A DNA stretch of 62,410 nucleotides, the filler included. It is 9 parts of 9 records of this genome, joined end to end, with 100 filler letters (N's around TTAATTAATTAA, not from the genome) between each part and the next. Parts side by side here need not be neighbours in the genome. Positions count along the whole stretch, not along the records: positions 14,100 to 23,700 come from SRR7504441_9130; 8 more parts are not named here. One strand, written 5' to 3'. Below are positions 1 to 62,410 of the stretch, one piece after another. The notes under the pieces are model-generated. The model was not told the origin of the DNA. It worked only from the letters and a program-made list of their open reading frames with translations, and made no database searches. How positions within the stretch are numbered: the stretch's first letter is position 1; every line of letters starts with the position of its first letter. The position numbers and the translations under genes are program-made.

Positions 1-494
1 CTTGGTCTAGGTTATATACACGCCCGAGGACTTCGGCGCGAGCGCATGTCTGCTCTATATGCGTCCTCATCCCTCCGTGATCTGGCACCTTGTAGAGGTT
101 CAGTCCAAAGTTGCCATAGTTGTGAGCGCCCAATGCCCTCAGCATCGTCAGCTTGGACGAAGCGAGCGGCGAAACAGATGGGCACTGAGCGGGATTGATC
201 ATGAAAGGAATCATGCGATCGGTGCCACGGGTCCGCCCTAGAGCAGCATGACTGCCTGATATGAGTGGAAACTGGAAAGCGGTATCCGTACTTGGGGGTA
301 GAATTATCTGGGTGGCCAGCGGGTGGTCTACGTGGTCTAGTGGCTAGCTGCGGGGTGGTCAACGCCGCACCACTCCGGTGACTGCCCGCGCGCCGCCTGC
401 TTCGAATCTCGACTGCCCGGCCGCGCCGCCTTCCCGAGAACAATTTGCAAGGCAAAGCCGGCGCCGCCCCGCGGTCACCAAAAGTCCTCGGGAG

Positions 495-3266
495 ATGGAT
501 GTGTACGCGGTGCTCGAGGTAGTGCTCGGCTGGGTGTCGCTGGAGCCCGGGCCGTGGCTGGGGGACCTGGCGCTCTGGCTGGCCCTGGCCGGGGTGGTCA
601 CGCTGCCGCTGGCCACCCTCCTGTTCAATGTGCTGGTCCGGCCTCCCCAGCCTCAACCGAGCGTGTGCCGGCCCCTCGAGCCGTTGCCCGACGAGCTGCC
701 CGACCGGTGGCTGGTCCAGCGGGCGATCAAGGGCCAGTTCCAGCAGGACTATCTCGGCTGGCTCCGCCAAAACCAGGCTGAGCCCCGCCGACTGGCGCTC
801 GGGCTGGCCTCGCACCCTCTGTACCAGGACCCAGCCGGCCTCCAAGCACTCGGCCGGTCGTGCTTGGCGCTGACCGATTCGGTACTCGGGGGCGAGGTGC
901 TGGTGGCCATCCCGCGCTCCATGGTGCTCGGGCCGGCCGCCGCTCGGCAGTCGCCGATCGGCGAATCGATCGCCCAGCTGCCGGGGCGGGTGGCGGTGGT
1001 TCTGCACTTAATGTGGGAACAGGCTGACCCAGACTCGGCCTGGAGAGCCTACCTGGACACGCTGCCCGAGACCGCCCCGTCGCTCCCGTGCTGGCTGGAC
1101 GCCCCGGAAGCTCGGCCGCTCGACCAGTTCTCTGTGATGGCGCAAGCGAGGGCATTGGTAGAGTGGCGCACGCGCGATTGGGATGAGCATGTCCGACCGT
1201 GGCTGGCGCAACGGCCGGAGCTAGACCCGGGGCCGTTCAGCCTGGGCAAGTACCTGTCCGCCTGTGCCATGCGCGCGGCGCGCTCTAGTGGTGTGTTGGA
1301 GATTAGTAAGAGTCAAGACCGTTCCGACTCCGGGATGGCGCCAGTTCTAGACCTGCTCTGGCACCGGCCCGGGAGCGCATGGACGGTGCAGGACGGCACG
1401 CTGCACGCGGCCGCCCCAGCAGAGCCCGGCCAGCTGCTAATGTGTGACTTTGGGCCGCTCGACAACGACACTTTGCTACTCAAGTTCGGGTGAGCCAGGC
1501 TAGCTGCGCTGGCTAACTGGGGGGGCAGGTACTGTCTTGAGCACAACCCGCACGACTCCGTGGAGATCGTGGTCGGCTTGGACGACATGCGGCCGGCGCT
1601 GCCCGTCAAGGCACCGCTTTTATTGACTTAAGGCTGACTGTGAAGCAGAGCGAGTTTCTCGCAGAGGCCAGCTTGCTGTCGGCCGGCAGTAGTGGCGTGG
1701 ACAAGGCCGGCCAGCGGCACCAAGGCGCGCGCGTGTTTGGGCTGCACCGGGACACGGTTCCTCGGGCGCTGATGCTGCTTCTCCGTGTGTTGGTGGCAGT
1801 TGCCGGCGAGCTGTCTCACGAGTTACTCTCCGGGGCTCCGCTCAACCCACGGAACGAAATCGCCGCGCTGCGCCTGCTGTGCGACAAGTGCCAGGTCGCG
1901 CTCGCTGGCGGGTGCGCGGCGGGCGATGGGGTGGATGAGGAGGTGCTCTCCTCGCGGAGGCCAATGCCAGCCCGTGTGCGTTGGGGGACCGTTCTGCGGG
2001 TTTCTCAGAGGACGATACTGAGGGAGACTCTTCGGAGGGCCGAGCGACTCGCCTCCGCCGCCATAGACTACGACGCGACAGGTGATCGCCTGGCCGGCCT
2101 GTTATTCACCCGGATGGGCAGTATCCAAGACCAGCTTGAGGCCTGCAATGGACCCGAGTGCTCGTGTCCCAGCCGTCCTCGCGCTGTTCGAGCAAAGCGT
2201 CAAGCAGTCAGGGGCTCGCACCCAGCCGGCCATCGCAGAGCTGCGGCAGCGGTTCGCCCCCGAGGCGTTTGCGGCCGCGTCGGTGGCGGCATCCGAGGAC
2301 CAGGCGCCGCTGCTCGAGGCTCTGATCACTGCCGAGCTTGTGAGCTGTCACCAGACCGATGGACTCGGACGGTCGCTGCTCCACTTGGCGGCGCGGCGTG
2401 GGGCTACCAGGGCAGTGGCGGCGCTTCTGGCCCAGCCGGATCCCGCAGTGAATCTGAGGGCTACAAGGGCAGACGGTGCGACAGCGCTGCACCATGCGGC
2501 GGCTGCAGGGCACGAGCAGATCGCGAGCCTGCTGCTGCAGGCCGATGCAGACCCCGATGTGATGAGTATAGAGGACGGATACAGCTGTCTGCACTACGCA
2601 GCACTCACTGGGAGCAGTGGGCTGGTAGAGGAGCTGACCAAGGCGCGAGCCACAGTGGATGCAGTCAGCCTGACTGGTGCCACACCGCTGCACGTGGCAG
2701 CGTTGGCTGGGCATCTAGAATGTGCCCGTGCGCTTCTCAGAGCTGGGGCAGACCTGACAAAGGAATGCTGCGAAACCGACGACCAAGGCAAGCTGATGGA
2801 TCCGGCAGGAATTGCAGCCGCGGGTGGACATCATGAACTTGTAAGCTTCTTGCGGACTCAGGCGCAGCCCAGGGGCCAAGCTGCTGCAGTGATAGATGGC
2901 ACGCGTGAGATCACGGCACCCGGGGACAAAGCCCTGACACTGACGGGGCTGCTTCAAAAGGAATACAAAATCAGCGCTGCAGATGCTGAGAACCTTGCAG
3001 CCAGTGCGCTGACAGATATCTGGGAGGGATTCGCAAAGCTGAAGACTGCACCGTCAAGTGTAAGTGCGCACCGGTTACTTGGAGTACTAAAGACTTTTCT
3101 GCTGAAAGAGCCAGCAACGTATGCTGGTCAAATTGAGAGCCTGCTTAGCAAGTATGATGAGCAGGAGTCGCTGGCGCAAGATGACCAGACTCTCTTTGAC
3201 GGGTTGGTGGATAGTATTGAAACCAGCTTATTGGTAGCTTGTCCGCGATCAAACAAGACAGCATGA
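495..3266 (+). CDS. SET-domain (Rubisco LSMT/SETD3-like) methyltransferase fused to ankyrin repeats, N-terminal TM segment; 4 exons
   Basis: ATG 495. Introns 1490-1528 (GT-AG, GCTAAC branch), 1611-1648 (GC-AG) and 2082-2121 (GT-AG) join the track ORFs into one frame. Motifs: SAWRAYLDTLP, PVLDLLWH, DFGPLDNDTLLLKFGY, and ankyrin GATALHHAA / GATPLHVAA. Confidence 0.8.
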
Positions 3267-3473
3267 TATCGATGTGATGTGCATTACTAATCACAACTAT
3301 GATCACGACGACAAATGCATGTACATATGATTGTGATGAAATCTAAAACCATGATCACGCGTATACAATGCTCATAGGAGTACTCTAGACCAATGATAAA
3401 AATGCAAGTAAATACAAGTACACATGTACTTGTACGAGTACGTCACACTACTCTCCGGCAGGCCTAGGAGTGG

Positions 3474-4475
3474 TCACAATAGTTGCAATTGCGCCTCGCT
3501 CAACTCGGCGCGTAAACAAGCCTTCGGCAGCTTTCGCTTGATGGTGCCCGAGCTCGTCCCCGCCTCGTGCGGGCAGTGATTGAACGACTCGCCCGCCCTG
3601 AACCCGTCCCTCCGCAGCTGCTGCACCTCCTGGCTGGCCAGCTCTCGGGGAGTCATCGCCACGCACACGGAAAGCCGGGCAAGTTCGTGCGGGTCTGTCT
3701 CACCGGTGCCGACCAGACCCCCGTGAACTGTGCGAGAATCCCATAGGATCAGATCACCGGGCTCGGCGTGCAACAGCAGACTGGCCGCGTGCGCAGGGTC
3801 AGCCTCGTCAAGCAGGCACCAGTCGCCCCGAGTGGCCAGATGAGGGTACCGCTCACGGCAGGTCTGCTTCGCCGGCTCGGAGTGGCTCCCCGGTACCACC
3901 TGCAGCCCGCCGGTGCGCTCGTCCACCGGGAGTAAAGGCATCATCCCCTGGACGCAATCCAGCCCCGGCTTGCTGAACGGATTCTGGTCGAGGTGGAGAC
4001 CCTCGGTGTGCGGACGCCAGCGCTCGTCTGCCGACCAGGGCCGCCAGGCGAGCACCGTGTCCATTGAGACAATCAGCTCATCCGTCCCCCAGATCTGCTC
4101 GAATGCCGCCTTCACCCGCGGCAGCCCGCGCACAACCCAGGCCCCGGCACTCTGCGAGAACTTGGCTAGCAGCCCAGTCTCGGGCAGCCAGCCTCCGGAC
4201 CAGCTCTCGGGCCGGCCGCGAGTCACCCCGTGCGCCGCCTCCAGGTCGCGCCAGAGCAGCGCCCGGGCAGCCTCTGCCTGCTCGGGGGAGGCCAGGCGCC
4301 GGAGCACGCAGTACCCCTCGGTCTGGAGGTGGCCCAGCCAGCTCGGATCCTCCAGCTCAAACCGGTAGCTCGCGGCTCCCGGGGGGCACTCGCGGGTGCT
4401 CGCTGCCTCATCGACCGTCGCCACGCTCTTGTGCTCCTCCTGGAGCTGCTCGGTCGACTTGCAGCTGTTCCCCAT
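3474..4475 (-). CDS. PhyH-like Fe(II)/2-oxoglutarate dioxygenase, possible N-myristoylation (MGNSCKS)
   Basis: Intronless. GLHLDQN (HxD), GGLQVVPGSH, GDLILWDSRTVHG. Confidence 0.85.
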   Translation of the reverse strand: MGNSCKSTEQLQEEHKSVATVDEAASTRECPPGAASYRFELEDPSWLGHLQTEGYCVLRRLASPEQAEAARALLWRDLEAAHGVTRGRPESWSGGWLPETGLLAKFSQSAGAWVVRGLPRVKAAFEQIWGTDELIVSMDTVLAWRPWSADERWRPHTEGLHLDQNPFSKPGLDCVQGMMPLLPVDERTGGLQVVPGSHSEPAKQTCRERYPHLATRGDWCLLDEADPAHAASLLLHAEPGDLILWDSRTVHGGLVGTGETDPHELARLSVCVAMTPRELASQEVQQLRRDGFRAGESFNHCPHEAGTSSGTIKRKLPKACLRAELSEAQLQLL

Positions 4476-4583
4476 GCTGAGGTCGGTGGTACCTGGTACA
4501 CCACCGGTTCGGACCAACGGAGATCTCGAAATTGGCTCTACCTGCAGCTGGCAGACAACGCTTTATTAAATACGGTAGACTAC

Positions 4584-6389
4584 TTACCACCTACCGGTCC
4601 AAACCGAACTCTGACAGCCTCCATTCTCGACACATGCCTCAGTGGCCTTGAAGCAGCATTGTGCCTGCGTCTTATACCCAACGCTGGTGTTGGCCAACGA
4701 GCACCATCCTTGCGTATCGGCACAACCCGGCCCAATTGCAACACGAAACGGCGGAGCAGGGAGCGCTGTGAGCGACTCAAAGTCTCCAGCCGAACTGTAG
4801 AGCACGCACTGCGGAAAGCCTTGCCACGCATACCTGACCTCTGTAGCTTGCACTCCAGCCGTGGCCAGCCTGACAGTGCTGTCGCTGATCGTGAAGTTTG
4901 CTCTTGTCCAGCTGCCATCAGCAAGTCCCAGCTCGAATGGAGACTCGTGGCAGCCAAGCTCGCTGCCCGTGGTGTTGTAGGCTCGGGCAGGCGCAGCGTG
5001 CAAAGCGGAGGCGCCCGAGAACGGTAGTGCCAGTACCCGATCTGACTCGAGCACAGGGGCGGCACTGAGGACAGGACCGGTCGCGGTGACAGCAACATGA
5101 TACACATGTTTGAGTATCTGTAAGGCCAGTCTGTGCCCATCCGGCTGCTTGGCGGTGCTGTGGACGCCTCCGCCCGGAAGTCCAAGGTCGATTGCTGTGA
5201 TAAAACCAACGGGAGGTGCAAGCGCTAGAAATGACCGGCTGGCCTGCCGGATGTAGGCCCAAACTTGGGCGTTGAGCGCCCTGGAAGGGTAATTGTCGCA
5301 TGCCGACAGCTCGACGTTGAAGAACGGAAGTTCCGGTGAATCGAACAACAATCGCCAGTCCTGCACGGCTGCGTGTATGCGGCATGCGTAGTTTGTGGGG
5401 CCTGCCAGACTGCCTTGGAACGTGTCCTGCCCGGCCCAATCATCAATCCCGGGCGAGCCCAGCGGCACCGTGTTGGACTCTCCCTGGTACCAGAGCATCG
5501 CCTTGAACCTCATCTTCCTTATCGGCCAGAGCATCCCGTTGTAATTACAAGAGCAAAGGTTGCCCGAGTTGCTCGAATTCATCCGGGCACAAGCAGCCGC
5601 CTCCCCATCCCCGGCCAGGCAAGGCCCGCAGCCGGCCGTGCCAGTCCCTGGGCAGCTGGCGAGCGCTGCGGGCGACATCCAGGCCTCGATCCGTGTGCCG
5701 CCCCAGGCTGCTTCGACAAGCCCTACCGGGACTCTGCTCTGCAGTGCTAACATCAGAGCCCGGCCCGTGGTGTAACAGACGGCAGAGAACTGGCCCAACT
5801 GGCTGGACATCCGGCCCCACGGGGCACCGCAGCGGTCGGTGCACCGGCCGGGCCTTCCAGCCCAATCGTGCTCCCAGTTGAGGCTCTCGATCGTATGGTT
5901 TGGCGAGGAGTAATGGTCCACCCGCATCACCCTAATCAGCCGCCCCAGAAGATCCGACTCGGCCAGCAGGGCCGAGCCGTTCGCCACTCCGGCCAGCGGG
6001 AGCTCCATGTTCGACTGGCCCGAGCACAATATGACGTCCCCAAACGCCACGTCCAGCAGGCTCACCCCGGCGCCCGAGCTCGAGTTCACGTGCACCGAGT
6101 AGCCGACGCCCGGGAGCTGGGCGGGCAGCTGGACGCGCCACTCGCCGCCTGGCCCGTCGGCCCGGGCGGCCGCTCTGGCAGTGATCTGGCCGGCCGCGTC
6201 GGCCACCGTCACATGGAGCTCGGCTGCCCGGGCCTCCCCGAGGCCCCACAGGGTAGCGTTGGCCCGGTCGAGCACCATGCCGTCCGAGCACGCCCCGCCG
6301 CACAGCTGCAGCAGCTTCTCCCCGGATGTCGGCCGGGTCAACGCAGCCGACACTGCCGCGAGCAGCACGAAGCTCCTCCCGCTGACCAT
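4584..6389 (-). CDS. Secreted sialate O-acetylesterase (SASA/SGNH family)
   Basis: Signal peptide. FGDVILCSGQSNM, WGGTRIEAW, LWYQGESN, VRYAW. Intronless. Confidence 0.9.
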   Translation of the reverse strand: MVSGRSFVLLAAVSAALTRPTSGEKLLQLCGGACSDGMVLDRANATLWGLGEARAAELHVTVADAAGQITARAAARADGPGGEWRVQLPAQLPGVGYSVHVNSSSGAGVSLLDVAFGDVILCSGQSNMELPLAGVANGSALLAESDLLGRLIRVMRVDHYSSPNHTIESLNWEHDWAGRPGRCTDRCGAPWGRMSSQLGQFSAVCYTTGRALMLALQSRVPVGLVEAAWGGTRIEAWMSPAALASCPGTGTAGCGPCLAGDGEAAACARMNSSNSGNLCSCNYNGMLWPIRKMRFKAMLWYQGESNTVPLGSPGIDDWAGQDTFQGSLAGPTNYACRIHAAVQDWRLLFDSPELPFFNVELSACDNYPSRALNAQVWAYIRQASRSFLALAPPVGFITAIDLGLPGGGVHSTAKQPDGHRLALQILKHVYHVAVTATGPVLSAAPVLESDRVLALPFSGASALHAAPARAYNTTGSELGCHESPFELGLADGSWTRANFTISDSTVRLATAGVQATEVRYAWQGFPQCVLYSSAGDFESLTALPAPPFRVAIGPGCADTQGWCSLANTSVGYKTQAQCCFKATEACVENGGCQSSVWTGRW

Positions 6390-6435
6390 CTCACCAGCCA
6401 GCTGCCAGCGTTTTTATGATCTTTTTTATTTTTGG

Positions 6436-6441
6436 CAACGG
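6436..6441. promoter_or_regulatory. YAACGG motif in T-rich bidirectional promoter (representative copy)
   Basis: CAACGG in the 116-bp gap between divergent ATGs 6389 and 6506. The same motif recurs in about 12 other upstream gaps (see findings). Confidence 0.55.
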
Positions 6442-6505
6442 ACGATTTTTCTGTTATTTTTCAGTTATCCACCAAGTCTGCTTCCCGCTCGATCCTCTGT
6501 GCGCA

Positions 6506-7080
6506 ATGGTAGCTCTCCCTCCATTTTAGCGCGGGCTGATACCACCGGGGCCGGGGGCGTGTCCGAGGGGCATGTGTACACCCGAAAGATAGATCTTCCT
6601 TGTGCCTCTACCCCGTGCTTGGCATCCCCTCTGCCACGCCCGCCTTGAGCTTGATCATGACTTGTCTCGCAGGCTTTCGTCCCCTACTCTGCAGGCTACG
6701 GCTACCCCTACGGCTACCCCGGCGCTTACGGCCCGTACGGCCCTTCGCTCGAGGAGGTCAAGAAGATCCGTGAGGCCGAGGAGAAGGCCTTCAAGGATGC
6801 CGAGGCCAAGCGTCTCGAGCTGATCGAGGCCGAGAAGAAGCAATACGAGGAGTACGTCGCCGCCCAGAAGAAGGCCGTCGAGGATGCCGTTGCCAAGGAG
6901 AAGGAGTTCTACGAGAAGGAGCGTGAGCTAGTCAAGAAGCTCGGAGGATACCCGTACGCCTTCGGCGGCGCCTACGGCTACGGATACCCTGGCTACTCCG
7001 CCGGGTACTCCGCTGGCCACCCATACGGCGCTGGCTACTACGGTGCCCGTGCTGGCTACGGCTACCCGTACCGCTTCTAA
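6506..7080 (+). CDS. 136-aa tripartite protein: Gly/Tyr/Pro-rich ends flanking an E/K/A-rich helix (absent from ORF track)
   Basis: ATG-only exon 1 (6506-6508), GT-AG intron 6509-6672, exon 2 6673-7080 ending TAA. Reads MAFVPYSAGYGYPYGYPGAYGPYGPSLEEVKKIREAEEK...GYGYPYRF. Extreme TAC/AAG/GAG codon bias. Confidence 0.85.
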
Positions 7081-7265
7081 GCGGCCATTGCGATCCGATC
7101 CAAAGGTGTGAAACCATATCAAGATCGAGAGAAGTCGACCCACCTTGGGGAGATGAGCAATGTTCTTATTAATTATTATGTAGATGTCCTTCTAACAAAA
7201 CCTACCGAGAAATAAACACAGAGGAAAAGTAATTGCACATGGTCGCTTTATGATTGGTTTCATAT

Positions 7266-9455
7266 TCAATAGGTGACGATGACGTAGATGCTCGCCATGA
7301 TGACCGGTTCAGCTTGTTGCCAGGCACTTGCCGGTCCTGGGTCCGGAGCACTCCCATTCCACAAGCCGATGTAAGACAAGCCGTTTGGACCGACCAGCGC
7401 CGCCTTGGTCACGTCGGTCTGCCATAGCGTCACGGGGTGCCCGTTGCACCAGCCGTCTCGGCCGTAGAGCCAGGTTCCATACTCGTTTGGCACAACCCCA
7501 GACGAGACATACTCGGTGCAACCGAGTTGTTGGTTGGTCGCAGGCAGCGAGTTATTCTTGACAAACTTGTATCCATTCAGAGTGAAGACGTGCGTCGTGG
7601 CACAAAACTCACCGCATCCGTGCTGATCATTCCCGTGGCCCGTTATGTACGCAGCCAGCTGCACCCGGCCAGGCGTTTGACTCAAATTGAAACTGAAAGC
7701 TGGGAACCGCTGGCTGTAGCTTTGGTTGAAGAACACCCAGCGGAAGACGGCAGCTATTCCTCCAGATTCGGTGGTGGTTCCGATCCACGGAGTCAGCACA
7801 GAAGAAACTACTGAAGGCCCTAGTTGACGGCGAAGTGATAGCGTGACCAGCCAAGGAATCGCACCCTGGTTGCCTGCCCACGGTGCGCTGAAGGCTGTTA
7901 AATTGCACTGACCGGCCGGGCTGGTTTGGAGCAGCCCCGCGATGGGAGTGATGTCAGTGAGCCAATGGCCCTCGCTCCGACCAAAGCTGGTCATCCACCG
8001 GCCGAGCTCGGGACCAGACTGGGCATCGCAGAAGGAGCCTTCGGTGCAGCAGCTGCGCAGGGTGACGATGTGGTCCCACTGGGCGCAGCTCTTATCTGTC
8101 AAACCGGCACAGGAGATCTGCATGTCCAGGAATAACCTTTGCGTGCTATGAATCTGGAGCTCTGCCTGCGGTATCTTGGCCCATGGGCCACACCCGTACG
8201 GCGAGGCTCCATAGCAGTTACCAGATGCAGGCCGTAAGTGCTGCTTGCTGAACACTTGCACGGCAGAAGGCAGCTGCTCGATCCTGCTGCGCAGCTGATC
8301 CAGATACTGCAGGCCCTCAGCCGCCCATCGAAGGAAGCCCATATCGGGGTACAGCTTTGCCGACTTATCGCCCGGGTTGCCATCAACCTCACCAGCCCCG
8401 AGTCCGCTCCCGCCCCAAGACTCGGCGAGTGTCCCATCTGCCGCGATAGCAAAGTCTGTCCCATCAGCCTTGCCCGTGACGAACTCTACTCTAGCCTTAC
8501 CTTGCCCAATCACCCGCTGCAGCCACGCCCCTGCGCTGGCAGTTATCATCGTCAGTGGCAGCTGCGCCGCGGAGCTGCACTCGGCCCCGTTGCAACTGAG
8601 TGCATACAGCGGGCCTGCTGCGACTAGTACGAGAGCACTTGCGTTAACCAAGAGAGCGACTCGGACTTTCTGCCAGGCGTCGCAGCTCGGACTGTCCGGG
8701 CCCACGGCAACAACTCCAGTGTGATTCCCGGCCGGGTAGCCCGCGCAAGGGTCGGGCACCCAGATCAGCTCTAGAGACCGGTTGTGGAGCACGCCCGACG
8801 GGTCCTCGCTCCAGCCTAGCCAGTCGTACTGTGCGTCCAGCCGAGCTAGGCCCACCGGGCGACCGGCCCCGCGGATGAGCATCTGGTCCCGGGTGGTGCT
8901 CCATTCTGCGAGCAGTGTGGCCACCCAGCCAGTCGGTGGTTGCAGTCCAAAGTGGAGCCTCTTGCGCGCCCTGGCCCGGGCCGCGGTGCCGATTCCAAGC
9001 TGGAGCATTCGCAGCTCCATTTGCTCAGCTAGCTGATGCACCGACGGCTGGGGCTCGTCGCAGGGTCCCGGCGAGGAGCAGTTCTGCCCCGGGATGAAGA
9101 TGTGGTCACTATTCACGGTGCCCGCCGCCAGCCCGGTTAGCAGCCCATCCCAGGCCTGTGGCCGGGTCCACAGGCTGAGGCTGAAGCCGCTCCGACCGTC
9201 CAGCACGTTGAACACCGCCGGCCGGGGATGGGCGCCGGCTACGAAGCGCCCGGCGAGCGTAGCCAGGCTGAGCGGTGGGGCCGGGGCACCTGGGAGCAGC
9301 CGAGGCGGCGGCTGCGGCGGGGGAGTGGCAGTCCAGGGGTAGGTCCGCGGGGCTGGACGCGGTCGAAGGTGGCCCGCAGCCGGCAGGAGCCCGAGGGCTG
9401 GAGCTACCACGGCGCAGGCGAGCAGCGCACTCCAGTGACTCCACCCTCGCTTCAT
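7266..9455 (-). CDS. Secreted protein with peptide-N-glycosidase F C-terminal-like domain
   Basis: Signal peptide from MKRGW. ELGRWMTSF, ITGHG...GCGEFC, GTWLYGRDGWCNG. Intronless. Confidence 0.8.
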   Translation of the reverse strand: MKRGWSHWSALLACAVVAPALGLLPAAGHLRPRPAPRTYPWTATPPPQPPPRLLPGAPAPPLSLATLAGRFVAGAHPRPAVFNVLDGRSGFSLSLWTRPQAWDGLLTGLAAGTVNSDHIFIPGQNCSSPGPCDEPQPSVHQLAEQMELRMLQLGIGTAARARARKRLHFGLQPPTGWVATLLAEWSTTRDQMLIRGAGRPVGLARLDAQYDWLGWSEDPSGVLHNRSLELIWVPDPCAGYPAGNHTGVVAVGPDSPSCDAWQKVRVALLVNASALVLVAAGPLYALSCNGAECSSAAQLPLTMITASAGAWLQRVIGQGKARVEFVTGKADGTDFAIAADGTLAESWGGSGLGAGEVDGNPGDKSAKLYPDMGFLRWAAEGLQYLDQLRSRIEQLPSAVQVFSKQHLRPASGNCYGASPYGCGPWAKIPQAELQIHSTQRLFLDMQISCAGLTDKSCAQWDHIVTLRSCCTEGSFCDAQSGPELGRWMTSFGRSEGHWLTDITPIAGLLQTSPAGQCNLTAFSAPWAGNQGAIPWLVTLSLRRQLGPSVVSSVLTPWIGTTTESGGIAAVFRWVFFNQSYSQRFPAFSFNLSQTPGRVQLAAYITGHGNDQHGCGEFCATTHVFTLNGYKFVKNNSLPATNQQLGCTEYVSSGVVPNEYGTWLYGRDGWCNGHPVTLWQTDVTKAALVGPNGLSYIGLWNGSAPDPGPASAWQQAEPVIMASIYVIVTY

Positions 9456-9743
9456 TTTTGTGTTTTGTGTCATAAAGGGCGTCATGATGCAGGGTGGGCG
9501 GCCCATCGCTAAATGCTTGCGTCAATCTACCCGTACTGCATTCTACTAAGCGCTTTAGTGTTTAACAATTCATGAGTATATTCGTATATTCTGCAACCCC
9601 TCCGTGAGAGTCCGAGATTCGTTTGGTGTTACTGTACGTACGTGTGGACCGAATATCAAAGTATCATCAATCAGGACACCCAGCACTTGGGCCGGGGTCG
9701 GGTGGAGTCCGGCCAAGAGGGGTTGGCACACACCCATAGCGGT

Positions 9744-10568
9744 CTAGGCCTGACTTGTCTTGGTCCATGCGTTCCCGTCGGGCCAAGTAATCTTCCCATT
9801 AGCATAATTGCCCGTCAAGCTCGCAGGCCCGCCCTTCGGCCGGAAGTCCACCTCGAATCCGCCGTCCGCGGACAGGCGGCCCTGAAGCTTGAAGAAGCTT
9901 TTGCCGTCATCAGTCCCCACAATCTGCCCGCTGCTAGCTACCATCCGCAGCCCAGCCAGCTCGACGCCCTTGACAAGGTGGTTCGGGTCAACGTAAACCC
10001 CCGCGATCCCGTCCACCGATTCCGTCGGCCCGGTTGGCCGCGCTCGGCGACGCACGCTGGCGGATCGCCGGCGGGCGGTCGGTCGTACGGGAGGCCCTGG
10101 CGGGGGGTTGCCGCCGGCCTTGACGTCGGCGCACTTGGCCGCAGTGATCGACTGGCACTTCTTCGATGTGATCCTACACATCTGGCGGGCCTTCTCTAGC
10201 CGACCGGTGTACTTGGGCCGACGGTTCTCATCTGGACAGCCAGCCCGCTGCTCGGTCGGGGGGTGCTGGGCGTCGCCGACTTTAAAATATCCGTCGGTAG
10301 TCCACAGCTCGACTTCAGATGGTTTGCACTCGACCAGTCTGCCCAGGTTGGTCTCGGGGGGCGGCCGGGTCTTCTGGGCTTCGGAGAAGGCGTCGAGAGA
10401 AGGCACGTAACTTTGGCAGTCCTTGGTCTTCTGGAAGACGCACACGTCGCACGCGATCCGGTCGCGAGTGCTGATGTACTTGGTGCTAGAGCTGGCCATC
10501 TCCTCCCAGCTGCTCTCCTGGCCCGCCGCAGCGCCCAGCAGCGCGAACAGCAGCGCGAGCCACCTCAT
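9744..10568 (-). CDS. Secreted Cys-containing protein with C-terminal YVDPNH...VDFxPKGGP...WPDGNxW domain, function unknown
   Basis: Signal peptide MRWLALLFALLG; single ORF; the C-terminal motif set resembles uncharacterised algal/protist proteins. Confidence 0.7.
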   Translation of the reverse strand: MRWLALLFALLGAAAGQESSWEEMASSSTKYISTRDRIACDVCVFQKTKDCQSYVPSLDAFSEAQKTRPPPETNLGRLVECKPSEVELWTTDGYFKVGDAQHPPTEQRAGCPDENRRPKYTGRLEKARQMCRITSKKCQSITAAKCADVKAGGNPPPGPPVRPTARRRSASVRRRARPTGPTESVDGIAGVYVDPNHLVKGVELAGLRMVASSGQIVGTDDGKSFFKLQGRLSADGGFEVDFRPKGGPASLTGNYANGKITWPDGNAWTKTSQA

Positions 10569-10714
10569 AGTAGGCTTCGATCCGCGAGGCCGATGCTGAT
10601 GAGAAGGGAAAGAAAGTGAGGTTTTCACTGTTTTCATTGGCGGCTGTCCATGGGCATGGCAATCAGGCTTAGACATGGCTCGTCAATCAAGAATGATCTA
10701 GAGGTATGGAGTAG

Positions 10715-12097
10715 CTATAGGGTATCGACAGTGAACAGCCGCGGGTTGTGCGCCTCCTTTTGTGCCCGGTGGCGGCTCATTTCAATCCGTTTGAGAGCCG
10801 CCGCACCGGTCTTCCTGAGCATCTCCGCCACACCATCCCGCTTGGGCGGTGTCTTAGCCCGGATCGCGGCCACTCCACGTGCCCTCAGCTCAGCAGCAGC
10901 CGAATTGCCAGCCACTGGCTCAGCCTTCCCGAAACAGTCAAGTTGTTGGCTGATCAAGGAGGATTGATGCGCTAGCTGGGCTTCCAACCGCCTCACTCGC
11001 CCATCCCGCTCGTGTGCCTCTGCCATCCTCGCCGCCCCCGCCTGCTGCAGCTGCGCCACACTGCTAGCCAGCTCAGTTTCCCGCGCCCGCGACTGGGCCA
11101 GCTGCTGCTGCAGCTCCGCCACAACTGCCCGATCCGACCCGTCGACGCTCAACTCGCCTGACTGGCCGCATCCCGCACTCCGAAGCTGGTCCAGCTCCTC
11201 CTCCAGCACCCGAAACCGCCGCTCGAGCGCTTGGTCGCTGCCTGCACCACCATTGCACAGCTCACTCCGGCTCTCGCTGGCAACTGACACTCCCCCCGGC
11301 TTCTGGGGCCGGCACTCAGCGACCGCCTGGCTCAGAGACCGCCTGGCCCAAAGCTCGGCCGCCGCTTGGTGCTCCTCAGCTTGCTCGGCCAGCAAGATGT
11401 GTGCCTGCTGCAGTTGATTCTCCAGTGCAGTCACCCGCTCCTTGCCCTCTTCGCTATCCTGACTCATCTGCGCCTCCTGCCGCTTCAGCTGATCCTCCAG
11501 TGCACGCTCTCTCTGTGCTGCTGTCTGACGCTCTGCCGTGAGCGCCACTACTTTACTCTGTAGCAGCTTGATCTCACCCTCAAGATCCGTCACCGCCTCG
11601 TCCTTGCGGCTGGCTGCCTGCCGCTCCCGGGCCAGTTGCTGCTCCAGCCGCTCAACCTCGCCCTCCAGCGCAGCCACGCGCTTGTTGCTGCTCAAGATTC
11701 GGCCCGCAACACTCTGCTCCACCGAACTGCCACACTCGCGCCGCTCCGACAGCCGACGCACCTCGCCCTCGGCCCGTTCCAGCGCCTTCTGGAGCTCCGA
11801 CTGGCTCACGAGGCTGCTCCGGGCGAGCACCAGCTCCCGCTGGCTCAAGGCTAACTCGGCCCGCGCCAGCCGCAGCTGCTCGGCCTCGCTCTCGCGCAGC
11901 TTGGTCTCTAGGTGCTCCAGGCGCCGGGTCGGCGCCGGGCTAGCCGGGCTGGCTGGCTGGCGGGGCGCGGGCCCGGGCGAGACGGCCAGCGCCCGCTGGT
12001 TTCGGCGGAGCTGGATTGCCTCGAGGTGCAGGGCCAGCTCCTGGCCCGCCGGGCTCGCCCAGGTCGGCGGGGGGCTGTACCCGGCGATCGGCGTCAT
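10715..12097 (-). CDS. Coiled-coil protein, unknown function
   Basis: 460-aa E/L/Q/R heptad-rich ORF. Confidence 0.7.
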   Translation of the reverse strand: MTPIAGYSPPPTWASPAGQELALHLEAIQLRRNQRALAVSPGPAPRQPASPASPAPTRRLEHLETKLRESEAEQLRLARAELALSQRELVLARSSLVSQSELQKALERAEGEVRRLSERRECGSSVEQSVAGRILSSNKRVAALEGEVERLEQQLARERQAASRKDEAVTDLEGEIKLLQSKVVALTAERQTAAQRERALEDQLKRQEAQMSQDSEEGKERVTALENQLQQAHILLAEQAEEHQAAAELWARRSLSQAVAECRPQKPGGVSVASESRSELCNGGAGSDQALERRFRVLEEELDQLRSAGCGQSGELSVDGSDRAVVAELQQQLAQSRARETELASSVAQLQQAGAARMAEAHERDGRVRRLEAQLAHQSSLISQQLDCFGKAEPVAGNSAAAELRARGVAAIRAKTPPKRDGVAEMLRKTGAAALKRIEMSRHRAQKEAHNPRLFTVDTL

Positions 12098-12352
12098 GAT
12101 TGCTGATGGTGCCGGCGGGAGCGCCGCGGCGGAAGCTGCTGGGCGACATGGAGCGGGCCTGCAGCCGGGACGGCGATCTTCGCACAGAGTACCACTGCAC
12201 TGTTGACGCCGATGCTCTCGAAGGCGAGACCGATCGCATTCTGCTCAAATCGTGCCAGATCTGAATTCCGTTAAAATCATCGCCCCGGCTCGGCAACTTG
12301 GCGGGACCGTAGCACGCCCAGGCCCCGAGCCGATCGGTTGTAATCCGAGCGC

Positions 12353-13999
12353 ATGGCCCTGCCCGGCTCCCAGACCGGCGGTCCAAGCGACCCGCCGACC
12401 ACTCGGGTGCACGTCAAGCTCGACTTCAGCAACGGGGTGCAGGAGGTACCTGCAACGGCCCGGCCAGCCGCCCAGCCAGCCGGCCAGATCAACTATGCCC
12501 AGCTGCTCAGCGGGCCGCCCCCGGCCGAGCCGGCCGCCGACGAGGCCGAGTCCGGGTCGTCCGGACCGATGGAAGAATACGACGATGCCGACTCGTTCAT
12601 TGACGACGAGGGTCTGAACGAGCAGGCCAGGGACCCGCGCCCGGGCCAGGCGCTCTTCCGGGTGAGTGCCATGTCCGACGAGGAGATCGCCGTCACGTGA
12701 CCCGCGCCCCCCGGGCCGGGCTGAACCAGCGGGCAGCGCCCCGCCAGCTCCAGGACCGGCCCCGGCCAAGAAGAAGCACCGGAAGCAGCGCGTGCTCACA
12801 GACGTGTGCCACCGGGGCGGCGAGAGGCTGACGGCTGGGTGCAGCTGGAGGACCCGGAACTGACTGCGGCGCTTGAAGAGCTGCAGGCGAACGGTGGGCG
12901 ACTCCCGAGTCCGCGGGCGAGCCGGGCCGGACAGTGGGCTCCAAGAAGCGGATGACAGCTGAGCTGGACCCGATGCTGCTCCGGTGGCCCGTGGGCAGGC
13001 CGGGGTACTCAGCCCGGTGGCAGCTGCGCCGGGGCTGCGAGGGCGGCGCATCCTGACGGGCAGTTCGGGGACGACGCGCGAGAGTTGCTGCAACAGGCGA
13101 TGCCGTTTGCCACTCTCAAGGCCATCAGCAGCAAGGTGCTCCGACTGGAGACCGAGGCCAAGATCCGGGTGCGCTACCCAGCTGTGGTCGGCTCATCAGC
13201 TGAGTATGTGGCAGGGTTACAATACTCATATAACTGAGAATATGGCCATGCTGCGCGTAGGGATCAGCGCAGCCGTGGCCCAGGCGGCTGAGGCTCAGGC
13301 GGCGGCCTGCGTACCGGTCACCCCGGCCGCGGAGGGGCAGACAGTGGGCGAAATCATCCAGACAAGCGCGCCGGGCAAGGCACGGTTCGTGTGGTCTCTA
13401 GAGGTTGAGGAAGCCTGGTACGAGGTGGCTCACGCCGAGCTCCAGCTGATCGAGATGACTGTCTCTCGTAAATCGGGCGGCAAGCTCTCGGCCAAGCGGG
13501 AGGAGCGTGAAAAGCTGCGAGAGAAGGAGGAGAAAGATATGAGTAGGGCGATGTATAAGCGGCACTGTGAGGTCTGGCAGTCCGAGGGGGCCGCCCACGT
13601 TGAGTGGACCGAGCTGCGTCAGGTGCGGCCTGGACGGCTTGTGTGAGCCTCGGTCAGGCGTACGGGCGTGTCCATAGGAGACAGGCCAAGGCCGCGGCCA
13701 AGCCTGCTGCCGGCAAGACCGCCAAACCGAAGACCACCGCACCTCCCAAGTCGCCCATTGCGCCAGTTGCCAAGAAGGTGGCCGACCCAAATCAACCCGC
13801 GGACCCGGAGCCGGGCGACAAGCGGAAACGGGCCCCTGCTGCCTTACCGGCTGCGAAGAAACCGAATAAGTACACGTGGCATGCTCATGAGGCGGCAGCG
13901 GCCGAGCCGGAGCCGGCGGCCGAGGAGGCCGAGCCGTTGATGAGCTGTGAGTTTGACCCTGTTCCGGACCAGATTCTGCAGCGCTGGCAGAGGGCTGCA
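12353..13999 (+). CDS. HPC2/ubinuclein-like histone chaperone subunit (HUN motif), 3' truncated by contig end
   Basis: EEYDDADSFIDDEGL motif. Six GT-AG introns of 35-46 nt restore one frame; basic C-terminal region. Confidence 0.7.
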
Positions 14000-14099
14000 N
14001 NNNNNNNNNNNNNNNNNNNNNNNNNNNNNNNNNNNNNNNNNNNTTAATTAATTAANNNNNNNNNNNNNNNNNNNNNNNNNNNNNNNNNNNNNNNNNNNN
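14000..14099. other. Artificial contig linker
   Basis: N44-TTAATTAATTAA-N44, giving stops in all six frames. Confidence 0.98.
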
Positions 14100-15720
14100 G
14101 TCGTGGGCAACGAGTCTTGCACAATCTATCGAGATGAAGAAAGCCCAGTCCTCGTCTGTTATCTGTTTGGCGTTTCGAAGCACCATAAAGGCAATCACAG
14201 ATGCAAACAGAATCTTGTCTTTCTCAAACAAGCCACGGCATATATTGAAGTAGATTTCTCGCGTGATGACGGTGATGATGGTTTCAACCCGAATAGCCAC
14301 ATCAGTGTTGGCTTCCGAGTTTGAGATATTGAATGCAAATAGCTTTGAAAAGTATTGGAGCGAATACTGATACATGTAGTCGATCTTACCCATGTCGGCT
14401 ATTGCAAAGTACAGCACTGAGCCTCGGCAGGCAGCAGGCCTGTACAGCTCACGCGTCTCAGCAATCAATTCATTTGTTTTTTCTGCCTAATCCACCGATT
14501 AGCCTGGCTTTGTGGGTCAATCATTAGCGGCCATCGCCTTCCCCATTCCACAAACAACCCATTTTGAATTGATAACGCATCACTTGGAAGTCCAAATGAG
14601 TTCCATTCACGAATCTTAACTGGATCTCCAAGGCACTGCTCCAGCGAAAACTGGGCATCTACCTTAATACCTACTGCCTTACACCACGCTGTCCAGTCTG
14701 CTGCAAGATCAGCGCGGTATTCAAACGTAAACGCGCCAACATACGCAATCGCCGCAGCTGACAGCAAGATATTGCCAACAAGATTTTCTCTGTCCTTGTC
14801 GAGTTGAGTGCATGTCTCTTCCCACCGCTTCTAGCGCTGAGGCCAATGAGGCCTGCTGCAAGATGTGCGTCAAGATCCATGGGTCAGTTGGACTCAAATC
14901 TCAGCAGTTTTTGGATCAACTTGGGCGGTATAACCATACCACGCCGACTTCTTACCTTGAGCTCATTAACCTCTACCAAGGCATGCTCACGAAGCAGTCT
15001 GATGTGTTGGGCACTAAGCAGAACAGACTGAGCGGCGGAGTGAAAAAGATGGTTGAGATCAATGGAAATGTCGCCGAGATGAAGATCACCCTGGCCGAGT
15101 TGCAGCCAGTGCTCGCTGAGTCTGCAAAAGAGACCGAGGCACTTCTAGAGAATGTCAAGAAGGAACAAGTGATCGCTGACGAGGCCAAGACCCAGTGTAA
15201 GAAGGACGAAGTTGAGTGCAACGAGATTGCAGCAGAAGCAAATGCTATTAAAATGGATGCCCAGAAAGATCTCGACGAGGCTCTCCCTGCCTTCAACTCG
15301 GCGGTGAAGGCGCTCAAATCTCTGTCCAAGGATGACATCAATACAGTCAAAACCTTCCCGGGCCACAGACAAGAGCGCATCCTCAGGCCAGGCAAAGAAC
15401 CAGTCGATGGTAGTACAGTTGACGAGAGATGGGAACATCCGGCATTGGGTCCGGAACTCATCACCCGACGGGCTCATCGTGAGCACCACGTGCAGATTCT
15501 GCCGGACCAAGTGGATGAAATGATCCCAGATCACCTGACTCGCACTCCAGGTCACTTGGAACGTGTCTTTGAGCTTCTCGCAGAGCAGATTGTCAAACCA
15601 GTCGCAGTCAGATTGCTCGTTCAGTCGGTCTCGGAACACACGGGACATCTCGTGAGCCCACAGCTTGAGCAGCCGGTTAGTATCTGGCACTTCCTTGTTT
15701 GTGACGGTCAGGATTCCCCC
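14100..15720 (-). pseudogene. Rearranged 3' part of dynein heavy chain: five fragments, one inverted (14832-15358 on +)
   Basis: Fragments in dynein order: GIL...WAHEMSRVFRDRL; LHVVLTMSP...IDWFFAWPEDALLSVA; TTPTSYLELI...EALPA (plus strand); KRWEE...WPLMIDPQSQANRWI; RELYRPAA...YQYSL. Intervening domains are absent. May be an assembly or amplification chimera. Confidence 0.75.
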
Positions 15721-18700
15721 AGCGTGATCTCGAAGTATTGGATGATCTTAGCAATCAGCAGCTCCTCCAACTGCAGACCCTTGCCTGTGAGCTGATCCTC
15801 AATGGCAACCTGAAGGTTGCCATAGTCCACATTTGGGATCACTGCTCCAGGGAACAGGTCCTGGATGATTGCAAGGAACAATGGGACATCCTGGTAGAGG
15901 AACTTGGGAAGATTGGAGTCGCGCATGGCTCGAATCAGCACAATTTCTTCAGACAGTTGTGACTCTGATCGCTTGAGCTGGCCAGCCATCACAAGCACAG
16001 ACTTGACTGCACGCATCCCAAAGTCGTAGTGGTCTTGCTTGGAGAGCTGCTCTGAGGACAGCCGGTACAGCTGCACCATTTTGGTGGAAAGCTGAGTTGC
16101 TGTCATGAAACCCTCAGAGAAAAGAATAATCTCCGCAATGAGCCCGTAATCGGGCACCATCATTGCCACTGGTCGGAAGAGTGCCTTGAGATTGTCTGGC
16201 AGCTCTGTCCGCCCAGCATACCCCGGATTCATTGTGATGAACACCCCAACCCCTGAGTTGAGCGGAATGTCGCGACCTTCAAACATGAATGTCTCGACCT
16301 GGTCATTCAGAGCATTGATGATGCTCAACATCATTTGCGCAATCACTGACAGCACCTCGATATCAATCCGATTGAACTCATCAAAACAAGCCCACGCTCC
16401 ACACTGCACGAGACCAGAAAAGAACCGGCCCATGATCAGGTAATCAAGCCCATCTGAGCAGTTGAAAACCACGCACTGCCTTGCGAGCGCCTTAGCCAAG
16501 TCCTTTGTGGTCTCGGTTTTGCCAGTGCCAGCAGGGCCCTGGGGAGCGCCTCCAAGCCGCACATGCAGGGCCCCAGTCAGCGTCATGTAGCACTTGTCGG
16601 TGAGCGGTGTGATCACTAGCCGGGCGCTGTTGCCTAGGTACTCATAGCCATACAAGAACTCTGTATTGGTCTGACGGAGCACGCAGTCGTCAGTGTCGGC
16701 TCCGCGAAGCCCGTTCTCTAGGTGGTCTTGCCAGTAATATCTGAGCTGCTTGGTCCACTCAAAGTCAGTTATGCTACCACAGTTAGCGTCGATCATGTTC
16801 TCAACGACCGTGCGAGCATGCACATCAATCACAATCAGAGCTCCCATACACTTTCGCTCCAGCTTGGTGAGTTTGCCCAGCACAAGCTCAACCATCCCCT
16901 GCAGCTGATTATTGCTGAACTCCAAATGTTTCTTCATTGCATCCTTGTCCTCTCCGGACTCAATCTGGTTGAGTGCTTTCTCGCTGTTTGCTGTCCAGTA
17001 GACTTGCTCAATAGCAATGATTGCCATTGCAGGAGACTCAAAGAACCACTCTGCCCGCCGGTCTTCAGCGTAAGTGTCCAGGCACTTCTTTGTGTGATCC
17101 CACAGCGAGAGCCGCATCTCCTTCTCTACATCTGTCAGCCAAAACTCGACAGAGCCGGCTGTCTGGAGTACCCTGGTGAATGCAACTTTCTCACCTTCTC
17201 CTGACACCATACCCTCGATCGACAGAGGCTTGACCTCGTCGTTGTCATCCTCGTCTAGCATGTCCTCCTCAGTCTTTTCTGCCGATTCGTCAGCACCAAA
17301 TTTGAGTGACTTGATAGAGTCGAAGCACTTGACCATGTGAGGTTGCACTGAGAGAGGGTTGCGAGTCTCCGACAGAATTTGGAGCAACTCGTCGTTCGAC
17401 AGGAAGTAAAACCGGGCAAATGAGGCCCTCTTGGTTTCTAGATAGGCTTCAAGAGACTTTTGGACTTCATCAAGGACCACGTTAGCGTTCTTGAACATGT
17501 CAAGAACTCCAGGCATGTCGCACACACCAATCGCCAGCCTGTGCTCATTCACCTTGCGCATATGCTTCTTCCAGGCAGAATCAACCTTTGCAAACTTAGC
17601 AGCCTCTAGAGGAAGCTGCTTCTTGATGTCGTCGGCGCAGAAGATGTTCTCGAGATAGAGCCAAGCTTTCTGGCACAGGATCCACTCTTCCAGGATGTCA
17701 GAGAGAAGCCGGAGCTGCGAGTCCCACAGGTTGACTTTGGTCTGGATCCCACCCACAAACCGCGAACCAAGGATGGTCTGGAGCGTCACCTGGTTGTCCT
17801 CGAGAAGCATTGAGACTTCCTCCACTGAGCCCAGAATAAACAGATCTCCACCATCCCGATAATCTGTCACCTCAAACTCCTGAGTCTGCCAGCCCTCTTC
17901 GATCTTATCCAGTGTCATTGACAATGCGTATTCGCCGCCTGCAATTGCACAGATCTCGTTGATCTTCTCCTTGTGCTCCTCGTCAAAGATCCCCCATCGC
18001 CACAGATTGTCCAGATTGAATGCTGGCAGGGTGTTGTCTGAATCAAACAGATGCTGTCTCTGAAAGATGGTGAAGATCTGCATCCACGGCTTTGCAGACT
18101 TCATTGAGTCTTGACCAAGCTCAATCGCCAGCGGCAGAATTGCCTTGAAATCAAACATGATCTGGAACAGATCATCCACCACTGCATCTGTAGTGTCCTG
18201 TTTCTTAAATTTCCGCTGAAGGTCCATGCAGCTCTTGAGCATTGCGGCGGCATCCTGCTCCATCTGGGCCACGTCGAGGTCCACGAAGTCCGACGCCTCC
18301 AGCCACTGGCTGTTCTTCTCTGTCCACTGGTCTTTTAGGCTCCACACAGAGTAACGCACGTCAAACTTCTCCCTCGCAGCGTCCAGATGAGTAAAGAAAT
18401 CGCGATTCTGCTCCTCGGCCTCAGGCTGCTCCTTCTCCTCCTCGGCCTCAGGCTGCTCCTCAGCATCCTCCTTCTCCTCCTCCTCCTTCGCCTTGGCAGC
18501 CTGGGCCTCAGGGTCGGCGGCCAGCTTAGCGGCTTCAATTGCTGCTTGCTGTCGCAGGATGTTCTGCTCGAGGGTCTTCTGGTAGGCCTCAAACATGTCG
18601 CACTTCTCTTGGAGCGCCTTGAGCTGCTTCTCCATCTCGTCCAGATCATCAAGCACCTCCTGGCTCGACTTGACCTTTGGATCATTGTACTGCTCAGCCT

Positions 18701-21003
18701 CGAGCTCGGTGAGCACTCGATCGAGCGCGTTGTTGTTCTCGTCGATCCGCTTCTCGAGCTTGTCCTGGTTAGCATTCTGTTGGTTTACTACCCGCTCGTT
18801 GGCTGCGATCAAGCCGACCTCGAACGCCTTGACTTCCGAGAGCATGTTGTCCCTCTCGACCTCGATTGATGCATCGATCTTGACGTCGAACTTGAGCAGC
18901 ATCTCATATAGCTCCTGCACCTCCAAGTTGTCCTGCTCGAGCCTTGGCCGAACCGCCTCCATCTCACCGATTGCAGTCACGTACTCCACAAAGTGCTGCA
19001 GGCCCTCCGGGGCCTTGTTGAGCACGCTCACCTTCTCATGCAGCTCGGAGGCGAAGATCACGCACTTGCTCACAAAGTTCTTGAGCAAAAGCCCCTTGAG
19101 GTCGCCCATGATGTTGTCCGACACGCTCTGCAGGTCCTGCGCGAGTCCCTCGGTCTTGACCTTGAAGATCCCCTTGAAGTCAAGCTTCTGCATAGTCTCA
19201 ATTTGCGTCAGCCACTCGCCCACTTCGTTCATCCGAGTCCTGAACGCCACAAACTGCGGCTTCTTGGCCGCAAACGTCTCGATCCGCCACTGCGGATCAA
19301 ACTGGGTATCATAGATCTCTCTGTAGCTCTCAAACGCGAGCGCGTAGTCCTCGATCACTTTATAATTATTGTCGAGCACCGTGTTCATCCCATCCTTGGT
19401 GTACATGAACACGGTATTGCTCTTGATCAGCTGACCCACGTTCGGGATCTGAGCTTTCACTCCGTGGAAGTGCAGCTTCAGCGCCGGCAGCTGGACCACA
19501 CGGGTCACGTGCTGCACGTTTTGCACGATGTCCTCGACCATCTTGTCCACTGCGTCTTTGATATTGTCCAGCCCCGGGTCGAAGTACGACACTCCACCCT
19601 CACCAAACTGGATCGAGACTTCAAACAGTGACTTGTTCCGCTGCTGTAGCTCGTGCATCTCTGTGATTGTCTCCAAAAACTTCTGCATGGTTGACACTGT
19701 GTGCATCACCAATGTATCCACTACCATCATATCCACTAGTCGGATGAAGTCGTCCATCATCAACAGCTCGGCCTCTGCCTTGTGCACCGCCGCAAGCCGG
19801 GCCGCCTTCTCTATCCGGATCTGATACATCGACTTGCTCTTCTCAGACCCGGTCTCCTCTGCGTCCAGCACGTGCTCATCCGGCAGGTGCGACCGCTGGG
19901 TCAGGTCGTCCGCCACGTGGTCGATGCTCTTGAGCAGGTGCGTGCAGACCTGAGTCTCAAACTCGGTCAGTGCCAGTTGTCGCTGCTCCTCCGACTTCTT
20001 CCGGAATTCCTGCAGTTCGTATATCTTGGGCTTGATCATCAGCTTTGTCTGCTCCATCTCGCGGCACTGCCGGGTGATGTCTACCAGCGTGGGCGCGAAC
20101 GAGGGCCGGGCCAGGTAGAGGTGCTTGAACAGCTTTGACCGCTGGTTGAGGAAGGTCCTGTATTTGACATTGTGGAACCAAATCGAAAAGAGCTTGGTGC
20201 CACAGAAGCGCTTGAAGAACTGGATGGAACGGAGCACGTCGAACAGGGTGGACTTGCGGATCCACTCAGCCAGAGCGATGAAGTTGGACGGGCGCGATGG
20301 GTCCACGTGCACCAGCCCTGAGAGCGACATCGTCCAATGCTGCGTGTGTGACACGTTCAGCTCGCGCCGCGACACCACCTGCCGCCCCGGCGCTCAAAAC
20401 ACACTGCACACTGGAGCGCGCTGACCTCCAGCGCGTAAGGATTGAACGGTTTGGCGTCCGAATCCGGTTCGCTGCGAGTGGTTGAGTGGCGGCCAGGCTG
20501 GCAGACCAACCGGATCAGATGCACAAACTTGATCGAAGTGTTCTGGCCGTGCTTGGCGAAGAACGCGATCGCCTCGGCGCTGGTGGTTATCTCGGGCAGC
20601 TCGTCTGAGTCTAGCCGTTGGAGCGAGCTGGTGGCTCCGGCACGCTGCCGCTCTGGTAACTCCTGTTTGGAAGGCATCTCGAAGTCGACGATGTCATTGT
20701 TCGAATACTGGAACAGCGAGCGCTTCGATTTGCCCTGCTTCAACGGCAGCAGCCTGCCCCACCGGTGAGCCCCAGCCCGGGTGCGCTCTGCTGACCTCTG
20801 CTGACCGCCGGTGCTGATCAGCCCCCTGCCAGGCCGCACGCTGGGTGACGGCGGCGAGGCCGAGCTGTCGAACCGAACCTGGCCCTACCGGCGGTGAGCG
20901 GTCAGGCCGGGCGGGTGCGTGGGGCGGGGGGTGGGAGCAGCGGGCGGCGGCACACCTGGGGGCGGGTGGGCGGGGGGTTTGAGTCGGGTTGTTGCCGGGA
21001 CAT
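15708..21003 (-). CDS. Axonemal inner-arm dynein heavy chain (DNAH6-like): tail, linker and AAA1
   Basis: ATG 21003; introns 20885-20955, 20754-20795, 20472-20510 and 20379-20425; then a 1556-aa exon with FARFYFLSNDELL, GPAGTGKT, CFDEFNR and YDFGMR. The frame ends at a deletion junction near 15718. Confidence 0.92.
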
Positions 21004-21272
21004 CTTAGCGCGGTCGATGGCCGGGAGGACAGACGAGGCGGAGGGTGAGAGCCCAGGCAGCCCCGGCCCGGCCGACATCCTCTCTAGCCGGCTGCTGCTC
21101 CGCTCACCAGCCGCTGCTCACCGGCATCCGAAGACCCAATCTATCTTGGCTTATTATAGGACGCCCCAACGGACAAAGATACGCGGTGAAGGATGGACTC
21201 CCCTTGGAAGAGGGCATCCATCCTCTGCTGAGCCGAGCAGTCAAGGCAGTGGGCCGTCCGGCGGGGCCGGCG

Positions 21273-21667
21273 ATGTCGCACTACAGACCGGTCACTCCGA
21301 TGTTCGCCGACGGCGAATCCAAGGCTCGCGCCCCCCCGGGCGCCCCCGACGGTCGGGTCAGGGCTGGAATCAGCTGCTCAACCACCATGGATGGGACTTC
21401 AAGTCGGTCACCCGGAGCCCGGCCTCCCCGCCCAAGGCGCCCCCCCAGCCCCGGGCCCCGGCCCAACAGTCGGCAGTTGCGCGCGCTCAACCTGCCGCCG
21501 CCGGTGCCGTCTAAGGTCTACAGTGACTCCTCGCTGGAACTGAGTAGCCGGGCTGGGCCGGCCGGGGCGGACGGCCGGGGGCAGGGCACTCGCACGGGCT
21601 GGTCTTGCAGTTCGGGGCGCTCGATGCCATCAGGCACTGGACTCCGGAGATGCTAATCGAGAAGTAA
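21273..21667 (+). CDS. TIP41-like protein, N-terminal half
   Basis: Introns 21324-21361 (GC-AG), 21437-21476 (GC-AG, probable) and 21544-21584 give ...HGWDFKSVTRSP...LNLPPPVPSKVYSDSSLELRHSHGLVLQFGALDAIRHW, which matches the TIP41 N-terminal pattern (GW...LPEMxF..S.L.L.H..G..I.FNALDAL). Confidence 0.7.
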
Positions 21668-21670
21668 CCC

Positions 21671-22458
21671 CCGAATATTATTTTAGTGACATATAGTGAC
21701 TTTGTAGTGACATTCGGCGCGGCTGATCATGGTGGGCAGGCCTTCGGCCGAGGGCGAGTACTTGGGCGACGGCGCCAGCCGCACCTCCGTGTCCATCAGC
21801 ATGACCTGCCGCCGCTCCGGACCAAGCAACCAGGCAACCCACCGGCTCCCCGAACTCAAATGCGTACCGGGTGTCCACCAGCCGGGCCTGGGACCAGCTC
21901 AGGCAGGCGAGGAGGCCGGTGCCACCCCCTGGCGAGAGCACTGGAGCAGCCGGAGCAGCAGCAGCAGCCGCTCGGGCATCACCTGCGGCGGTCGTTAGAT
22001 TGCGGGCGGAGTGGCGGCTCGCCCGGATCTTGACCGCCAGCCGGGTCTGGCCCTGCTCGCATGTGTGCTCGTAGAGCGTCACGTCGTCATAGAACATAAC
22101 TTGGTCTTTGGATGTGTACCTGCACCCAAAGCGTTGGAGCGGGCGGCTGCACGGCGGGCGGACCGATCCATCGGCAACTCCTGCTCGGTCTCGCTCAGCA
22201 CCACCTGCGCCGCCGTTTCATTCCACTGGAATTACTACAAGTAGGTGCTAGTGTTCACTAGTGTACACATAGAGAGAGAGCATTGGTCTAGTTAGCATCA
22301 GCGGTGGTATGGACCGGATTGCCGCCCATGGTGAATGCGGGAGGCCCACCCTCCGCAGCGGCCGACTCAGGGTTCGAGGACCACATGTGCGCAGCCGGCG
22401 GTTGGGAGGCGAGCCCCGGGGCAGATACAAGAACAGCCCTGCAGTGTCTACTATTCGG
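21671..22458. repeat. Inverted repeat CCGAATA (21671-21677) / TATTCGG (22452-22458) bounding the inverted TIP41 segment
   Basis: 7/7 perfect; 9/10 when extended (CCGAATATTA vs CCGAATAGTA). Confidence 0.65.
21683..22438 (-). CDS. TIP41-like protein, C-terminal half (divergent)
   Basis: Acceptor CTGCAG|G at 22439/22438 and an in-frame ATG at 22386. Five introns, including 22226-22314 and GC-AG 21983-22022, give QVMFYDDVTLYE...LAVKIRVMPERLLLLLR...ARLVDTRYAFEF, ending TAA at 21683. Confidence 0.8.
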
Positions 22459-22674
22459 AGACAAGTGCAAGTCGTGATCTGAGCATGCACCGTTCTCAGC
22501 AGCACGATTATTAAACCAATGCGTGACCGGCGTTGACGAACAGTTCGAGATTGATCGATCAGAGTCTGGTAACCGTCAATAAATCTAACATCAACCCTTT
22601 ATAATCCCTCATGCAACGGATTAATATCGAAATGAATATCGGAATGATTGAGCCAATAGTTCGTCTGGCGAGTG

Positions 22675-23700
22675 TCAGACAGGCCCCTCCCTGCTCTTGG
22701 GCGAGATCGAGCTCTCGGCCCGCCGGGCGCTCCGGTCGGCGCTCTGCTCGGCCACTGGCTGGCCGGGACCCACTCGGACTGGGACTGAGTCACTCACCTG
22801 GCCGCCCCGGCTGGCCGCCTGTTATTACTAAGCTGCTACCGCGCCGGATTGGCTCGCGAGCACCAACGAGCACAGACCCGACATCCCGGCTGCCCGAGCG
22901 CTCAGCCAGCCACCAGCCTGCTCCAGCTACCCGGCACCCGGAAGCTGCACTGGCCGCGCGCGCACTCTGCCCCGCTGAACAGCTCCAGCTCGCCCGGCCC
23001 GTTGGTCAGCTTGGCTCGGACAGGCCCGACAGCGCCCATCGCAACCCAGCGGAGCTCGACCTGGCTGCCGGGGGCGAGCGGAGCGTGCGGCCACGGGGCG
23101 GATATGGCAAGCATCAGGGGACCGCGGCTGCCGAGCAGGTGGCGGAGGTCGGACTCGATGCGGCCGACGTGGTCTGGGATCACGGGCTGGTGTGCCATCG
23201 CCGGCTGGCGGAGCACCACTGCTGGCTGCTGTGCCATCACAGGCTGGGGCTGCAGCATCACAGGCTGGGGCTGCATCACAGGCTGGGGCTGCAGCACCAC
23301 AGGCTGGGGCCGCGCCATCGCAGGCGCCACCACCACTTGCGGGTCCGGTGCGGGGCTGGGCGAGTGGCTCCGCAGCTCGACTGGACTGGCTGGCCGCAGC
23401 TGGACCGGGCTGGGCGTGCCGGCCGGGCTGGGGGTGCGCCGGCTCAGCCTGGCCTGCTCCTCCAGCTCTGCTCTTCCGTCCTCGCTCTCCCGCAGCCGGG
23501 CCGCCAGCCGGGCCCGATCTGCCCGGAGCCCCGCGCTCTCCTTGCTGCCCTCACCGATCGCCCCCACCCGCCGGGCGTTCACCTGAGCGCGGCCGACCGC
23601 CGACGCTCCTTGGTGAGCGCCGCCTGAGTCATCGCAGCCCGCCGCTCCACCAGCCCGCGTTGCTCCTCGGACCGCTCGGCCTGCCCATGCTGAGCCGGCC
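22675..23700 (-). CDS. Hypothetical coiled-coil protein with QPQPV(M/V) repeats, 5' truncated
   Basis: ORF 22902-23582 plus two 41-42-nt GT-AG introns leading to TGA at 22675. Confidence 0.55.
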
Positions 23701-23800
23701 NNNNNNNNNNNNNNNNNNNNNNNNNNNNNNNNNNNNNNNNNNNNTTAATTAATTAANNNNNNNNNNNNNNNNNNNNNNNNNNNNNNNNNNNNNNNNNNNN
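23701..23800. other. Artificial contig linker
   Basis: N44-TTAATTAATTAA-N44. Confidence 0.98.
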
Positions 23801-24820
23801 AGAGCCCTGTGATCATCGCCGTCGGGTGCGGCATCGGGCTGCTCATCCTGGCCGGGGCGGTCTGGTTCCTCTGCCGGCAGCGGCCGTCCCGGATGCGCCG
23901 CCCCCCCGACCGACCGACCGAGGCCAGCCGGCGCTCCAAGGCCGGTACAAACAGTGCCAGCGACGACAGTGCCAGCGACGATGATACCGCCCCCGACCGG
24001 GTCTCCAAGGCGGCCCAAGACAGTGCCAGCGAGCATGACAGCGGCACTGACCGAGTGGAGCCCGCGGCACGCGAAGGGGGCGGCGGTGGCGCTGACGGGG
24101 CGTTGCGGGTGGTCGGGGCACGGCGGCCGGAGCTGGAGGGGTTGGTTGGTCTCTGGTTGGTGGCGGTGGGCAGCCAGTCGGTGGCGGGCTGGAGCTCGGA
24201 GCGGGTGGCGGCGGCGCTGGGCGAGCGGCCGGTGGAGCTCCGGCTGGAGGGGCCCGAGGGCTCGGTGGTGAGGCGGTTCAGCCGGCCGGGGCCGCTAGGC
24301 TTGGATATCGAGCGGCTGAAACTGTCGGCTAGGAGGAGCGGGAGCCACAGTCGGTCTGGCCGGGCGGAGGCGGTCAATGCGGCGTGGTGGAGGCAGGCGC
24401 TGAGTGCGGAGTCTGGAGAGCCTCGGAACTCGCCGCGAAGGTCTCGCGGCCAAGCTTCGGATTGGCTGGCGGCCAATGGATTTTGGCGGGGCGGGGAGGA
24501 CGAGCTACCGAGTGATGCGCTGGATAAGGCGTATAGGGAGCTTGAGCAGGCTACGGAGCTTAAGCGGCAGGAAAGGGCAGAGATGAAGGCAAGAGAGGCA
24601 GAAGGCTGCTGCGTGAAGAGGGTATTTTGCATGAATTTCGATTCATTTAGAGTATTATTGATTACGGTTGATACAGGTGGATTCCATGGAGCAAGTCAAG
24701 ATGCATATGAATGTGATTGCGCTGAGAGACCACTGCGTCAGCCCGGCCGGCAAGCCCATTCACGAGACATTGCACCCGCCAAAGGATTGTGGGTGTGAAG
24801 GCGAGCTCGTGTTGATTTGA
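23801..24820 (+). CDS. Single-pass membrane protein, 5' truncated
   Basis: TM segment IIAVGCGIGLLILAGAVWFLC; probable AT-rich intron 24622-24676; TGA 24818-24820. Confidence 0.55.
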
Positions 24821-25203
24821 TCATCGGTCGCTACTAGGGTCGCTGAAACCTAGCTGAAACCTGTGTTGTCAATGCTATGTCAAGGCTGCCTAGCCCTTGT
24901 TGCAAGAATAAACTCGTGCGCAGGGCTTAATCATAGAGTGCAAGAAGGGGTGCTGGCACCGGTCCCCCTCTCTACGCTTCGATCGCGTCATCAAACTACT
25001 TGGTACATAATACTAATCCGCGCAGTACAAGGTTCAGTTTGATCAATCCTCATTACTGTACAGCACACGGTAAAACACTTAATACACAAGTAGAGACGTA
25101 TGAGAAGCCTGAGCTTTAATATTAAAATATATTTGCCTCATGGCGACATTGGAATTCGTGACACATACATGCATGTGCACTCAGACACAAAAACTGTTGT
25201 ACA

Positions 25204-28200
25204 CTATTCATACTTCTCATCCCCTTCATACTTGTCATCCCCTTCTTGTTCCTCCTCCTCCTCCTCCTCCCCCTCAGGTTGCTGGATAACGTTTGCCTCA
25301 AGCAACAAGTCCATAAGTAGTTGCTTGAGCTCGTGCACTCCAAGACTCCCTTCTCTACTAGAATATTTGATATACGCCTGCCAGCACCATACATCATGTA
25401 ACCACCCAAGTCAGCAGTCAGATTCGCACCTGATAGATGAATCCATTATCGTCGTCATATTCTAAAGTAATTTCTGGAGTATACCCCCCCCACATCCATG
25501 AATGCAAGTAAGGCTCTTCCCACTTTGATTTGTACATTGCATACTCGGCTGTATACTCCACTGACTCGGCTATAATCGTCCGGCGTGACAGAAACTCGTC
25601 CAACGCATCCAGGTTCACCGCCTGAGAACAAACACGTCAACATCAAACAATAATCAGATTTGACCTGGTGCATTTCAATTCGTGCGCTTGTCCATCCAAC
25701 TTCGTTCTTTTCTACTCGCCTGTTTTGCATGTACCAGAAAAAGCCCCCTACCATAGCCCATAGGCTGAGCGCCAAAATCAACCATAGCATTGGCTGATCT
25801 CCTGCCCAAGTACCCCAGAAGGCATCCTTGACCCAGCTCGTTGAAGTAACAGACCATTCCGTGCCTAACAATCTATCTCCGACTCCAAAGACTAGGAATG
25901 CAATCAACAACTGCTGCACACCGCGAAGACCTTCGACGTTTTGCTTGCTCCCAGAATACATGAATGCAAGCAATCTCCGAAGGTTCACCTCTATTTCCTT
26001 GAACGTTGTATCTGAGCGTTGCTCATACAAGTCATCGCTCTTTCGCCAGACAAACCAGAGCTCTGATTGTAAGGCTGTCATATGCTTATCAACATCAACT
26101 GATCGACGCTCTAGGTCATGCAGCAAGTCCTTGAAATTTAGTAGATCATACACAACGTGCCGCGGAGTCTTTTCATGAACACCACGCTCAGTTTGCAGCC
26201 TTGGCAAGATGACGTTTTTGAGTGCCTCGTTTGAATGCATCATAACCTCCTCCATATACACTGCATCTCGTGAGAGGTCTGACAGTGCTGTGTGCACCTT
26301 CTTCACAATGTTTGGGTCTCCCGCAGGTTTGTAGACCATATCACGGACCTTTGCCAACTCATCCATCATGGCAAGCATGCGGATAAGCATTGAGCCCACG
26401 AACATATGATGACTGTGCAACATTGAGTAGACACAGAGAAGTTGCTCGTACTGGAAGCGGGCTGGGCCAGATACCACAATACCGTTGTAACCAAATATGA
26501 ACAGGTCGTCTTTTGTCAGCTGTTCCACAGAAGTAACTTCTGCCAGGATTTGTCGCAATTCGTTCTCGCGCTTGTCACGATCAAGATACTCCTCTACAGG
26601 TAGTACAGGATTTAGCTGGGCAGCAAATATCATGTAAAATTTCTGCCGGTTGGTCTGGAAGCCCCGATACACCAATTCAAGCATTGCTCGTTGACGTGTG
26701 GAAAGAATCGTATCCATGACTCGAGAGGAGTCTTGCTGCATGTCAACCAACACGCGCGAGAGGGAGTCCAGTGAGATGTGATTCTTGATGCGCTCCTGAA
26801 TTGCCTCGATCCTGATTCCACAAAACACACACCCACTAACATGTACGTGCACCCCAAAGTTCTCCACTTGGATGATTCCTTCCTCTTCTGGAAAGTAGAT
26901 TTCAGCCTCCAAGTTGCATCGCTGGCCCTCCACTATGTCAACAATGTTAATGTTGGTCAATCCAGGCTCCACGTCGAGCGTCGTATCTCCAGGAGCTCCG
27001 TCGACAGTTGCTGAGTAGAACCCTGTGCTGACCCTCTCATCTGCTCCAACCTTTGAGATGAGATTTCTAATATTATTTGCACCCACAGGAATCCACTCGG
27101 ATAAAATGATTGTAACATCGTCCAGGCTGAGGACTTCGTTCTGTGTAGCCTCCAGGTTTGTGATCCCAAGAGTCGCCTCCTTTGCACGGCCTCTATTCGA
27201 AGTTAGCTTCTTACGGACTCCAGTCTGTGATCTGACATAGAAAGGTAGGTGCGGACTCGACACGTATGATACGTCTTCGCTTTCGGTCACCTTCGTCAGC
27301 ATGGTGAATCCTGACTCTGACTTGAGAACAAATTTGTCATTAACCCAGTGAACCATGAGCAGGTCATCGTTGGACCTTGACTTTGAAACTGCACGGGGCG
27401 CTGCAATAAACTTGTCGACCTTGCGGGTGTGCTGCTTTGGGATGTGCTCCAGCGCGTTTCGACCCTCCGGTGACACCTGATAGCAAGTGACAGGGATGTG
27501 GCTCTTGTCGACACATTTGAGCACAAATATGAACCCGCGCTGCCTGAGGGCGTCGATGTCTGCCTTGCCCTCCTGGCTGAAGTTGAAGAACACGCGGTGT
27601 CTGCCGACATATTCACCGAGCGGCGAGTAGTCGTACGTGAATATTTTGTTTACAATTCCCTCGTACAGCAGCACCATCAGCGGCGTCTGCGGCATCCAAA
27701 CCTCCAGCTTAATGCCATCAGGCGACTGCGCTGAGTACTCCCCGATCAAATACAGTAGCTTCCACTGGTCCGATGTCAGCGCGAACGACGACGCATCCGC
27801 CTGGGTATCATCCTCCGAGTCTGTCTCACTCTCACTGGCGGCAGCAGCCGCTTCTTCCATCATCTCCTCCAGCGCCAGCAAGTGCGCCGCTCCGCGGCCG
27901 CCCTCTTGGGCCAACTCAGCCCGCCTGATATTGACTAGCGATCCCAAGTCCTTCTTGTGCTTGACTCTGTACCCTTGGCGCTTCCTCAGCACCTCCCTGG
28001 GCGACTCAGGCTCTTCGTACAAGTCATTGGGGCCCAACCCCCAGCGTGCCCTGGCGAACCCCCCAGCGTGTTGATACATCTCTATCGAAGCCTGCCGGGC
28101 TGGTGCCAGCCGTTGCTCCCCCACCCGAGTCCGCTTCTTCTCGCCGCCCGCCTGCAGCGCTGACACTTGGTGCGACCGAGTCTTCTCGATCCATCCGAGC

Positions 28201-28292
28201 CAGCCGCGGAGCCGCGGGTTCTCGGCCGCGTCGACAGCGTCGTCCATGATCTCCTGTTGCCCAGGCGACCCCACCTTGTATTTGTCTCCCAT
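25204..28292 (-). CDS. About 1050-aa conserved-looking unknown protein with helical bundle and two C-terminal TM helices
   Basis: Long first exon (LLYEGIV...YDYSP...SQEG...YVSSP...GIIQVENFGVH) plus two 3' GT-AG introns (43 and 52 nt) to TAG 25204. Confidence 0.75.
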
Positions 28293-28532
28293 TGCGCCTC
28301 ACGCCCCGCCTAGCGCGCCCCCGAGTTTCTGCCGCATTTATTTCCCGATTAGGCGGACTCTGCAGCTGCGCGGCGACTGAATTGAGGGACTTGATGATTC
28401 CACGATTCAGTTGTGCACAGTAATGCTACTTGATGATTCAGTAATGCTACTTGTAACCAGTGGATTGGTAGCAATATATGTTTATATGCTAGCAAGCTTG
28501 CTAAGCCGTCTAATAACATTCCGCCAGCCTGT

Positions 28533-30181
28533 CTATGCCAAGGTCGGATCGGGACCACTTTGCTCAGCGGCGGCCTCAGACACTGCAGAGACAGCCAACC
28601 CCTGCCGACCGGCCCTTGCCAACGGCTCCTCCGCGGGCCTTTTCGCATTTTCAATCCGCTTCGAACGATAGCTCGATGCCAGTTCCGACAACACAAGCTT
28701 AACTTCAGCCGCCGTAGGCCGCAGTCTCGGCTCTAGCGCAAAGCATCTCCGGAGCAGCGCTTCAACCGCCTGTCGGACCCCTTTGTCCGACACTTGACTC
28801 ATGCTAGAGCGCTTGATCAGCCAGATCTGACTCAAGTCTGGCACGAGCTCTCCATTTCCGACCTTGGCAGGAACCGCCTTCGGGTCCTCTGTCGGATAAG
28901 GCTTCTCGTTGCATGTCCAAAGACACCAGATCGCCACTCCCAAACTAAACACGTCCGCCGCCCGCCCAAATGGGGCGTACCGATACTCCTCGGGCGCCCG
29001 CCACGAGCCCTGTATGCCGTTAGAATCCGTTGGACTAATGCGGTCACCTGAGCTAGCGGCTGGCACGTGAGCTCGCCCATGAATGGAGTCATCGCCCTGT
29101 TCAAATCCCCGAGCGCCGCTCGGCCGGCTCGGACCCTGCGGGAGGTCAAGGTTTCCTAATCGAGGGGAGCAGTTACATTAGTATTAATATTTCTATTAAT
29201 ACTAATGGACCTGAAGTTGGCTAGTTTGACGTCGCCGTGTATCGCGCCGAGGCTGTGGACCGCCTCCAGCCCGGCCGCCATCTGGCTCGCCCGCTCGATC
29301 AGCAGCCCGGGATTATCCGAACTGCCGGCCGGTCAGGATGCCGTTGGGATGCCGTTGGGATGCCTGCAAGTGAGGGCGGAGCTCCACTCTACTAGCACCA
29401 CACTGCTCCGCTCGCAATACCTGCCGTTACGCCTGAGCCCGCGCTGTACATACTATATACACTACTGAGGCTATATACAGCATACAGTATAGTTATATAG
29501 ATACTGTACTGTACTAGGCAGCAGCACCCGATCAGCTGGACCGTCGCGGGATCACCCAGCAGCCGCCCCGCCAGCGAGGCTTCCTTGGCCACGTCTGACA
29601 CTGCCACCAGCCGGTCCAGCCAACGGACAAACCAGTGCGACTGGACCTGCCAATCCGTTCAAAATGCCGTTGGAATGCCGTTGCCTGCTCGTTCTTCTCC
29701 AGCCGAAGCCGCTTCACCGCCACCGTCTGTCCATTCACTTCAGCCGGATGGACGTCCCGCCACAGTCCCCGCCCCGTGACCGGCTTCGGCGGCAGCGTGC
29801 ACGCCGGCCCTGTCCGTTACATTCCGTTAAATCTCCGTTGGGCCCGGTCACCGTCCCCCGGCAGCGGCGGCGGCCCGCTGCCGTCCCACTTGAGAACAAA
29901 CGACCGCATCGCCGGGAGCCCGTAACGGACGACCGTTGGGACCAGCACCAGCAGCAACCCGCAGTGCAGCGCGGCCGTCCCCCGCCGCCGCAGCGGGAAC
30001 CGGCCGATGTGCGTCGGCCAGCTGCGCCGCGTCAGCCCACAGCCAACGGCGAAGGCACCGGGCGAGCCGGGAAGTGCCGGTGTCCGTCAAGGCGATGAGC
30101 AGCAGGAGCGTCAGAGAGACCAGCGTGAAGACAGTCCCGGCCAGCAGCGCCAGCACCGCCCCGGCCTCGACCGGCAGCATC
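28533..30181 (-). CDS. Membrane-anchored protein kinase with 7 introns, 5' truncated
   Basis: Introns 30022-30058, 29810-29851, 29647-29684 (GC), 29421-29527, 29322-29363 (GC), 29136-29210 and 29010-29047 give GRGLWRDV, VAVK, HGDVKLAN, DLN, WRAPE, DVFSLG and RPTA. Confidence 0.85.
29176..29207 (-). repeat. Perfect 14-bp intronic hairpin with GAAA loop
   Basis: Sense strand CATTAGTATTAATA-GAAA-TATTAATACTAATG. Confidence 0.95.
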
Positions 30182-30281
30182 NNNNNNNNNNNNNNNNNNN
30201 NNNNNNNNNNNNNNNNNNNNNNNNNTTAATTAATTAANNNNNNNNNNNNNNNNNNNNNNNNNNNNNNNNNNNNNNNNNNNN
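30182..30281. other. Artificial contig linker
   Basis: N44-TTAATTAATTAA-N44. Confidence 0.98.
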
Positions 30282-30460
30282 ACCAACACCGTGGCCAACA
30301 TTTCACCCAATCGTGATAGAACCAGACGAACCATAGTCCTCCACCCAATAGTCAGTAGATCGATAGCGTCGATAGACCGCCGGGCTACGCAAGTTTACCA
30401 GGGTTTAATGTTATCAATGTTTATTAAATCGAGTAATCGCCCATTGTCAATAATTAATAC

Positions 30461-30502
30461 GATATCTTCCTTGAGAAGTAGGATATCTTCCTTGAGAAGT
30501 AG
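30461..30502. repeat. Perfect 21-bp tandem duplication upstream of the Sel1 gene
   Basis: GATATCTTCCTTGAGAAGTAG twice. Confidence 0.9.
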
Positions 30503-30613
30503 GGTCCCTAGCTAGGATACTGCTGCAGCCATTGACAGTGTGTATGACAGGGCGTGATTTGGCTTGCCTCATCGGCTCATCCCAACATGCTGGGTAGGTC
30601 CGGGTAGCGATCC

Positions 30614-31561
30614 ATGATGATGGTCAGTGCGCTGCCGGGCGAGGTGCTGGTCCGGATCCTGGGGATGGTGCTGCCGGTGCACCTGGGCTCGGTCAAGCCC
30701 CAGCTGCGTGCTCTGGGGCTCAGCTGCAAGCCGCTGCTCCAGGCCCTCCGAGTCAGGGTCGCCGAAAGGCGCCGCGCCCAGGCCGCCGCCCGCGCTCTGG
30801 CCGATGGCCGGACAGCCCAGGCCGAGGCGCTGTACAGGCTGGCTGCCGAGAACGACGCCGGCGCGGCGCTCAACCTGGGCAAGCTGCTGCTCGGGAGAGG
30901 TTCGCTGGAAGAGGCTGCGGATTGGTTCTGGCGGGCCGGGACGCTGGGTGCAGGCCGGGGCTTCCTGAACGCCGGGCGTGTGCAACTGCGGCTGGAACGG
31001 CCCACGCTGGCTATAAGGTGCTTCGGGAAGGCGGACACGGCGGGATGCCCCAGAGGTGGTTATGAGAAGGCCCGGTTGCTAATCGCTGCGGGGCGGGTCC
31101 GGCCCGGGGTGCAGCTGATGTGGTCCGCGGCGCTCCGGCGAAGCGAGCACGCGATGCACCGGTGGGCTTGGTATTGCCGCGAGCGGCCGGAGACAGTGTG
31201 GGCTGAGATCCAAAAAGAGCGAGGCGAGGGCACTGACGGTGAGAAAGAGGGGTTCAGATGGTTCCTGGCAGCGAGCGAGCGTGGGTTCGTGCCGTCGATG
31301 GAACCGCTGGCTGAGTGCCTCGAGCATGGGATCGGGTGTGAGCCTGATAAAGGCAGGGCTTTCGAATGGCTGTGGGTGATGAGCAAGCTGCACGGGGTCA
31401 GTGCAAGATGGCACGAGACAGTGTCAGACTCACAACGGGCTCGGCTAGGCAAGAAGCTCGCAGCGCTCTCCGACTCGCTGCCGCCGAGCGACGTGCTGGT
31501 GGCCAAGCGCATGGCTGAGCGATCCGTCACAAGAATGCTCGCTCAACAAACCGTGCCTTGA
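30614..31561 (+). CDS. F-box-like plus Sel1-repeat protein
   Basis: SALPGEVLVRIL (F-box-like); AALNLG, EGFRWFLAASERG, LAECLEHGIGCEPDKGRAFEWL. Confidence 0.75.
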   Translation: MMMVSALPGEVLVRILGMVLPVHLGSVKPQLRALGLSCKPLLQALRVRVAERRRAQAAARALADGRTAQAEALYRLAAENDAGAALNLGKLLLGRGSLEEAADWFWRAGTLGAGRGFLNAGRVQLRLERPTLAIRCFGKADTAGCPRGGYEKARLLIAAGRVRPGVQLMWSAALRRSEHAMHRWAWYCRERPETVWAEIQKERGEGTDGEKEGFRWFLAASERGFVPSMEPLAECLEHGIGCEPDKGRAFEWLWVMSKLHGVSARWHETVSDSQRARLGKKLAALSDSLPPSDVLVAKRMAERSVTRMLAQQTVP

Positions 31562-31642
31562 ATCGGCGATTTAAATACTTATGTACATGTAGTGGATTAA
31601 TTAAATTGTTTAAGCATGTACTCCGCAATCGTCATCTGACGG

Positions 31643-32525
31643 TCACGAGTAGTGATAGGCCAGGGTCACGATCAGAAACGTCACCATAGAGACACACCCC
31701 ATGTACCCTAGTGTGATTACCATATGGAATGCCCAAAGATTGCCCCCAGCAATGCACCTGCAGCAGCTCAGCCCAGCGCCCAACTAGCGAATGAGACCTG
31801 CCAAACACACCACAGTGGTGGTCGAACCCGGTCACACACCTCTGGCAGGTCCGGCAGTGGTGCGAGCCTTTGGGCCGCCAAACCATGCACCGCACGCAGT
31901 ACGAGTGCTTTAGGTCAGAATCCCCAGTCTGGTTGGTGCCGGGCATCCAACCGCCCTGCTCGATGCACTTGGACACCAGCGGGGGCAGCGGGAAGCAGCG
32001 CTCCTGGGTCCGGTCGACCACCCCTGGGTCACCGACGAGGATGTAGACCAGACCGAACAGCGCCAGCAGCCCCTGGCCGTTCATTATGACCAGGCAGGCT
32101 ATGTACGCCGACTCCGGCTGCCCGCCATCGCCATGCTGCAGCGGGATTGCCACGCCTGCGCCCCCAGGCTCACCGAAGGCCGACCAGCCGGCACCGTTTG
32201 TGATGGCGAGGATAACGAGCACAATGCCGCAAACCACCCCAATCCCGGCCCAGTGCTCCTGCCAGTAGGCCTCGGCCCGCTCGGGCAACGGGAATATCCG
32301 CTCGAGCGCCTCCACGGTGGTTGGCACCGGCTGGGGCTCGAGGGACCGCTCCCGGGACCCAGGAGGCCGTCGATCAGAGCCGGGTCTGGTGCGCGCTTCC
32401 TCTATGTCTATGTGCATGTGTGGCAGGTTCTGGGATGGGTGCTGGATCACTGGAATCGGCTGCGGCAGCGGCCCCGGGCCCTCCGGGATCCGTACCGCCT
32501 CCACACCTGTCGATGGCAACACCAT
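31643..32525 (-). CDS. DHHC palmitoyltransferase
   Basis: CVRCMVWRPKGSHHCRTCQRCVTGFDHHC; a 40-nt intron restores FGRCIAGGN. Confidence 0.92.
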
Positions 32526-32584
32526 CTGCCCCCGGCTCGAGTATGTGTCGAGCTCGCTGGATTTTATTTGGGCACCCCTTCGCT

Positions 32585-33239
32585 ATGGATCCATCGAATC
32601 CGTGGCTCCCCGTGGCGCAGCACAAGGTGCAGCTCGGGTGTGTGGCTTCCCCGACGGCGCGCACTGACCGACACTGTCAGCCCGGGGGCCAGTGGGCTGC
32701 CCTCGGCAGTCAGGGCAGCCCCGCCAGCCCGGCGGCTCGGGGTGCGCTTCGAGGGTGCCCGATTGGTGGGCAGTGACCAGTTGGCTGCTGCCGCCCGACA
32801 GGGGGACCACGAGGGCGTGCTGCGTGCGCTAGCCGGTGGCGCCGACCCGACCGGCTACGCCCGTCTGGAGTGGGATCTTGCAGCGCTGCCCACCGGCACT
32901 CGGCGGACAGCCCACGTGCGGCCCACGCGCCTGCTGGTGCGCACTGGCCGCAGGCGGAATTCACCGGTCTCCAAGCAGCAGGTCTGGGATAACTCGTGGA
33001 ACAGGGAGACTAGCACAGCAGTAGGTGCAGAGACATGGTCATCCCGCCCACCGACCGACGCGGCCACGCGGCAAGACCCACCAATGCATTCAGTGAAGGC
33101 GAGGGAGCTCGAGGAGCGCTGCCAGCAGCGTCGGGATGCATCATGGGATCCTTACGACTCTGGGGGGTACCGAGCGCGATGGCAGCCGCCCGAAGCTACC
33201 AAGTCGATGCAATCTGGGCCGGGGTGGAATTCCTTTTGA
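32585..33239 (+). CDS. Hypothetical protein with one ankyrin-like repeat
   Basis: ATG 32585; a 43-nt GT-AG intron leads into the frame of ORF 32133-33239; LAAAARQGDHEGVLRALAGGADP. Confidence 0.5.
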
Positions 33240-33473
33240 CGTCGGCTGACGTTGATTTAGATAACTGATGGTATTCATCAAGATTCGACTTATCTCTACG
33301 GCGACGTCCGTACTCCATACGTACTCCACGGTACTCGTACAGCGACGTAAAAGCTAGTTCGTGACAGGGCCTAAGGCTAGCCTTTAGAAGGCCCTTAGCG
33401 CGTCGGCTGACCGGCACTCGCGTTAATACTTTTATCGCATACTATAGAGACACTTCTAAGACACCTCAATGTT

Positions 33474-34310
33474 TCATTGATCACCGTAGTCGTCATCCTC
33501 CTCCACACAAGCTACCGCTTCGACACGGGCAGAGGCCCCCGGTCCGAGATACCAAGACACCGAGCGTTTAAGTAGCGCGGTTCCGGCCAGATTGGCGGCC
33601 TGAATCGCAGTGGTGGACCCAACGCAGCTGTGGACTAGCAGCGCTTGCTCCGCAGCCCCTAGCCCGAGCTCACTCTCCTCGGCATCCGCCGGCGCTTCTT
33701 CGTCAAAGAGCAGGGTATTCTGCCAATCGATCCACTTCTGTCTCGGCACAGCTCCGCACATTTCTAGCCCAGTCGCGCCCACGCACCGCAGGGGGCACTG
33801 CAGCTGCCTGATCACTTCCCGGCCGCCGAATGCCACGACCTCCGCAGAGCCCCTCAGCTTGCCCAGGGTGCAGTGCGGAACCCAGACAAGGTCCCCATAT
33901 AGCCGTTGCCTCTCCGACTGTGAACCGCCGATCCCGAGCGCCGCAGCAGCTTGCAGCACGCGCAGCTGCATGGCGCGCAGTGGATCGCTCACCGCGAACT
34001 TGAGCACAATCAGGTTCGACTTGCCCGGAGGGAACAAGTCCAGCCCCTCGGGGCGGAGCAGCTGGCCCGGCGGTAGCGCCTCCACCGCCTGGACCACCGC
34101 CTGGTGGAACTGGCCGAGCTTCTCAGCGCTGAGCCCCCCGAGAGCTTCAGCCATAAAGAGGAAGGTCACGTGCAGGCCATCGCGGGCCATTGGGTCGAAT
34201 CCGCAGCCGGCGCGGTCAGCAGCACTGAGGGAGCTGAGGGCCAGGCCATGCAGCCAGTCCCGGGCCTGGTCGCTGAAGCCCACCGCGAGGTAGGAGTTTC
34301 GGTTGGGCAT
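33474..34310 (-). CDS. 2H phosphoesterase (LigT-like)
   Basis: Two HxT motifs, LHVTFLF and PHCTLGK. Confidence 0.8.
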   Translation of the reverse strand: MPNRNSYLAVGFSDQARDWLHGLALSSLSAADRAGCGFDPMARDGLHVTFLFMAEALGGLSAEKLGQFHQAVVQAVEALPPGQLLRPEGLDLFPPGKSNLIVLKFAVSDPLRAMQLRVLQAAAALGIGGSQSERQRLYGDLVWVPHCTLGKLRGSAEVVAFGGREVIRQLQCPLRCVGATGLEMCGAVPRQKWIDWQNTLLFDEEAPADAEESELGLGAAEQALLVHSCVGSTTAIQAANLAGTALLKRSVSWYLGPGASARVEAVACVEEDDDYGDQ

Positions 34311-34366
34311 CTCCCAGCCTGCGACAAAGCCGTTGTATTAAGATAGAGTTACCGGTAGTAAAAACC

Positions 34367-35011
34367 ATGGCCCGGCGCGCGGCTGTATTATGGCTCCACG
34401 GACTGGGCGACTCGGGTCCTGGCTGGGAGGGCGCGTTCGGAGCTCTGCCTGGGGTCCAGTTCGTGCACCCGACTGCGCCCACCCAGCCCGTGAGCATACA
34501 GGGCGGCGGGGCCTGCACCAGCTGGTTCGACCTAACCACCTGGCCCATCTCCGCGGCCGAGCCGGAGCCCCCGGAGGGAATCAAGGACTCGGTGGCCACG
34601 GTGCATAGATTAATTGAGCAGATCGAGGCCGACGGAGTCCCGCCCGAGCGCGTGGTACTCGGCGGATTCTCGCAGGGTGGCACGCTGGCGCTGCTGGCCG
34701 GGCTGAGCTGCCCCAAGCGGCTGGCTGGGGTTGTCTCAATCAGCGGCTGGTGCGCGTACCGGGCCGAGTTGGCCGGGCAGATCCATCCGGCTAACAAAGA
34801 GCTGCCGGTGCTCTTCTGCTGCGGGACCCGGGACCCTGTGGTCTCGTTCGGGCTGGGGAAGCTCAGCGGAGAGCTGCTCCAGGCGGCGCTCGAGGGCGTA
34901 ACGGTCAAGCACGCGGAGCGCGGGATGCACCAGCCGGACGGGAGCGAGATGGAGGCCGCGGTGGGCTTTATGGTGCAGCACGCGCAGTGCCTAGCTGACC
35001 AGGCACCATAG
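34367..35011 (+). CDS. Acyl-protein thioesterase / lysophospholipase (APT1-like)
   Basis: WLHGLGDSG, SWFD, GGFSQGG, GTRDPVV, GMH. Confidence 0.92.
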   Translation: MARRAAVLWLHGLGDSGPGWEGAFGALPGVQFVHPTAPTQPVSIQGGGACTSWFDLTTWPISAAEPEPPEGIKDSVATVHRLIEQIEADGVPPERVVLGGFSQGGTLALLAGLSCPKRLAGVVSISGWCAYRAELAGQIHPANKELPVLFCCGTRDPVVSFGLGKLSGELLQAALEGVTVKHAERGMHQPDGSEMEAAVGFMVQHAQCLADQAP

Positions 35012-35191
35012 GGCTCCAATCCGTTGATTCAATTGATCGAGTCAAATGTCGATCGTAACAATACATAGATTAATCTCAAAGACTTATATAATCGTCAGCC
35101 GTAATGGCTAAACGTGATACACCAACCCGCTGGATTTCTACTTGCATGCATGGCGTTGCCCGCATGAGCCCGTATGAGAATAGCTATCCGC

Positions 35192-36076
35192 TCACATCTC
35201 GCCGCACTCTGACACCTACGGCCCACCCACTGAGCCTGAGCCGCGCGGACGAGACGCCACCGTTACTGACAGCTTGGGCTTATTGGCGCCTCCCACCGAG
35301 ATGTTTTCTATCTGAGCACAAGGCGCTCGACCGGGAGCGGTTCGGTGGATCACCTTGCGTATAGTGAGCAACCCATCAATCACCTTGCCAAAAACAACGT
35401 GCTTGTTATCCAACCAGTCGCACTTATCGCAGGTGACGAAAAACTGCCGGCCGGTCAGCCCGCCGGGCCGCGAACGGTGACCTGGCAGCCGTTGGTGTCG
35501 CGCCCCGAGTTGGCCTGACCCACACAGTCGGCGCAGGCGGAGCAGGCCGCACCATCGAGAGCAGCCCTGGCTCGACGTGCTTGAGGTCAAAGTTCTCGTC
35601 CTCGAACTGACTGCCGTATATGCTAAGGCTCCCGGTGCCGTCCCCCTGCGCCCGGCTCGGGCCAGGTTCAGGCCCGGGGGCCGCCTTGACGATGTCGCCG
35701 CCCTGGATCATGAACCCTTTGATTACCCGGTGGAACCCGCAGCCTTTGTACCCCACCGGCACCCCCGCCTTCCTGCCCTCCCACGCTGGGCCCTGGCCGC
35801 CTCCCGCGCGCACCGGAACTCTCCGGTGCACAGCTGCCGAAAGTTCTCTGCAGTCCTGCCGGCCGCATAGTGAGCCGGCCCGGAGCCCGGGGGGCACTTG
35901 GGGCATCTGTCGGCGAAGAGCTCCATCTTGACGCGGCCGGAGTGGTGCCCCCCGATCGCGATGTCCATGAACACCACGGGGTTGCCCCCTGCCGCCGCCC
36001 GCTCCGCCCGGCCCCCGAGCCGGCGGGCACCGTTGGGCCCGGAGCCGAAGCCGCCACTGCCAATCTTGCCCGACAT
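35192..36076 (-). CDS. Cyclophilin (cyclophilin H-like), 8 introns of 38-45 nt
   Basis: Introns 35989-36030, 35856-35897, 35773-35813, 35646-35684 (GC-AG), 35515-35552, 35444-35481, 35312-35353 and 35216-35260 give NPVVFMD...[18 protein letters not shown]...[14 protein letters not shown]...[13 protein letters not shown]...ECGEM. Confidence 0.92.
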
Positions 36077-36243
36077 CGGCTGCTCTCTGCCGCCCGCCAC
36101 TCAGCGCTCACCAGGCGGGGAGCGGGAGAGGCTCACCTCTCCGCTGTCCTCGTCCGAGCTGTACCACCAACGGACGGCTCCTTTCTTTTTCTTTTTCTTT
36201 TGTGGAGCAAGTCTTCACGCTCGTGGGCTAGCGCGGCGTCAGG

Positions 36244-36634
<391 letters not shown>

Positions 36635-36734
36635 NNNNNNNNNNNNNNNNNNNNNNNNNNNNNNNNNNNNNNNNNNNNTTAATTAATTAANNNNNNNNNN
36701 NNNNNNNNNNNNNNNNNNNNNNNNNNNNNNNNNN
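36635..36734. other. Artificial contig linker
   Basis: N44-TTAATTAATTAA-N44. Confidence 0.98.
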
Positions 36735-36983
36735 CCAGTGGGACGCGCCGAGGCACAGTGACTTCAGAGCCGGGCGGCTTGAGAGGCCTGGCTGGACTGG
36801 AGTCAGTGACCCCAAGGCCGGGCTGGTCCGAGGCGAAGTGGTCCCGCGCGCCGACGCGCACCATTAGAACTGCGTCGGACGGAGCATCTATGATGCATGA
36901 CAGGAGCAAGGAATCGCACTAGTCAATGGAGTCGGCTGTAAGTAGGCCAGAGGAACTTTAAATACTCGTACATGTAATCGACG

Positions 36984-39218
36984 TTAACGGTTCCGATGCC
37001 TCAGCAAGCCACCGGGGTACTTTTGGAGAACTAAACTGGCTCCAAACCCTCCCATTTGCGCCCTCCCTTCAAATCCCATTCGCCGCCCGCTGTCCGCATT
37101 GTAAAAGTCTGTTAGCGCCCACCGGTCTGGGGTCTCCTCTGCAAATCGACGGATCCTCGAGTAGAGATCTCGCACCGCACTGGCGCCACACATGGCGGCT
37201 GTCCACTCGCTCCAGCCTGCGTTGGTTAGGTGGCGCGCATCGGCCTCGCTGCGGCTGTCGAGATACCAGCCATACTCGCGTCGAACGGTGCCGTTGTGAG
37301 CCATGTAGAAAGCGCACTCCGCCTCAATGGCTTTGTCAAACAGTCCGAACCCAAAGACCTGATCCCAGATGAGATTATACTTTTGTGACCAAGATTCACC
37401 AAGCCCGTAAGTCCTGACCGTGGCGCCCCCGCGCCCACCAGCCGCCAGCGCAGTCCACTCGCGCGCGTAATCCGCCGCAATCTGCCAGTACCGACCGCCA
37501 CAGTCCCGGCCGGTGTTGTTGCAAAGCGCGGAGAAAGCCGCTATCCCGATGATTGACTTGGCGGCCAGGTTGGCGTTGAGCGCAGACGGGCCTTCGTAGT
37601 CGTCGGAGCAAGGCTGTAGCGCCGGGCGGAGGCCGTGATCGACTAGGTAGTCGGCGTACTGGCGGAGGAGAGAGAAGAACTCTTCAACGTCGGAGTAGTC
37701 ATTAGTGGCGAGGGCGGCGGCGGCCATCATCTGGAGGTTGTCCGCTGTGATCTCGAGCGGCATGCCCTCGCACGGAGCGCTGTGGTCGTAGTGGTTGCCC
37801 CAGCACTGCAACTCGGCGACGGGGTACTGGCCGAGGTAGTGGATGCTGTACAGCTCGCCCCAACTCACATTGAGCGGCCACGAGCCGTTGGGCACAACAG
37901 TCTTATTCTGCATGAATATATTAATTGGCCGCAGCAGCGCGTTGAGCAGCTCAGGCTGCCCCCACAGGAAGAGCAGCGCTGCCGGATAGTTGTCGTCGAT
38001 CGTGCCGGTATCCCCGCTGCTTCCGAGACCTTTCACAAACAGCATCGGTCCCGCTGGTGCCGGCTGCGCCAGGCCTTGGCCAGTGAAATAGACCAGCGAA
38101 TTATCTGCGAGGACCTGCCTGTAGGACAAAGCACCGATAATCGCGAAATCCGGCCCGCCAGCTGCAGCCATGGCCTGCATCATGTGATCGTCATACGCCT
38201 CGCATTTGGCACGCAGCGAATCGAAATCAGTGAGAACCCTTTCGACGACCTCACTGAACTCTGAGCTGCGTCGCCAGTACTCGGCCATGACAACTCCAAA
38301 ATACCGAGCGCTGGCCCCTTGGTCGTCGTGAGACAGCGCTGCGCGGGCCTGGCCGGCTGTGCTGTTGCCCAGATCCCAGCTGACACTCAAGGACGGCCAG
38401 TCGTTCCCGACCCCGCCCGGCTCACACTTGCACACGCTGTCTTTGCATGCGGGCAGAGGCATTGCCGTCTCGTCCTGGCCCGGCAGAGCTCCCGTCTCCG
38501 CAAAGCTGCTCCGAGCGGTGTTCGAACTGCCCATCCAGGAGCCCACGCCCCGCTCGCCAGCGGGTACACTCAAGTGCGCCGTGCCCCAATCAATATGCTC
38601 GACTGGCTGACCCCCACGGGCGCTGGCCGGCGAGAACGGACTGTACTCGCGGAGGGGGACGCCGCCCGCGTGGAATATCCGCATCGAGGTGTGCCGCCAC
38701 GGGTCGCGAGCCCAGCCGACGGGAGCCGAGTCGGCGTCAACCACCATCTGCCCGGTCATTTCGAAAAAGGCCTGCACTCGGTGCACCCGCCCGTCCACCG
38801 AGCGCGTGCTGAGATGTATCAGCGCAATTGGGGCGTAGCTGTCCATGTCTGCAAGGAACTTTGGGCTGCTGAAGCTCAGCTTGGCCGCCACTCCGGCCCC
38901 CCTGAAGGAATATATGGTTTGGGTGGGCCGCACGGTGGCCGCACCCACCTGCGGCAGGGCGGGCATCGCCAACGGGCTGCCCGGCGGGCACTGCGAGTGC
39001 AGAGGTCCGAGCAGTGAGTAGGCGGTGCCGTCGATACGCAGGGCGCAAGTCATCGAGCCGACCTTGTCGTTTCGCACGTGGGTCACCCAAGAGTCCGTGG
39101 CGTTGTCGGCCGGGGACCACCAGTTGACGTAAGGGCTATGCACCCAGAGGGGCACCGCCGGGGCCCTGGAGCTGGCGGTGCAGGTACACAGGAGCAACAA
39201 CCCGGCGCTGCCGCGCAT
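36984..39218 (-). CDS. Secreted glutaminase A (GtaA)/DUF4965-DUF5127-DUF1793-like protein
   Basis: RAPAVPLWVHSPYVNWW, SSGDTGTIDDNYP, MPLE, DDYEG, WSQKYNLIWD; intronless. Confidence 0.8.
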   Translation of the reverse strand: MRGSAGLLLLCTCTASSRAPAVPLWVHSPYVNWWSPADNATDSWVTHVRNDKVGSMTCALRIDGTAYSLLGPLHSQCPPGSPLAMPALPQVGAATVRPTQTIYSFRGAGVAAKLSFSSPKFLADMDSYAPIALIHLSTRSVDGRVHRVQAFFEMTGQMVVDADSAPVGWARDPWRHTSMRIFHAGGVPLREYSPFSPASARGGQPVEHIDWGTAHLSVPAGERGVGSWMGSSNTARSSFAETGALPGQDETAMPLPACKDSVCKCEPGGVGNDWPSLSVSWDLGNSTAGQARAALSHDDQGASARYFGVVMAEYWRRSSEFSEVVERVLTDFDSLRAKCEAYDDHMMQAMAAAGGPDFAIIGALSYRQVLADNSLVYFTGQGLAQPAPAGPMLFVKGLGSSGDTGTIDDNYPAALLFLWGQPELLNALLRPINIFMQNKTVVPNGSWPLNVSWGELYSIHYLGQYPVAELQCWGNHYDHSAPCEGMPLEITADNLQMMAAAALATNDYSDVEEFFSLLRQYADYLVDHGLRPALQPCSDDYEGPSALNANLAAKSIIGIAAFSALCNNTGRDCGGRYWQIAADYAREWTALAAGGRGGATVRTYGLGESWSQKYNLIWDQVFGFGLFDKAIEAECAFYMAHNGTVRREYGWYLDSRSEADARHLTNAGWSEWTAAMCGASAVRDLYSRIRRFAEETPDRWALTDFYNADSGRRMGFEGRAQMGGFGASLVLQKYPGGLLRHRNR

Positions 39219-39611
39219 TTCTAACGGATGAAATCTGAGTTCAGTGAGTTGATCCGATGCATTCGAACGAAATCAGTTTTAAGAAATGAGATCGGTCGAT
39301 ATAGCGCCATGCGGGTTCGATGCGATCAGGCCTGTTTGCACCATGCATGTACTAAATATGTTGTATCTATTCCGAAAAGAGAATGATCATCGTTCCCATG
39401 AGTATACAATCATGTAAAAGCCGACCGCTTGGTACTGCCGGGGAACCGTGCCGCACTTGCAGCTCCCCCGCTGGCATAAGGCCAGTAGGGGCTGGCCGCT
39501 GCTATAGGAGCAGCTAGCTATAAGTGAACCTTGAAAGCACATCTGCTGGGACTGTCTCGATGAGAGCATCGTAGGCTCTTGTTTTGGGAGTTTCACAAGC
39601 CATAGGGGCAG

Positions 39612-40360
39612 TCACTCCGCGGCAGTCTGCGGGATGGTGTGCACCCACGGCTCGCTGCACGCCAGCGCCACCAGTCCGTCGAAATCCAGATCAGTCGCCT
39701 CCTTGCCCCCGATCCTGCACCCACAGCGTCAGACCCACACGCCAGCCGGCCCCACCGCCGGCAGCCGGCCAGCACCGAGCTGCGCTTCTCCTCGAACGAG
39801 GTGCTCCGCTGCCACTGTTCGGCCGCCATCCGATCTGGATCGAGCATCTCCCCCGGCTGGACCGGCATCCCAGGGCCAGGCTCGCCAGACCAAGCCGTAA
39901 GCAGCAGCCGGAGCGCACTGTCCACAGACAGCCGACCTGCCCACCCCCGTGAGCCCAGCCCCAGCCAGTCGGCGCACCGGGCGGTCCGGAGGCCGGGTCC
40001 TGGTCGGCCTCCGCGAACAAGGCCCGGAGCCGCTCGAGCCTGGTCGGGGGCAGCGCAGGCTCGGTGCTCTCTTGGGGCAGCCGGATGGCCACGATCGGGC
40101 CGCCGGGGGTGATCTGGTGGTGGTCGAGCAGCACGCTCCCGGGGAACATGGAATGGCCCGGTCTGACCAGCCGAAGCTTCTTAGGGGTACAGCCCGCCCC
40201 GAGCCGACGGGCCACGCTGGCCTTGAGGTCGGCTACGGTGGATCCAGCCGCCAGCGTGAGCGAGAGCTGGAGCGGCCGGATCTGCCCATCCTGCGTGTTC
40301 ACCACCACCTGCCCAGCGGAATTTTAGTGTACCACCGCCAGATCGCAGACCGACCTCCAT
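39612..40360 (-). CDS. Ubiquitin-like-domain protein, 3 introns
   Basis: ME|VVVNTQ...STVADLKASVA...KLRLV; introns of 46, 41 and 41 nt; TGA 39612. Confidence 0.65.
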
Positions 40361-40442
40361 GTCACCGAACGACGCCGAGCTCCAACGGACAAACCATGGC
40401 CCGAGGACTGGCGAGGAGCGACTGGAGAGCAAGCTGCGAGCA

Positions 40443-40542
40443 NNNNNNNNNNNNNNNNNNNNNNNNNNNNNNNNNNNNNNNNNNNNTTAATTAATTAANN
40501 NNNNNNNNNNNNNNNNNNNNNNNNNNNNNNNNNNNNNNNNNN
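40443..40542. other. Artificial contig linker
   Basis: N44-TTAATTAATTAA-N44. Confidence 0.98.
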
Positions 40543-43022
40543 AGGCGATCAGGGGCTCGACCAGGCTGCTGGTGGCGGCGAAGGGTGCGCCAAACAAGCG
40601 GAAGCTGTGGACGCTGCATGCGGTCTCTCTGGTGCTGGGGCTGTGCTTCCTCATCATCTGGCCATGGGCTGAGGCCGATCCCGACGCGTTCGATCGGACG
40701 GATGACGTCTACTACAGATACGAGTGCAAGACCTATGAGTACTTCCAATCTGCCGGGTACGGAGTGTCGGCCTGCTATTTCCGCGGCATGTACGGCTGCT
40801 CGTGGCTGAGCAAGCCGATCTACACCAGCCTGTTCGGGTGCACAAACCCGTCCGGGATCGCCAAGCTCTTCCTGTCGCTCTTTTGGCTGTGGCTGGGGCA
40901 GCTGCTGACCGAGCAAAGCCACCAGAAGCGCACCGCATTCCAGCACGAACGGACCACTCTGGTCCAGCTGCTCGGGCTCACCTTAATCGTGTACAGTGTG
41001 CTCGAGATGAGGGGGACTGGCATCGGCCGGTTCGACTTCTCAGCGCTGCTCGCGTAGCCCACCACGGCTGGTTGGGCCTGACGGTGCGTGTGCAGGTTCG
41101 ATTTGATCGTATACGGGCTCACCTGGACCCTTCTCTTCTGCTCATGTCCATTTCCATCCGAGCAGGAGCAAAGGCTTTCGCGGCTGGGAGCCCAGGTCTT
41201 GTTCCTGTGCAACGTGATGTTGTCCACCATCGGCCGGTTAAACACGCCGCCCACCACAGTCGGAGTTGTGGCCATCGTCCAGGCTGTGGCGAGCGCCGGG
41301 GTCATTGCGTTTTGTGTTCTCCGCCAGGGCCAATGCTCCCGGCCGCCCAGCTGCAGAGCAATTAAGCTGGCAATTAAGTCAATTGCGACGATTATCCTGA
41401 ATCTCGGGATGGGCTCCAGCGGCAGGAGCAGCGATGGCCGCGCGGCCTCTGCGCGGCTCTCGTGTGTGTCTGGAGTGTGCCGAGATCAGGATCCGAGGTC
41501 TGAATTCGGTCATTCTGCTGGGTTCCTGACGGCTACAGTGTACGTGCTGGTCGTTCTAGCCCAAGTGTTTACAGCCATGACATATCTTTTCAGGAATACT
41601 GCATCGCAGATAGGCAAGGATGAATCGTGTAGCCATTACGTCGGCAGAGACGAGTCCGCGGCTGGGGCGGCTGCCGCATTCTGCGCATATAATTACTGCA
41701 TGTTTCTTCTATTTGCCGTCTGCCCGCTGCTCGTGGCGATCGACATCGAGCTGCACCGGCTCTATTGGCAGGGTGGGGCTCAATTAGCGTTCTATGACAT
41801 TCTCGGAAAACTGCCTTGCAACAAATATCGAGCTTCGCACGGGGACTGGGCTGAAGTTGATCTAATCGCGGCTGGCTCCGAGGGGATGGTACACACGGCC
41901 GTGTTGGATAGTTACAGACTCCAGCTGAACACTCGCCAGGGCACGGATCTCATTTGCGTCAAAACGCCACATCTTGACGGCCTGGATGCACTCACAGCGG
42001 TATATAGGGAAACCGCCACGTTGATCCATATCATGGAGACACTGAAGGCGCCGGCGGAAGAGCACATTGTGAGGCTGATTGGGTTCTGCGGGGAGCTCCC
42101 GAATGTGGCCTTGCTGCTCGAGTACTGCGACGGCGGCACCCTTTGCAATAGACTGCTATCCGCTCATCTGGCATTGGAGGACAGCCCTGAGCGCAGCCAG
42201 AGTTGGTCACCAAAGACCTGGTTTGGCAAGGACTCGGAAAGCGCAACAGGCGATAGCAGGCCCTCTACCCCACAGGCTCAGGATACGTTACACAAACGGC
42301 TGGGCTGGGCTCATCAAGTAGCAACCGGGATCCGAGCGCTGCATCGCTGCCAAGTGGCTCACTTGGATATCAAGACCGACAACATCTTGCTGCGGAACGA
42401 GGTAGCTTACATCACCGATTTTGGATGCTCGGTGCTGGCGGAAGACTCCAAGAGCGGATGGCTCCCGGCCAACACAGGGACACGGGCTTTCATGGCGCCG
42501 GAGCTCAACCTCGCCCAAGATTGCCTGGGGGCTAGGCTGCAAGTAGACCCGTTCAGCTGTGACGCATTTTCGTTCGGGTTCCTGCTCTACGAGTGTGTGA
42601 CTTTCAATCGCGAGCCCCGGTGTCGGTCTAGGGCTGATGAACTGCTCGATGCTGCCGCGCGGGATAGACTGCTGCAGGCCGCACCGGTGCTCGAGCAAGG
42701 CGAGCTGGATGGGGAGTGGGGCTCGCCTTCGGATGGTGTTGTCCAGATACTAACAGACTGCTTCAAAGAGAATCCGAATGAGCGGCCAACCTTCAACACC
42801 ATCGTGGACAGACTTGCAGATGAGTGTGCAAGGATGTGCGAGCCAATTGCTGATCTCGACGACAGCAAAGATTCTGTCACAGCTGCTGAAGACCTCACAG
42901 ATCTCGGGCCGCGCCAACGGATGTTCGAATCGGGCGAATTGCCGACCATGGGACCGGTTGCTGTAGGGCCAGATCAGGATGAAGAGCTCAACTTGACAGT
43001 AGTTGACATGCCGGTGATTTAG
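40543..43022 (+). CDS. Multi-pass membrane protein fused to a TKL-like kinase, 5' truncated
   Basis: A 42-nt intron near 41054-41095 joins two ORFs; many hydrophobic helices, then GSEGMV, CVK, HLDIKTDN, DFG, GTRAFMAPE. Confidence 0.85.
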
Positions 43023-43375
43023 ATAATGGCTTTCAGCAGTCTTGTAATCTTGAAATCAAGTGGTGAACACAATCGCATACTCATATAATACTCATAGATC
43101 AAGACCATAGGTTATGCGGTCTTTTAAAAGGCTCCGACTTTCTAATAAAAATAATGTACTTGAATAAAATAAACGACCTTACGACTTCAACCCTCGTCGT
43201 CTGGTAAAAAACTGGATTTTATCGACTTGAACGTGTGTGTAAAAATTAGTATAGAATAACTATCGCCCGATTAACTCTCTACTTGTAGTATAGTCATAGA
43301 TTAAGACCTTTTCAAAGACTTCAACTAGACTATAACCTCTAGGTACCCTTCGTATACTGTATGCCCTAGAGTCCT

Positions 43376-44373
43376 TCATTCGCGTTTTGGCGAGGACCGT
43401 GGCATTGGTTTGGCCAGCCACTTGACGACTTGCTGCGTCGCATCGAGGACCATCACAATGTTGAACAAGCTCATGAACACAATTCCCACAAACGTCCCGC
43501 CCAGCGCCCAGTGGAACGATTCCCGCTCCAGAATGTCTAGCCACAGCTGCCGAGCGCACACTGACCAGATCCAGGCCCTCGTAACCATCACTGTGATCCA
43601 CTGCACCACCTACAAAGCCAACTGGCATCGCCATCGGGCCGAGCACTCACCGCAATCGCCTTGACTTGGATCATGCCGCTCGGCTTGGTGACGTCCAGCG
43701 TGAACTTGTACTGGCCAGTCGCGTAGCAGATCCCGGCGGCCAGCAGCAGCGCGAGTGGAATCCGGTGGAACGCAGGGTTGGCAATCATGAACCGGCACAG
43801 CGGCACAATCGTCATTATCGAGGTAGTATGGTGCAGCACGTCCATCACAATCCAGCTCTTCAGCGGCATCTTCTCCCCGAAGAGCGGCCCCGGGAACAGC
43901 AGCTTTAGAGTGCCCCTTGCGAAGTCGCCCGCGTCTGCCCTCGGCCTCACAGGTGCCGCAGCCCGGCGCACCGAATCCCAGTGCGAGCAGCAGCCCGAAC
44001 ACGAACATCTCCCGCCCGTTGGACCCGGCCGCCGCCCACCCGGACACATTCACAGGCACCAACAGTAGCCCGGCCTGCCGCCCGGCCTGACCGACAGCCG
44101 GCCTAGCCGGCTCACCATCGTGTGGTGGGCGCACATGATCACAGTCCACGCGAAGGTCTCGCTGGCCATTTTCTCGGTGATCGCCTCCTTGGCGTATCCG
44201 AAAGAGACCATGATGGTCGACTGCGGGCCCTTGGCCCGCAACCACCAGGGCTGCCGCCGGATGACGGTCCCCAGCGCCCGAAGCGACGGCTCCAGAAGCA
44301 GCAGGCAGATTAGCCCGGAGGCCCCCGCTAGCTGCAGCAGCGTGCCGAACTCATCGCACGCCCGGACCAGCAT
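43376..44373 (-). CDS. Multi-pass membrane protein (TLC-like), 3 introns
   Basis: GT-AG introns of 41, 37 and 41 nt join four ORF pieces; VLHH motif and hydrophobic segments. Confidence 0.65.
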
Positions 44374-44475
44374 GGCAGAGGGAGCACGAGCGAGGAGGCC
44401 CCTTCGAGAGACACTTGCTGCTCACGGGGCAGGATAGCTGATAACGGAAGATAACGGCTTTGTGCTCGACCCAAG

Positions 44476-46710
44476 ATGCGGAGAGCGAGGCTGCTTTGCT
44501 GGCTGGCGCTGCTTTTGATCGGCGCTGCCGGAGCAGCTGGTCCGTTCGAATCAATTTTCCGGCCGTGGGACTTTGGGCTGCCCTGCTGGCGGATCCCGGC
44601 CGCTGCGGTGGTCCCAGCCTCCGGCGACAACCCCAGCCGGGTGGTGGTGTTCGCTGAGGGCCGCTACTCCAACGGCGACGGCTGCCAGGTGCCCAACGCC
44701 ACCGGCCCGACCCCGCGCGCCGACCCGTGCAACGGGTACTACCGCAACATCTTCTATCGCACCTCCGACGACCTCGGCCGATCCTGGGGCCCGGTTCAAA
44801 GGCTGGCCGGCAACGCGAGCCAGTGCCTCACCGATCCGGCGCCCATCTGGCACCAGCCCTCGGGCAAGCTACTTGTGCAGTACAGCGCAGCCGGCGGGAC
44901 CGAGACCTGGCAGCACGAGAGCTCTGACAGGGCCGGCAGCTTCGGGCCCGGCCGCCTACTCAACGATCAGCTCGGGCCGGCCGCCGGGAAGCGTCCGGGG
45001 CCGGCCGGCGGGTTGGCGCTGGACTCGGGCAGGTTGATGGTGGCCGGCTACGGGAACGTGAACGAGCCGAGCCCCGGTGTGTCGGTGTGGTGGTCTGATG
45101 ACGCCGGCGGCTCGTGGGCACTCTCGGCGGTCAACGGGAGTGGGCCAAATGTGAATGTGTCGGGCAATTCGTTCGTGGCCGGGGCGGACGAATCGGTGCT
45201 GGTGGTGCTGCCGGGCACGGACGACGTGCTGCTCTCGATGAGGATCGACGCGGGCGTGCCGCGCCGTGCCGCGCTGGCCCCCGGCGGAGGCAGGCTTGGG
45301 GCCAGGCCGGTGTTCGATGAGAGGCTCGCGCCGGCCGGGGCTTTGCTCCCAGACGGGGGAGGCGACATGGGCTCGCTGCTGGCAGCCGACGGCAAGCTGT
45401 ACTACTCGATGGCGCTGGCGGCTGACAAGTCGCGCACGCACATGACGGTGCTGTGCTCTGAGGACGGCGCCAGCAGTTGGCGGCGAGGCGTGCTGGTGTA
45501 TCCAGGCCCGGCCGCGTACTCAGAGCTAATGCCGCTGGCCGCCGGCCGGCTCGGATTGGCGTTTGAGCGCGACGTGGCGGATGGGAGCTGCGACGGCGAG
45601 AGCTGCCAAATCGTGTTCGCCAGCCTGCCAACTAAGATGCCGCCGTACAAGCCCCCAACGGTCGTCACAAACGCTGCTGCTGCGCCCAAGCGTGGGCTGG
45701 CTGGGCCGACCAGCTGCGGCGACGCGGCAGCGCTCGGGCTTGGCTCCTCGTGGTACTACAACTGGGGGCCGAGCCCAGACGGTAAAGATGGGCCGTGCCC
45801 AGGGCCGAGGGCTGCCGAGTTTGTGCCCATGTTCTGGTCCTGCTACGGTAACTGCACCACCGGCCTGCCGAACGACTACAGGCAGCAGTGGGCTGGGGCC
45901 GGCGTCCGGTCGGTCCTGGGCTTCAACGAGCCTGATAACCCCAGCCAGGCCAATCTGAGCCCGGAAGCAGCCGCCAGATTCTGGCCGCAGATCCAGGCTG
46001 TCGCGGAGAGTTTCGACCCACCGCTCGGGCTAGTCTCACCGGCGATGACCCACTGGGATAGCCAGGGCCGGTCGGTCTGGCTGGATCAATTCTTGGCGAA
46101 CTGCTCCGTGGTGCAAGGCTGCAATCCGGAGCTGATTAAGTACGTTGCGTTCCATGATTATTCCGGGAGCGCTGAAGGGGTCCTCGCCAAGGCGAACGGG
46201 GCCAGCCAGATCTATCAAAGGAAGGTTTGGCTCACCGAGTTCGCTGTGGGCAACGGCAGAGACAGGCCGGCGAATGATCAGTTTGCCAGGGCGGTCCTAC
46301 CAAAGCTCGAAGCGGCGGCCAGTGTGCACCGCTTCGCCTGGTTTGCGGTGCGGAACGCCCCAAGCTCGTGGGTGGCCGAGAGTAGCCTGTTGCCCTATGC
46401 GGGTGGTGGATGGGTCGAGACTGACCACTCAAGTTGCAAAGACAGCGACTCGAGCCTGAAGTGGCTGGGCAATCAGCTCACGCTCGCCAGCTGCAAGGCT
46501 GAGGCAACCAGCACGGCCAGCTGCATCGAGCCCAAGACTGTGGCTTACGAAGTCGGGGATGTCCGCAATTGCTATTGTGCCGTCGCGCGTTGCTTGCCGA
46601 TCAGCTCTAGTTGGCTGGGGCTGTATGTGCAACAAGATGCGAGTCCAGACTCGTTCAATATGAAACCTACTAGCACTGGCCGAATATACATGAATATGAC
46701 TATCTTGTAA
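44476..46710 (+). CDS. Secreted sialidase-like (GH33, Asp-box) plus GH128 beta-1,3-glucanase-like fusion
   Basis: WRIP, SDDLGRSW / SDDAGGSW / SEDGASSW Asp boxes, AAYS; then SWYYNW, EFVPMFW, LGFNEPD, VWLTEF. Confidence 0.85.
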   Translation: MRRARLLCWLALLLIGAAGAAGPFESIFRPWDFGLPCWRIPAAAVVPASGDNPSRVVVFAEGRYSNGDGCQVPNATGPTPRADPCNGYYRNIFYRTSDDLGRSWGPVQRLAGNASQCLTDPAPIWHQPSGKLLVQYSAAGGTETWQHESSDRAGSFGPGRLLNDQLGPAAGKRPGPAGGLALDSGRLMVAGYGNVNEPSPGVSVWWSDDAGGSWALSAVNGSGPNVNVSGNSFVAGADESVLVVLPGTDDVLLSMRIDAGVPRRAALAPGGGRLGARPVFDERLAPAGALLPDGGGDMGSLLAADGKLYYSMALAADKSRTHMTVLCSEDGASSWRRGVLVYPGPAAYSELMPLAAGRLGLAFERDVADGSCDGESCQIVFASLPTKMPPYKPPTVVTNAAAAPKRGLAGPTSCGDAAALGLGSSWYYNWGPSPDGKDGPCPGPRAAEFVPMFWSCYGNCTTGLPNDYRQQWAGAGVRSVLGFNEPDNPSQANLSPEAAARFWPQIQAVAESFDPPLGLVSPAMTHWDSQGRSVWLDQFLANCSVVQGCNPELIKYVAFHDYSGSAEGVLAKANGASQIYQRKVWLTEFAVGNGRDRPANDQFARAVLPKLEAAASVHRFAWFAVRNAPSSWVAESSLLPYAGGGWVETDHSSCKDSDSSLKWLGNQLTLASCKAEATSTASCIEPKTVAYEVGDVRNCYCAVARCLPISSSWLGLYVQQDASPDSFNMKPTSTGRIYMNMTIL

Positions 46711-46804
46711 TTGTTACATCAAATTATATTCAATTGTACGATTACTGCATGCGATTATGTAACGATGCTTGCACTTGTATAGACCTTGGAGACCTTGGTC
46801 ATGT

Positions 46805-47516
46805 TCATAGCTTGGCGCTACCCCATTGCTTCCTCTTCTTTGTGTGATCATCACGGAGATTGCGCCGCATTACCTTGTTTGAAGCGGTTCGAGGCAATGC
46901 TTCCACCACAACCACCTCATCAACCTTGAACAGCGGATTCAATTTCAGCTTGATTGTGTCTTGAAGCGCCTTCTTGAGGAGGCTGGTATCGTGCCACAGC
47001 GCAGGCTCCGAGAGTACACAGTAAAGCACCAGTTGGTCAGGACCACCATCGAGAGGTGGAACAGCAATGGCTGCTGTCTCTTGCACACCTTTCACTAGGT
47101 TGCACTCCCTCTCCAGTTCCACAGAAGACACCCTGATTCCACCCACGTTCATGATATCGTCACATCGGCCACAGGCCTGGAAGTACCCGTTGCTGAACCG
47201 CCGCATCTGGTCTCCATGCCGCCGTAGCAGCTCACCCTGGGGCCCACGCGGCATATCGAGATAGTAAACCGCATGGTGATCTCTGTTCAGCAACGTAGTG
47301 GAGAGTCCTATCGACGGAGGCACAAGAGCGAGTTCGCCCTCGCCCTGCCTGACCAGCCCACCCTGCTGGTCGAGCAACCTCACATCGATCCCGAGCTTTC
47401 ACCTTCTCGTGCAGCCGGCAGGCCGAGTTGTGCTGCTTGCTTTCCAAAGCTTTGCGATACCGGAGCCGCTTCTCTTCCCACTCGTGCAGCCGCTGCTTCT
47501 GCTCGGCTGCCTCTCT
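46805..47516 (-). CDS. Acyl-CoA synthetase C-terminus with PTS1 (AKL), 5' truncated
   Basis: LRRHGD, GRCDDIMNVGGIRVSSVELE, LPRTASNKVMR, terminal SAKL. Confidence 0.85.
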
Positions 47517-47616
47517 NNNNNNNNNNNNNNNNNNNNNNNNNNNNNNNNNNNNNNNNNNNNTTAATTAATTAANNNNNNNNNNNNNNNNNNNNNNNNNNNN
47601 NNNNNNNNNNNNNNNN
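47517..47616. other. Artificial contig linker
   Basis: N44-TTAATTAATTAA-N44. Confidence 0.98.
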
Positions 47617-47653
47617 GCGAACCTCCAGGCCTTAATTGCTAGCTTATTAATAG

Positions 47654-48928
47654 GTGGTTGTAAACAATAAACACCAGACCAATAGTCCAGTAGGGCAGGG
47701 AGGAGCTCGACGCTTGCTTGGAAAGCGGGGTTGTGACAGACATTGCCAGCGTATGAAACACAGGGAAAAGGTGAAGAAAAAGAGAATAGAGATGAATCAA
47801 AAGAGAAAAGAGTTGAACGGCAAGAACGACCGCATAAAGAAAAATCTGGGAATGCTCCAGATCCAGCGGCGGCAGTATCTGTCAGAGCTCCGACGACAAG
47901 CTCTAGTAGACCAAACGATAGCTCCACCAGCTAGGCTTGTTTGCGCCGTGCGGAAAATCCAGGTCCGCCCCATTAGGGGCCACGACTTTTACGCTCCACT
48001 GAAGCAATATGAAGAAATGGCCAAATATGAGGTCGCTGCCATCAAATTCAATCAAGATGGCAGCTCTGGACTACTGATGAGCAGGCAGACTTATGATGGT
48101 AACCAAGACGATAGGCGCTGCATCACTATTGATGATAGTTCAAAGGCAGCATGCTCGAAGCTCAGAAGCAATGCCTATGTTCGAAGGGTCAAACTTGGAA
48201 GCTGTAGGGATCCAGACAAAACCCAGCTCGGCTCGACATCAGGGTTCTTCCGCAGGCGGCGGCGGAGGCGGAGGAAGAAAAGCAGCCAAACGGCAAAAGT
48301 GGGAAATCAAGCGCGTAGCAAAAGCACTCAGAGGCAATACAACCGCAAGAGTAACACGTGGCAGATTAAAAAAGAACCAAACTCGGACAAGATACAAATT
48401 AGGCTGAAAACGAATATAAAGGAGGCATGTCGAATTTGCTCCTTTGCACCACACATGGACTGGAGTGCATCATCACGGCAACTTCTAGGGCGAAGGAAAC
48501 ACCACCACAGGCGTCACCGCCACCGGCGAACCCGCAGCCCAACCCGCAGCCCAACAACCCGCAGCCCAACAAGTGCCCCAACGAAGCCTCCAATGTGCAA
48601 AGACGAGTGCCTTTCATTGCATGGCAAACCCAGAGATGGTGCAGACTTAATTATTGCCGAGTGCAGTGGCAAAACATGGTGGAAGTACGACTCAACCACC
48701 AACCAGCTGCGGTCGGCTGCAGATCATCAATATTGTCTCCAAAGGGAGGATAGCCGTGCACAACTTCCATCACGGACAGCAGGTAGTGTAAAATTGAGGC
48801 CGTGTCTAGGCCAAGGTGATAGCATGTTGAAGGCACAGATGTGGGGGCCGACCCATACGGAAGCTGTTGCAACCGCTGCGCGTGTTTGGGATGGGTTACT
48901 TGGGCGTGTTGCAGCAATGACAGTTTGA
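47654..48928 (+). CDS. Protein with poly-Arg tracts, TRSP repeats and a ricin-B lectin-like domain, 5' uncertain
   Basis: CLSL...DGADLIIAEC...WKYD...QLRS...YCL...VKLRPC...QMW. Confidence 0.6.
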   Translation: MVVNNKHQTNSPVGQGGARRLLGKRGCDRHCQRMKHREKVKKKRIEMNQKRKELNGKNDRIKKNLGMLQIQRRQYLSELRRQALVDQTIAPPARLVCAVRKIQVRPIRGHDFYAPLKQYEEMAKYEVAAIKFNQDGSSGLLMSRQTYDGNQDDRRCITIDDSSKAACSKLRSNAYVRRVKLGSCRDPDKTQLGSTSGFFRRRRRRRRKKSSQTAKVGNQARSKSTQRQYNRKSNTWQIKKEPNSDKIQIRLKTNIKEACRICSFAPHMDWSASSRQLLGRRKHHHRRHRHRRTRSPTRSPTTRSPTSAPTKPPMCKDECLSLHGKPRDGADLIIAECSGKTWWKYDSTTNQLRSAADHQYCLQREDSRAQLPSRTAGSVKLRPCLGQGDSMLKAQMWGPTHTEAVATAARVWDGLLGRVAAMTV

Positions 48929-49277
48929 TTGGAACGACTCTGTTGATTCTAGAGGACTGGTCTAGTTAGTCGATCGGTTACAATAATTATACTCAAGTAC
49001 GGTGAAGGTGAAGTACCTGTCTACGATTTTAATATTTTGTCTCATTGCAAAATTAATGCGGTACAAATTGTATCTGCATACTATCGTACGTACTCGTGGC
49101 AATGATTGTAGTCTCGTACGGCCATTGCCGATACCAATCTTGATTCATTTAGGGCATTGCATGATTACAAATGTAGTCAATGGTATTGACCTAGTGTGCC
49201 CGTTGTAACATGCTCAAGCTACTCGTAGTATTAACTAAAGCAACCCATGTCATCTACCAGGAACCTCGATTGCGAAA

Positions 49278-51515
49278 TCAGCCCTTCAGTTTCTTGTACC
49301 ACATTGGCGTGTTCTCGTCTCTAGAAGGCTTGCTTGGTTGCGTATTTGTCAAGAATCTGGCTCTACTGCCACTCTGCAGGGCCTCCTTTACGTTTGCCAG
49401 CCCGGAATGCCCCTCCAACACACTAGCCACGTCCCTGCGCACTTCTAACAGGCTGGCCACGTCTCCTTGCGCCGCTTCCAACGCAGCTCTGGCCTCACCA
49501 AGCTCCTTGGAAAGCCTCGAGTTCGCATGCTCGGCTGCAATTGCCCGCTTCTCCTTCTCCTCAATCACCTCTACAAGGTAGCCCTGCGGCTGTACGGCCC
49601 GCTCCTGAGCCTTTTTCATATCCTTGGACTGCATTCGCGCCTCTACCAGCTCTTTCTTGGCCTGGGCCAGCTCCCGAGCGAGCTGGTCCTTCTCCCTTTG
49701 GATGACGGCCACCTGTCGGGCGAGCCCGATCGACTGGCGGATCCTGCGTGCCCCGTCGGTTGGCAGCGCCGCCCCAAGCTCAGCAAACCCGTCTTGCTTT
49801 GAGCCGTCACCCGCACCCACGTCCAGAATAGCATGATCCAACTCCTTCTCTAATTGCTCATAGTGCGTTATGCGTCGAGCCTGCTCTGCACACCGGGCTT
49901 CAAGCATCGAATTCCGCTTGGTGGCGTCGTTGTCGACTTTGTAGTATTCCTGCTTGAGCATCTCGACCTTCTTCTTGAGAGCCTCCACCTCGAGCCTAGC
50001 TGTGCGCGACTGGGTCATTGCCTCCTCGTAAGCTAGCGTCACTCTATCGAGCTCAAACAGTTTGATCTTGAGCTGACCGCGCGACTCGATGCACTGGTTG
50101 CTCAGCTTGGCTTCCATGTCGCGGTGAGTCGCCATCAGCTGCTCATAAGCCTTCTTGCTCTCCACAGACCGCTGCCTCTCGTTCTGGAGCTCCCTACAAG
50201 CCGACTCTTTCACGTCGCGCAGTGCGTGCGCCTCTCTGTCGTAAGTCTCCTTAAGAGCGGCCCTTATCTCTTCTCGGTCTCTGTCCGCCCGGTCCCGCAG
50301 TCGGTTCAGCTCCTGCTGCAGCTGGTCCTCGGTGGTGCGCTGCCAGCCTGTCTCCTGCTTCGAACTCTTCTCAATCCACTCCATCTGCTCGTGCTTGAGA
50401 GCCGCCAGCTTGCTCTTCTTGCGCGCAAGCGTCTCCTCCAGCTCGGCGTTCCGCGACTCGGCCTGCTCGAGCTGCCGCGTGAGGTAGCCCTCGTTCTGCT
50501 TGAGCAGCTCCACAGTGGTCTGCCGCTCGACGTGGTCCGCCTGTCGCGCCCGATGCTCGTGCTCCAGACCCGAAAGCGCCGCCTTGCACACAACAAGCTC
50601 CTTGCAGGCCGACTCGAGGTCGTCCTGCACGTTGGCGTAGTCCCGGTGCAGCTTGTCGAACTCTTCCACCTTGCCCTTGTTCGCGTTGGCCTCCAGCCGC
50701 GACTCAGTCAGACTCTTCTGCAGAGCCTCGCACCGCGCAGTGAGCACGTTCACGTCGCCATACACCGCGGCGTCCTGCATGTTGTTCTCGCGGCTCATGG
50801 CATCGAACTGCCGTTGCAGCCGGTCCCTGTCCTGCGACAGGATCCGCTCCCGGCCGCGCACCTCTTCCAGCTCGGCCTGCTGCGCTGTGCTCAGCTGCTT
50901 GAGCTCAGTCAGCTCCTTATAAAGCTTGATCCGGATGAAGTCGCGCAGGCTCAGATCCTCCTCGGGGGTCTTCAGCAGCGACCGATAGAGCGTCTCGGAC
51001 ACGGTCAGCGTCCGGAAATCGTCTTTGCTCGTGGCCAGCTGCTGCTGCAGCTGGGGCACATCCGCCTCGATCTGCCGGTGCTTGAGCCGAAGTGCCTCGA
51101 CCTCGGAGACCAGCCGGGTCTGGAGCCGCTCAAACTCGCCCTGGAGCGTGCCCAGCTGCTGCTCGTGCCCCACCCGGTCCAGGCTCCGCCGGTGCTCCAG
51201 CTCGTCGTACCGCCCGCGCTCCTCGCTCAGTCTGACCTCGTGCTGCTTCTGCAGGTAGCCCATCTGCTGGTCCCGCTGGATCAGCTCTGCCCTGAGCTGC
51301 TGGATCAGCCCGAGCTCCTTGGGCGGGGCGTCCAGGTTGATCCCGGAGTCCGACAGGTCCGAGTTGCTGTAGCTGTCGCTGTGCAGCCCGGGCGAGAAGC
51401 CGGAGGCCTCGTTGTCGTCGCTCTCGTTCATCAGCTTGAGCAGCCGGTCCTCGTCCACCCCTTGGATGTTGAGCCGTCGGATCACCGACCGGTTCAGCTC
51501 GGCCTCCGCAGACAT
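49278..51515 (-). CDS. PIBF1: PIBF1/CEP90-like centriolar coiled-coil protein
   Basis: LSLRDFIRIKLY, LKIKLFELDR, YEQLEKELDHAI, PTDGARRIRQSIGLAR, QPQGYLVE. Confidence 0.75.
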   Translation of the reverse strand: MSAEAELNRSVIRRLNIQGVDEDRLLKLMNESDDNEASGFSPGLHSDSYSNSDLSDSGINLDAPPKELGLIQQLRAELIQRDQQMGYLQKQHEVRLSEERGRYDELEHRRSLDRVGHEQQLGTLQGEFERLQTRLVSEVEALRLKHRQIEADVPQLQQQLATSKDDFRTLTVSETLYRSLLKTPEEDLSLRDFIRIKLYKELTELKQLSTAQQAELEEVRGRERILSQDRDRLQRQFDAMSRENNMQDAAVYGDVNVLTARCEALQKSLTESRLEANANKGKVEEFDKLHRDYANVQDDLESACKELVVCKAALSGLEHEHRARQADHVERQTTVELLKQNEGYLTRQLEQAESRNAELEETLARKKSKLAALKHEQMEWIEKSSKQETGWQRTTEDQLQQELNRLRDRADRDREEIRAALKETYDREAHALRDVKESACRELQNERQRSVESKKAYEQLMATHRDMEAKLSNQCIESRGQLKIKLFELDRVTLAYEEAMTQSRTARLEVEALKKKVEMLKQEYYKVDNDATKRNSMLEARCAEQARRITHYEQLEKELDHAILDVGAGDGSKQDGFAELGAALPTDGARRIRQSIGLARQVAVIQREKDQLARELAQAKKELVEARMQSKDMKKAQERAVQPQGYLVEVIEEKEKRAIAAEHANSRLSKELGEARAALEAAQGDVASLLEVRRDVASVLEGHSGLANVKEALQSGSRARFLTNTQPSKPSRDENTPMWYKKLKG

Positions 51516-51574
51516 CCCGACGCCTGTCTCCCTCACTGCCCTGCCTTCATTGGTTTCAACTTTTGACCAGGGAA

Positions 51575-52672
51575 ATGTCCGTTACTCCGGCACTCCGGGA
51601 GTGCTGCGAAGAGGTGAAAGAGGTGATGTCGGCTTGGGCGAGCCCGATGATGCACGCGGGTTCGGAGCTGACGCCGTCGTCGGTGGTCACCCCGTCCAAA
51701 GTGGGCTGGACCGATAAGTCCTGGTGCGGCTACCGCGGCCTCCACGAGCCCATCCCGCTCGACCCGCCCGCCCCGCCCGCCCCGATGTCTGCCCAGCACC
51801 GCTGGTACCGTCCCCCCCGGGCGGCGCCCGAGCCCCGCCAGGATCGAGCACGGGTACATCCAGCGGCTCGACGCCCGGGCCGCAGCGCAGCCGCACTCCA
51901 AGATGGCCAACGCCGGCAACAGGCTCAGCGGTGCCGGCCGCCCAGGCGGGCAGGAGCGAGGGGGCAGAGTCTGGGCTGGCCCGGTGGCGGGTGATGGCCG
52001 AGAACGGTGTCTCCTTCCGGTGCGGGCGGGCCGGCCGTTGGATTTAGGCCGGTCCAGGAACAGCATGGACTTCAACGATACAGTCGACCGGGGTCTGCCG
52101 TTCGGGGCCGAGGTTGAGGGTCGGCTGGCCAGCGCGCCGGACGGGCGGCTGTTTGTCCGGCTGGCGGCGGAGCCGCTGTTCGTCCCGGTGCGTAGCAGGG
52201 CGAGCGGGAGCATGGGAGGGGGAGTGCTCATGTCCAAGGTGCGGTGCGGTGCCGGCACAATCACTGGAGAGCACAGGTGGCCCATCTCGAGAGCAACCCG
52301 GCGGTGGTGCCAGACAGCCGCGGGGCGTACCCCGTGCCGTCGCCCCGCTTTGGCCGGGTGCCTGCGGACAGCGGTTTCGCTGGAAAGGGGCTCACTGGCC
52401 GCACGCACCGGGGGAACGCTGCTGGCCTGCAGCGGGTGGCGCCTAGGCTGTGCGGGCCAGACCCTTGGGACGAGAAGGCTCAGACCGCGATGACCGACGC
52501 CTCCAGGGTCGGGCTGCTCCGCCCGTCTGGAGTGACCGAGTTTGTGCGAGATTTGATCGCTCGCCGTGACCGGATCCAATACCAGGACCAGGATTGCGCG
52601 CCCGCCCGGCATTCCTGCGGCCAGCCGATATATGCAATCTACGACTCGGAGGATGGCGGGGCGTTCTGGTGA
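51575..52672 (+). CDS. Hypothetical multi-exon protein, possible SH3-like domain
   Basis: At least three 37-38-nt GT-AG introns restore the frame (WRVMAENGVSFRNSMDFND...LFVP); later exons are not fully resolved. Confidence 0.5.
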
Positions 52673-52898
52673 GGCACTTGCTAGTGCGTGGACCCACGCC
52701 AAGAGACGGCAACGACGTGTACAATGCCTGGTCAAAGCAAAGCTTGGCGGCTCTGGACTGAATGGACGGCCATCAAAACAGGTCAATCGCTGAGATGCGC
52801 GCCTCGATAGATTTTAATGTAAACAATATTACTATAACTACACCTTGCACTTCACTTTGCACCCTTGCTGTTAGCACCTAGTCTAGAGCTAGCCCACC

Positions 52899-52998
52899 NN
52901 NNNNNNNNNNNNNNNNNNNNNNNNNNNNNNNNNNNNNNNNNNTTAATTAATTAANNNNNNNNNNNNNNNNNNNNNNNNNNNNNNNNNNNNNNNNNNNN
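52899..52998. other. Artificial contig linker
   Basis: N44-TTAATTAATTAA-N44. Confidence 0.98.
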
Positions 52999-53537
52999 GA
53001 AATTGCCACACAGACCGGCACCGCCACGATGAGGATGTTGAACCACAGCTTGGCGCGGTCACCGACCTGGTAGAACCGTCCAATGATCTCGAGAGCCATC
53101 AGCACGTCGATCAGGGCGCTGAAAAGCGAGGCCGTGTACTCCACCTCATGAGCCGGGACCTCAAATCGCTCTAGGTTGATGTAGATCAGAAGCGCCGGCA
53201 CCAGGCTGCCGGCCAGGTTGAGAAACACGACGGCCTTGAGCACGATTGGGCGCTGGGAGACCCATTCGGTGGCCGCGCGGTCATAGGCGAAGAACACTGC
53301 GAGGAGCTGGACGATGGCAAAGACAAAGGCGGCGGTGAACTCGATGTTGTGGAAGGTCTGGACGGTGGTGACGTCGTCCATGGCCACCATCAGGATCGAG
53401 ACGATGTTTACAGCCACGTTAGCCACCGCGAGCATCGAGAGGCCCAAGTTGACCATCGAGAGGGTGCGGACTTCCCCGATTCGTACAGGCACTAGCACGT
53501 TGGCCTCAAGCCGTAGGGGTTTCGTATAGTAGTTCAT
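52999..53537 (-). CDS. Multi-pass membrane protein, truncated
   Basis: Five hydrophobic segments; repeated H-x-(I/V)-E-(F/Y) motifs. Confidence 0.6.
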
Positions 53538-53624
53538 GGGCGATCACTGGGGCTGCGGCCTGGACTACCCCGACGTGCGCGTGCGAGGTCGTTAATTATT
53601 TGCAAAAGCTCCAATAACGGACAA

Positions 53625-55211
53625 ATGGCTGGGAGGTCTCGGCGGCCATTGCTATTCACAACCCTGTTTCTTCTGCTGGGCGCCAGCGCCGCCGTAGCGT
53701 GGGACCCGGGCTTCACAGCGGCCAACGAGGGCTACCTGGCGCCCTGGCTGGACCAACTGGCCATCTACCGGGACTCTGCGATCGGCCGGGCGCTGATCAA
53801 CTTGGCCAACCTGGCGGACATTTTGCCCAGCTGGCTTGAGGACCTGCTGATCCCGCTGCTGCTCCCGGGGGCCACCGCGAGCCTACCGCTCCACCTCAAG
53901 ATCCCGATCAAACTGCCGCTCGGCCCGGTCCGAATCCCGCTGCCGGCACACGTCGAGCTGGAGAGCCTGACGCTCAACGATCTGGACCAGTTCAAGACGC
54001 TCCGGCCGGCCAAGCTGCTCAACGGCAACTTCACATGGGGAGGAGACCTGGCGCTCGAGAGGACCACAGTCACACTCAACGGGTCGATTGTAGTGCTGGG
54101 GAAGCAGGCGCGGCTTACGGCATCAGTGCCTCTGGCCTCACCCTCGCTGCACTTTGAGACGATCGCCGCGTTCAACCGGACCAAGCTGTGCGAGGTCTGG
54201 GGCGCTGTGATGCGGTCTACGGCCTCTTGCGCACTTTGGCCCATCGTGATGCTCGATTCGGGCGTTTCGGGCCTCAACGTCACGTCGCTGGTTCTCAACA
54301 TGACTGATTTTGACTTTAATCTGACAGTCAGTGGGCTCGGTCCACTGGACGATGTCCTGCAGAAGCAGCTCACTTCGTTGGTATCAAAGCACAAGCAAGA
54401 GATTCTGGACCTGATACCTACTCTGGATGCCCAGCTCGCAAGCTGGGCCACCGCTGGCATTGTCAAGGCCCTGCCCAAACTCCAAGCAAAGTGCAACCCC
54501 GCCGTGCTTCGGCCATCCGTCTCTCAGCCAGTGCTTGGTGCGCCTCTCCAAGTGCTGAACGTGTCCCGTGTGTGTCTATCGAACAACGCCGCGTTCGTGC
54601 TGAAGTGGCAACACGTCAACTGCCCAGCTCTTTTAGAGTCCGACGAGAGCCCGGGCTTCCCAGTTGACCAGTCTCGGTGCATGGAGGTGAGTCAGAGCAT
54701 TCCTGCCACCAAGGAAAACGATCCAATTCGGGTGCGGTCGCACGCTGTTGCGGGGCTGCACCACCTGTTGGACCCTCCGTTGAGGTACGTCGCCAACTCC
54801 AATGCTGCTACTTTTGAGTGCTCGGGCACCACGCTCGATTATGGATGCACCCTAGTTTCTGTGAGCCCTGTGGACCCGAACGTGCTGCCACGCGCCGGCA
54901 AGATCTGCATCATCAACCATGCCGGGTTTGTGATGGAATTTGCGGCTGAGAACACGAGGACTGGGGTGCAAGCGGGCACTGGGAGGTACCCAATTGATCA
55001 AACCCAGTGCGTGGAGCCTGGTTCGATTGCTGGGACAGTGGAAGGAGACCAATTCAATCTGCACGTCCATGCTATCTTGGGGAAACGCCAGGATGCAAGC
55101 AGGGCAGTGGTCTATGCCAACAACAGCCTAACGGCCACCTTTGAGTGTACGGGCACCACTCTAAACTATCATTGTGACCTGCTTGGAGCTCCCGCACAGG
55201 CTCAAAAGTGA
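53625..55211 (+). CDS. Secreted protein: possible lipid-binding N-domain plus two tandem beta-sandwich domains ending GTTL
   Basis: Signal peptide. Internal duplication CxxNxAxFV...P(V/I)DQxxC...ATFECxGTTLxYxC at about 54565-54855 and 54897-55185. Confidence 0.75.
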   Translation: MAGRSRRPLLFTTLFLLLGASAAVAWDPGFTAANEGYLAPWLDQLAIYRDSAIGRALINLANLADILPSWLEDLLIPLLLPGATASLPLHLKIPIKLPLGPVRIPLPAHVELESLTLNDLDQFKTLRPAKLLNGNFTWGGDLALERTTVTLNGSIVVLGKQARLTASVPLASPSLHFETIAAFNRTKLCEVWGAVMRSTASCALWPIVMLDSGVSGLNVTSLVLNMTDFDFNLTVSGLGPLDDVLQKQLTSLVSKHKQEILDLIPTLDAQLASWATAGIVKALPKLQAKCNPAVLRPSVSQPVLGAPLQVLNVSRVCLSNNAAFVLKWQHVNCPALLESDESPGFPVDQSRCMEVSQSIPATKENDPIRVRSHAVAGLHHLLDPPLRYVANSNAATFECSGTTLDYGCTLVSVSPVDPNVLPRAGKICIINHAGFVMEFAAENTRTGVQAGTGRYPIDQTQCVEPGSIAGTVEGDQFNLHVHAILGKRQDASRAVVYANNSLTATFECTGTTLNYHCDLLGAPAQAQK

Positions 55212-55420
55212 ATCGTCGTTATAATTAATCATAATTTTTGTAATGCTTGATTGCTTGATTGGTGCGTTTGAAGCCATCCTATTGCATGCCTCGTACCACG
55301 TGAATTCTACATAATTATGTAGCAGGCAAGAAGGCATTTATTAGTGTACGTACGTAGCAAGCACGCGATGTAACGCAAGCCACAACGATCACGATCGCGA
55401 TTACGTAGCTCACATTTATG

Positions 55421-57001
55421 TCATGCACCCGGCTTGCGCACATTCCCATCAAATAGATCCGCCAGCCCAAAGCTCTCGCACGTGTCGGCCATTGCATCCT
55501 TCCAATCGAGCACCGTCTTGCCGTCCGGTCCATAGAGCAGCGGCGCCATCTTGCCGGTCACCACGCTCTTGTAGCTGTTGTTCCGGAAGCTCATGATCCC
55601 CTGCTCCTTGTGGTGCTCCCACTCAAAGAACCGTTGCTTGAGCTGCTCCACATCAATGCTCGGGTAGTCGGTCAGTCCAATCAGCTCGGCGAGGTAGTCG
55701 CCCTGGAAGTGGATGCACCGGTGGTCGTAGTTGCCGTGCCCGTCCTCCTCGAGCAGGCCGTTGCACCGATCGACCATCATCCGGTCATACGCGCGCTGCT
55801 CCCCCACGGCCGGCAGCTCGTACCTGCCTAGTATAAAGTCTCGACACAGCCAGGCCTGAGCATCAAACAGGCTAAACGTGAAGAAGCCTGTGTGCGGCCC
55901 GATGTGAATCAGCCTAGGGTTGGGCATCCAGAAGATCCCGCGATACAGCCCCTTGAGCCAGATTTTGTTGGCTGGCTGCCCGGGCTCGTCATGTGGATTC
56001 AGCCGCAGCTCATTAGACAGAAACGGGAAATGATGCAGGTACCCGGTGCACAGGATGATCGCATCCACCTGCCGGGTGCTCCCATCGGCGAACCTGGCCG
56101 TGCCGCCCCGCGCCCTCCCGGTCGGACTGGCCACACTCTGCAGCAGCGGAACCTCGTGAACGTTGGCTGGCCATGAGTACCCAATTGGCTTGGTCCTGTG
56201 AGAGATCGCCACGCTCTTTACTCCGTATTTCCAAAGCTGGGAGGCGATGTCCTCCGCGGAGTAGGAGGTCCCAACCAGCAGCACGTCCTGGCCCTCGAAC
56301 TCGGTGGCGTCGCGCATATCGTGTGCGTGCAACACCCGACCCCGAAACTGCTCCAACCCTTCAAACTCTGGGTAGTTCGGATACGAATAGTGCCCGGCCG
56401 CACACACCACGTAATCGAATCGCTCGACCGCGCTCCGCTTGGCCATCGCGCTGCGCGGGTTGGCCGGGTCAGACAGCGTCGTGCTGGTGGTGCGGACTAT
56501 AAACTGCTGCGTTTCCGGGTCAAAATCCACCGCGTCCACGTTTGTGTTGAACCGGACCAACTGCCGGAGCTGGCGGGCTCGACCGGTCAGGTAGTCCAGC
56601 AGCACCGGCCGAGGCGGGTACGACGGAATATTCCGGCCAAAGTGCTGCTCGAAGCTATAGTCGCCAAACTCTAGACATTCCTTGGGCGCGTTCGACCATA
56701 GGTACTTGTACATGCTCCCGTGCACGTTGTGCCCGTTCTGGTCCACCCCGGTCCGCCAGTTGTAGTTCCACAGCCCGCCCCAGTCGGCCTGCTTCTCGTA
56801 ACAGATCAGCTCCGGGACCGGGCTCTCGGCCGTCCCGAAGGCCCGGAGCGTGGCCAGCCCTGAGGGGCCGGCCCCGATCACGCAAACCCGCTGCCGCCTG
56901 CCTCTCTTGGACCGGGCAGGACGCAGCCGCCAGTAGCCCAAGCCCACCAGCGCGGCCACAGCCGCCCCGGCCAGGAGAGCGGTGTGAGCCTGCAAGCCCA
57001 T
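55421..57001 (-). CDS. Flavin-containing monooxygenase, bacterial trimethylamine monooxygenase (Tmm)-like, with N-terminal TM anchor
   Basis: GAGPSG, WGGLWNYNWRTG, YLWSNAPKECLEF, FRGRVLHAHD, SYSAEDIASQLWKYG, EWEHHK...IMSFRNNSY; intronless. Confidence 0.9.
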   Translation of the reverse strand: MGLQAHTALLAGAAVAALVGLGYWRLRPARSKRGRRQRVCVIGAGPSGLATLRAFGTAESPVPELICYEKQADWGGLWNYNWRTGVDQNGHNVHGSMYKYLWSNAPKECLEFGDYSFEQHFGRNIPSYPPRPVLLDYLTGRARQLRQLVRFNTNVDAVDFDPETQQFIVRTTSTTLSDPANPRSAMAKRSAVERFDYVVCAAGHYSYPNYPEFEGLEQFRGRVLHAHDMRDATEFEGQDVLLVGTSYSAEDIASQLWKYGVKSVAISHRTKPIGYSWPANVHEVPLLQSVASPTGRARGGTARFADGSTRQVDAIILCTGYLHHFPFLSNELRLNPHDEPGQPANKIWLKGLYRGIFWMPNPRLIHIGPHTGFFTFSLFDAQAWLCRDFILGRYELPAVGEQRAYDRMMVDRCNGLLEEDGHGNYDHRCIHFQGDYLAELIGLTDYPSIDVEQLKQRFFEWEHHKEQGIMSFRNNSYKSVVTGKMAPLLYGPDGKTVLDWKDAMADTCESFGLADLFDGNVRKPGA

Positions 57002-57062
57002 GGCGGTGTCTCGGATGGGAGGCAGGAAGTGGCCGAAGTGCCGTTATCGTCGATCTCGTGTT

Positions 57063-58343
57063 ATGATGCTGCCGGCCGCTGGCTCGGCCTCCAGCGCGCT
57101 GCTGCTCCGCGCGGGCCCGCCGAGCGAGCTGTCGAGCTGGAGCCGAGCGGAGCTGGAGGCCGAGGTGCACCGGACCAACCGGCTGTACGGGGTTTTCCGG
57201 GTGCTGGTGGTCAGCGACCAGGTGGCCAACCGAGAGCTGCTGCATCAGGCGGCCAACAGCACCACTCGCACCGTGCGGCTGCGCTGGGCGCACGACTCCC
57301 TGGACACGCTGCTCGGAAAGATCGTCACCGCGGCCGGGGCCAGCGCCGGACGGCTGACGAGCGTGGGCTTTCTGGACCACGGGAGAGCCAGCCAGTTTGA
57401 GCTGTTGCGGGGGGTCTCAGTGAATCTGCCCACGCTCGAGCAGTCTGAGCCCCTCCGGGAATTCTTCCGGGGCGTGGCTGCGCTGCTGCTGCCGGCACCA
57501 GCGAGTGCTGGGCTGGGGCGGCAGCCGAGCGCGCTGAGTGCCGACGGGCTGATGGGTAGAATCGACCTGCTGGCGTGCAAGCTGGCAAGCGACCGCGGCA
57601 AGCACAACCCACTGATAGAAGAGCTGGAGGCAATCACCGGGTTTAATTGCTGCGCTAGCACGGACGTGACTGGCGACGAAGCGAGCGGCGGCAACTGGGT
57701 GCTTGAAACTGATGGGGTGAATGTGGCGCCAGAGTACTTTGTGGCTGCGAGACTGGCTCATTGGCGCGGGAGTCTGATCTCGGGGGCGTGCGAAGAGCTG
57801 TGTGCGGCGATCTTCTGCATGCCGTGCTACTGTGTGCTCGAGTGCTTACTCAAGGATGGGTGCTCCTGCCTGTGCAGCTGTCTGGGCTGGTGCTGTGTTT
57901 TCTGTGAGAGGTCCGTCGCCAGTGGTGGCTGCTTGGAGGGCTGCTTTAACAGCTGCACCGAGTGCTCAGCCGGCTGCGTGAGCGGCTGCGCGGGCTGGCT
58001 TGCCGCATGCTCCCGAGGCACCTGTGCTTGTTGCACTGGATTGCTGGCCTGCTCGTGCTGCCGCCCGGCCGAAAAGCCTGCACACCAAGGCTACCACGCC
58101 CCGTCTGAACAGCAGCGGATGCAACCGCCTGGGAGCAGGGGGGCGGGTCATCACGCAATGGGCGACGTGGTTGGACAGGACGGCCGCAAGGCAGAACTGG
58201 ACAAGCTGGTGGCCGCGAGCCGAGGGAGGGAGTGCGACACCCACTGGCTGGTACCCGCTGGCAATTACACCTGGGATACGATGGCCGAGTATGCAATAGA
58301 GTGCGGCGGAAGGCTTCCGACCTGGCCCGAAGTGATTTGCCTG
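57063..58343 (+). CDS. DUF4347-like domain plus Cys-rich region, 3' truncated
   Basis: SVGFLDHG, GRIDLLAC, CASTDVTG...GGNWVLE; then a CxxC-rich tract. Confidence 0.75.
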
Positions 58344-58443
58344 NNNNNNNNNNNNNNNNNNNNNNNNNNNNNNNNNNNNNNNNNNNNTTAATTAATTAAN
58401 NNNNNNNNNNNNNNNNNNNNNNNNNNNNNNNNNNNNNNNNNNN
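58344..58443. other. Artificial contig linker
   Basis: N44-TTAATTAATTAA-N44. Confidence 0.98.
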
Positions 58444-58805
58444 TTTCATGGAACAGATGACAGCGCGATCGCCGAAGTCAACAACACAACATACATTAAC
58501 GGCGCCGGATGATCATGAACCACCGGGGTCTTGACCTTCAAAATGTTGAAATACTAATGCCGGGAAAATATTAATACGTATGCGGGAAATACCCAATTAT
58601 TTTGAGTATTTTCCGAATGGGGCTGTGGGTTTGCCTTGAAGAATCAGCAGTGTTGTTACATGTATAGTCGTGTAGTTTTGTTTCAAGTGCTCTGGTCGTC
58701 TATTTTTCAGTTGTTGAACTGAGAGCTTCACTTCAGGGCTTCACACACAGAACAACTTGAGATAACGCTTCCCGCGCTAGGTCCGCCACAGACGCGCGCG
58801 CCGTC

Positions 58806-59663
58806 ATGACGGCCAAACTCTCGCCGCCGGCCGAGGTGTTGGCCGAGTACGGCGACGACTTCTTCGACGGGATGGTGCACCCCCCGCGCCCCGACCCCCG
58901 CAACAGCCGGCAGAGCCCGGATCTGGCCGAGGCGATGCTGGAGGTGCTGCGGGAGAAGATGAGTCAGTCCAAGCTACTCCAATGCCAGGCGCCCCGGCGC
59001 CCGAGGCCTGGGCCAGCGGCGGCAGGTGTGCGGCACGCGCGAGTCGTGGTGCAGCGCCTGCTCGGCCTGCGGGCTGGTGGCCTACTGCAGGTGTGAGCTC
59101 CCTTGGAGCGCTGGCCTGATCTGGACTGCAGCAAGCAATGCCAGCGGGCCGACTGGAAGCGACACAAGCCGCAGTGCAAGAAGGCGCCACCGAGAGCTCA
59201 GAAACCGACAAAGCCGACCAAACCGGCAGCCGCCAAAGCGAACCCGCTGCAGCGGCGGATGCAGAAGAAGGCTGCGGCGGAGGCGGCGGAGGAGGCGGAG
59301 CGGCAGCGGCTGACGGCCGAGACGGAGGCCGCGGAGCAACGGAAGCGGTGGCAGGTAGCAGAGGAAGAGGCAGCACGCAAGGAGGCCGAAGCAGAGGCGG
59401 CTTTGCAGCAAAACGGAGCTTCGCAGCAGCAAGTACCGGCGGGTGCGAAGGCAAAGCTGCAGCAAGCGGCGGCTTTGCAAAAGGCAGCAAAGGCAGCCGA
59501 GGCTGCTGCAGAACAGCAGCGAGAGCGGAACGATGCTTTAATTTTAGAGCTGGAGGATGCGCACGCTCTGATGGGGTTAGCGGCACCTGAGGGTGCGCGA
59601 GCGTGGACTGAGGACCAGATTAGGGCCTATTTTGATAGTGACGGTGAGATTGTACCTCAATAG
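58806..59663 (+). CDS. MYND zinc-finger protein, 2 introns
   Basis: GC-AG intron 58989-59025 and a 41-nt GT-AG intron give CQVC...CSACGLVAYCSKQCQRADWKRHKPQC. Confidence 0.85.
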
Positions 59664-59892
59664 CACGGATGATACATGGTCGATTAATATTCTAGGTCTT
59701 GAGTAGATGTTTGAAGAGGCGTTTTACTTGATATTGTTTATTGTGATTGATTAGAATTACATGGATGAATGTACACGGCAATACTAAGACCGTCCTCTAA
59801 ATGTACTCATCATCCGGCTGACTATACAAAGCTTTGCGGCTCTCTACACTATTGGATAGTATGACCCCCTCAAAGGTGACCACTGACACGTA

Positions 59893-62187
59893 CTAGGCTC
59901 GTGCTTTAGCTTTACCGCTACCGCAGGTGTCTGCATCCTGATTGCCCACGTAGATGCCTTCACCGTAAGTCCTGTCACCTTGCCGCAAAGTCCCAAACAG
60001 CCAGTCCCACAGGATGATATTCTGACCAAAGTTGAGGTGAAAATACTTATGATGGTCATCGTGATACTTGGTGCTTGGCTGCCAGGGGAAATCCCCTTCA
60101 AAATCGATCCCACTGTGGTCGATTTGGCCATGATATGCAACATACGAAACTACCAGCAGGAATGCCATCACGTGCAGCTCAAACAGACAAAGACAGGTGA
60201 GTCCACCCAGCTGGAAGAACAGGAACTCGAACGGATGCATTGCAAAGGCCGAGAAGGCAGTCGGCGAGACGTACCTGTGGTGCCACTTATGGATATGTGG
60301 GTAGAGGAATTTGAGATGGAGGAATCTGGCGGAACGAGGGTCAGCGGCAATACAGGGGCTGTAAGGGCACCGGTGCGCACAGTACGCCCACAATTCTACC
60401 CAAAAGAAGACGAGAACGCAATCTCGCACAAACATGAGCCAGCTCTGGTCAGCGGACCAGTGGCAGCGCAGTATGGAGTCGTTGAGGTGCCTCAAAAAGA
60501 TGGCGCACCTGTCAGGCTCGCTCAACGCCATCTCTCCGAGCTCAGCACCCAACAGACCCGGCGCAGAAGGCGTTGAAGCAGCCCCACCGGACCTGCAGCA
60601 TGCACTCGGGCCTGGGGCCGAGCCGGGGCCACCTCTTCTGCGTGAAGGTTCTCCGGGAGCTCGCGAGTGGGCTGGCACTTCCATTCGTGAGGCTTGTCGC
60701 CTCGAAGCTGATTAAATCTGGCACCAACAGTGAGGCGGAGCCCGGACTGCCCGCCCACTGGTGCTCCAGATGCCATGCGCCTAGGTAGTATAGCCCTGCC
60801 GACGATAAGCCGGCGCTTACAATCCCCGCGAGAGACATAGACTTAGACTCCCAGAAAGGATGCACGTCCGCCAGCACACCCAGCTTGTGAGCCAGCAGCG
60901 TGGCCCACCACAGCAAGTACCCTGCCGGCCGTGAGCTGAGTGACAGAGCCGGGCGCACCGCTGGCGGCGACTGAGCTGGCGGCCAACAGGATGATAGAGT
61001 TCAGAGTCTTGGAGCTGCTCGAGACCCTCATGAGACTCTCACCTGGCGGGCGCACCGGGACGACTTGACTTTGCCATTCCGGTACCAGAAGTAGGTGCTC
61101 GCCTCGGGGTACAGCCGCTTCATCGCCAATTTAAGGAAATAGTCCAGACCCTCCTTGGCCACAAAGATCGGCTCTGGAACCGCACCGAGCGCCGGTGAAG
61201 GAGCGGAGACTAGCTCGGGTGCCTTGCCAGTGGCGGCTTTGGGCTCAAAGGTGAGGATCGAGGCGATCATGACCATCTCGGCGGTCAGCCCACAGGCGGC
61301 AGCCGACTTTGTGGCGCTCTGGAACAGCTGAGGCAGCCAGCAGAGCTGTAGCGTGCACAGCAACTCGTGTAACATCAGCACCTGTGCGACCGCCTCGTGT
61401 CCGCGGGCGGGGCCAGCGCACCAGGCAGAGCCCGAAGCAGAGCCAGGCCACCGACTGGCAAGAGACGAACTTGGCGCCGCCCGAAAATGGCTGGAAGAAC
61501 GCCCATCCGTTGGCTGCGCAGAGTCAGGGATCGGGTGCGAGCGCGCGCACCTCGGCCGCCATTGAGAAGCTGCCCGCCGACGCCGTAGGTGACCATGATC
61601 GACAGGATGCACCCGATCGCCATGATGACCACCGCGTGCCCTTGGTGGGCCGAATTGGAATAGGCTGCGAGGCACGCAGTGGCGCCCAGCAAACCGACCG
61701 AGGCGCAATACACCCAGAGTAAGGCTCTGGGCGGAGAGGAGCGCCGGTCGAGCAGCATGGCCGACAGGATCGCCACTTGGCCGCATTGGAGCAGCTGGGC
61801 GATCGTGCTCAGGCTGAGCTCAGCCTGGCTGTAGACGAAGTCGGGAATCAATCGAAACCAGAATCCGAGCGCAAACAGCAGGAAATTGCACCCCACTGCC
61901 CAGGTGCCGGTCAGGCGTGCCGGGGGCGGGGGGTGGACCGCTGTACAGCAGGCACGACTCCCATCCAGCTCTGAGCATGAACTGCACCAGAGAGCTGGGC
62001 GAGTGGAGCCGAGCCACGAATTGGGCCCAGAGCTTGGCGTACGAGGCGAACATGCTCGGGATCGCACAGAGGAAGACAAAGTTGCCCAGCAAGGTCACCG
62101 GCAAAACCGCCGCCACCACCTGCGCACGCCCGGGTGAGTACGCGGCGCTGTCTGATGTGTACAGAATAACTGATGGACTGCCACCAT
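59893..62187 (-). CDS. Multi-pass membrane domain fused to a fatty-acid hydroxylase / sterol desaturase domain, about 9 introns
   Basis: Eight 37-45-nt GT-AG introns give one frame from the WAFFQPFSGGAKFV region to His boxes HRFLH, HKWHH and HDDHH. The first exon (ATG 62187, 65-nt intron) is uncertain. Confidence 0.75.
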
Positions 62188-62410
62188 TTTTTTTTGTGGC
62201 GCTGAGATCACGCTCCGGTCAAGGCTCCGGAATCATCGAATCAACGGTCAGGAGCCCTCGAGACATTCCTGGTTTTTGGCGGGTACACATTCGGTACTCC
62301 ATGCAAGGCCTTGGTCTCCCCACCCTCTTCCACCCGGCGGTGACCGGGATGCCCGAACCGCCACGCTCTCGCGACCGGCAGTGATCGCGGAGGAGGACAA
62401 ACGCGTGACC

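Follow-up and report, generated by a model that had tools for sequence, protein, structure and literature searches.

TIP41 is a regulator of PP2A-family phosphatases. Genes whose products are assembled from separately encoded pieces have been described in Giardia, which joins separately transcribed pieces of Hsp90 and of dynein heavy chain (PMC8494341, PMC5224939), the paired loci being complementary to each other as described in PMC5224939. Strand-switched and skipped segments have been characterised in chimeras that form when DNA is amplified. In the account given in PMC9984789, the inverted type of chimera is the commonest, the overlap between the joined partners is mostly 5 to 8 nt with a peak at 7 nt, these partners, reverse complements of each other on one strand, usually lie less than 10 kb apart, and direct chimeras omit the sequence between the partners. 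For amplified single cells, chimeras have been reported in up to 70% of long reads, together with thousands of misassemblies (10.64898/2026.06.11.730069).

The window that we analyzed is a stretch of DNA of 62,410 nt, made up of nine contigs of 3.7 to 14 kb each that are placed end to end via eight linkers (N44-TTAATTAATTAA-N44). A first-pass annotation of this window had described a TIP41-like gene split by an inversion within the gene, and had offered four readings of it: a reversible DNA inversion switch, trans-splicing of convergent transcripts, a gene fission giving two polypeptides, and a recent inversion or artefact. That annotation overlooked both the concatenation of the contigs and the rearranged dynein gene that neighbors TIP41. 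The two genes share a 9.6-kb contig (14100-23700), the end of which is marked by the next linker at 23701-23800, and all of the anomalies found fall in this one contig among the nine.

Results

One TIP41 orthologue is present in this contig as two intact, phase-matched halves that lie tail to tail (Table 1). The placement of the N-terminal half on the plus strand and of the C-terminal half on the minus strand, as claimed in the first-pass annotation, was borne out by the sequence, by tblastn and by the spliced models, and direct reading reproduced the splice sites and their phases, the positions of a 7-bp inverted repeat, the spacing of the stops and an internal ATG. The gene model comprises four exons on the plus strand and six on the minus strand, with eight internal introns, three of which have GC donors; alternative GC donors would shorten the 89-nt intron of the C-terminal half to 77 or 71 nt. 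From an ATG at 21273, the N-terminal half runs to a donor AA/GTAAC (the slash marks the exon boundary), the G of which lies at 21664 and which creates an in-frame TAA at 21665-21667; an alternative donor, AG/GC, is found at 21633/21634. The C-terminal half opens on the minus strand at an acceptor CTGCAG/G, with 22438 as its first exon base, and the phases of AA/GT (21663/21664) and AG/G (22439/22438) match, giving an in-frame join. Between the two stops there are 15 nt (21668-21682), and the C-terminal half contains an in-frame minus-strand ATG at 22386. An AT-rich stretch beyond the right junction (22459 to ~22680), recognized by its composition, is the sole basis of the 228-bp spacer to the next gene that had been proposed for the flipped arrangement. 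The TAGTGACAT-like tandem copies overlap the last codons of the minus-strand half and adjoin the left junction.

Table 1. Positions of features along the window, with the strand and the basis or details of each assignment.
Feature	Position	Strand	Basis or details
Contig linker N44-TTAATTAATTAA-N44	14000..14099		One of 8
Inner-arm dynein heavy chain, with internal losses	14100..20827	minus	Pfam, tblastn, contigs of relatives
Second inverted block (528 bp)	14830..15357	plus	Pfam AAA_8 209-257 and MT 2-113; tblastn of P0007/P0008 and L001/L002
TIP41-like N-terminal half	21273..21663	plus	tblastn of P0002; spliced 91-aa match to P0002-P0004
Exons of N-terminal half	21273-21323, 21362-21436, 21477-21543, 21585-21663 (to 21633 with GC donor)	plus
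Introns of N-terminal half	21324-21361, 21437-21476, 21544-21584	plus	38 nt (GC-AG), 40 nt (GC-AG), 41 nt (GT-AG)
Left junction	21664..21682	plus	Dangling donor GTAAC, TAA, CCGAATA, then 5 nt to the minus-strand stop
Tandem repeat, three copies of a 10-12 nt unit (TAGTGACAT-like)	21681..21713		Repeat search
TIP41-like C-terminal half	21683..22438	minus	Pfam TIP41 on exon 22119-22023; tblastn; intron enumeration; spliced match
Exons of C-terminal half	22438-22315, 22225-22164, 22119-22023, 21982-21926, 21887-21843, 21805-21683	minus	Stop at 21685-21683
Introns of C-terminal half		minus	89, 44, 40 (GC-AG), 38 and 37 nt
Right junction	22439..22458	minus	Dangling acceptor CTGCAG (22444-22439); arm TATTCGG at 22452-22458

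Pfam TIP41 was matched by one of seven translated frames, through the single exon 22119-22023 (19.0 bits, below the cut-off of 25; E 1.1e-3), and none of three single frames matched TIPRL in the PDB, because single exons are too short. Two word-indexed protein searches with the minus-strand frame returned nothing, the first being swamped by low-complexity words and the second yielding no candidate with three shared words, and a full HMMER run of this frame against 1.84 billion representatives recovered two proteins at E<=0.001. The family profile was passed by all three of P0002 (238 aa), its cluster mate P0005 and P0001 (Pfam TIP41, 64-72 bits, E 1e-17 to 7e-20), and residues 48-195 of P0002 align with human TIPRL structures (E 5e-11). 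When P0002 was mapped by tblastn, the plus strand took up residues 1-35 (21273-21415) and the minus strand residues 123-191 (22121-21840); the same program found neither half anywhere else in the window. The spliced plus-strand half (91 aa) matched residues 1-77 of P0002-P0004 (E 1e-22 to 3e-23, 44-46% identity), and the plus-strand product thus hits the TIP41 N-terminus, the point on which the annotation had staked its reading. The spliced minus-strand half (169 aa) matched residues 115-200 of P0002 (E about 3e-33, 59% identity), and the frames and introns of both halves proved as intact as had been stated. Joined at either candidate donor, the two halves aligned end to end (162-165 bits), and the restored models (249-259 aa) aligned with residues 1-200 of P0002-P0004 at 41% identity and E 1e-53 to 1e-54, in agreement with the claim that flipping the block back gives one collinear gene. 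A single TIP41 polypeptide is obtained from the contig only after this in-silico flip of the block; the relative P0002 carries both halves in one polypeptide. The contigs of the TIP41 relatives are 925-965 nt long, those of the P0002 cluster measuring 935-965 nt, and we infer that these short contigs (P0002 cluster) are transcripts.

The inverted repeat consists of CCGAATA at 21671-21677 and TATTCGG at 22452-22458, 781 nt apart. A repeat of 7 bp arose by chance in 2.7% of narrow shuffles (breakpoint stretches only) and 9.4% of wide shuffles, was attained in 73 of 1610 equally spaced window pairs, and has many counterparts nearby, with 128 inverted pairs sharing a 7-nt seed in the 2.4-kb region around TIP41. 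With a chance rate of about 3-9%, such a repeat barely stands out, and it constitutes weak evidence. A flip exactly at the repeat gives an intron of 27 nt, which use of the GC donor would extend to 57 nt; the annotation had called both lengths unusual. Of the ten introns measured (the eight of the TIP41 model and two of the dynein gene, 39 and 47 nt long and read by eye), nine span 37-47 nt and one has 89 nt. Intron length was nonetheless dropped as an argument, since breakpoints a few bases outside the repeat could give about 40 nt, and it therefore decides nothing. As for complementarity between the two halves of the divided intron, the longest match capable of pairing is 6 nt, which was attained by 981 of 1000 shuffles, and the duplex energy is average, at -52.2 versus -53.5 +/- 5.4. 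No inverted duplication was found in the window, and its three weak inverted pairs all lie away from TIP41.

The axonemal dynein heavy chain gene, which adjoins TIP41 on the minus strand, is rearranged as well, in parts ~6 kb away. Its Pfam domains pass on the minus strand from AAA_6 (1-310) straight to AAA_lid_1 (37-91) and then to AAA_8 (137-205), continue on the plus strand with AAA_8 (209-257) and MT (2-113), and return to the minus strand with MT (295-336) and AAA_9. The inverted block corresponds to residues ~2580-2755 (176 residues; the end of AAA4 and the start of the stalk), and the remaining gene is on the minus strand. Among 2688 scored candidates the best relative was P0007 (4103 aa, 71% identical), in the numbering of which residues 88-~1718, ~2266-2328, 2513-~2570, 2930-3051 and 3225-3349 are kept, and residues ~1719-2265, 2329-2512, 2756-2929 and 3052-3224 (~547, 184, 174 and 173 residues) are absent. 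These four losses are of about 0.5-1.6 kb each, and tblastn found the missing segments neither in the contig nor in the whole window. Two metagenome relatives, L001 and L002, carry this dynein region in uninterrupted frames of 2839 and 2842 codons, with L001 being 76-85% identical to the gene. Named proteins gave their best dynein matches in oomycetes and other stramenopiles, at about 54-56%.

The junctions in the dynein gene lie near 15715, 15533, 15358-15361, 14830 and ~14495, and the pieces are joined directly, with 0-6 nt of possible overlap and without intron remnants, one joint being out of frame. No repeat was found at the ends of the dynein inversion, where the best candidate, of 5 bp, was attained by 49% of shuffles. 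Every kept piece is an open frame, for ~6 kb of coding sequence with no frameshift or stop inside, and the largest is a 1561-codon frame 61-85% identical to the relatives. The P0007 residues that flank the four lost stretches have no mutual similarity, and assembler collapse at long repeats was rejected as a cause of the losses because these flanks are unlike one another. Gradual pseudogene decay was also rejected, the kept frames all being open: slow decay would leave stops and frameshifts, of which there are none, and the lesions are therefore either extremely recent or non-biological. With AAA2, AAA3, the core or most of AAA4, and the microtubule-binding domain missing from its predicted product, the gene would encode a non-functional motor that could not work.

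The other eight contigs hold 29 of the 30 long frames that were scanned, the 30th being in the TIP41 contig, and 16 of these 29 matched a Pfam family. Most of the domains are covered fully or nearly so, and none of the Pfam-matching frames scanned in these eight contigs belongs to a family split over both strands. Two Pfam matches there are partial, FMO-like (2-215 of 532) and N-glycanase_N (109-168 of 177). A DHHC gene in one of these contigs looked truncated, but its remaining domain lies in another frame past a small intron, as is normal, and the truncation was rejected. We also rejected a chimera of two organisms as the origin of the 9.6-kb contig, given that the GC3 of the dynein gene is 0.72 versus 0.60-0.81 in other genes; the lower total GC of the dynein gene was traced to second codon positions.

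Three metagenome runs share 5-7% of 385 sampled words, and no RNA run was among the matches listed. The 14 short records that we recovered from three runs (31-248 nt) include near-identical fragments of the contig in two seawater runs (records 10-12, 0-1 mismatch), and none of the 14 spans 21664-21682 or 22439-22458. A metagenome scan with the minus-strand TIP41 frame produced 593 pattern matches, none of which was confirmed, and the species of the contig is apparently missing from the collection scanned.

Discussion

We favor, with moderate confidence, the reading that the TIP41 split is an artefact of the contig's origin and no property of the organism's gene, the junctions having presumably arisen in vitro or in silico. 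The 9.6-kb contig is crossed by six or seven breakpoints and lacks the decay that point mutations would bring, which fits a template-switch chimera better than biology; the skips of 0.5-1.6 kb, the strand switches and the overlaps of 0-7 nt fit the published signature of amplification chimeras. Contig 14100-23700 would derive from chimeric molecules or reads produced by polymerase template switching, for example during whole-genome amplification, or, alternatively, low-coverage islands may have been wrongly joined. We propose that synthesis of the plus strand arrived at CCGAATA within the TIP41 intron and may have re-primed on the reverse-complementary TATTCGG ~780 nt downstream, so that the block was copied backwards, and that a second switch at the same CCGAATA/TATTCGG pair could have produced what looks like a balanced flip. 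The same process may have skipped four stretches of the dynein gene and flipped one more, in which case TIP41 in the organism would run collinearly, as one gene, through 10 exons separated by tiny introns. The reverse-complementary pair has an overlap of 7 nt at a distance of 781 nt, inside the published ranges of 5-8 nt and less than 10 kb, and the contig has further junctions, where four stretches of the dynein gene are skipped and one is flipped, in sequence of high base quality whose frames are open. The first-pass remark that a 7-bp repeat is too short to mislead a de Bruijn assembler is fair, but it ignores template-switch chimeras, in which overlaps of 5-8 nt with a peak at 7 are described (PMC9984789).

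Several considerations count against an artefact. Amplification of the source DNA is assumed here; two switches must coincide at one pair to yield a balanced flip, and a single chimeric molecule seldom shows this; chimeras usually take the form of an inverted duplication, which the window lacks; both TIP41 breakpoints lie outside coding sequence; no repeat bounds the inverted dynein block; and short-read assemblers normally outvote rare chimeric reads. A real but accidental rearrangement is, in our view, possible though unlikely: a recent break-and-rejoin or replication template switch, with nothing programmed about it, would have flipped ~0.8 kb of TIP41 from the intron to the 3' flank and, in the same event or a short series, caused the dynein deletions and flips, knocking out both genes. 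The arrangement is after all present in the contig, and 7 bp alone is unable to mislead a k-mer assembler; junction microhomology of 1-7 nt suits cellular end-joining or template switching equally well; the intact frames are compatible with a very recent event; and the near-identical seawater fragments indicate that the organism exists in nature. Against this, such an accident has to accommodate at least five gross lesions in ~6 kb of dynein coding sequence that acquired no frameshift or stop, which would need gross changes to outpace small mutations, or one catastrophe that then spread, both of which are rare, and a consensus metagenome assembly normally displays the majority allele, which would be the intact one.

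Readings in which the arrangement serves a purpose fare worse. In a functional fission, the convergent units would yield two polypeptides that reassemble, or a trans-spliced mRNA as in Giardia, and we consider this very unlikely, even though donor and acceptor survive in matching phase, no exon or intron is damaged in either half, the minus-strand half has an AT-rich upstream region and its in-frame ATG at 22386, and the transcript-like contigs of the relatives are unable to separate cis- from trans-splicing. The intron halves are not complementary, in contrast to the paired Giardia loci as described in PMC5224939, and the proposal of trans-splicing is unsupported to that extent. TIP41 is moreover a single-domain fold that is cut inside the stretch of P0002 aligned to TIPRL (residues 48-195), convergent transcripts only 15 nt apart would yield long double-stranded RNA, and fission into two polypeptides, as the annotation had suggested, agrees poorly with the findings. 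The dynein pieces, for their part, abut without intron remnants, and the cause of these joints is therefore unrelated to splicing and is probably also the cause of the TIP41 flip. A reversible switch, in which the 0.8-kb block between the 7-bp repeats would turn TIP41 on and off, accords with the exact inverted repeat that flanks the block and with the in-frame gene that a flip restores. We nevertheless hold it to be highly improbable, for the repeat has just 7 bp, a length attained by 3-9% of controls and not clearly above chance, only one orientation was seen, the subset of frames scanned in the 9.6-kb contig includes no recombinase family, and the flipped-back intron of 27 nt falls short of the 37-47 nt that nine of the ten introns measure, unless splicing at the GC donor lengthens it to 57 nt. 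We know of no such inversion switch in a eukaryotic nuclear gene. Equally far-fetched, in our estimation, is a programmed rearrangement, in which the contig would represent germline-like scrambled loci whose order is restored, and whose missing parts are supplied, in the somatic genome, as certain ciliates do. The dynein gene does alternate between kept and missing segments, each of the two genes has one inverted segment, and the pieces are intact; yet the pieces abut directly, without spacers or convincing pointer repeats, the missing pieces are absent from the window, the other eight contigs are ordinary, and the standard code, the GC-rich genome and the stramenopile-like dynein matches point to no group known for scrambling. 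A functional split, trans-splicing and a switch, even when taken together, receive little of our credence, and of the four readings first offered only the last, a recent inversion or artefact, fits the results.

The TIP41 split is probably not part of the organism's biology; should it prove real, it would be an ordinary gene-breaking rearrangement. The fullest biological version, in which all rearrangements are real and an uncultured marine flagellate has its TIP41 cut at an intron into convergent halves that are expressed separately or joined in trans, in a locus shaped by clustered break-and-rejoin or by germline-type scrambling, strikes us as very improbable. A real arrangement would be a natural case of gene fission via inversion at an intron in a eukaryote, and if in addition both halves worked, the splitting of a gene at an intron through a small inversion would take the question of trans-splicing beyond Giardia. 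The finding also bears on fragmentary assemblies of environmental eukaryotes, which may contain contigs with several strand switches and skips. Each such switch, viewed alone, resembles an elegant "intragenic inversion," and it is the comparison of neighboring genes with their relatives that exposes artefacts.

Comparison with described systems

With the split genes of Giardia (Hsp90, dynein beta and dynein gamma; PMC8494341, PMC5224939), the contig shares pieces that end at a donor or start at an acceptor and an arrangement for separate transcription, and dynein heavy chain is involved in both systems. The Giardia pieces, as described in these reports, have complementary intron halves and extended splice motifs, whereas no complementarity was found between the halves of the TIP41 intron; the dynein joints of the contig, unlike the Giardia pieces, have no splice signals, and the contig is known from DNA alone. 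Compared with TIP41/TIPRL (PF04176; human TIPRL structures 5D9G, 5W0W, 5W0X), the likeness lies in the two halves, which together are similar to members that pass the Pfam profile; the known members, the nearest relatives included, are one polypeptide, whereas the coding sequence in the contig is cut after about residue 90. The typical product described for chimeras of multiple displacement amplification (MDA; PMC9984789; 10.64898/2026.06.11.730069) is an inverted duplication, whereas the segments of the contig are each single and the TIP41 flip is balanced. In other respects the contig resembles the MDA chimeras of these reports: like them, it has segments that are skipped or switched in strand over distances below 10 kb, reverse-complementary partners that overlap by 7 nt, more than one junction within ~10 kb, and high base accuracy alongside structural errors.

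Composition of the window and rearranged dynein gene

The window consists of nine separate contigs placed end to end, with eight identical linkers between them, and therefore no inference is possible across the linker points. The contig that holds the TIP41-like gene also carries an inner-arm-type dynein heavy chain, which is uninterrupted in related proteins and contigs, whereas here it has four internal losses and an inverted block, with all of the retained frames open. The three smaller losses are oddly alike in size (173-184 residues), approximating that of the inverted block (176 residues), and the largest, at ~547 residues, is about three times the size of that block. From piece to piece of the dynein gene, third-position GC (GC3) declines: it is 0.72 for the large one at the 5' end and 0.44 for the one that follows the inverted block, a trend that may be noise from short pieces.

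Features located in the window
Feature	Position	Strand	Details
Linkers (n=8)	14000-14099, 23701-23800, 30182-30281, 36635-36734, 40443-40542, 47517-47616, 52899-52998, 58344-58443		Identical; 44 N + TTAATTAATTAA + 44 N
Dynein heavy chain, inner-arm-type	14100-20827		Four internal losses, one 528-bp inverted block
Dynein piece with low GC3	14465-14830	-	0.44
GC-start intron, TIP41 model	21324	+	AAG/GC
GC-start intron, TIP41 model	21437	+	AAG/GC
GC-start intron, TIP41 model	22022	-	CGG/GC
Tandem repeat	21681-21713		Three copies, 10-12 nt unit, TAGTGACAT-like
Open frame	22905-23699	-	Extends into contig end

Introns and repeats around the TIP41-like gene

The predicted exon-intron structure of the TIP41-like gene, drawn solely from protein alignment, begins three of its eight introns with GC instead of GT; introns here are mostly just 37-47 nt long and GC-rich. 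The tandem repeat lies in an AT-rich patch that also codes for the final codons of the minus-strand, C-terminal half of the gene, whose C-terminus differs from that of its relatives. Three 39-nt repeats (23185-23301) coding for a proline/glutamine/valine/methionine-rich motif occur within the minus-strand open frame at the contig end, for which no Pfam family was matched.

Affinity of the source organism

The genes and domains at 1-13999 and 36735-58343, on contigs other than that of the TIP41-like gene, include PNGase F-like, glutaminase A, SASA esterase, a GH catalytic core accompanied by BNR repeats, and a lectin domain of the ricin type, a content suggesting that the source organism is a glycan-digesting heterotroph. 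Among named dynein matches the best are stramenopiles, at ~54-56% identity, and the closest relatives are environmental sequences.

Follow-up and report, generated by a model that had tools for sequence, protein, structure and literature searches.

Here we asked whether introns that exceed the standard length of a short-intron genome are brought back to about 40 nt by folding out their excess as hairpins. The question arose from a protein kinase gene with introns of 75 and 107 nt, for which the preliminary description had proposed that the spliceosome measures a fixed distance from donor to acceptor and tolerates insertions only when they are base-paired. The window, i.e. the whole stretch of DNA that was analyzed, has a length of 62 kb and consists of nine eukaryotic contigs with artificial N linkers between them; the host is an uncultured marine protist. 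An Atlas look-up pointed to stramenopile-like relatives, among which Oomycota were most frequent, and a literature search on short-intron marine stramenopiles returned nothing specific.

Introns of the host show a near-uniform size of ~40 nt. Among the raw predictions, which were made with a flat length prior of 25–200 nt, 29/44 measure 35–47 nt, and the corresponding fraction is 35/39 in the curated intron set of the window, in which short solutions were favored and seven long calls were left out. Both counts agree with the earlier statement that the majority of introns fall within this range. Compact eukaryotic genomes display a “minimal intron” length peak, and the host resembles them in its sharp maximum near 40 nt followed by a sparse longer tail. 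The difference lies in what is asked here, as the peak itself is ordinary and the question concerns the composition of the tail only. The intron signals comprise GTG(A/C)GC donors, CTGAC-like branch motifs and GCAG acceptors, with some GC-AG introns among them.

The tail of the curated set contains four long introns, two of which are located in the kinase gene with the 75-nt and 107-nt introns. Our own gene finder with splice-site weights over-called long introns: from its 15 calls of at least 52 nt, two were kept (52 and 75 nt), six turned out on visual inspection to be standard introns or introns already proposed in the preliminary description, and seven were excluded (4493–4615, 6476–6672, 12697–12801, 20826–21001, 22205–22314, 51536–51711 and 62178–62288). 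A 133-nt “intron” called by the gene finder at 31758–31890 was rejected as false; it encloses a DHHC motif. The previously mentioned 71-nt first intron of a dynein gene could not be located, the 5′ end of this gene being ambiguous. On one contig, the dynein gene carries an inverted segment and internal deletions, and the assembly is fragmented.

RNA evidence was available from one run, X1, with a 0.05 share of words. A single RNA contig of this run lies on 23801–30181, spanning 25097–25532 and ending in poly(A) at 25097. This contig skips a 52-nt GT..AG intron on the minus strand (25378–25429), the sole intron of the window with RNA verification. Over 23801–30181, the RNA of run X1 showed nothing on the 75-nt, 107-nt or 55-nt introns.

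The kinase gene (28533–30181, minus strand) encodes a receptor-like (TKL/RLK-type) protein kinase according to Pfam Pkinase and PK_Tyr_Ser-Thr matches on its exons. The gene is truncated at 30181, where the contig ends, and seven introns are inferred for it. Removal of six introns joins seven exons into a single open 381-aa frame, in which the motifs VAVK, LIGYCE, HGDVKLAN, GDLNRA and APEE follow in order. The spliced frame supports introns on the minus strand of 42 nt (29810–29851, GTGACC...GGACAG, three AACGG units), 38 nt (29647–29684, GC-AG, again three AACGG units) and 42 nt (29322–29363, GC-AG, with the 11-nt tandem GCATCCCAACG). A further 38-nt intron (29010–29047, minus strand, GTGACC...ATACAG), supported by frame, blastp and Pfam, precedes GSWRAPEEY. 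The 75-nt GT..AG intron (29136–29210, minus strand) begins at the donor CAG|GTCCAT, and its removal joins the residues ...KLANF|R VRAGRAALGDLNRA, while removal of the 107-nt GT..AG intron (29421–29527, minus strand) joins ...QLIG|YCERSSVVLVEW. Both introns are required for the single open kinase frame, and their boundaries are supported because the frame is open and the product shows kinase homology.

In blastp, this kinase matches the other kinase of the window (41082–43022), with no gaps at the 75-nt junction. In Pfam, the exons flanking the junction region correspond to Pkinase positions 104–129 and 163–257, and a 29-aa exon fills the gap from 129 to 163. Although an alternative 41-nt splice, which would leave the hairpin described below in the exon, agrees in frame with the last exon, it was rejected, as the DFG-like segment would be lost and ~70 aa would lie between Pkinase positions 129 and 163. 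The codon-usage score of the gene is weak. A protein search at E up to 1e-5 returned no longer homologues and none that are close, and a metagenome scan with the C-lobe of the kinase found one locus only, L001, at 32% identity. This locus is an uninterrupted 1156-aa kinase ORF on an intron-free, bacterial-looking contig and is of no use as a relative.

Within the 75-nt intron, an inverted repeat with perfect 14-bp arms around a 4-nt spacer (29176–29207, 32 nt, GC 0.16) occupies intron positions 4–35 and reads CAUUAGUAUUAAUA-GAAA-UAUUAAUACUAAUG on the sense strand. The perfect 32-nt hairpin with its GAAA loop was thus correctly described beforehand, and its stability stands out: none of 200 shuffles is as stable as the 75-nt intron (z −4.88), and none of 500 as stable as the hairpin part alone (z −6.8). 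It represents the only perfect stem of at least 12 bp in the 62-kb window; simulated windows reached a 14-bp perfect stem in 0/30 cases, and 0/224 GC-matched intergenic windows fold as well as the insert. All 14 pairs are Watson-Crick without a single G-U pair, and the energies of the two strands are nearly equal (−13.2 kcal/mol sense vs −12.3 antisense, a gain of only 0.9 for the GAAA sense strand), as in a DNA-type palindrome. Because the pairing is entirely Watson-Crick and both strands fold equally well, the insert appears to be young.

The tetraloops of the 75-nt and 55-nt introns, GAAA and UUCG, do read as such on their sense strands, in line with the earlier observation, and are closed by A-U and U-A pairs, respectively; the extra-stable forms of GNRA and UUCG tetraloops have a C-G closing pair. 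Mirtrons are recognized by a hairpin at the intron end of about 20 bp or more. Classification as a mirtron or tailed mirtron was rejected here, the stem being too short (14 bp, or 17 bp when extended), and Rfam matched zero families over the kinase gene at E up to 1.

The sequence 3′ of the hairpin has the features of a complete intron of standard length. This 41-nt remainder (29136–29176, minus strand), GTAACTG...TTGAC...CCGCAG, has a donor score of 2.7 and an acceptor score of 5.0, both inside the range of 29 short introns, and folds as its shuffles do (z −0.03). The branch-like TTGAC, a motif-inferred branch site, is located 14 nt from the 3′ end. As judged from these signals, the remainder GTAACT...CAG is probably the ancestral intron. 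The two donors of the 75-nt intron score alike (4.0 for the upstream donor, 2.7 for the internal GTAACT), and splicing from the internal one would retain 34 extra nt and cause a frameshift. The stem has the G of GTAACT as its final paired base. When the flanks are included in the folding, the stem extends to 17 bp with a 3 × 3 internal loop including exon bases; the final CAG of the exon pairs with CUG, and the donor GU comes to lie in the internal loop. Hairpins over 5′ splice sites should hinder splicing, and since the donor GU is enclosed in this way, the extended stem should hinder rather than help it.

The explanation we favor, with a probability of about 0.55, is that standard ~40-nt introns gained AT-rich, self-complementary DNA insertions. 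In the 75-nt intron, a 34-nt block formed by the 14-bp inverted repeat and its 4-nt spacer would have been inserted directly after the donor GT, and the 41 nt 3′ of the block would represent the original intron, original donor included. For the 107-nt intron, the proposed insert comprises ~70 nt of a low-complexity TA/GTAC type. At the DNA level, such inserts might originate from snap-back or templated repair synthesis, or from palindromic low-complexity DNA that underwent slippage. Once transcribed, the insert would be expected to fold on itself with −13 kcal/mol and to leave the path from donor to branch site near normal. By analogy with the zipper stems of yeast, this self-folding may aid tolerance of the insertion. 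The excess is foreign in composition to the intron backbone, since the inserts have a GC content of 0.16–0.32 vs 0.6–0.85 in typical introns of the host. With insertions of this kind, the ~40-nt remainder would be explained by how the intron came about, without need of a measuring device.

Because the 62-kb window yielded neither a second copy nor a donor sequence for the two inserts (best other match 12 nt, E 0.2) and the flanks contain no visible target-site duplication, with borders that the palindrome makes ambiguous, we infer the insertion event solely from the anatomy of the intron. The 30-nt palindrome core has no exact match in the non-eukaryotic collections viral_contigs and genome_contigs, and no nearby sequence was identified that could have served as template for the AT-rich arm. 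Likewise, the metagenome scan and the protein search revealed no ortholog or paralog with an uninterrupted 41-nt intron.

In the 107-nt intron, an AT-rich low-complexity core (29444–29516, minus strand; GC 0.32) with TACAGTA, TATATAG and their reverse complements is enclosed by GC-rich flanks of 34 nt in total. The intron as a whole is matched in stability by 62/200 dinucleotide shuffles (z −0.39). Its core, with an energy of −20.0 kcal/mol, is matched by 123/500 dinucleotide and 2/500 mononucleotide shuffles, and 0/258 GC-matched intergenic windows fold as well; the repeat content of the core, which would be the signature of a patchwork, is not above that of dinucleotide shuffles. Since the dinucleotide make-up fully explains its foldability, the core may be a plain low-complexity expansion. 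Two hairpins had been proposed for this intron, and the quoted stem pairs are indeed present in the sequence. However, the second hairpin has a pair probability of ~0.01, the intron folds no better than its shuffles, and the proposed structure reaches −15.0 kcal/mol vs −35.3 for the minimum free energy (MFE) fold.

A similar division applies to the probable 55-nt AT-rich GT..AG intron (24622–24676, plus strand; GC 0.29), which is supported by frame and coding score and restores the one downstream frame whose coding score is positive. Its 6-bp hairpin AUGAAU-UUCG-AUUCAU at 24631–24646 exists as described, with pair probabilities of 0.78–0.99, but the stability does not go beyond that of shuffles (26/200 as stable; z −1.22), and equally good folds occur in 15.5% of matched intergenic windows. 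For the RNA-verified 52-nt intron, z is +0.64 to +0.71, and the intron contains no stem that would give a remainder of 35–47 nt, which makes it a mild counter-example to a ruler. Candidate introns of 110, 111 and 123 nt have z values of +0.95, −1.14 and −1.47.

The length ruler was considered directly, allowing stems of at least 6 bp including G-U pairs, loops of 3–21 nt and up to two hairpins. Under these settings, shuffles of the intron interior reached a remainder of 35–47 nt in 112/300 cases for the 75-nt intron, 196/300 for the 107-nt intron and 200/300 for the 55-nt intron. Stems of at least 6 bp were also present in 18/35 normal introns, which would then retain a remainder of 6–25 nt, and the MFE folds of normal introns have a median of 8 exterior nt. 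When the rule is used for all introns alike, length minus stems thus varies. In the window, the effective lengths of long introns are therefore not clustered near 40 nt beyond shuffles, and the proposed fixed-distance ruler fails the comparison by which it was to be judged, with 37–67% of shuffles attaining the same remainder and the RNA-verified 52-nt intron lacking a qualifying stem. The subtraction 75 − 32 = 43 is unremarkable because the same result is obtained for whatever is inserted into a standard intron. A value of ~40 for length minus hairpins is expected from insertion history and permissive hairpin picking, and the data do not show a spliceosome that measures length by a ruler. Palindromic repair insertions, which the preliminary description had named as its alternative, fit better than the ruler.

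Length might also act as a limit instead of a ruler, with introns beyond ~47–52 nt spliced only if their excess base-pairs and selection passing the self-folders. We consider this rather unlikely, although several observations are in line with it: intron lengths are tightly peaked (29/44 raw and 35/39 curated at 35–47 nt), both kinase inserts lie upstream of branch-like motifs and at the foldability extreme relative to the AT-rich DNA of the genome, both tetraloops fall, when read on the sense strand, into the GNRA or UUCG class, and a precedent exists in yeast (PMC12350175). The sample, however, contains just four long introns, a single gene accounting for two of these, and the target remainder is hit by 37–67% of shuffles. 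The 52-nt intron verified by RNA is stemless, the 55-nt intron is not unusual, hairpin 2 of the 107-nt intron is not predicted to form, and the candidates of 110, 111 and 123 nt (z +0.95, −1.14 and −1.47) add to this picture. In addition, the same rule would “shorten” 18/35 normal introns to 6–25 nt, and the advantage of the GAAA loop on the sense strand amounts to only 0.9 kcal/mol. Unlikely, too, is a hard spliceosome limit of ~50 nt that would let introns grow only via self-zipping sequence, with structure as a general insertion buffer.

The identity of the insert leads to further explanations. Its terminal inverted repeats, which match perfectly over 14 bp and enclose a short spacer, and its start exactly at the exon-intron border with regeneration of the GT, would suit a mobile element that is small and non-autonomous, either a micro-MITE or an introner-like foldback, and that supplied a new GT at the donor site. 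Usual MITE sizes are far above 32–34 nt, no further copy is present in the 62 kb, viral_contigs or genome_contigs, and the flanks lack a visible target-site duplication, which leaves this origin improbable even though hairpin-forming introner elements are known from marine protists (PMC7789003). Alternatively, the stem might be a device of donor choice, hiding the initial G of the old GTAACT donor, which lies at the standard 41 nt from the acceptor, while the new upstream donor stays exposed. Stem formation would then decide between productive splicing and a frameshifted mRNA that is 34 nt longer. The pairing of the G of GTAACT as the final stem base, the similar donor scores (4.0 vs 2.7) and the frame shift upon use of the internal donor agree with such a device; the argument is one of purely structural reasoning, the upstream donor is itself partly enclosed in the extended fold, and we regard the device as very improbable. 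Finally, the palindrome could have been produced in error during assembly or amplification, or the gene could be a kinase pseudogene with drifting introns. The fragmented assembly with its inverted and internally deleted dynein contig, the weak codon-usage score and the lack of close homologues would be compatible with this, but the spliced frame of seven exons stays open for 381 aa, and its kinase motifs follow one another in order. Amplification chimeras carry long inverted segments, unlike a 14-bp intronic hairpin that leaves the frame undisturbed, and we consider an artefact or dying gene highly improbable.

The favored insertion into standard introns shares features with several known systems. 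Zipper stems and downstream stems in yeast introns were reportedly the subject of earlier work by Rosbash and colleagues. In Saccharomyces cerevisiae, stems that shorten the path connecting the branch site with the 5′ splice site are established by probing and mutation in long introns, mostly of 400–500 nt (PMC12350175). The hairpin of the 75-nt intron likewise lies in the interval bounded by the 5′ splice site and the motif-inferred branch site and is more stable than its shuffles; such stability is found in this intron only, as the 107-nt (62/200) and 55-nt (26/200) introns are often matched. In contrast to the yeast introns, the host intron measures 75 nt and is known here from sequence alone, its stem begins at +4 and can extend across the exon-intron junction, and it forms a perfect DNA palindrome, whereas the yeast stems are evolved and contain G-U pairs.

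Introners are found in Micromonas and Aureococcus. They have also been described in Amoebophrya, where elements with terminal inverted repeats form multi-copy families, the repeats pair both intron ends and direct repeats often border them (PMC7789003). The similarity consists in a palindrome inside an intron of a marine protist, an origin by insertion at the DNA level and a hairpin that brings distant parts of the intron together. In the host, however, the palindrome is single-copy in 62 kb with its stem at the 5′ end only, direct repeats are not visible and both splice sites are of the canonical type. From fish, structure-dependent introns with (AC)n/(GT)n repeats are known (PMC4691745), in which low-complexity complementary repeats fold and bridge the splice signals, comparable to the TA/GTAC-rich core of the 107-nt intron. 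The fish introns differ in being long and in carrying two separate repeat tracts near the two splice sites. The 107-nt intron has a single short core, which is self-complementary by composition only. With regard to the DNA-level origin, error-prone double-strand-break repair, through snap-back or templated insertions, produces perfect inverted repeats with a 3–4 nt spacer as well as patchworks of short direct and inverted repeats. The perfect inverted repeat with its loop-sized spacer in the 75-nt intron resembles the former; it differs in that no nearby template for the AT-rich arm was found, and the mechanism is read from its shape.

Altogether, the analysis provides a description of the intron signals and the length peak of the host, and a clear case of an apparently young palindromic insertion that sits precisely at a splice donor, while the original donor is preserved 34 nt downstream. 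It also holds a more general lesson, namely that a “length minus hairpins” of ~40 nt can arise from insertion history and permissive hairpin picking. If it were true that a length-limited spliceosome tolerates no insertions other than self-folding ones, long introns of this kind would offer a sequence-readable assay of distance measurement in intron-defined splicing, and the zipper-stem idea of yeast would be extended to genomes with 40-nt introns.

All three over-long introns under study, of 75 nt (29136–29210, minus strand), 107 nt (29421–29527, minus strand) and 55 nt (24622–24676, plus strand), lie within a single contig (23801–30181). The window comprises nine separate contigs, joined at 14000, 23701, 30182, 36635, 40443, 47517, 52899 and 58344 by spacers of 44 N, TTAATTAATTAA and 44 N (a six-frame stop linker; the first spacer is 14000–14099), and features crossing the spacers are not natural neighbours. 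Its DNA is eukaryotic and GC-rich (overall GC ~0.6), with introns few or absent in most genes and with AT-rich intergenic islands. The only public run with words common to the contig is a marine metatranscriptome, and the source organism may be a marine stramenopile-like protist. The same contig holds a 947-aa ORF (25455–28298, minus strand) without a Pfam match in the local library; in one protein-atlas look-up, its nearest Atlas clusters are eukaryotic, with Oomycota as the commonest phylum, and carry MJ1566_N and MJ1567 domains (scores 0.95–0.96). In contig 14100–23700, the collinearity of a dynein heavy chain (14465–20393) is broken: a 1561-aa ORF on the minus strand stops at position 310 of 327 in AAA_6, the piece that follows (15343–15747, minus strand) comprises the AAA+ lid and AAA_8 137–205 with the AAA2 and AAA3 modules absent, AAA_8 209–257 and the stalk (MT) 2–113 lie on the plus strand (14833–15360), and MT 295–336 with AAA_9 1–46 lies on the minus strand (14465–14830). 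This looks like a ~0.5-kb inverted segment with deletions at its flanks and may reflect either a rearranged gene or chimeric assembly; whichever the cause, it is a warning on assembly integrity.

Two of the over-long introns belong to a receptor-like protein kinase gene (28533–30181, minus strand), which is truncated by the contig end. Based on three-frame translation and the spliced model, removal of six short segments of the minus strand, namely 29810–29851 (42 nt), 29647–29684 (38 nt, GC-AG), 29421–29527 (107 nt), 29322–29363 (42 nt, GC-AG), 29136–29210 (75 nt) and 29010–29047 (38 nt), leaves a single open 381-aa kinase frame with the landmarks VAVK, LIGYCE...LVEW, HGDVKLAN, GDLNRA and APEE in this order. 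In a blastp comparison with an intron-free kinase (41082–43022), HGDVKLANFRVRAGRAALGDLNRA matches HLDIKTDNILLRNEVAYITDFGCS without gaps across the 75-nt junction. The Pfam analysis assigns Pkinase 104–129 to the exon upstream of the 75-nt intron and 163–257 to the last exon, and the 29-aa exon between them occupies the gap from 129 to 163. Removal of the 55-nt intron restores the sole downstream frame whose coding score is positive. Judged from these sequence features, all three introns appear to be real. An alternative 41-nt splice, which retains the hairpin in the exon and is frame-compatible with the last exon, was rejected because the DFG-like segment is lost and ~70 residues are added. 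The metatranscriptome gave one contig (25097–25532), which ends in poly(A), skips a separate 52-nt GT..AG intron (25378–25429) and covers none of the three over-long introns; within the window, RNA verification is confined to this 3' end of the 947-aa ORF, including the poly(A) site (25097) and the 52-nt intron.

Besides that, AACGG-containing units of ~10–12 nt make up 5/7 kinase introns (29010–29851, minus strand), e.g., two copies of GCATCCCAACG, and of 12 sense-strand copies of AACGG in the kinase gene, 11 fall inside introns. The motif is not enriched across the window (58 and 61 copies versus ~67 expected per strand), and the curated introns of other genes hold no sense-strand copy and one antisense copy (35444–35481). 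These kinase introns may have been lengthened through tandem duplication; alternatively, the units may represent repeated motifs that resemble branch sites or bind protein.

Intron lengths were determined with a small dynamic-programming gene finder of our own, in which codon log-odds came from the long ORFs and the prior on intron length was flat. Run with learned weights for the splice sites, it called 44 introns, 29 of 35–47 nt and 15 of at least 52 nt; by inspection, the long-class calls are mostly artefact. The curated set (n = 39), in which curation is biased to short solutions and 7 long calls are excluded, contains 35 introns of 35–47 nt and others of 52, 55, 75 and 107 nt. Both sets agree with the preliminary description that most introns measure 35–47 nt. 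Among the long calls, one containing the DHHC motif of a palmitoyltransferase was rejected as an intron, one fuses a 57-nt exon with two kinase introns, and another comprises two 38-nt introns and a 33-nt exon. Typical introns have a GC of 0.6–0.85, the donor (A/C)AG^GTG(A/C)GC, the acceptor GCAG and a CTGAC-like motif 10–15 nt before the intron end. Apparent GC-AG introns of standard length (38–42 nt) account for 3/39 (29647–29684 and 29322–29363 on the minus strand, 1609–1646 on the plus strand).

The hairpins assigned to the three introns differ strongly in their relation to chance. In the 75-nt intron, positions 4–35 pair into a perfect 14-bp stem closed by a GAAA loop (hairpin alone: −13.2 kcal/mol), as previously described, and neither the whole intron (z −4.9, 0/200 shuffles as stable) nor the hairpin part (z −6.8, 0/500) is matched in stability by shuffled sequences. 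A whole-window scan found eight perfect hairpins of at least 9 bp, and only this one reaches at least 12 bp; a 14-bp perfect hairpin was obtained in 0/30 locally composition-matched simulated windows. For the 107-nt intron, two hairpins had been proposed. The first is predicted to form (pair probabilities 0.7–0.93) and the second is not (~0.01); the proposed structure has −15.0 kcal/mol versus an MFE of −35.3, whose fold closes the entire intron leaving 4 exterior bases, and the fold is at shuffle level (z −0.39, 62/200 as stable). The small UUCG hairpin described in the 55-nt intron is likewise predicted, and the fold of this intron as a whole is within chance (z −1.2, 26/200). Two hairpin claims are within chance, and for one stem formation is not predicted. 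Candidate long introns of 110, 111 and 123 nt gave z-scores of +0.95, −1.14 and −1.47. The last of these (4493–4615, minus strand; 17/200 shuffles as stable) may be an intron or else a very short intergenic stretch containing AATAAA. It separates a SASA-esterase ORF from the ORF that follows in frame, and a long-range stem of 14 bp closes it, with 4 G-U pairs on the sense strand (hand alignment); if it were a real intron, stem subtraction would leave ~19 nt, not 40. Two convergent genes are separated by a spacer with a perfect 10-bp AT-rich palindrome (3413–3434, TACAAGTACA-CA-TGTACTTGTA), which may be a 3'-end element common to both.

As dinucleotide shuffles are strict for sequences of TA, AT, GT and AC steps, we added a comparison with the AT-rich intergenic DNA of this genome, matched in length and GC. 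At −20.0 kcal/mol, the 73-nt core of the 107-nt intron has a lower energy than each of 258 windows and strands (mean −9.3, lowest −18.7), and at −14.2 kcal/mol so does the 34-nt insert in the 75-nt intron relative to each of 224 (lowest −10.3); the windows overlap, stem from only ~11 kb and are not independent trials. For the 55-nt intron, 15.5% of the intergenic windows are as stable. Both kinase inserts are still unusually self-complementary for the AT-rich DNA of this organism, and the 55-nt intron is not.

The preliminary description had interpreted these hairpins as a ruler: the spliceosome would measure a fixed distance of ~40 nt and tolerate excess only if base-paired, and effective lengths would cluster near 40 nt more than in shuffled controls. 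Using its implicit criteria (stem of at least 6 bp with G-U allowed, loop of 3–21 nt, at most two non-overlapping hairpins) and controls with the splice-site ends kept and the interior dinucleotide-shuffled, a remainder of 35–47 nt was reachable in 112/300 (75 nt), 196/300 (107 nt) and 200/300 (55 nt) shuffles. Since shuffles reach this range so often, a remainder near 40 nt does not by itself count as evidence. In the RNA-verified 52-nt intron, whose fold has z +0.6 to +0.7, no stem that qualifies gives 35–47 nt. The 35 normal introns are GC-rich and fold at −2.9 to −21.4 kcal/mol, leaving 8 exterior bases in the median, which is the level of shuffles (mean z 0.08; 0/35 with at most 10/200 shuffles as stable). 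A stem of at least 6 bp is present in 18/35 of them and its subtraction leaves 6–25 nt, which makes the rule inconsistent: a device reading ~40 nt of unpaired length would mis-measure half of the ordinary introns.

The anatomy of the two kinase introns offers another explanation. The 75-nt intron has the layout CAG^GT-CCATTAG...CTAATG-TAACTG...CAG, and deletion of 34 nt yields CAG^GTAACTG...TTGAC...CCGCAG, a 41-nt intron with donor (2.7) and acceptor (5.0) scores inside the ordinary-intron range and a shuffle-like fold. Its excess has a GC of 0.16–0.18 amid a GC-rich intron backbone, in a genome with GC-rich introns. The 107-nt intron consists of GC-rich ends of 11 and 23 nt around the 73-nt core of TACAGTA, TATATAG and their complements. 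Based on this anatomy, both are most likely standard introns with AT-rich, self-complementary insertions, so that the leftover ~40 nt would be the ancestral intron; such a palindromic-insertion history explains the length arithmetic. The stem of the 75-nt intron lacks G-U pairs and is nearly equally stable on the two strands (−13.2 versus −12.3 kcal/mol), which argues for a DNA palindrome rather than a stem selected on one RNA strand, and its perfection suggests that it is young. As judged from their shape, the inserts could have arisen by snap-back or templated repair synthesis, or by slippage; we detected neither a template for them nor another copy, and no target-site duplication.

Related arrangements are known. 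Yeast zipper stems keep the donor-to-branch path short (PMC12350175); zipper and downstream stems follow the same logic as the 75-nt hairpin, and scale and evidence differ. Hairpin-forming introner elements of marine protists, e.g., Amoebophrya, are described as multi-copy and pairing both intron ends (PMC7789003), neither of which is seen in the window. The 'minimal intron' length peak, ordinary in compact genomes, is also among the nearest concepts. Rfam gave no family match in the kinase region, and keyword searches of open-access text found no account of a protist with ~40-nt introns whose over-long introns are compensated by structure.

Altogether, the preliminary observation is partly confirmed: the introns appear real, the length peak is real and one hairpin is truly exceptional. 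The ruler itself is not demonstrated and its strict form is contradicted. Hairpins over 5' splice sites inhibit splicing. In the 75-nt intron the stem covers positions +4 to +6 and, when folded with its flanks, is extended by pairing of the final CAG of the exon with CUG, so that the donor GU sits in a 3x3 internal loop; both features cut the other way from stem-aided splicing. The presumed old donor GTAACT persists at the 'ideal' distance of 41 nt from the acceptor; splicing from it would leave 34 nt more in the mRNA and cause a frameshift. Only a weaker form of the ruler, namely an upper length limit rescuable by stems, is compatible with the data and survives, and the boldest reading left, a hard limit buffered by self-folding inserts, seems unlikely to us. 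The 34-nt insert would fold co-transcriptionally and place the upstream donor beside the old one, so that the donor-to-branch path would stay close to normal; it is therefore plausible that the folded insert makes the insertion tolerated, which would not imply that a stem is required.
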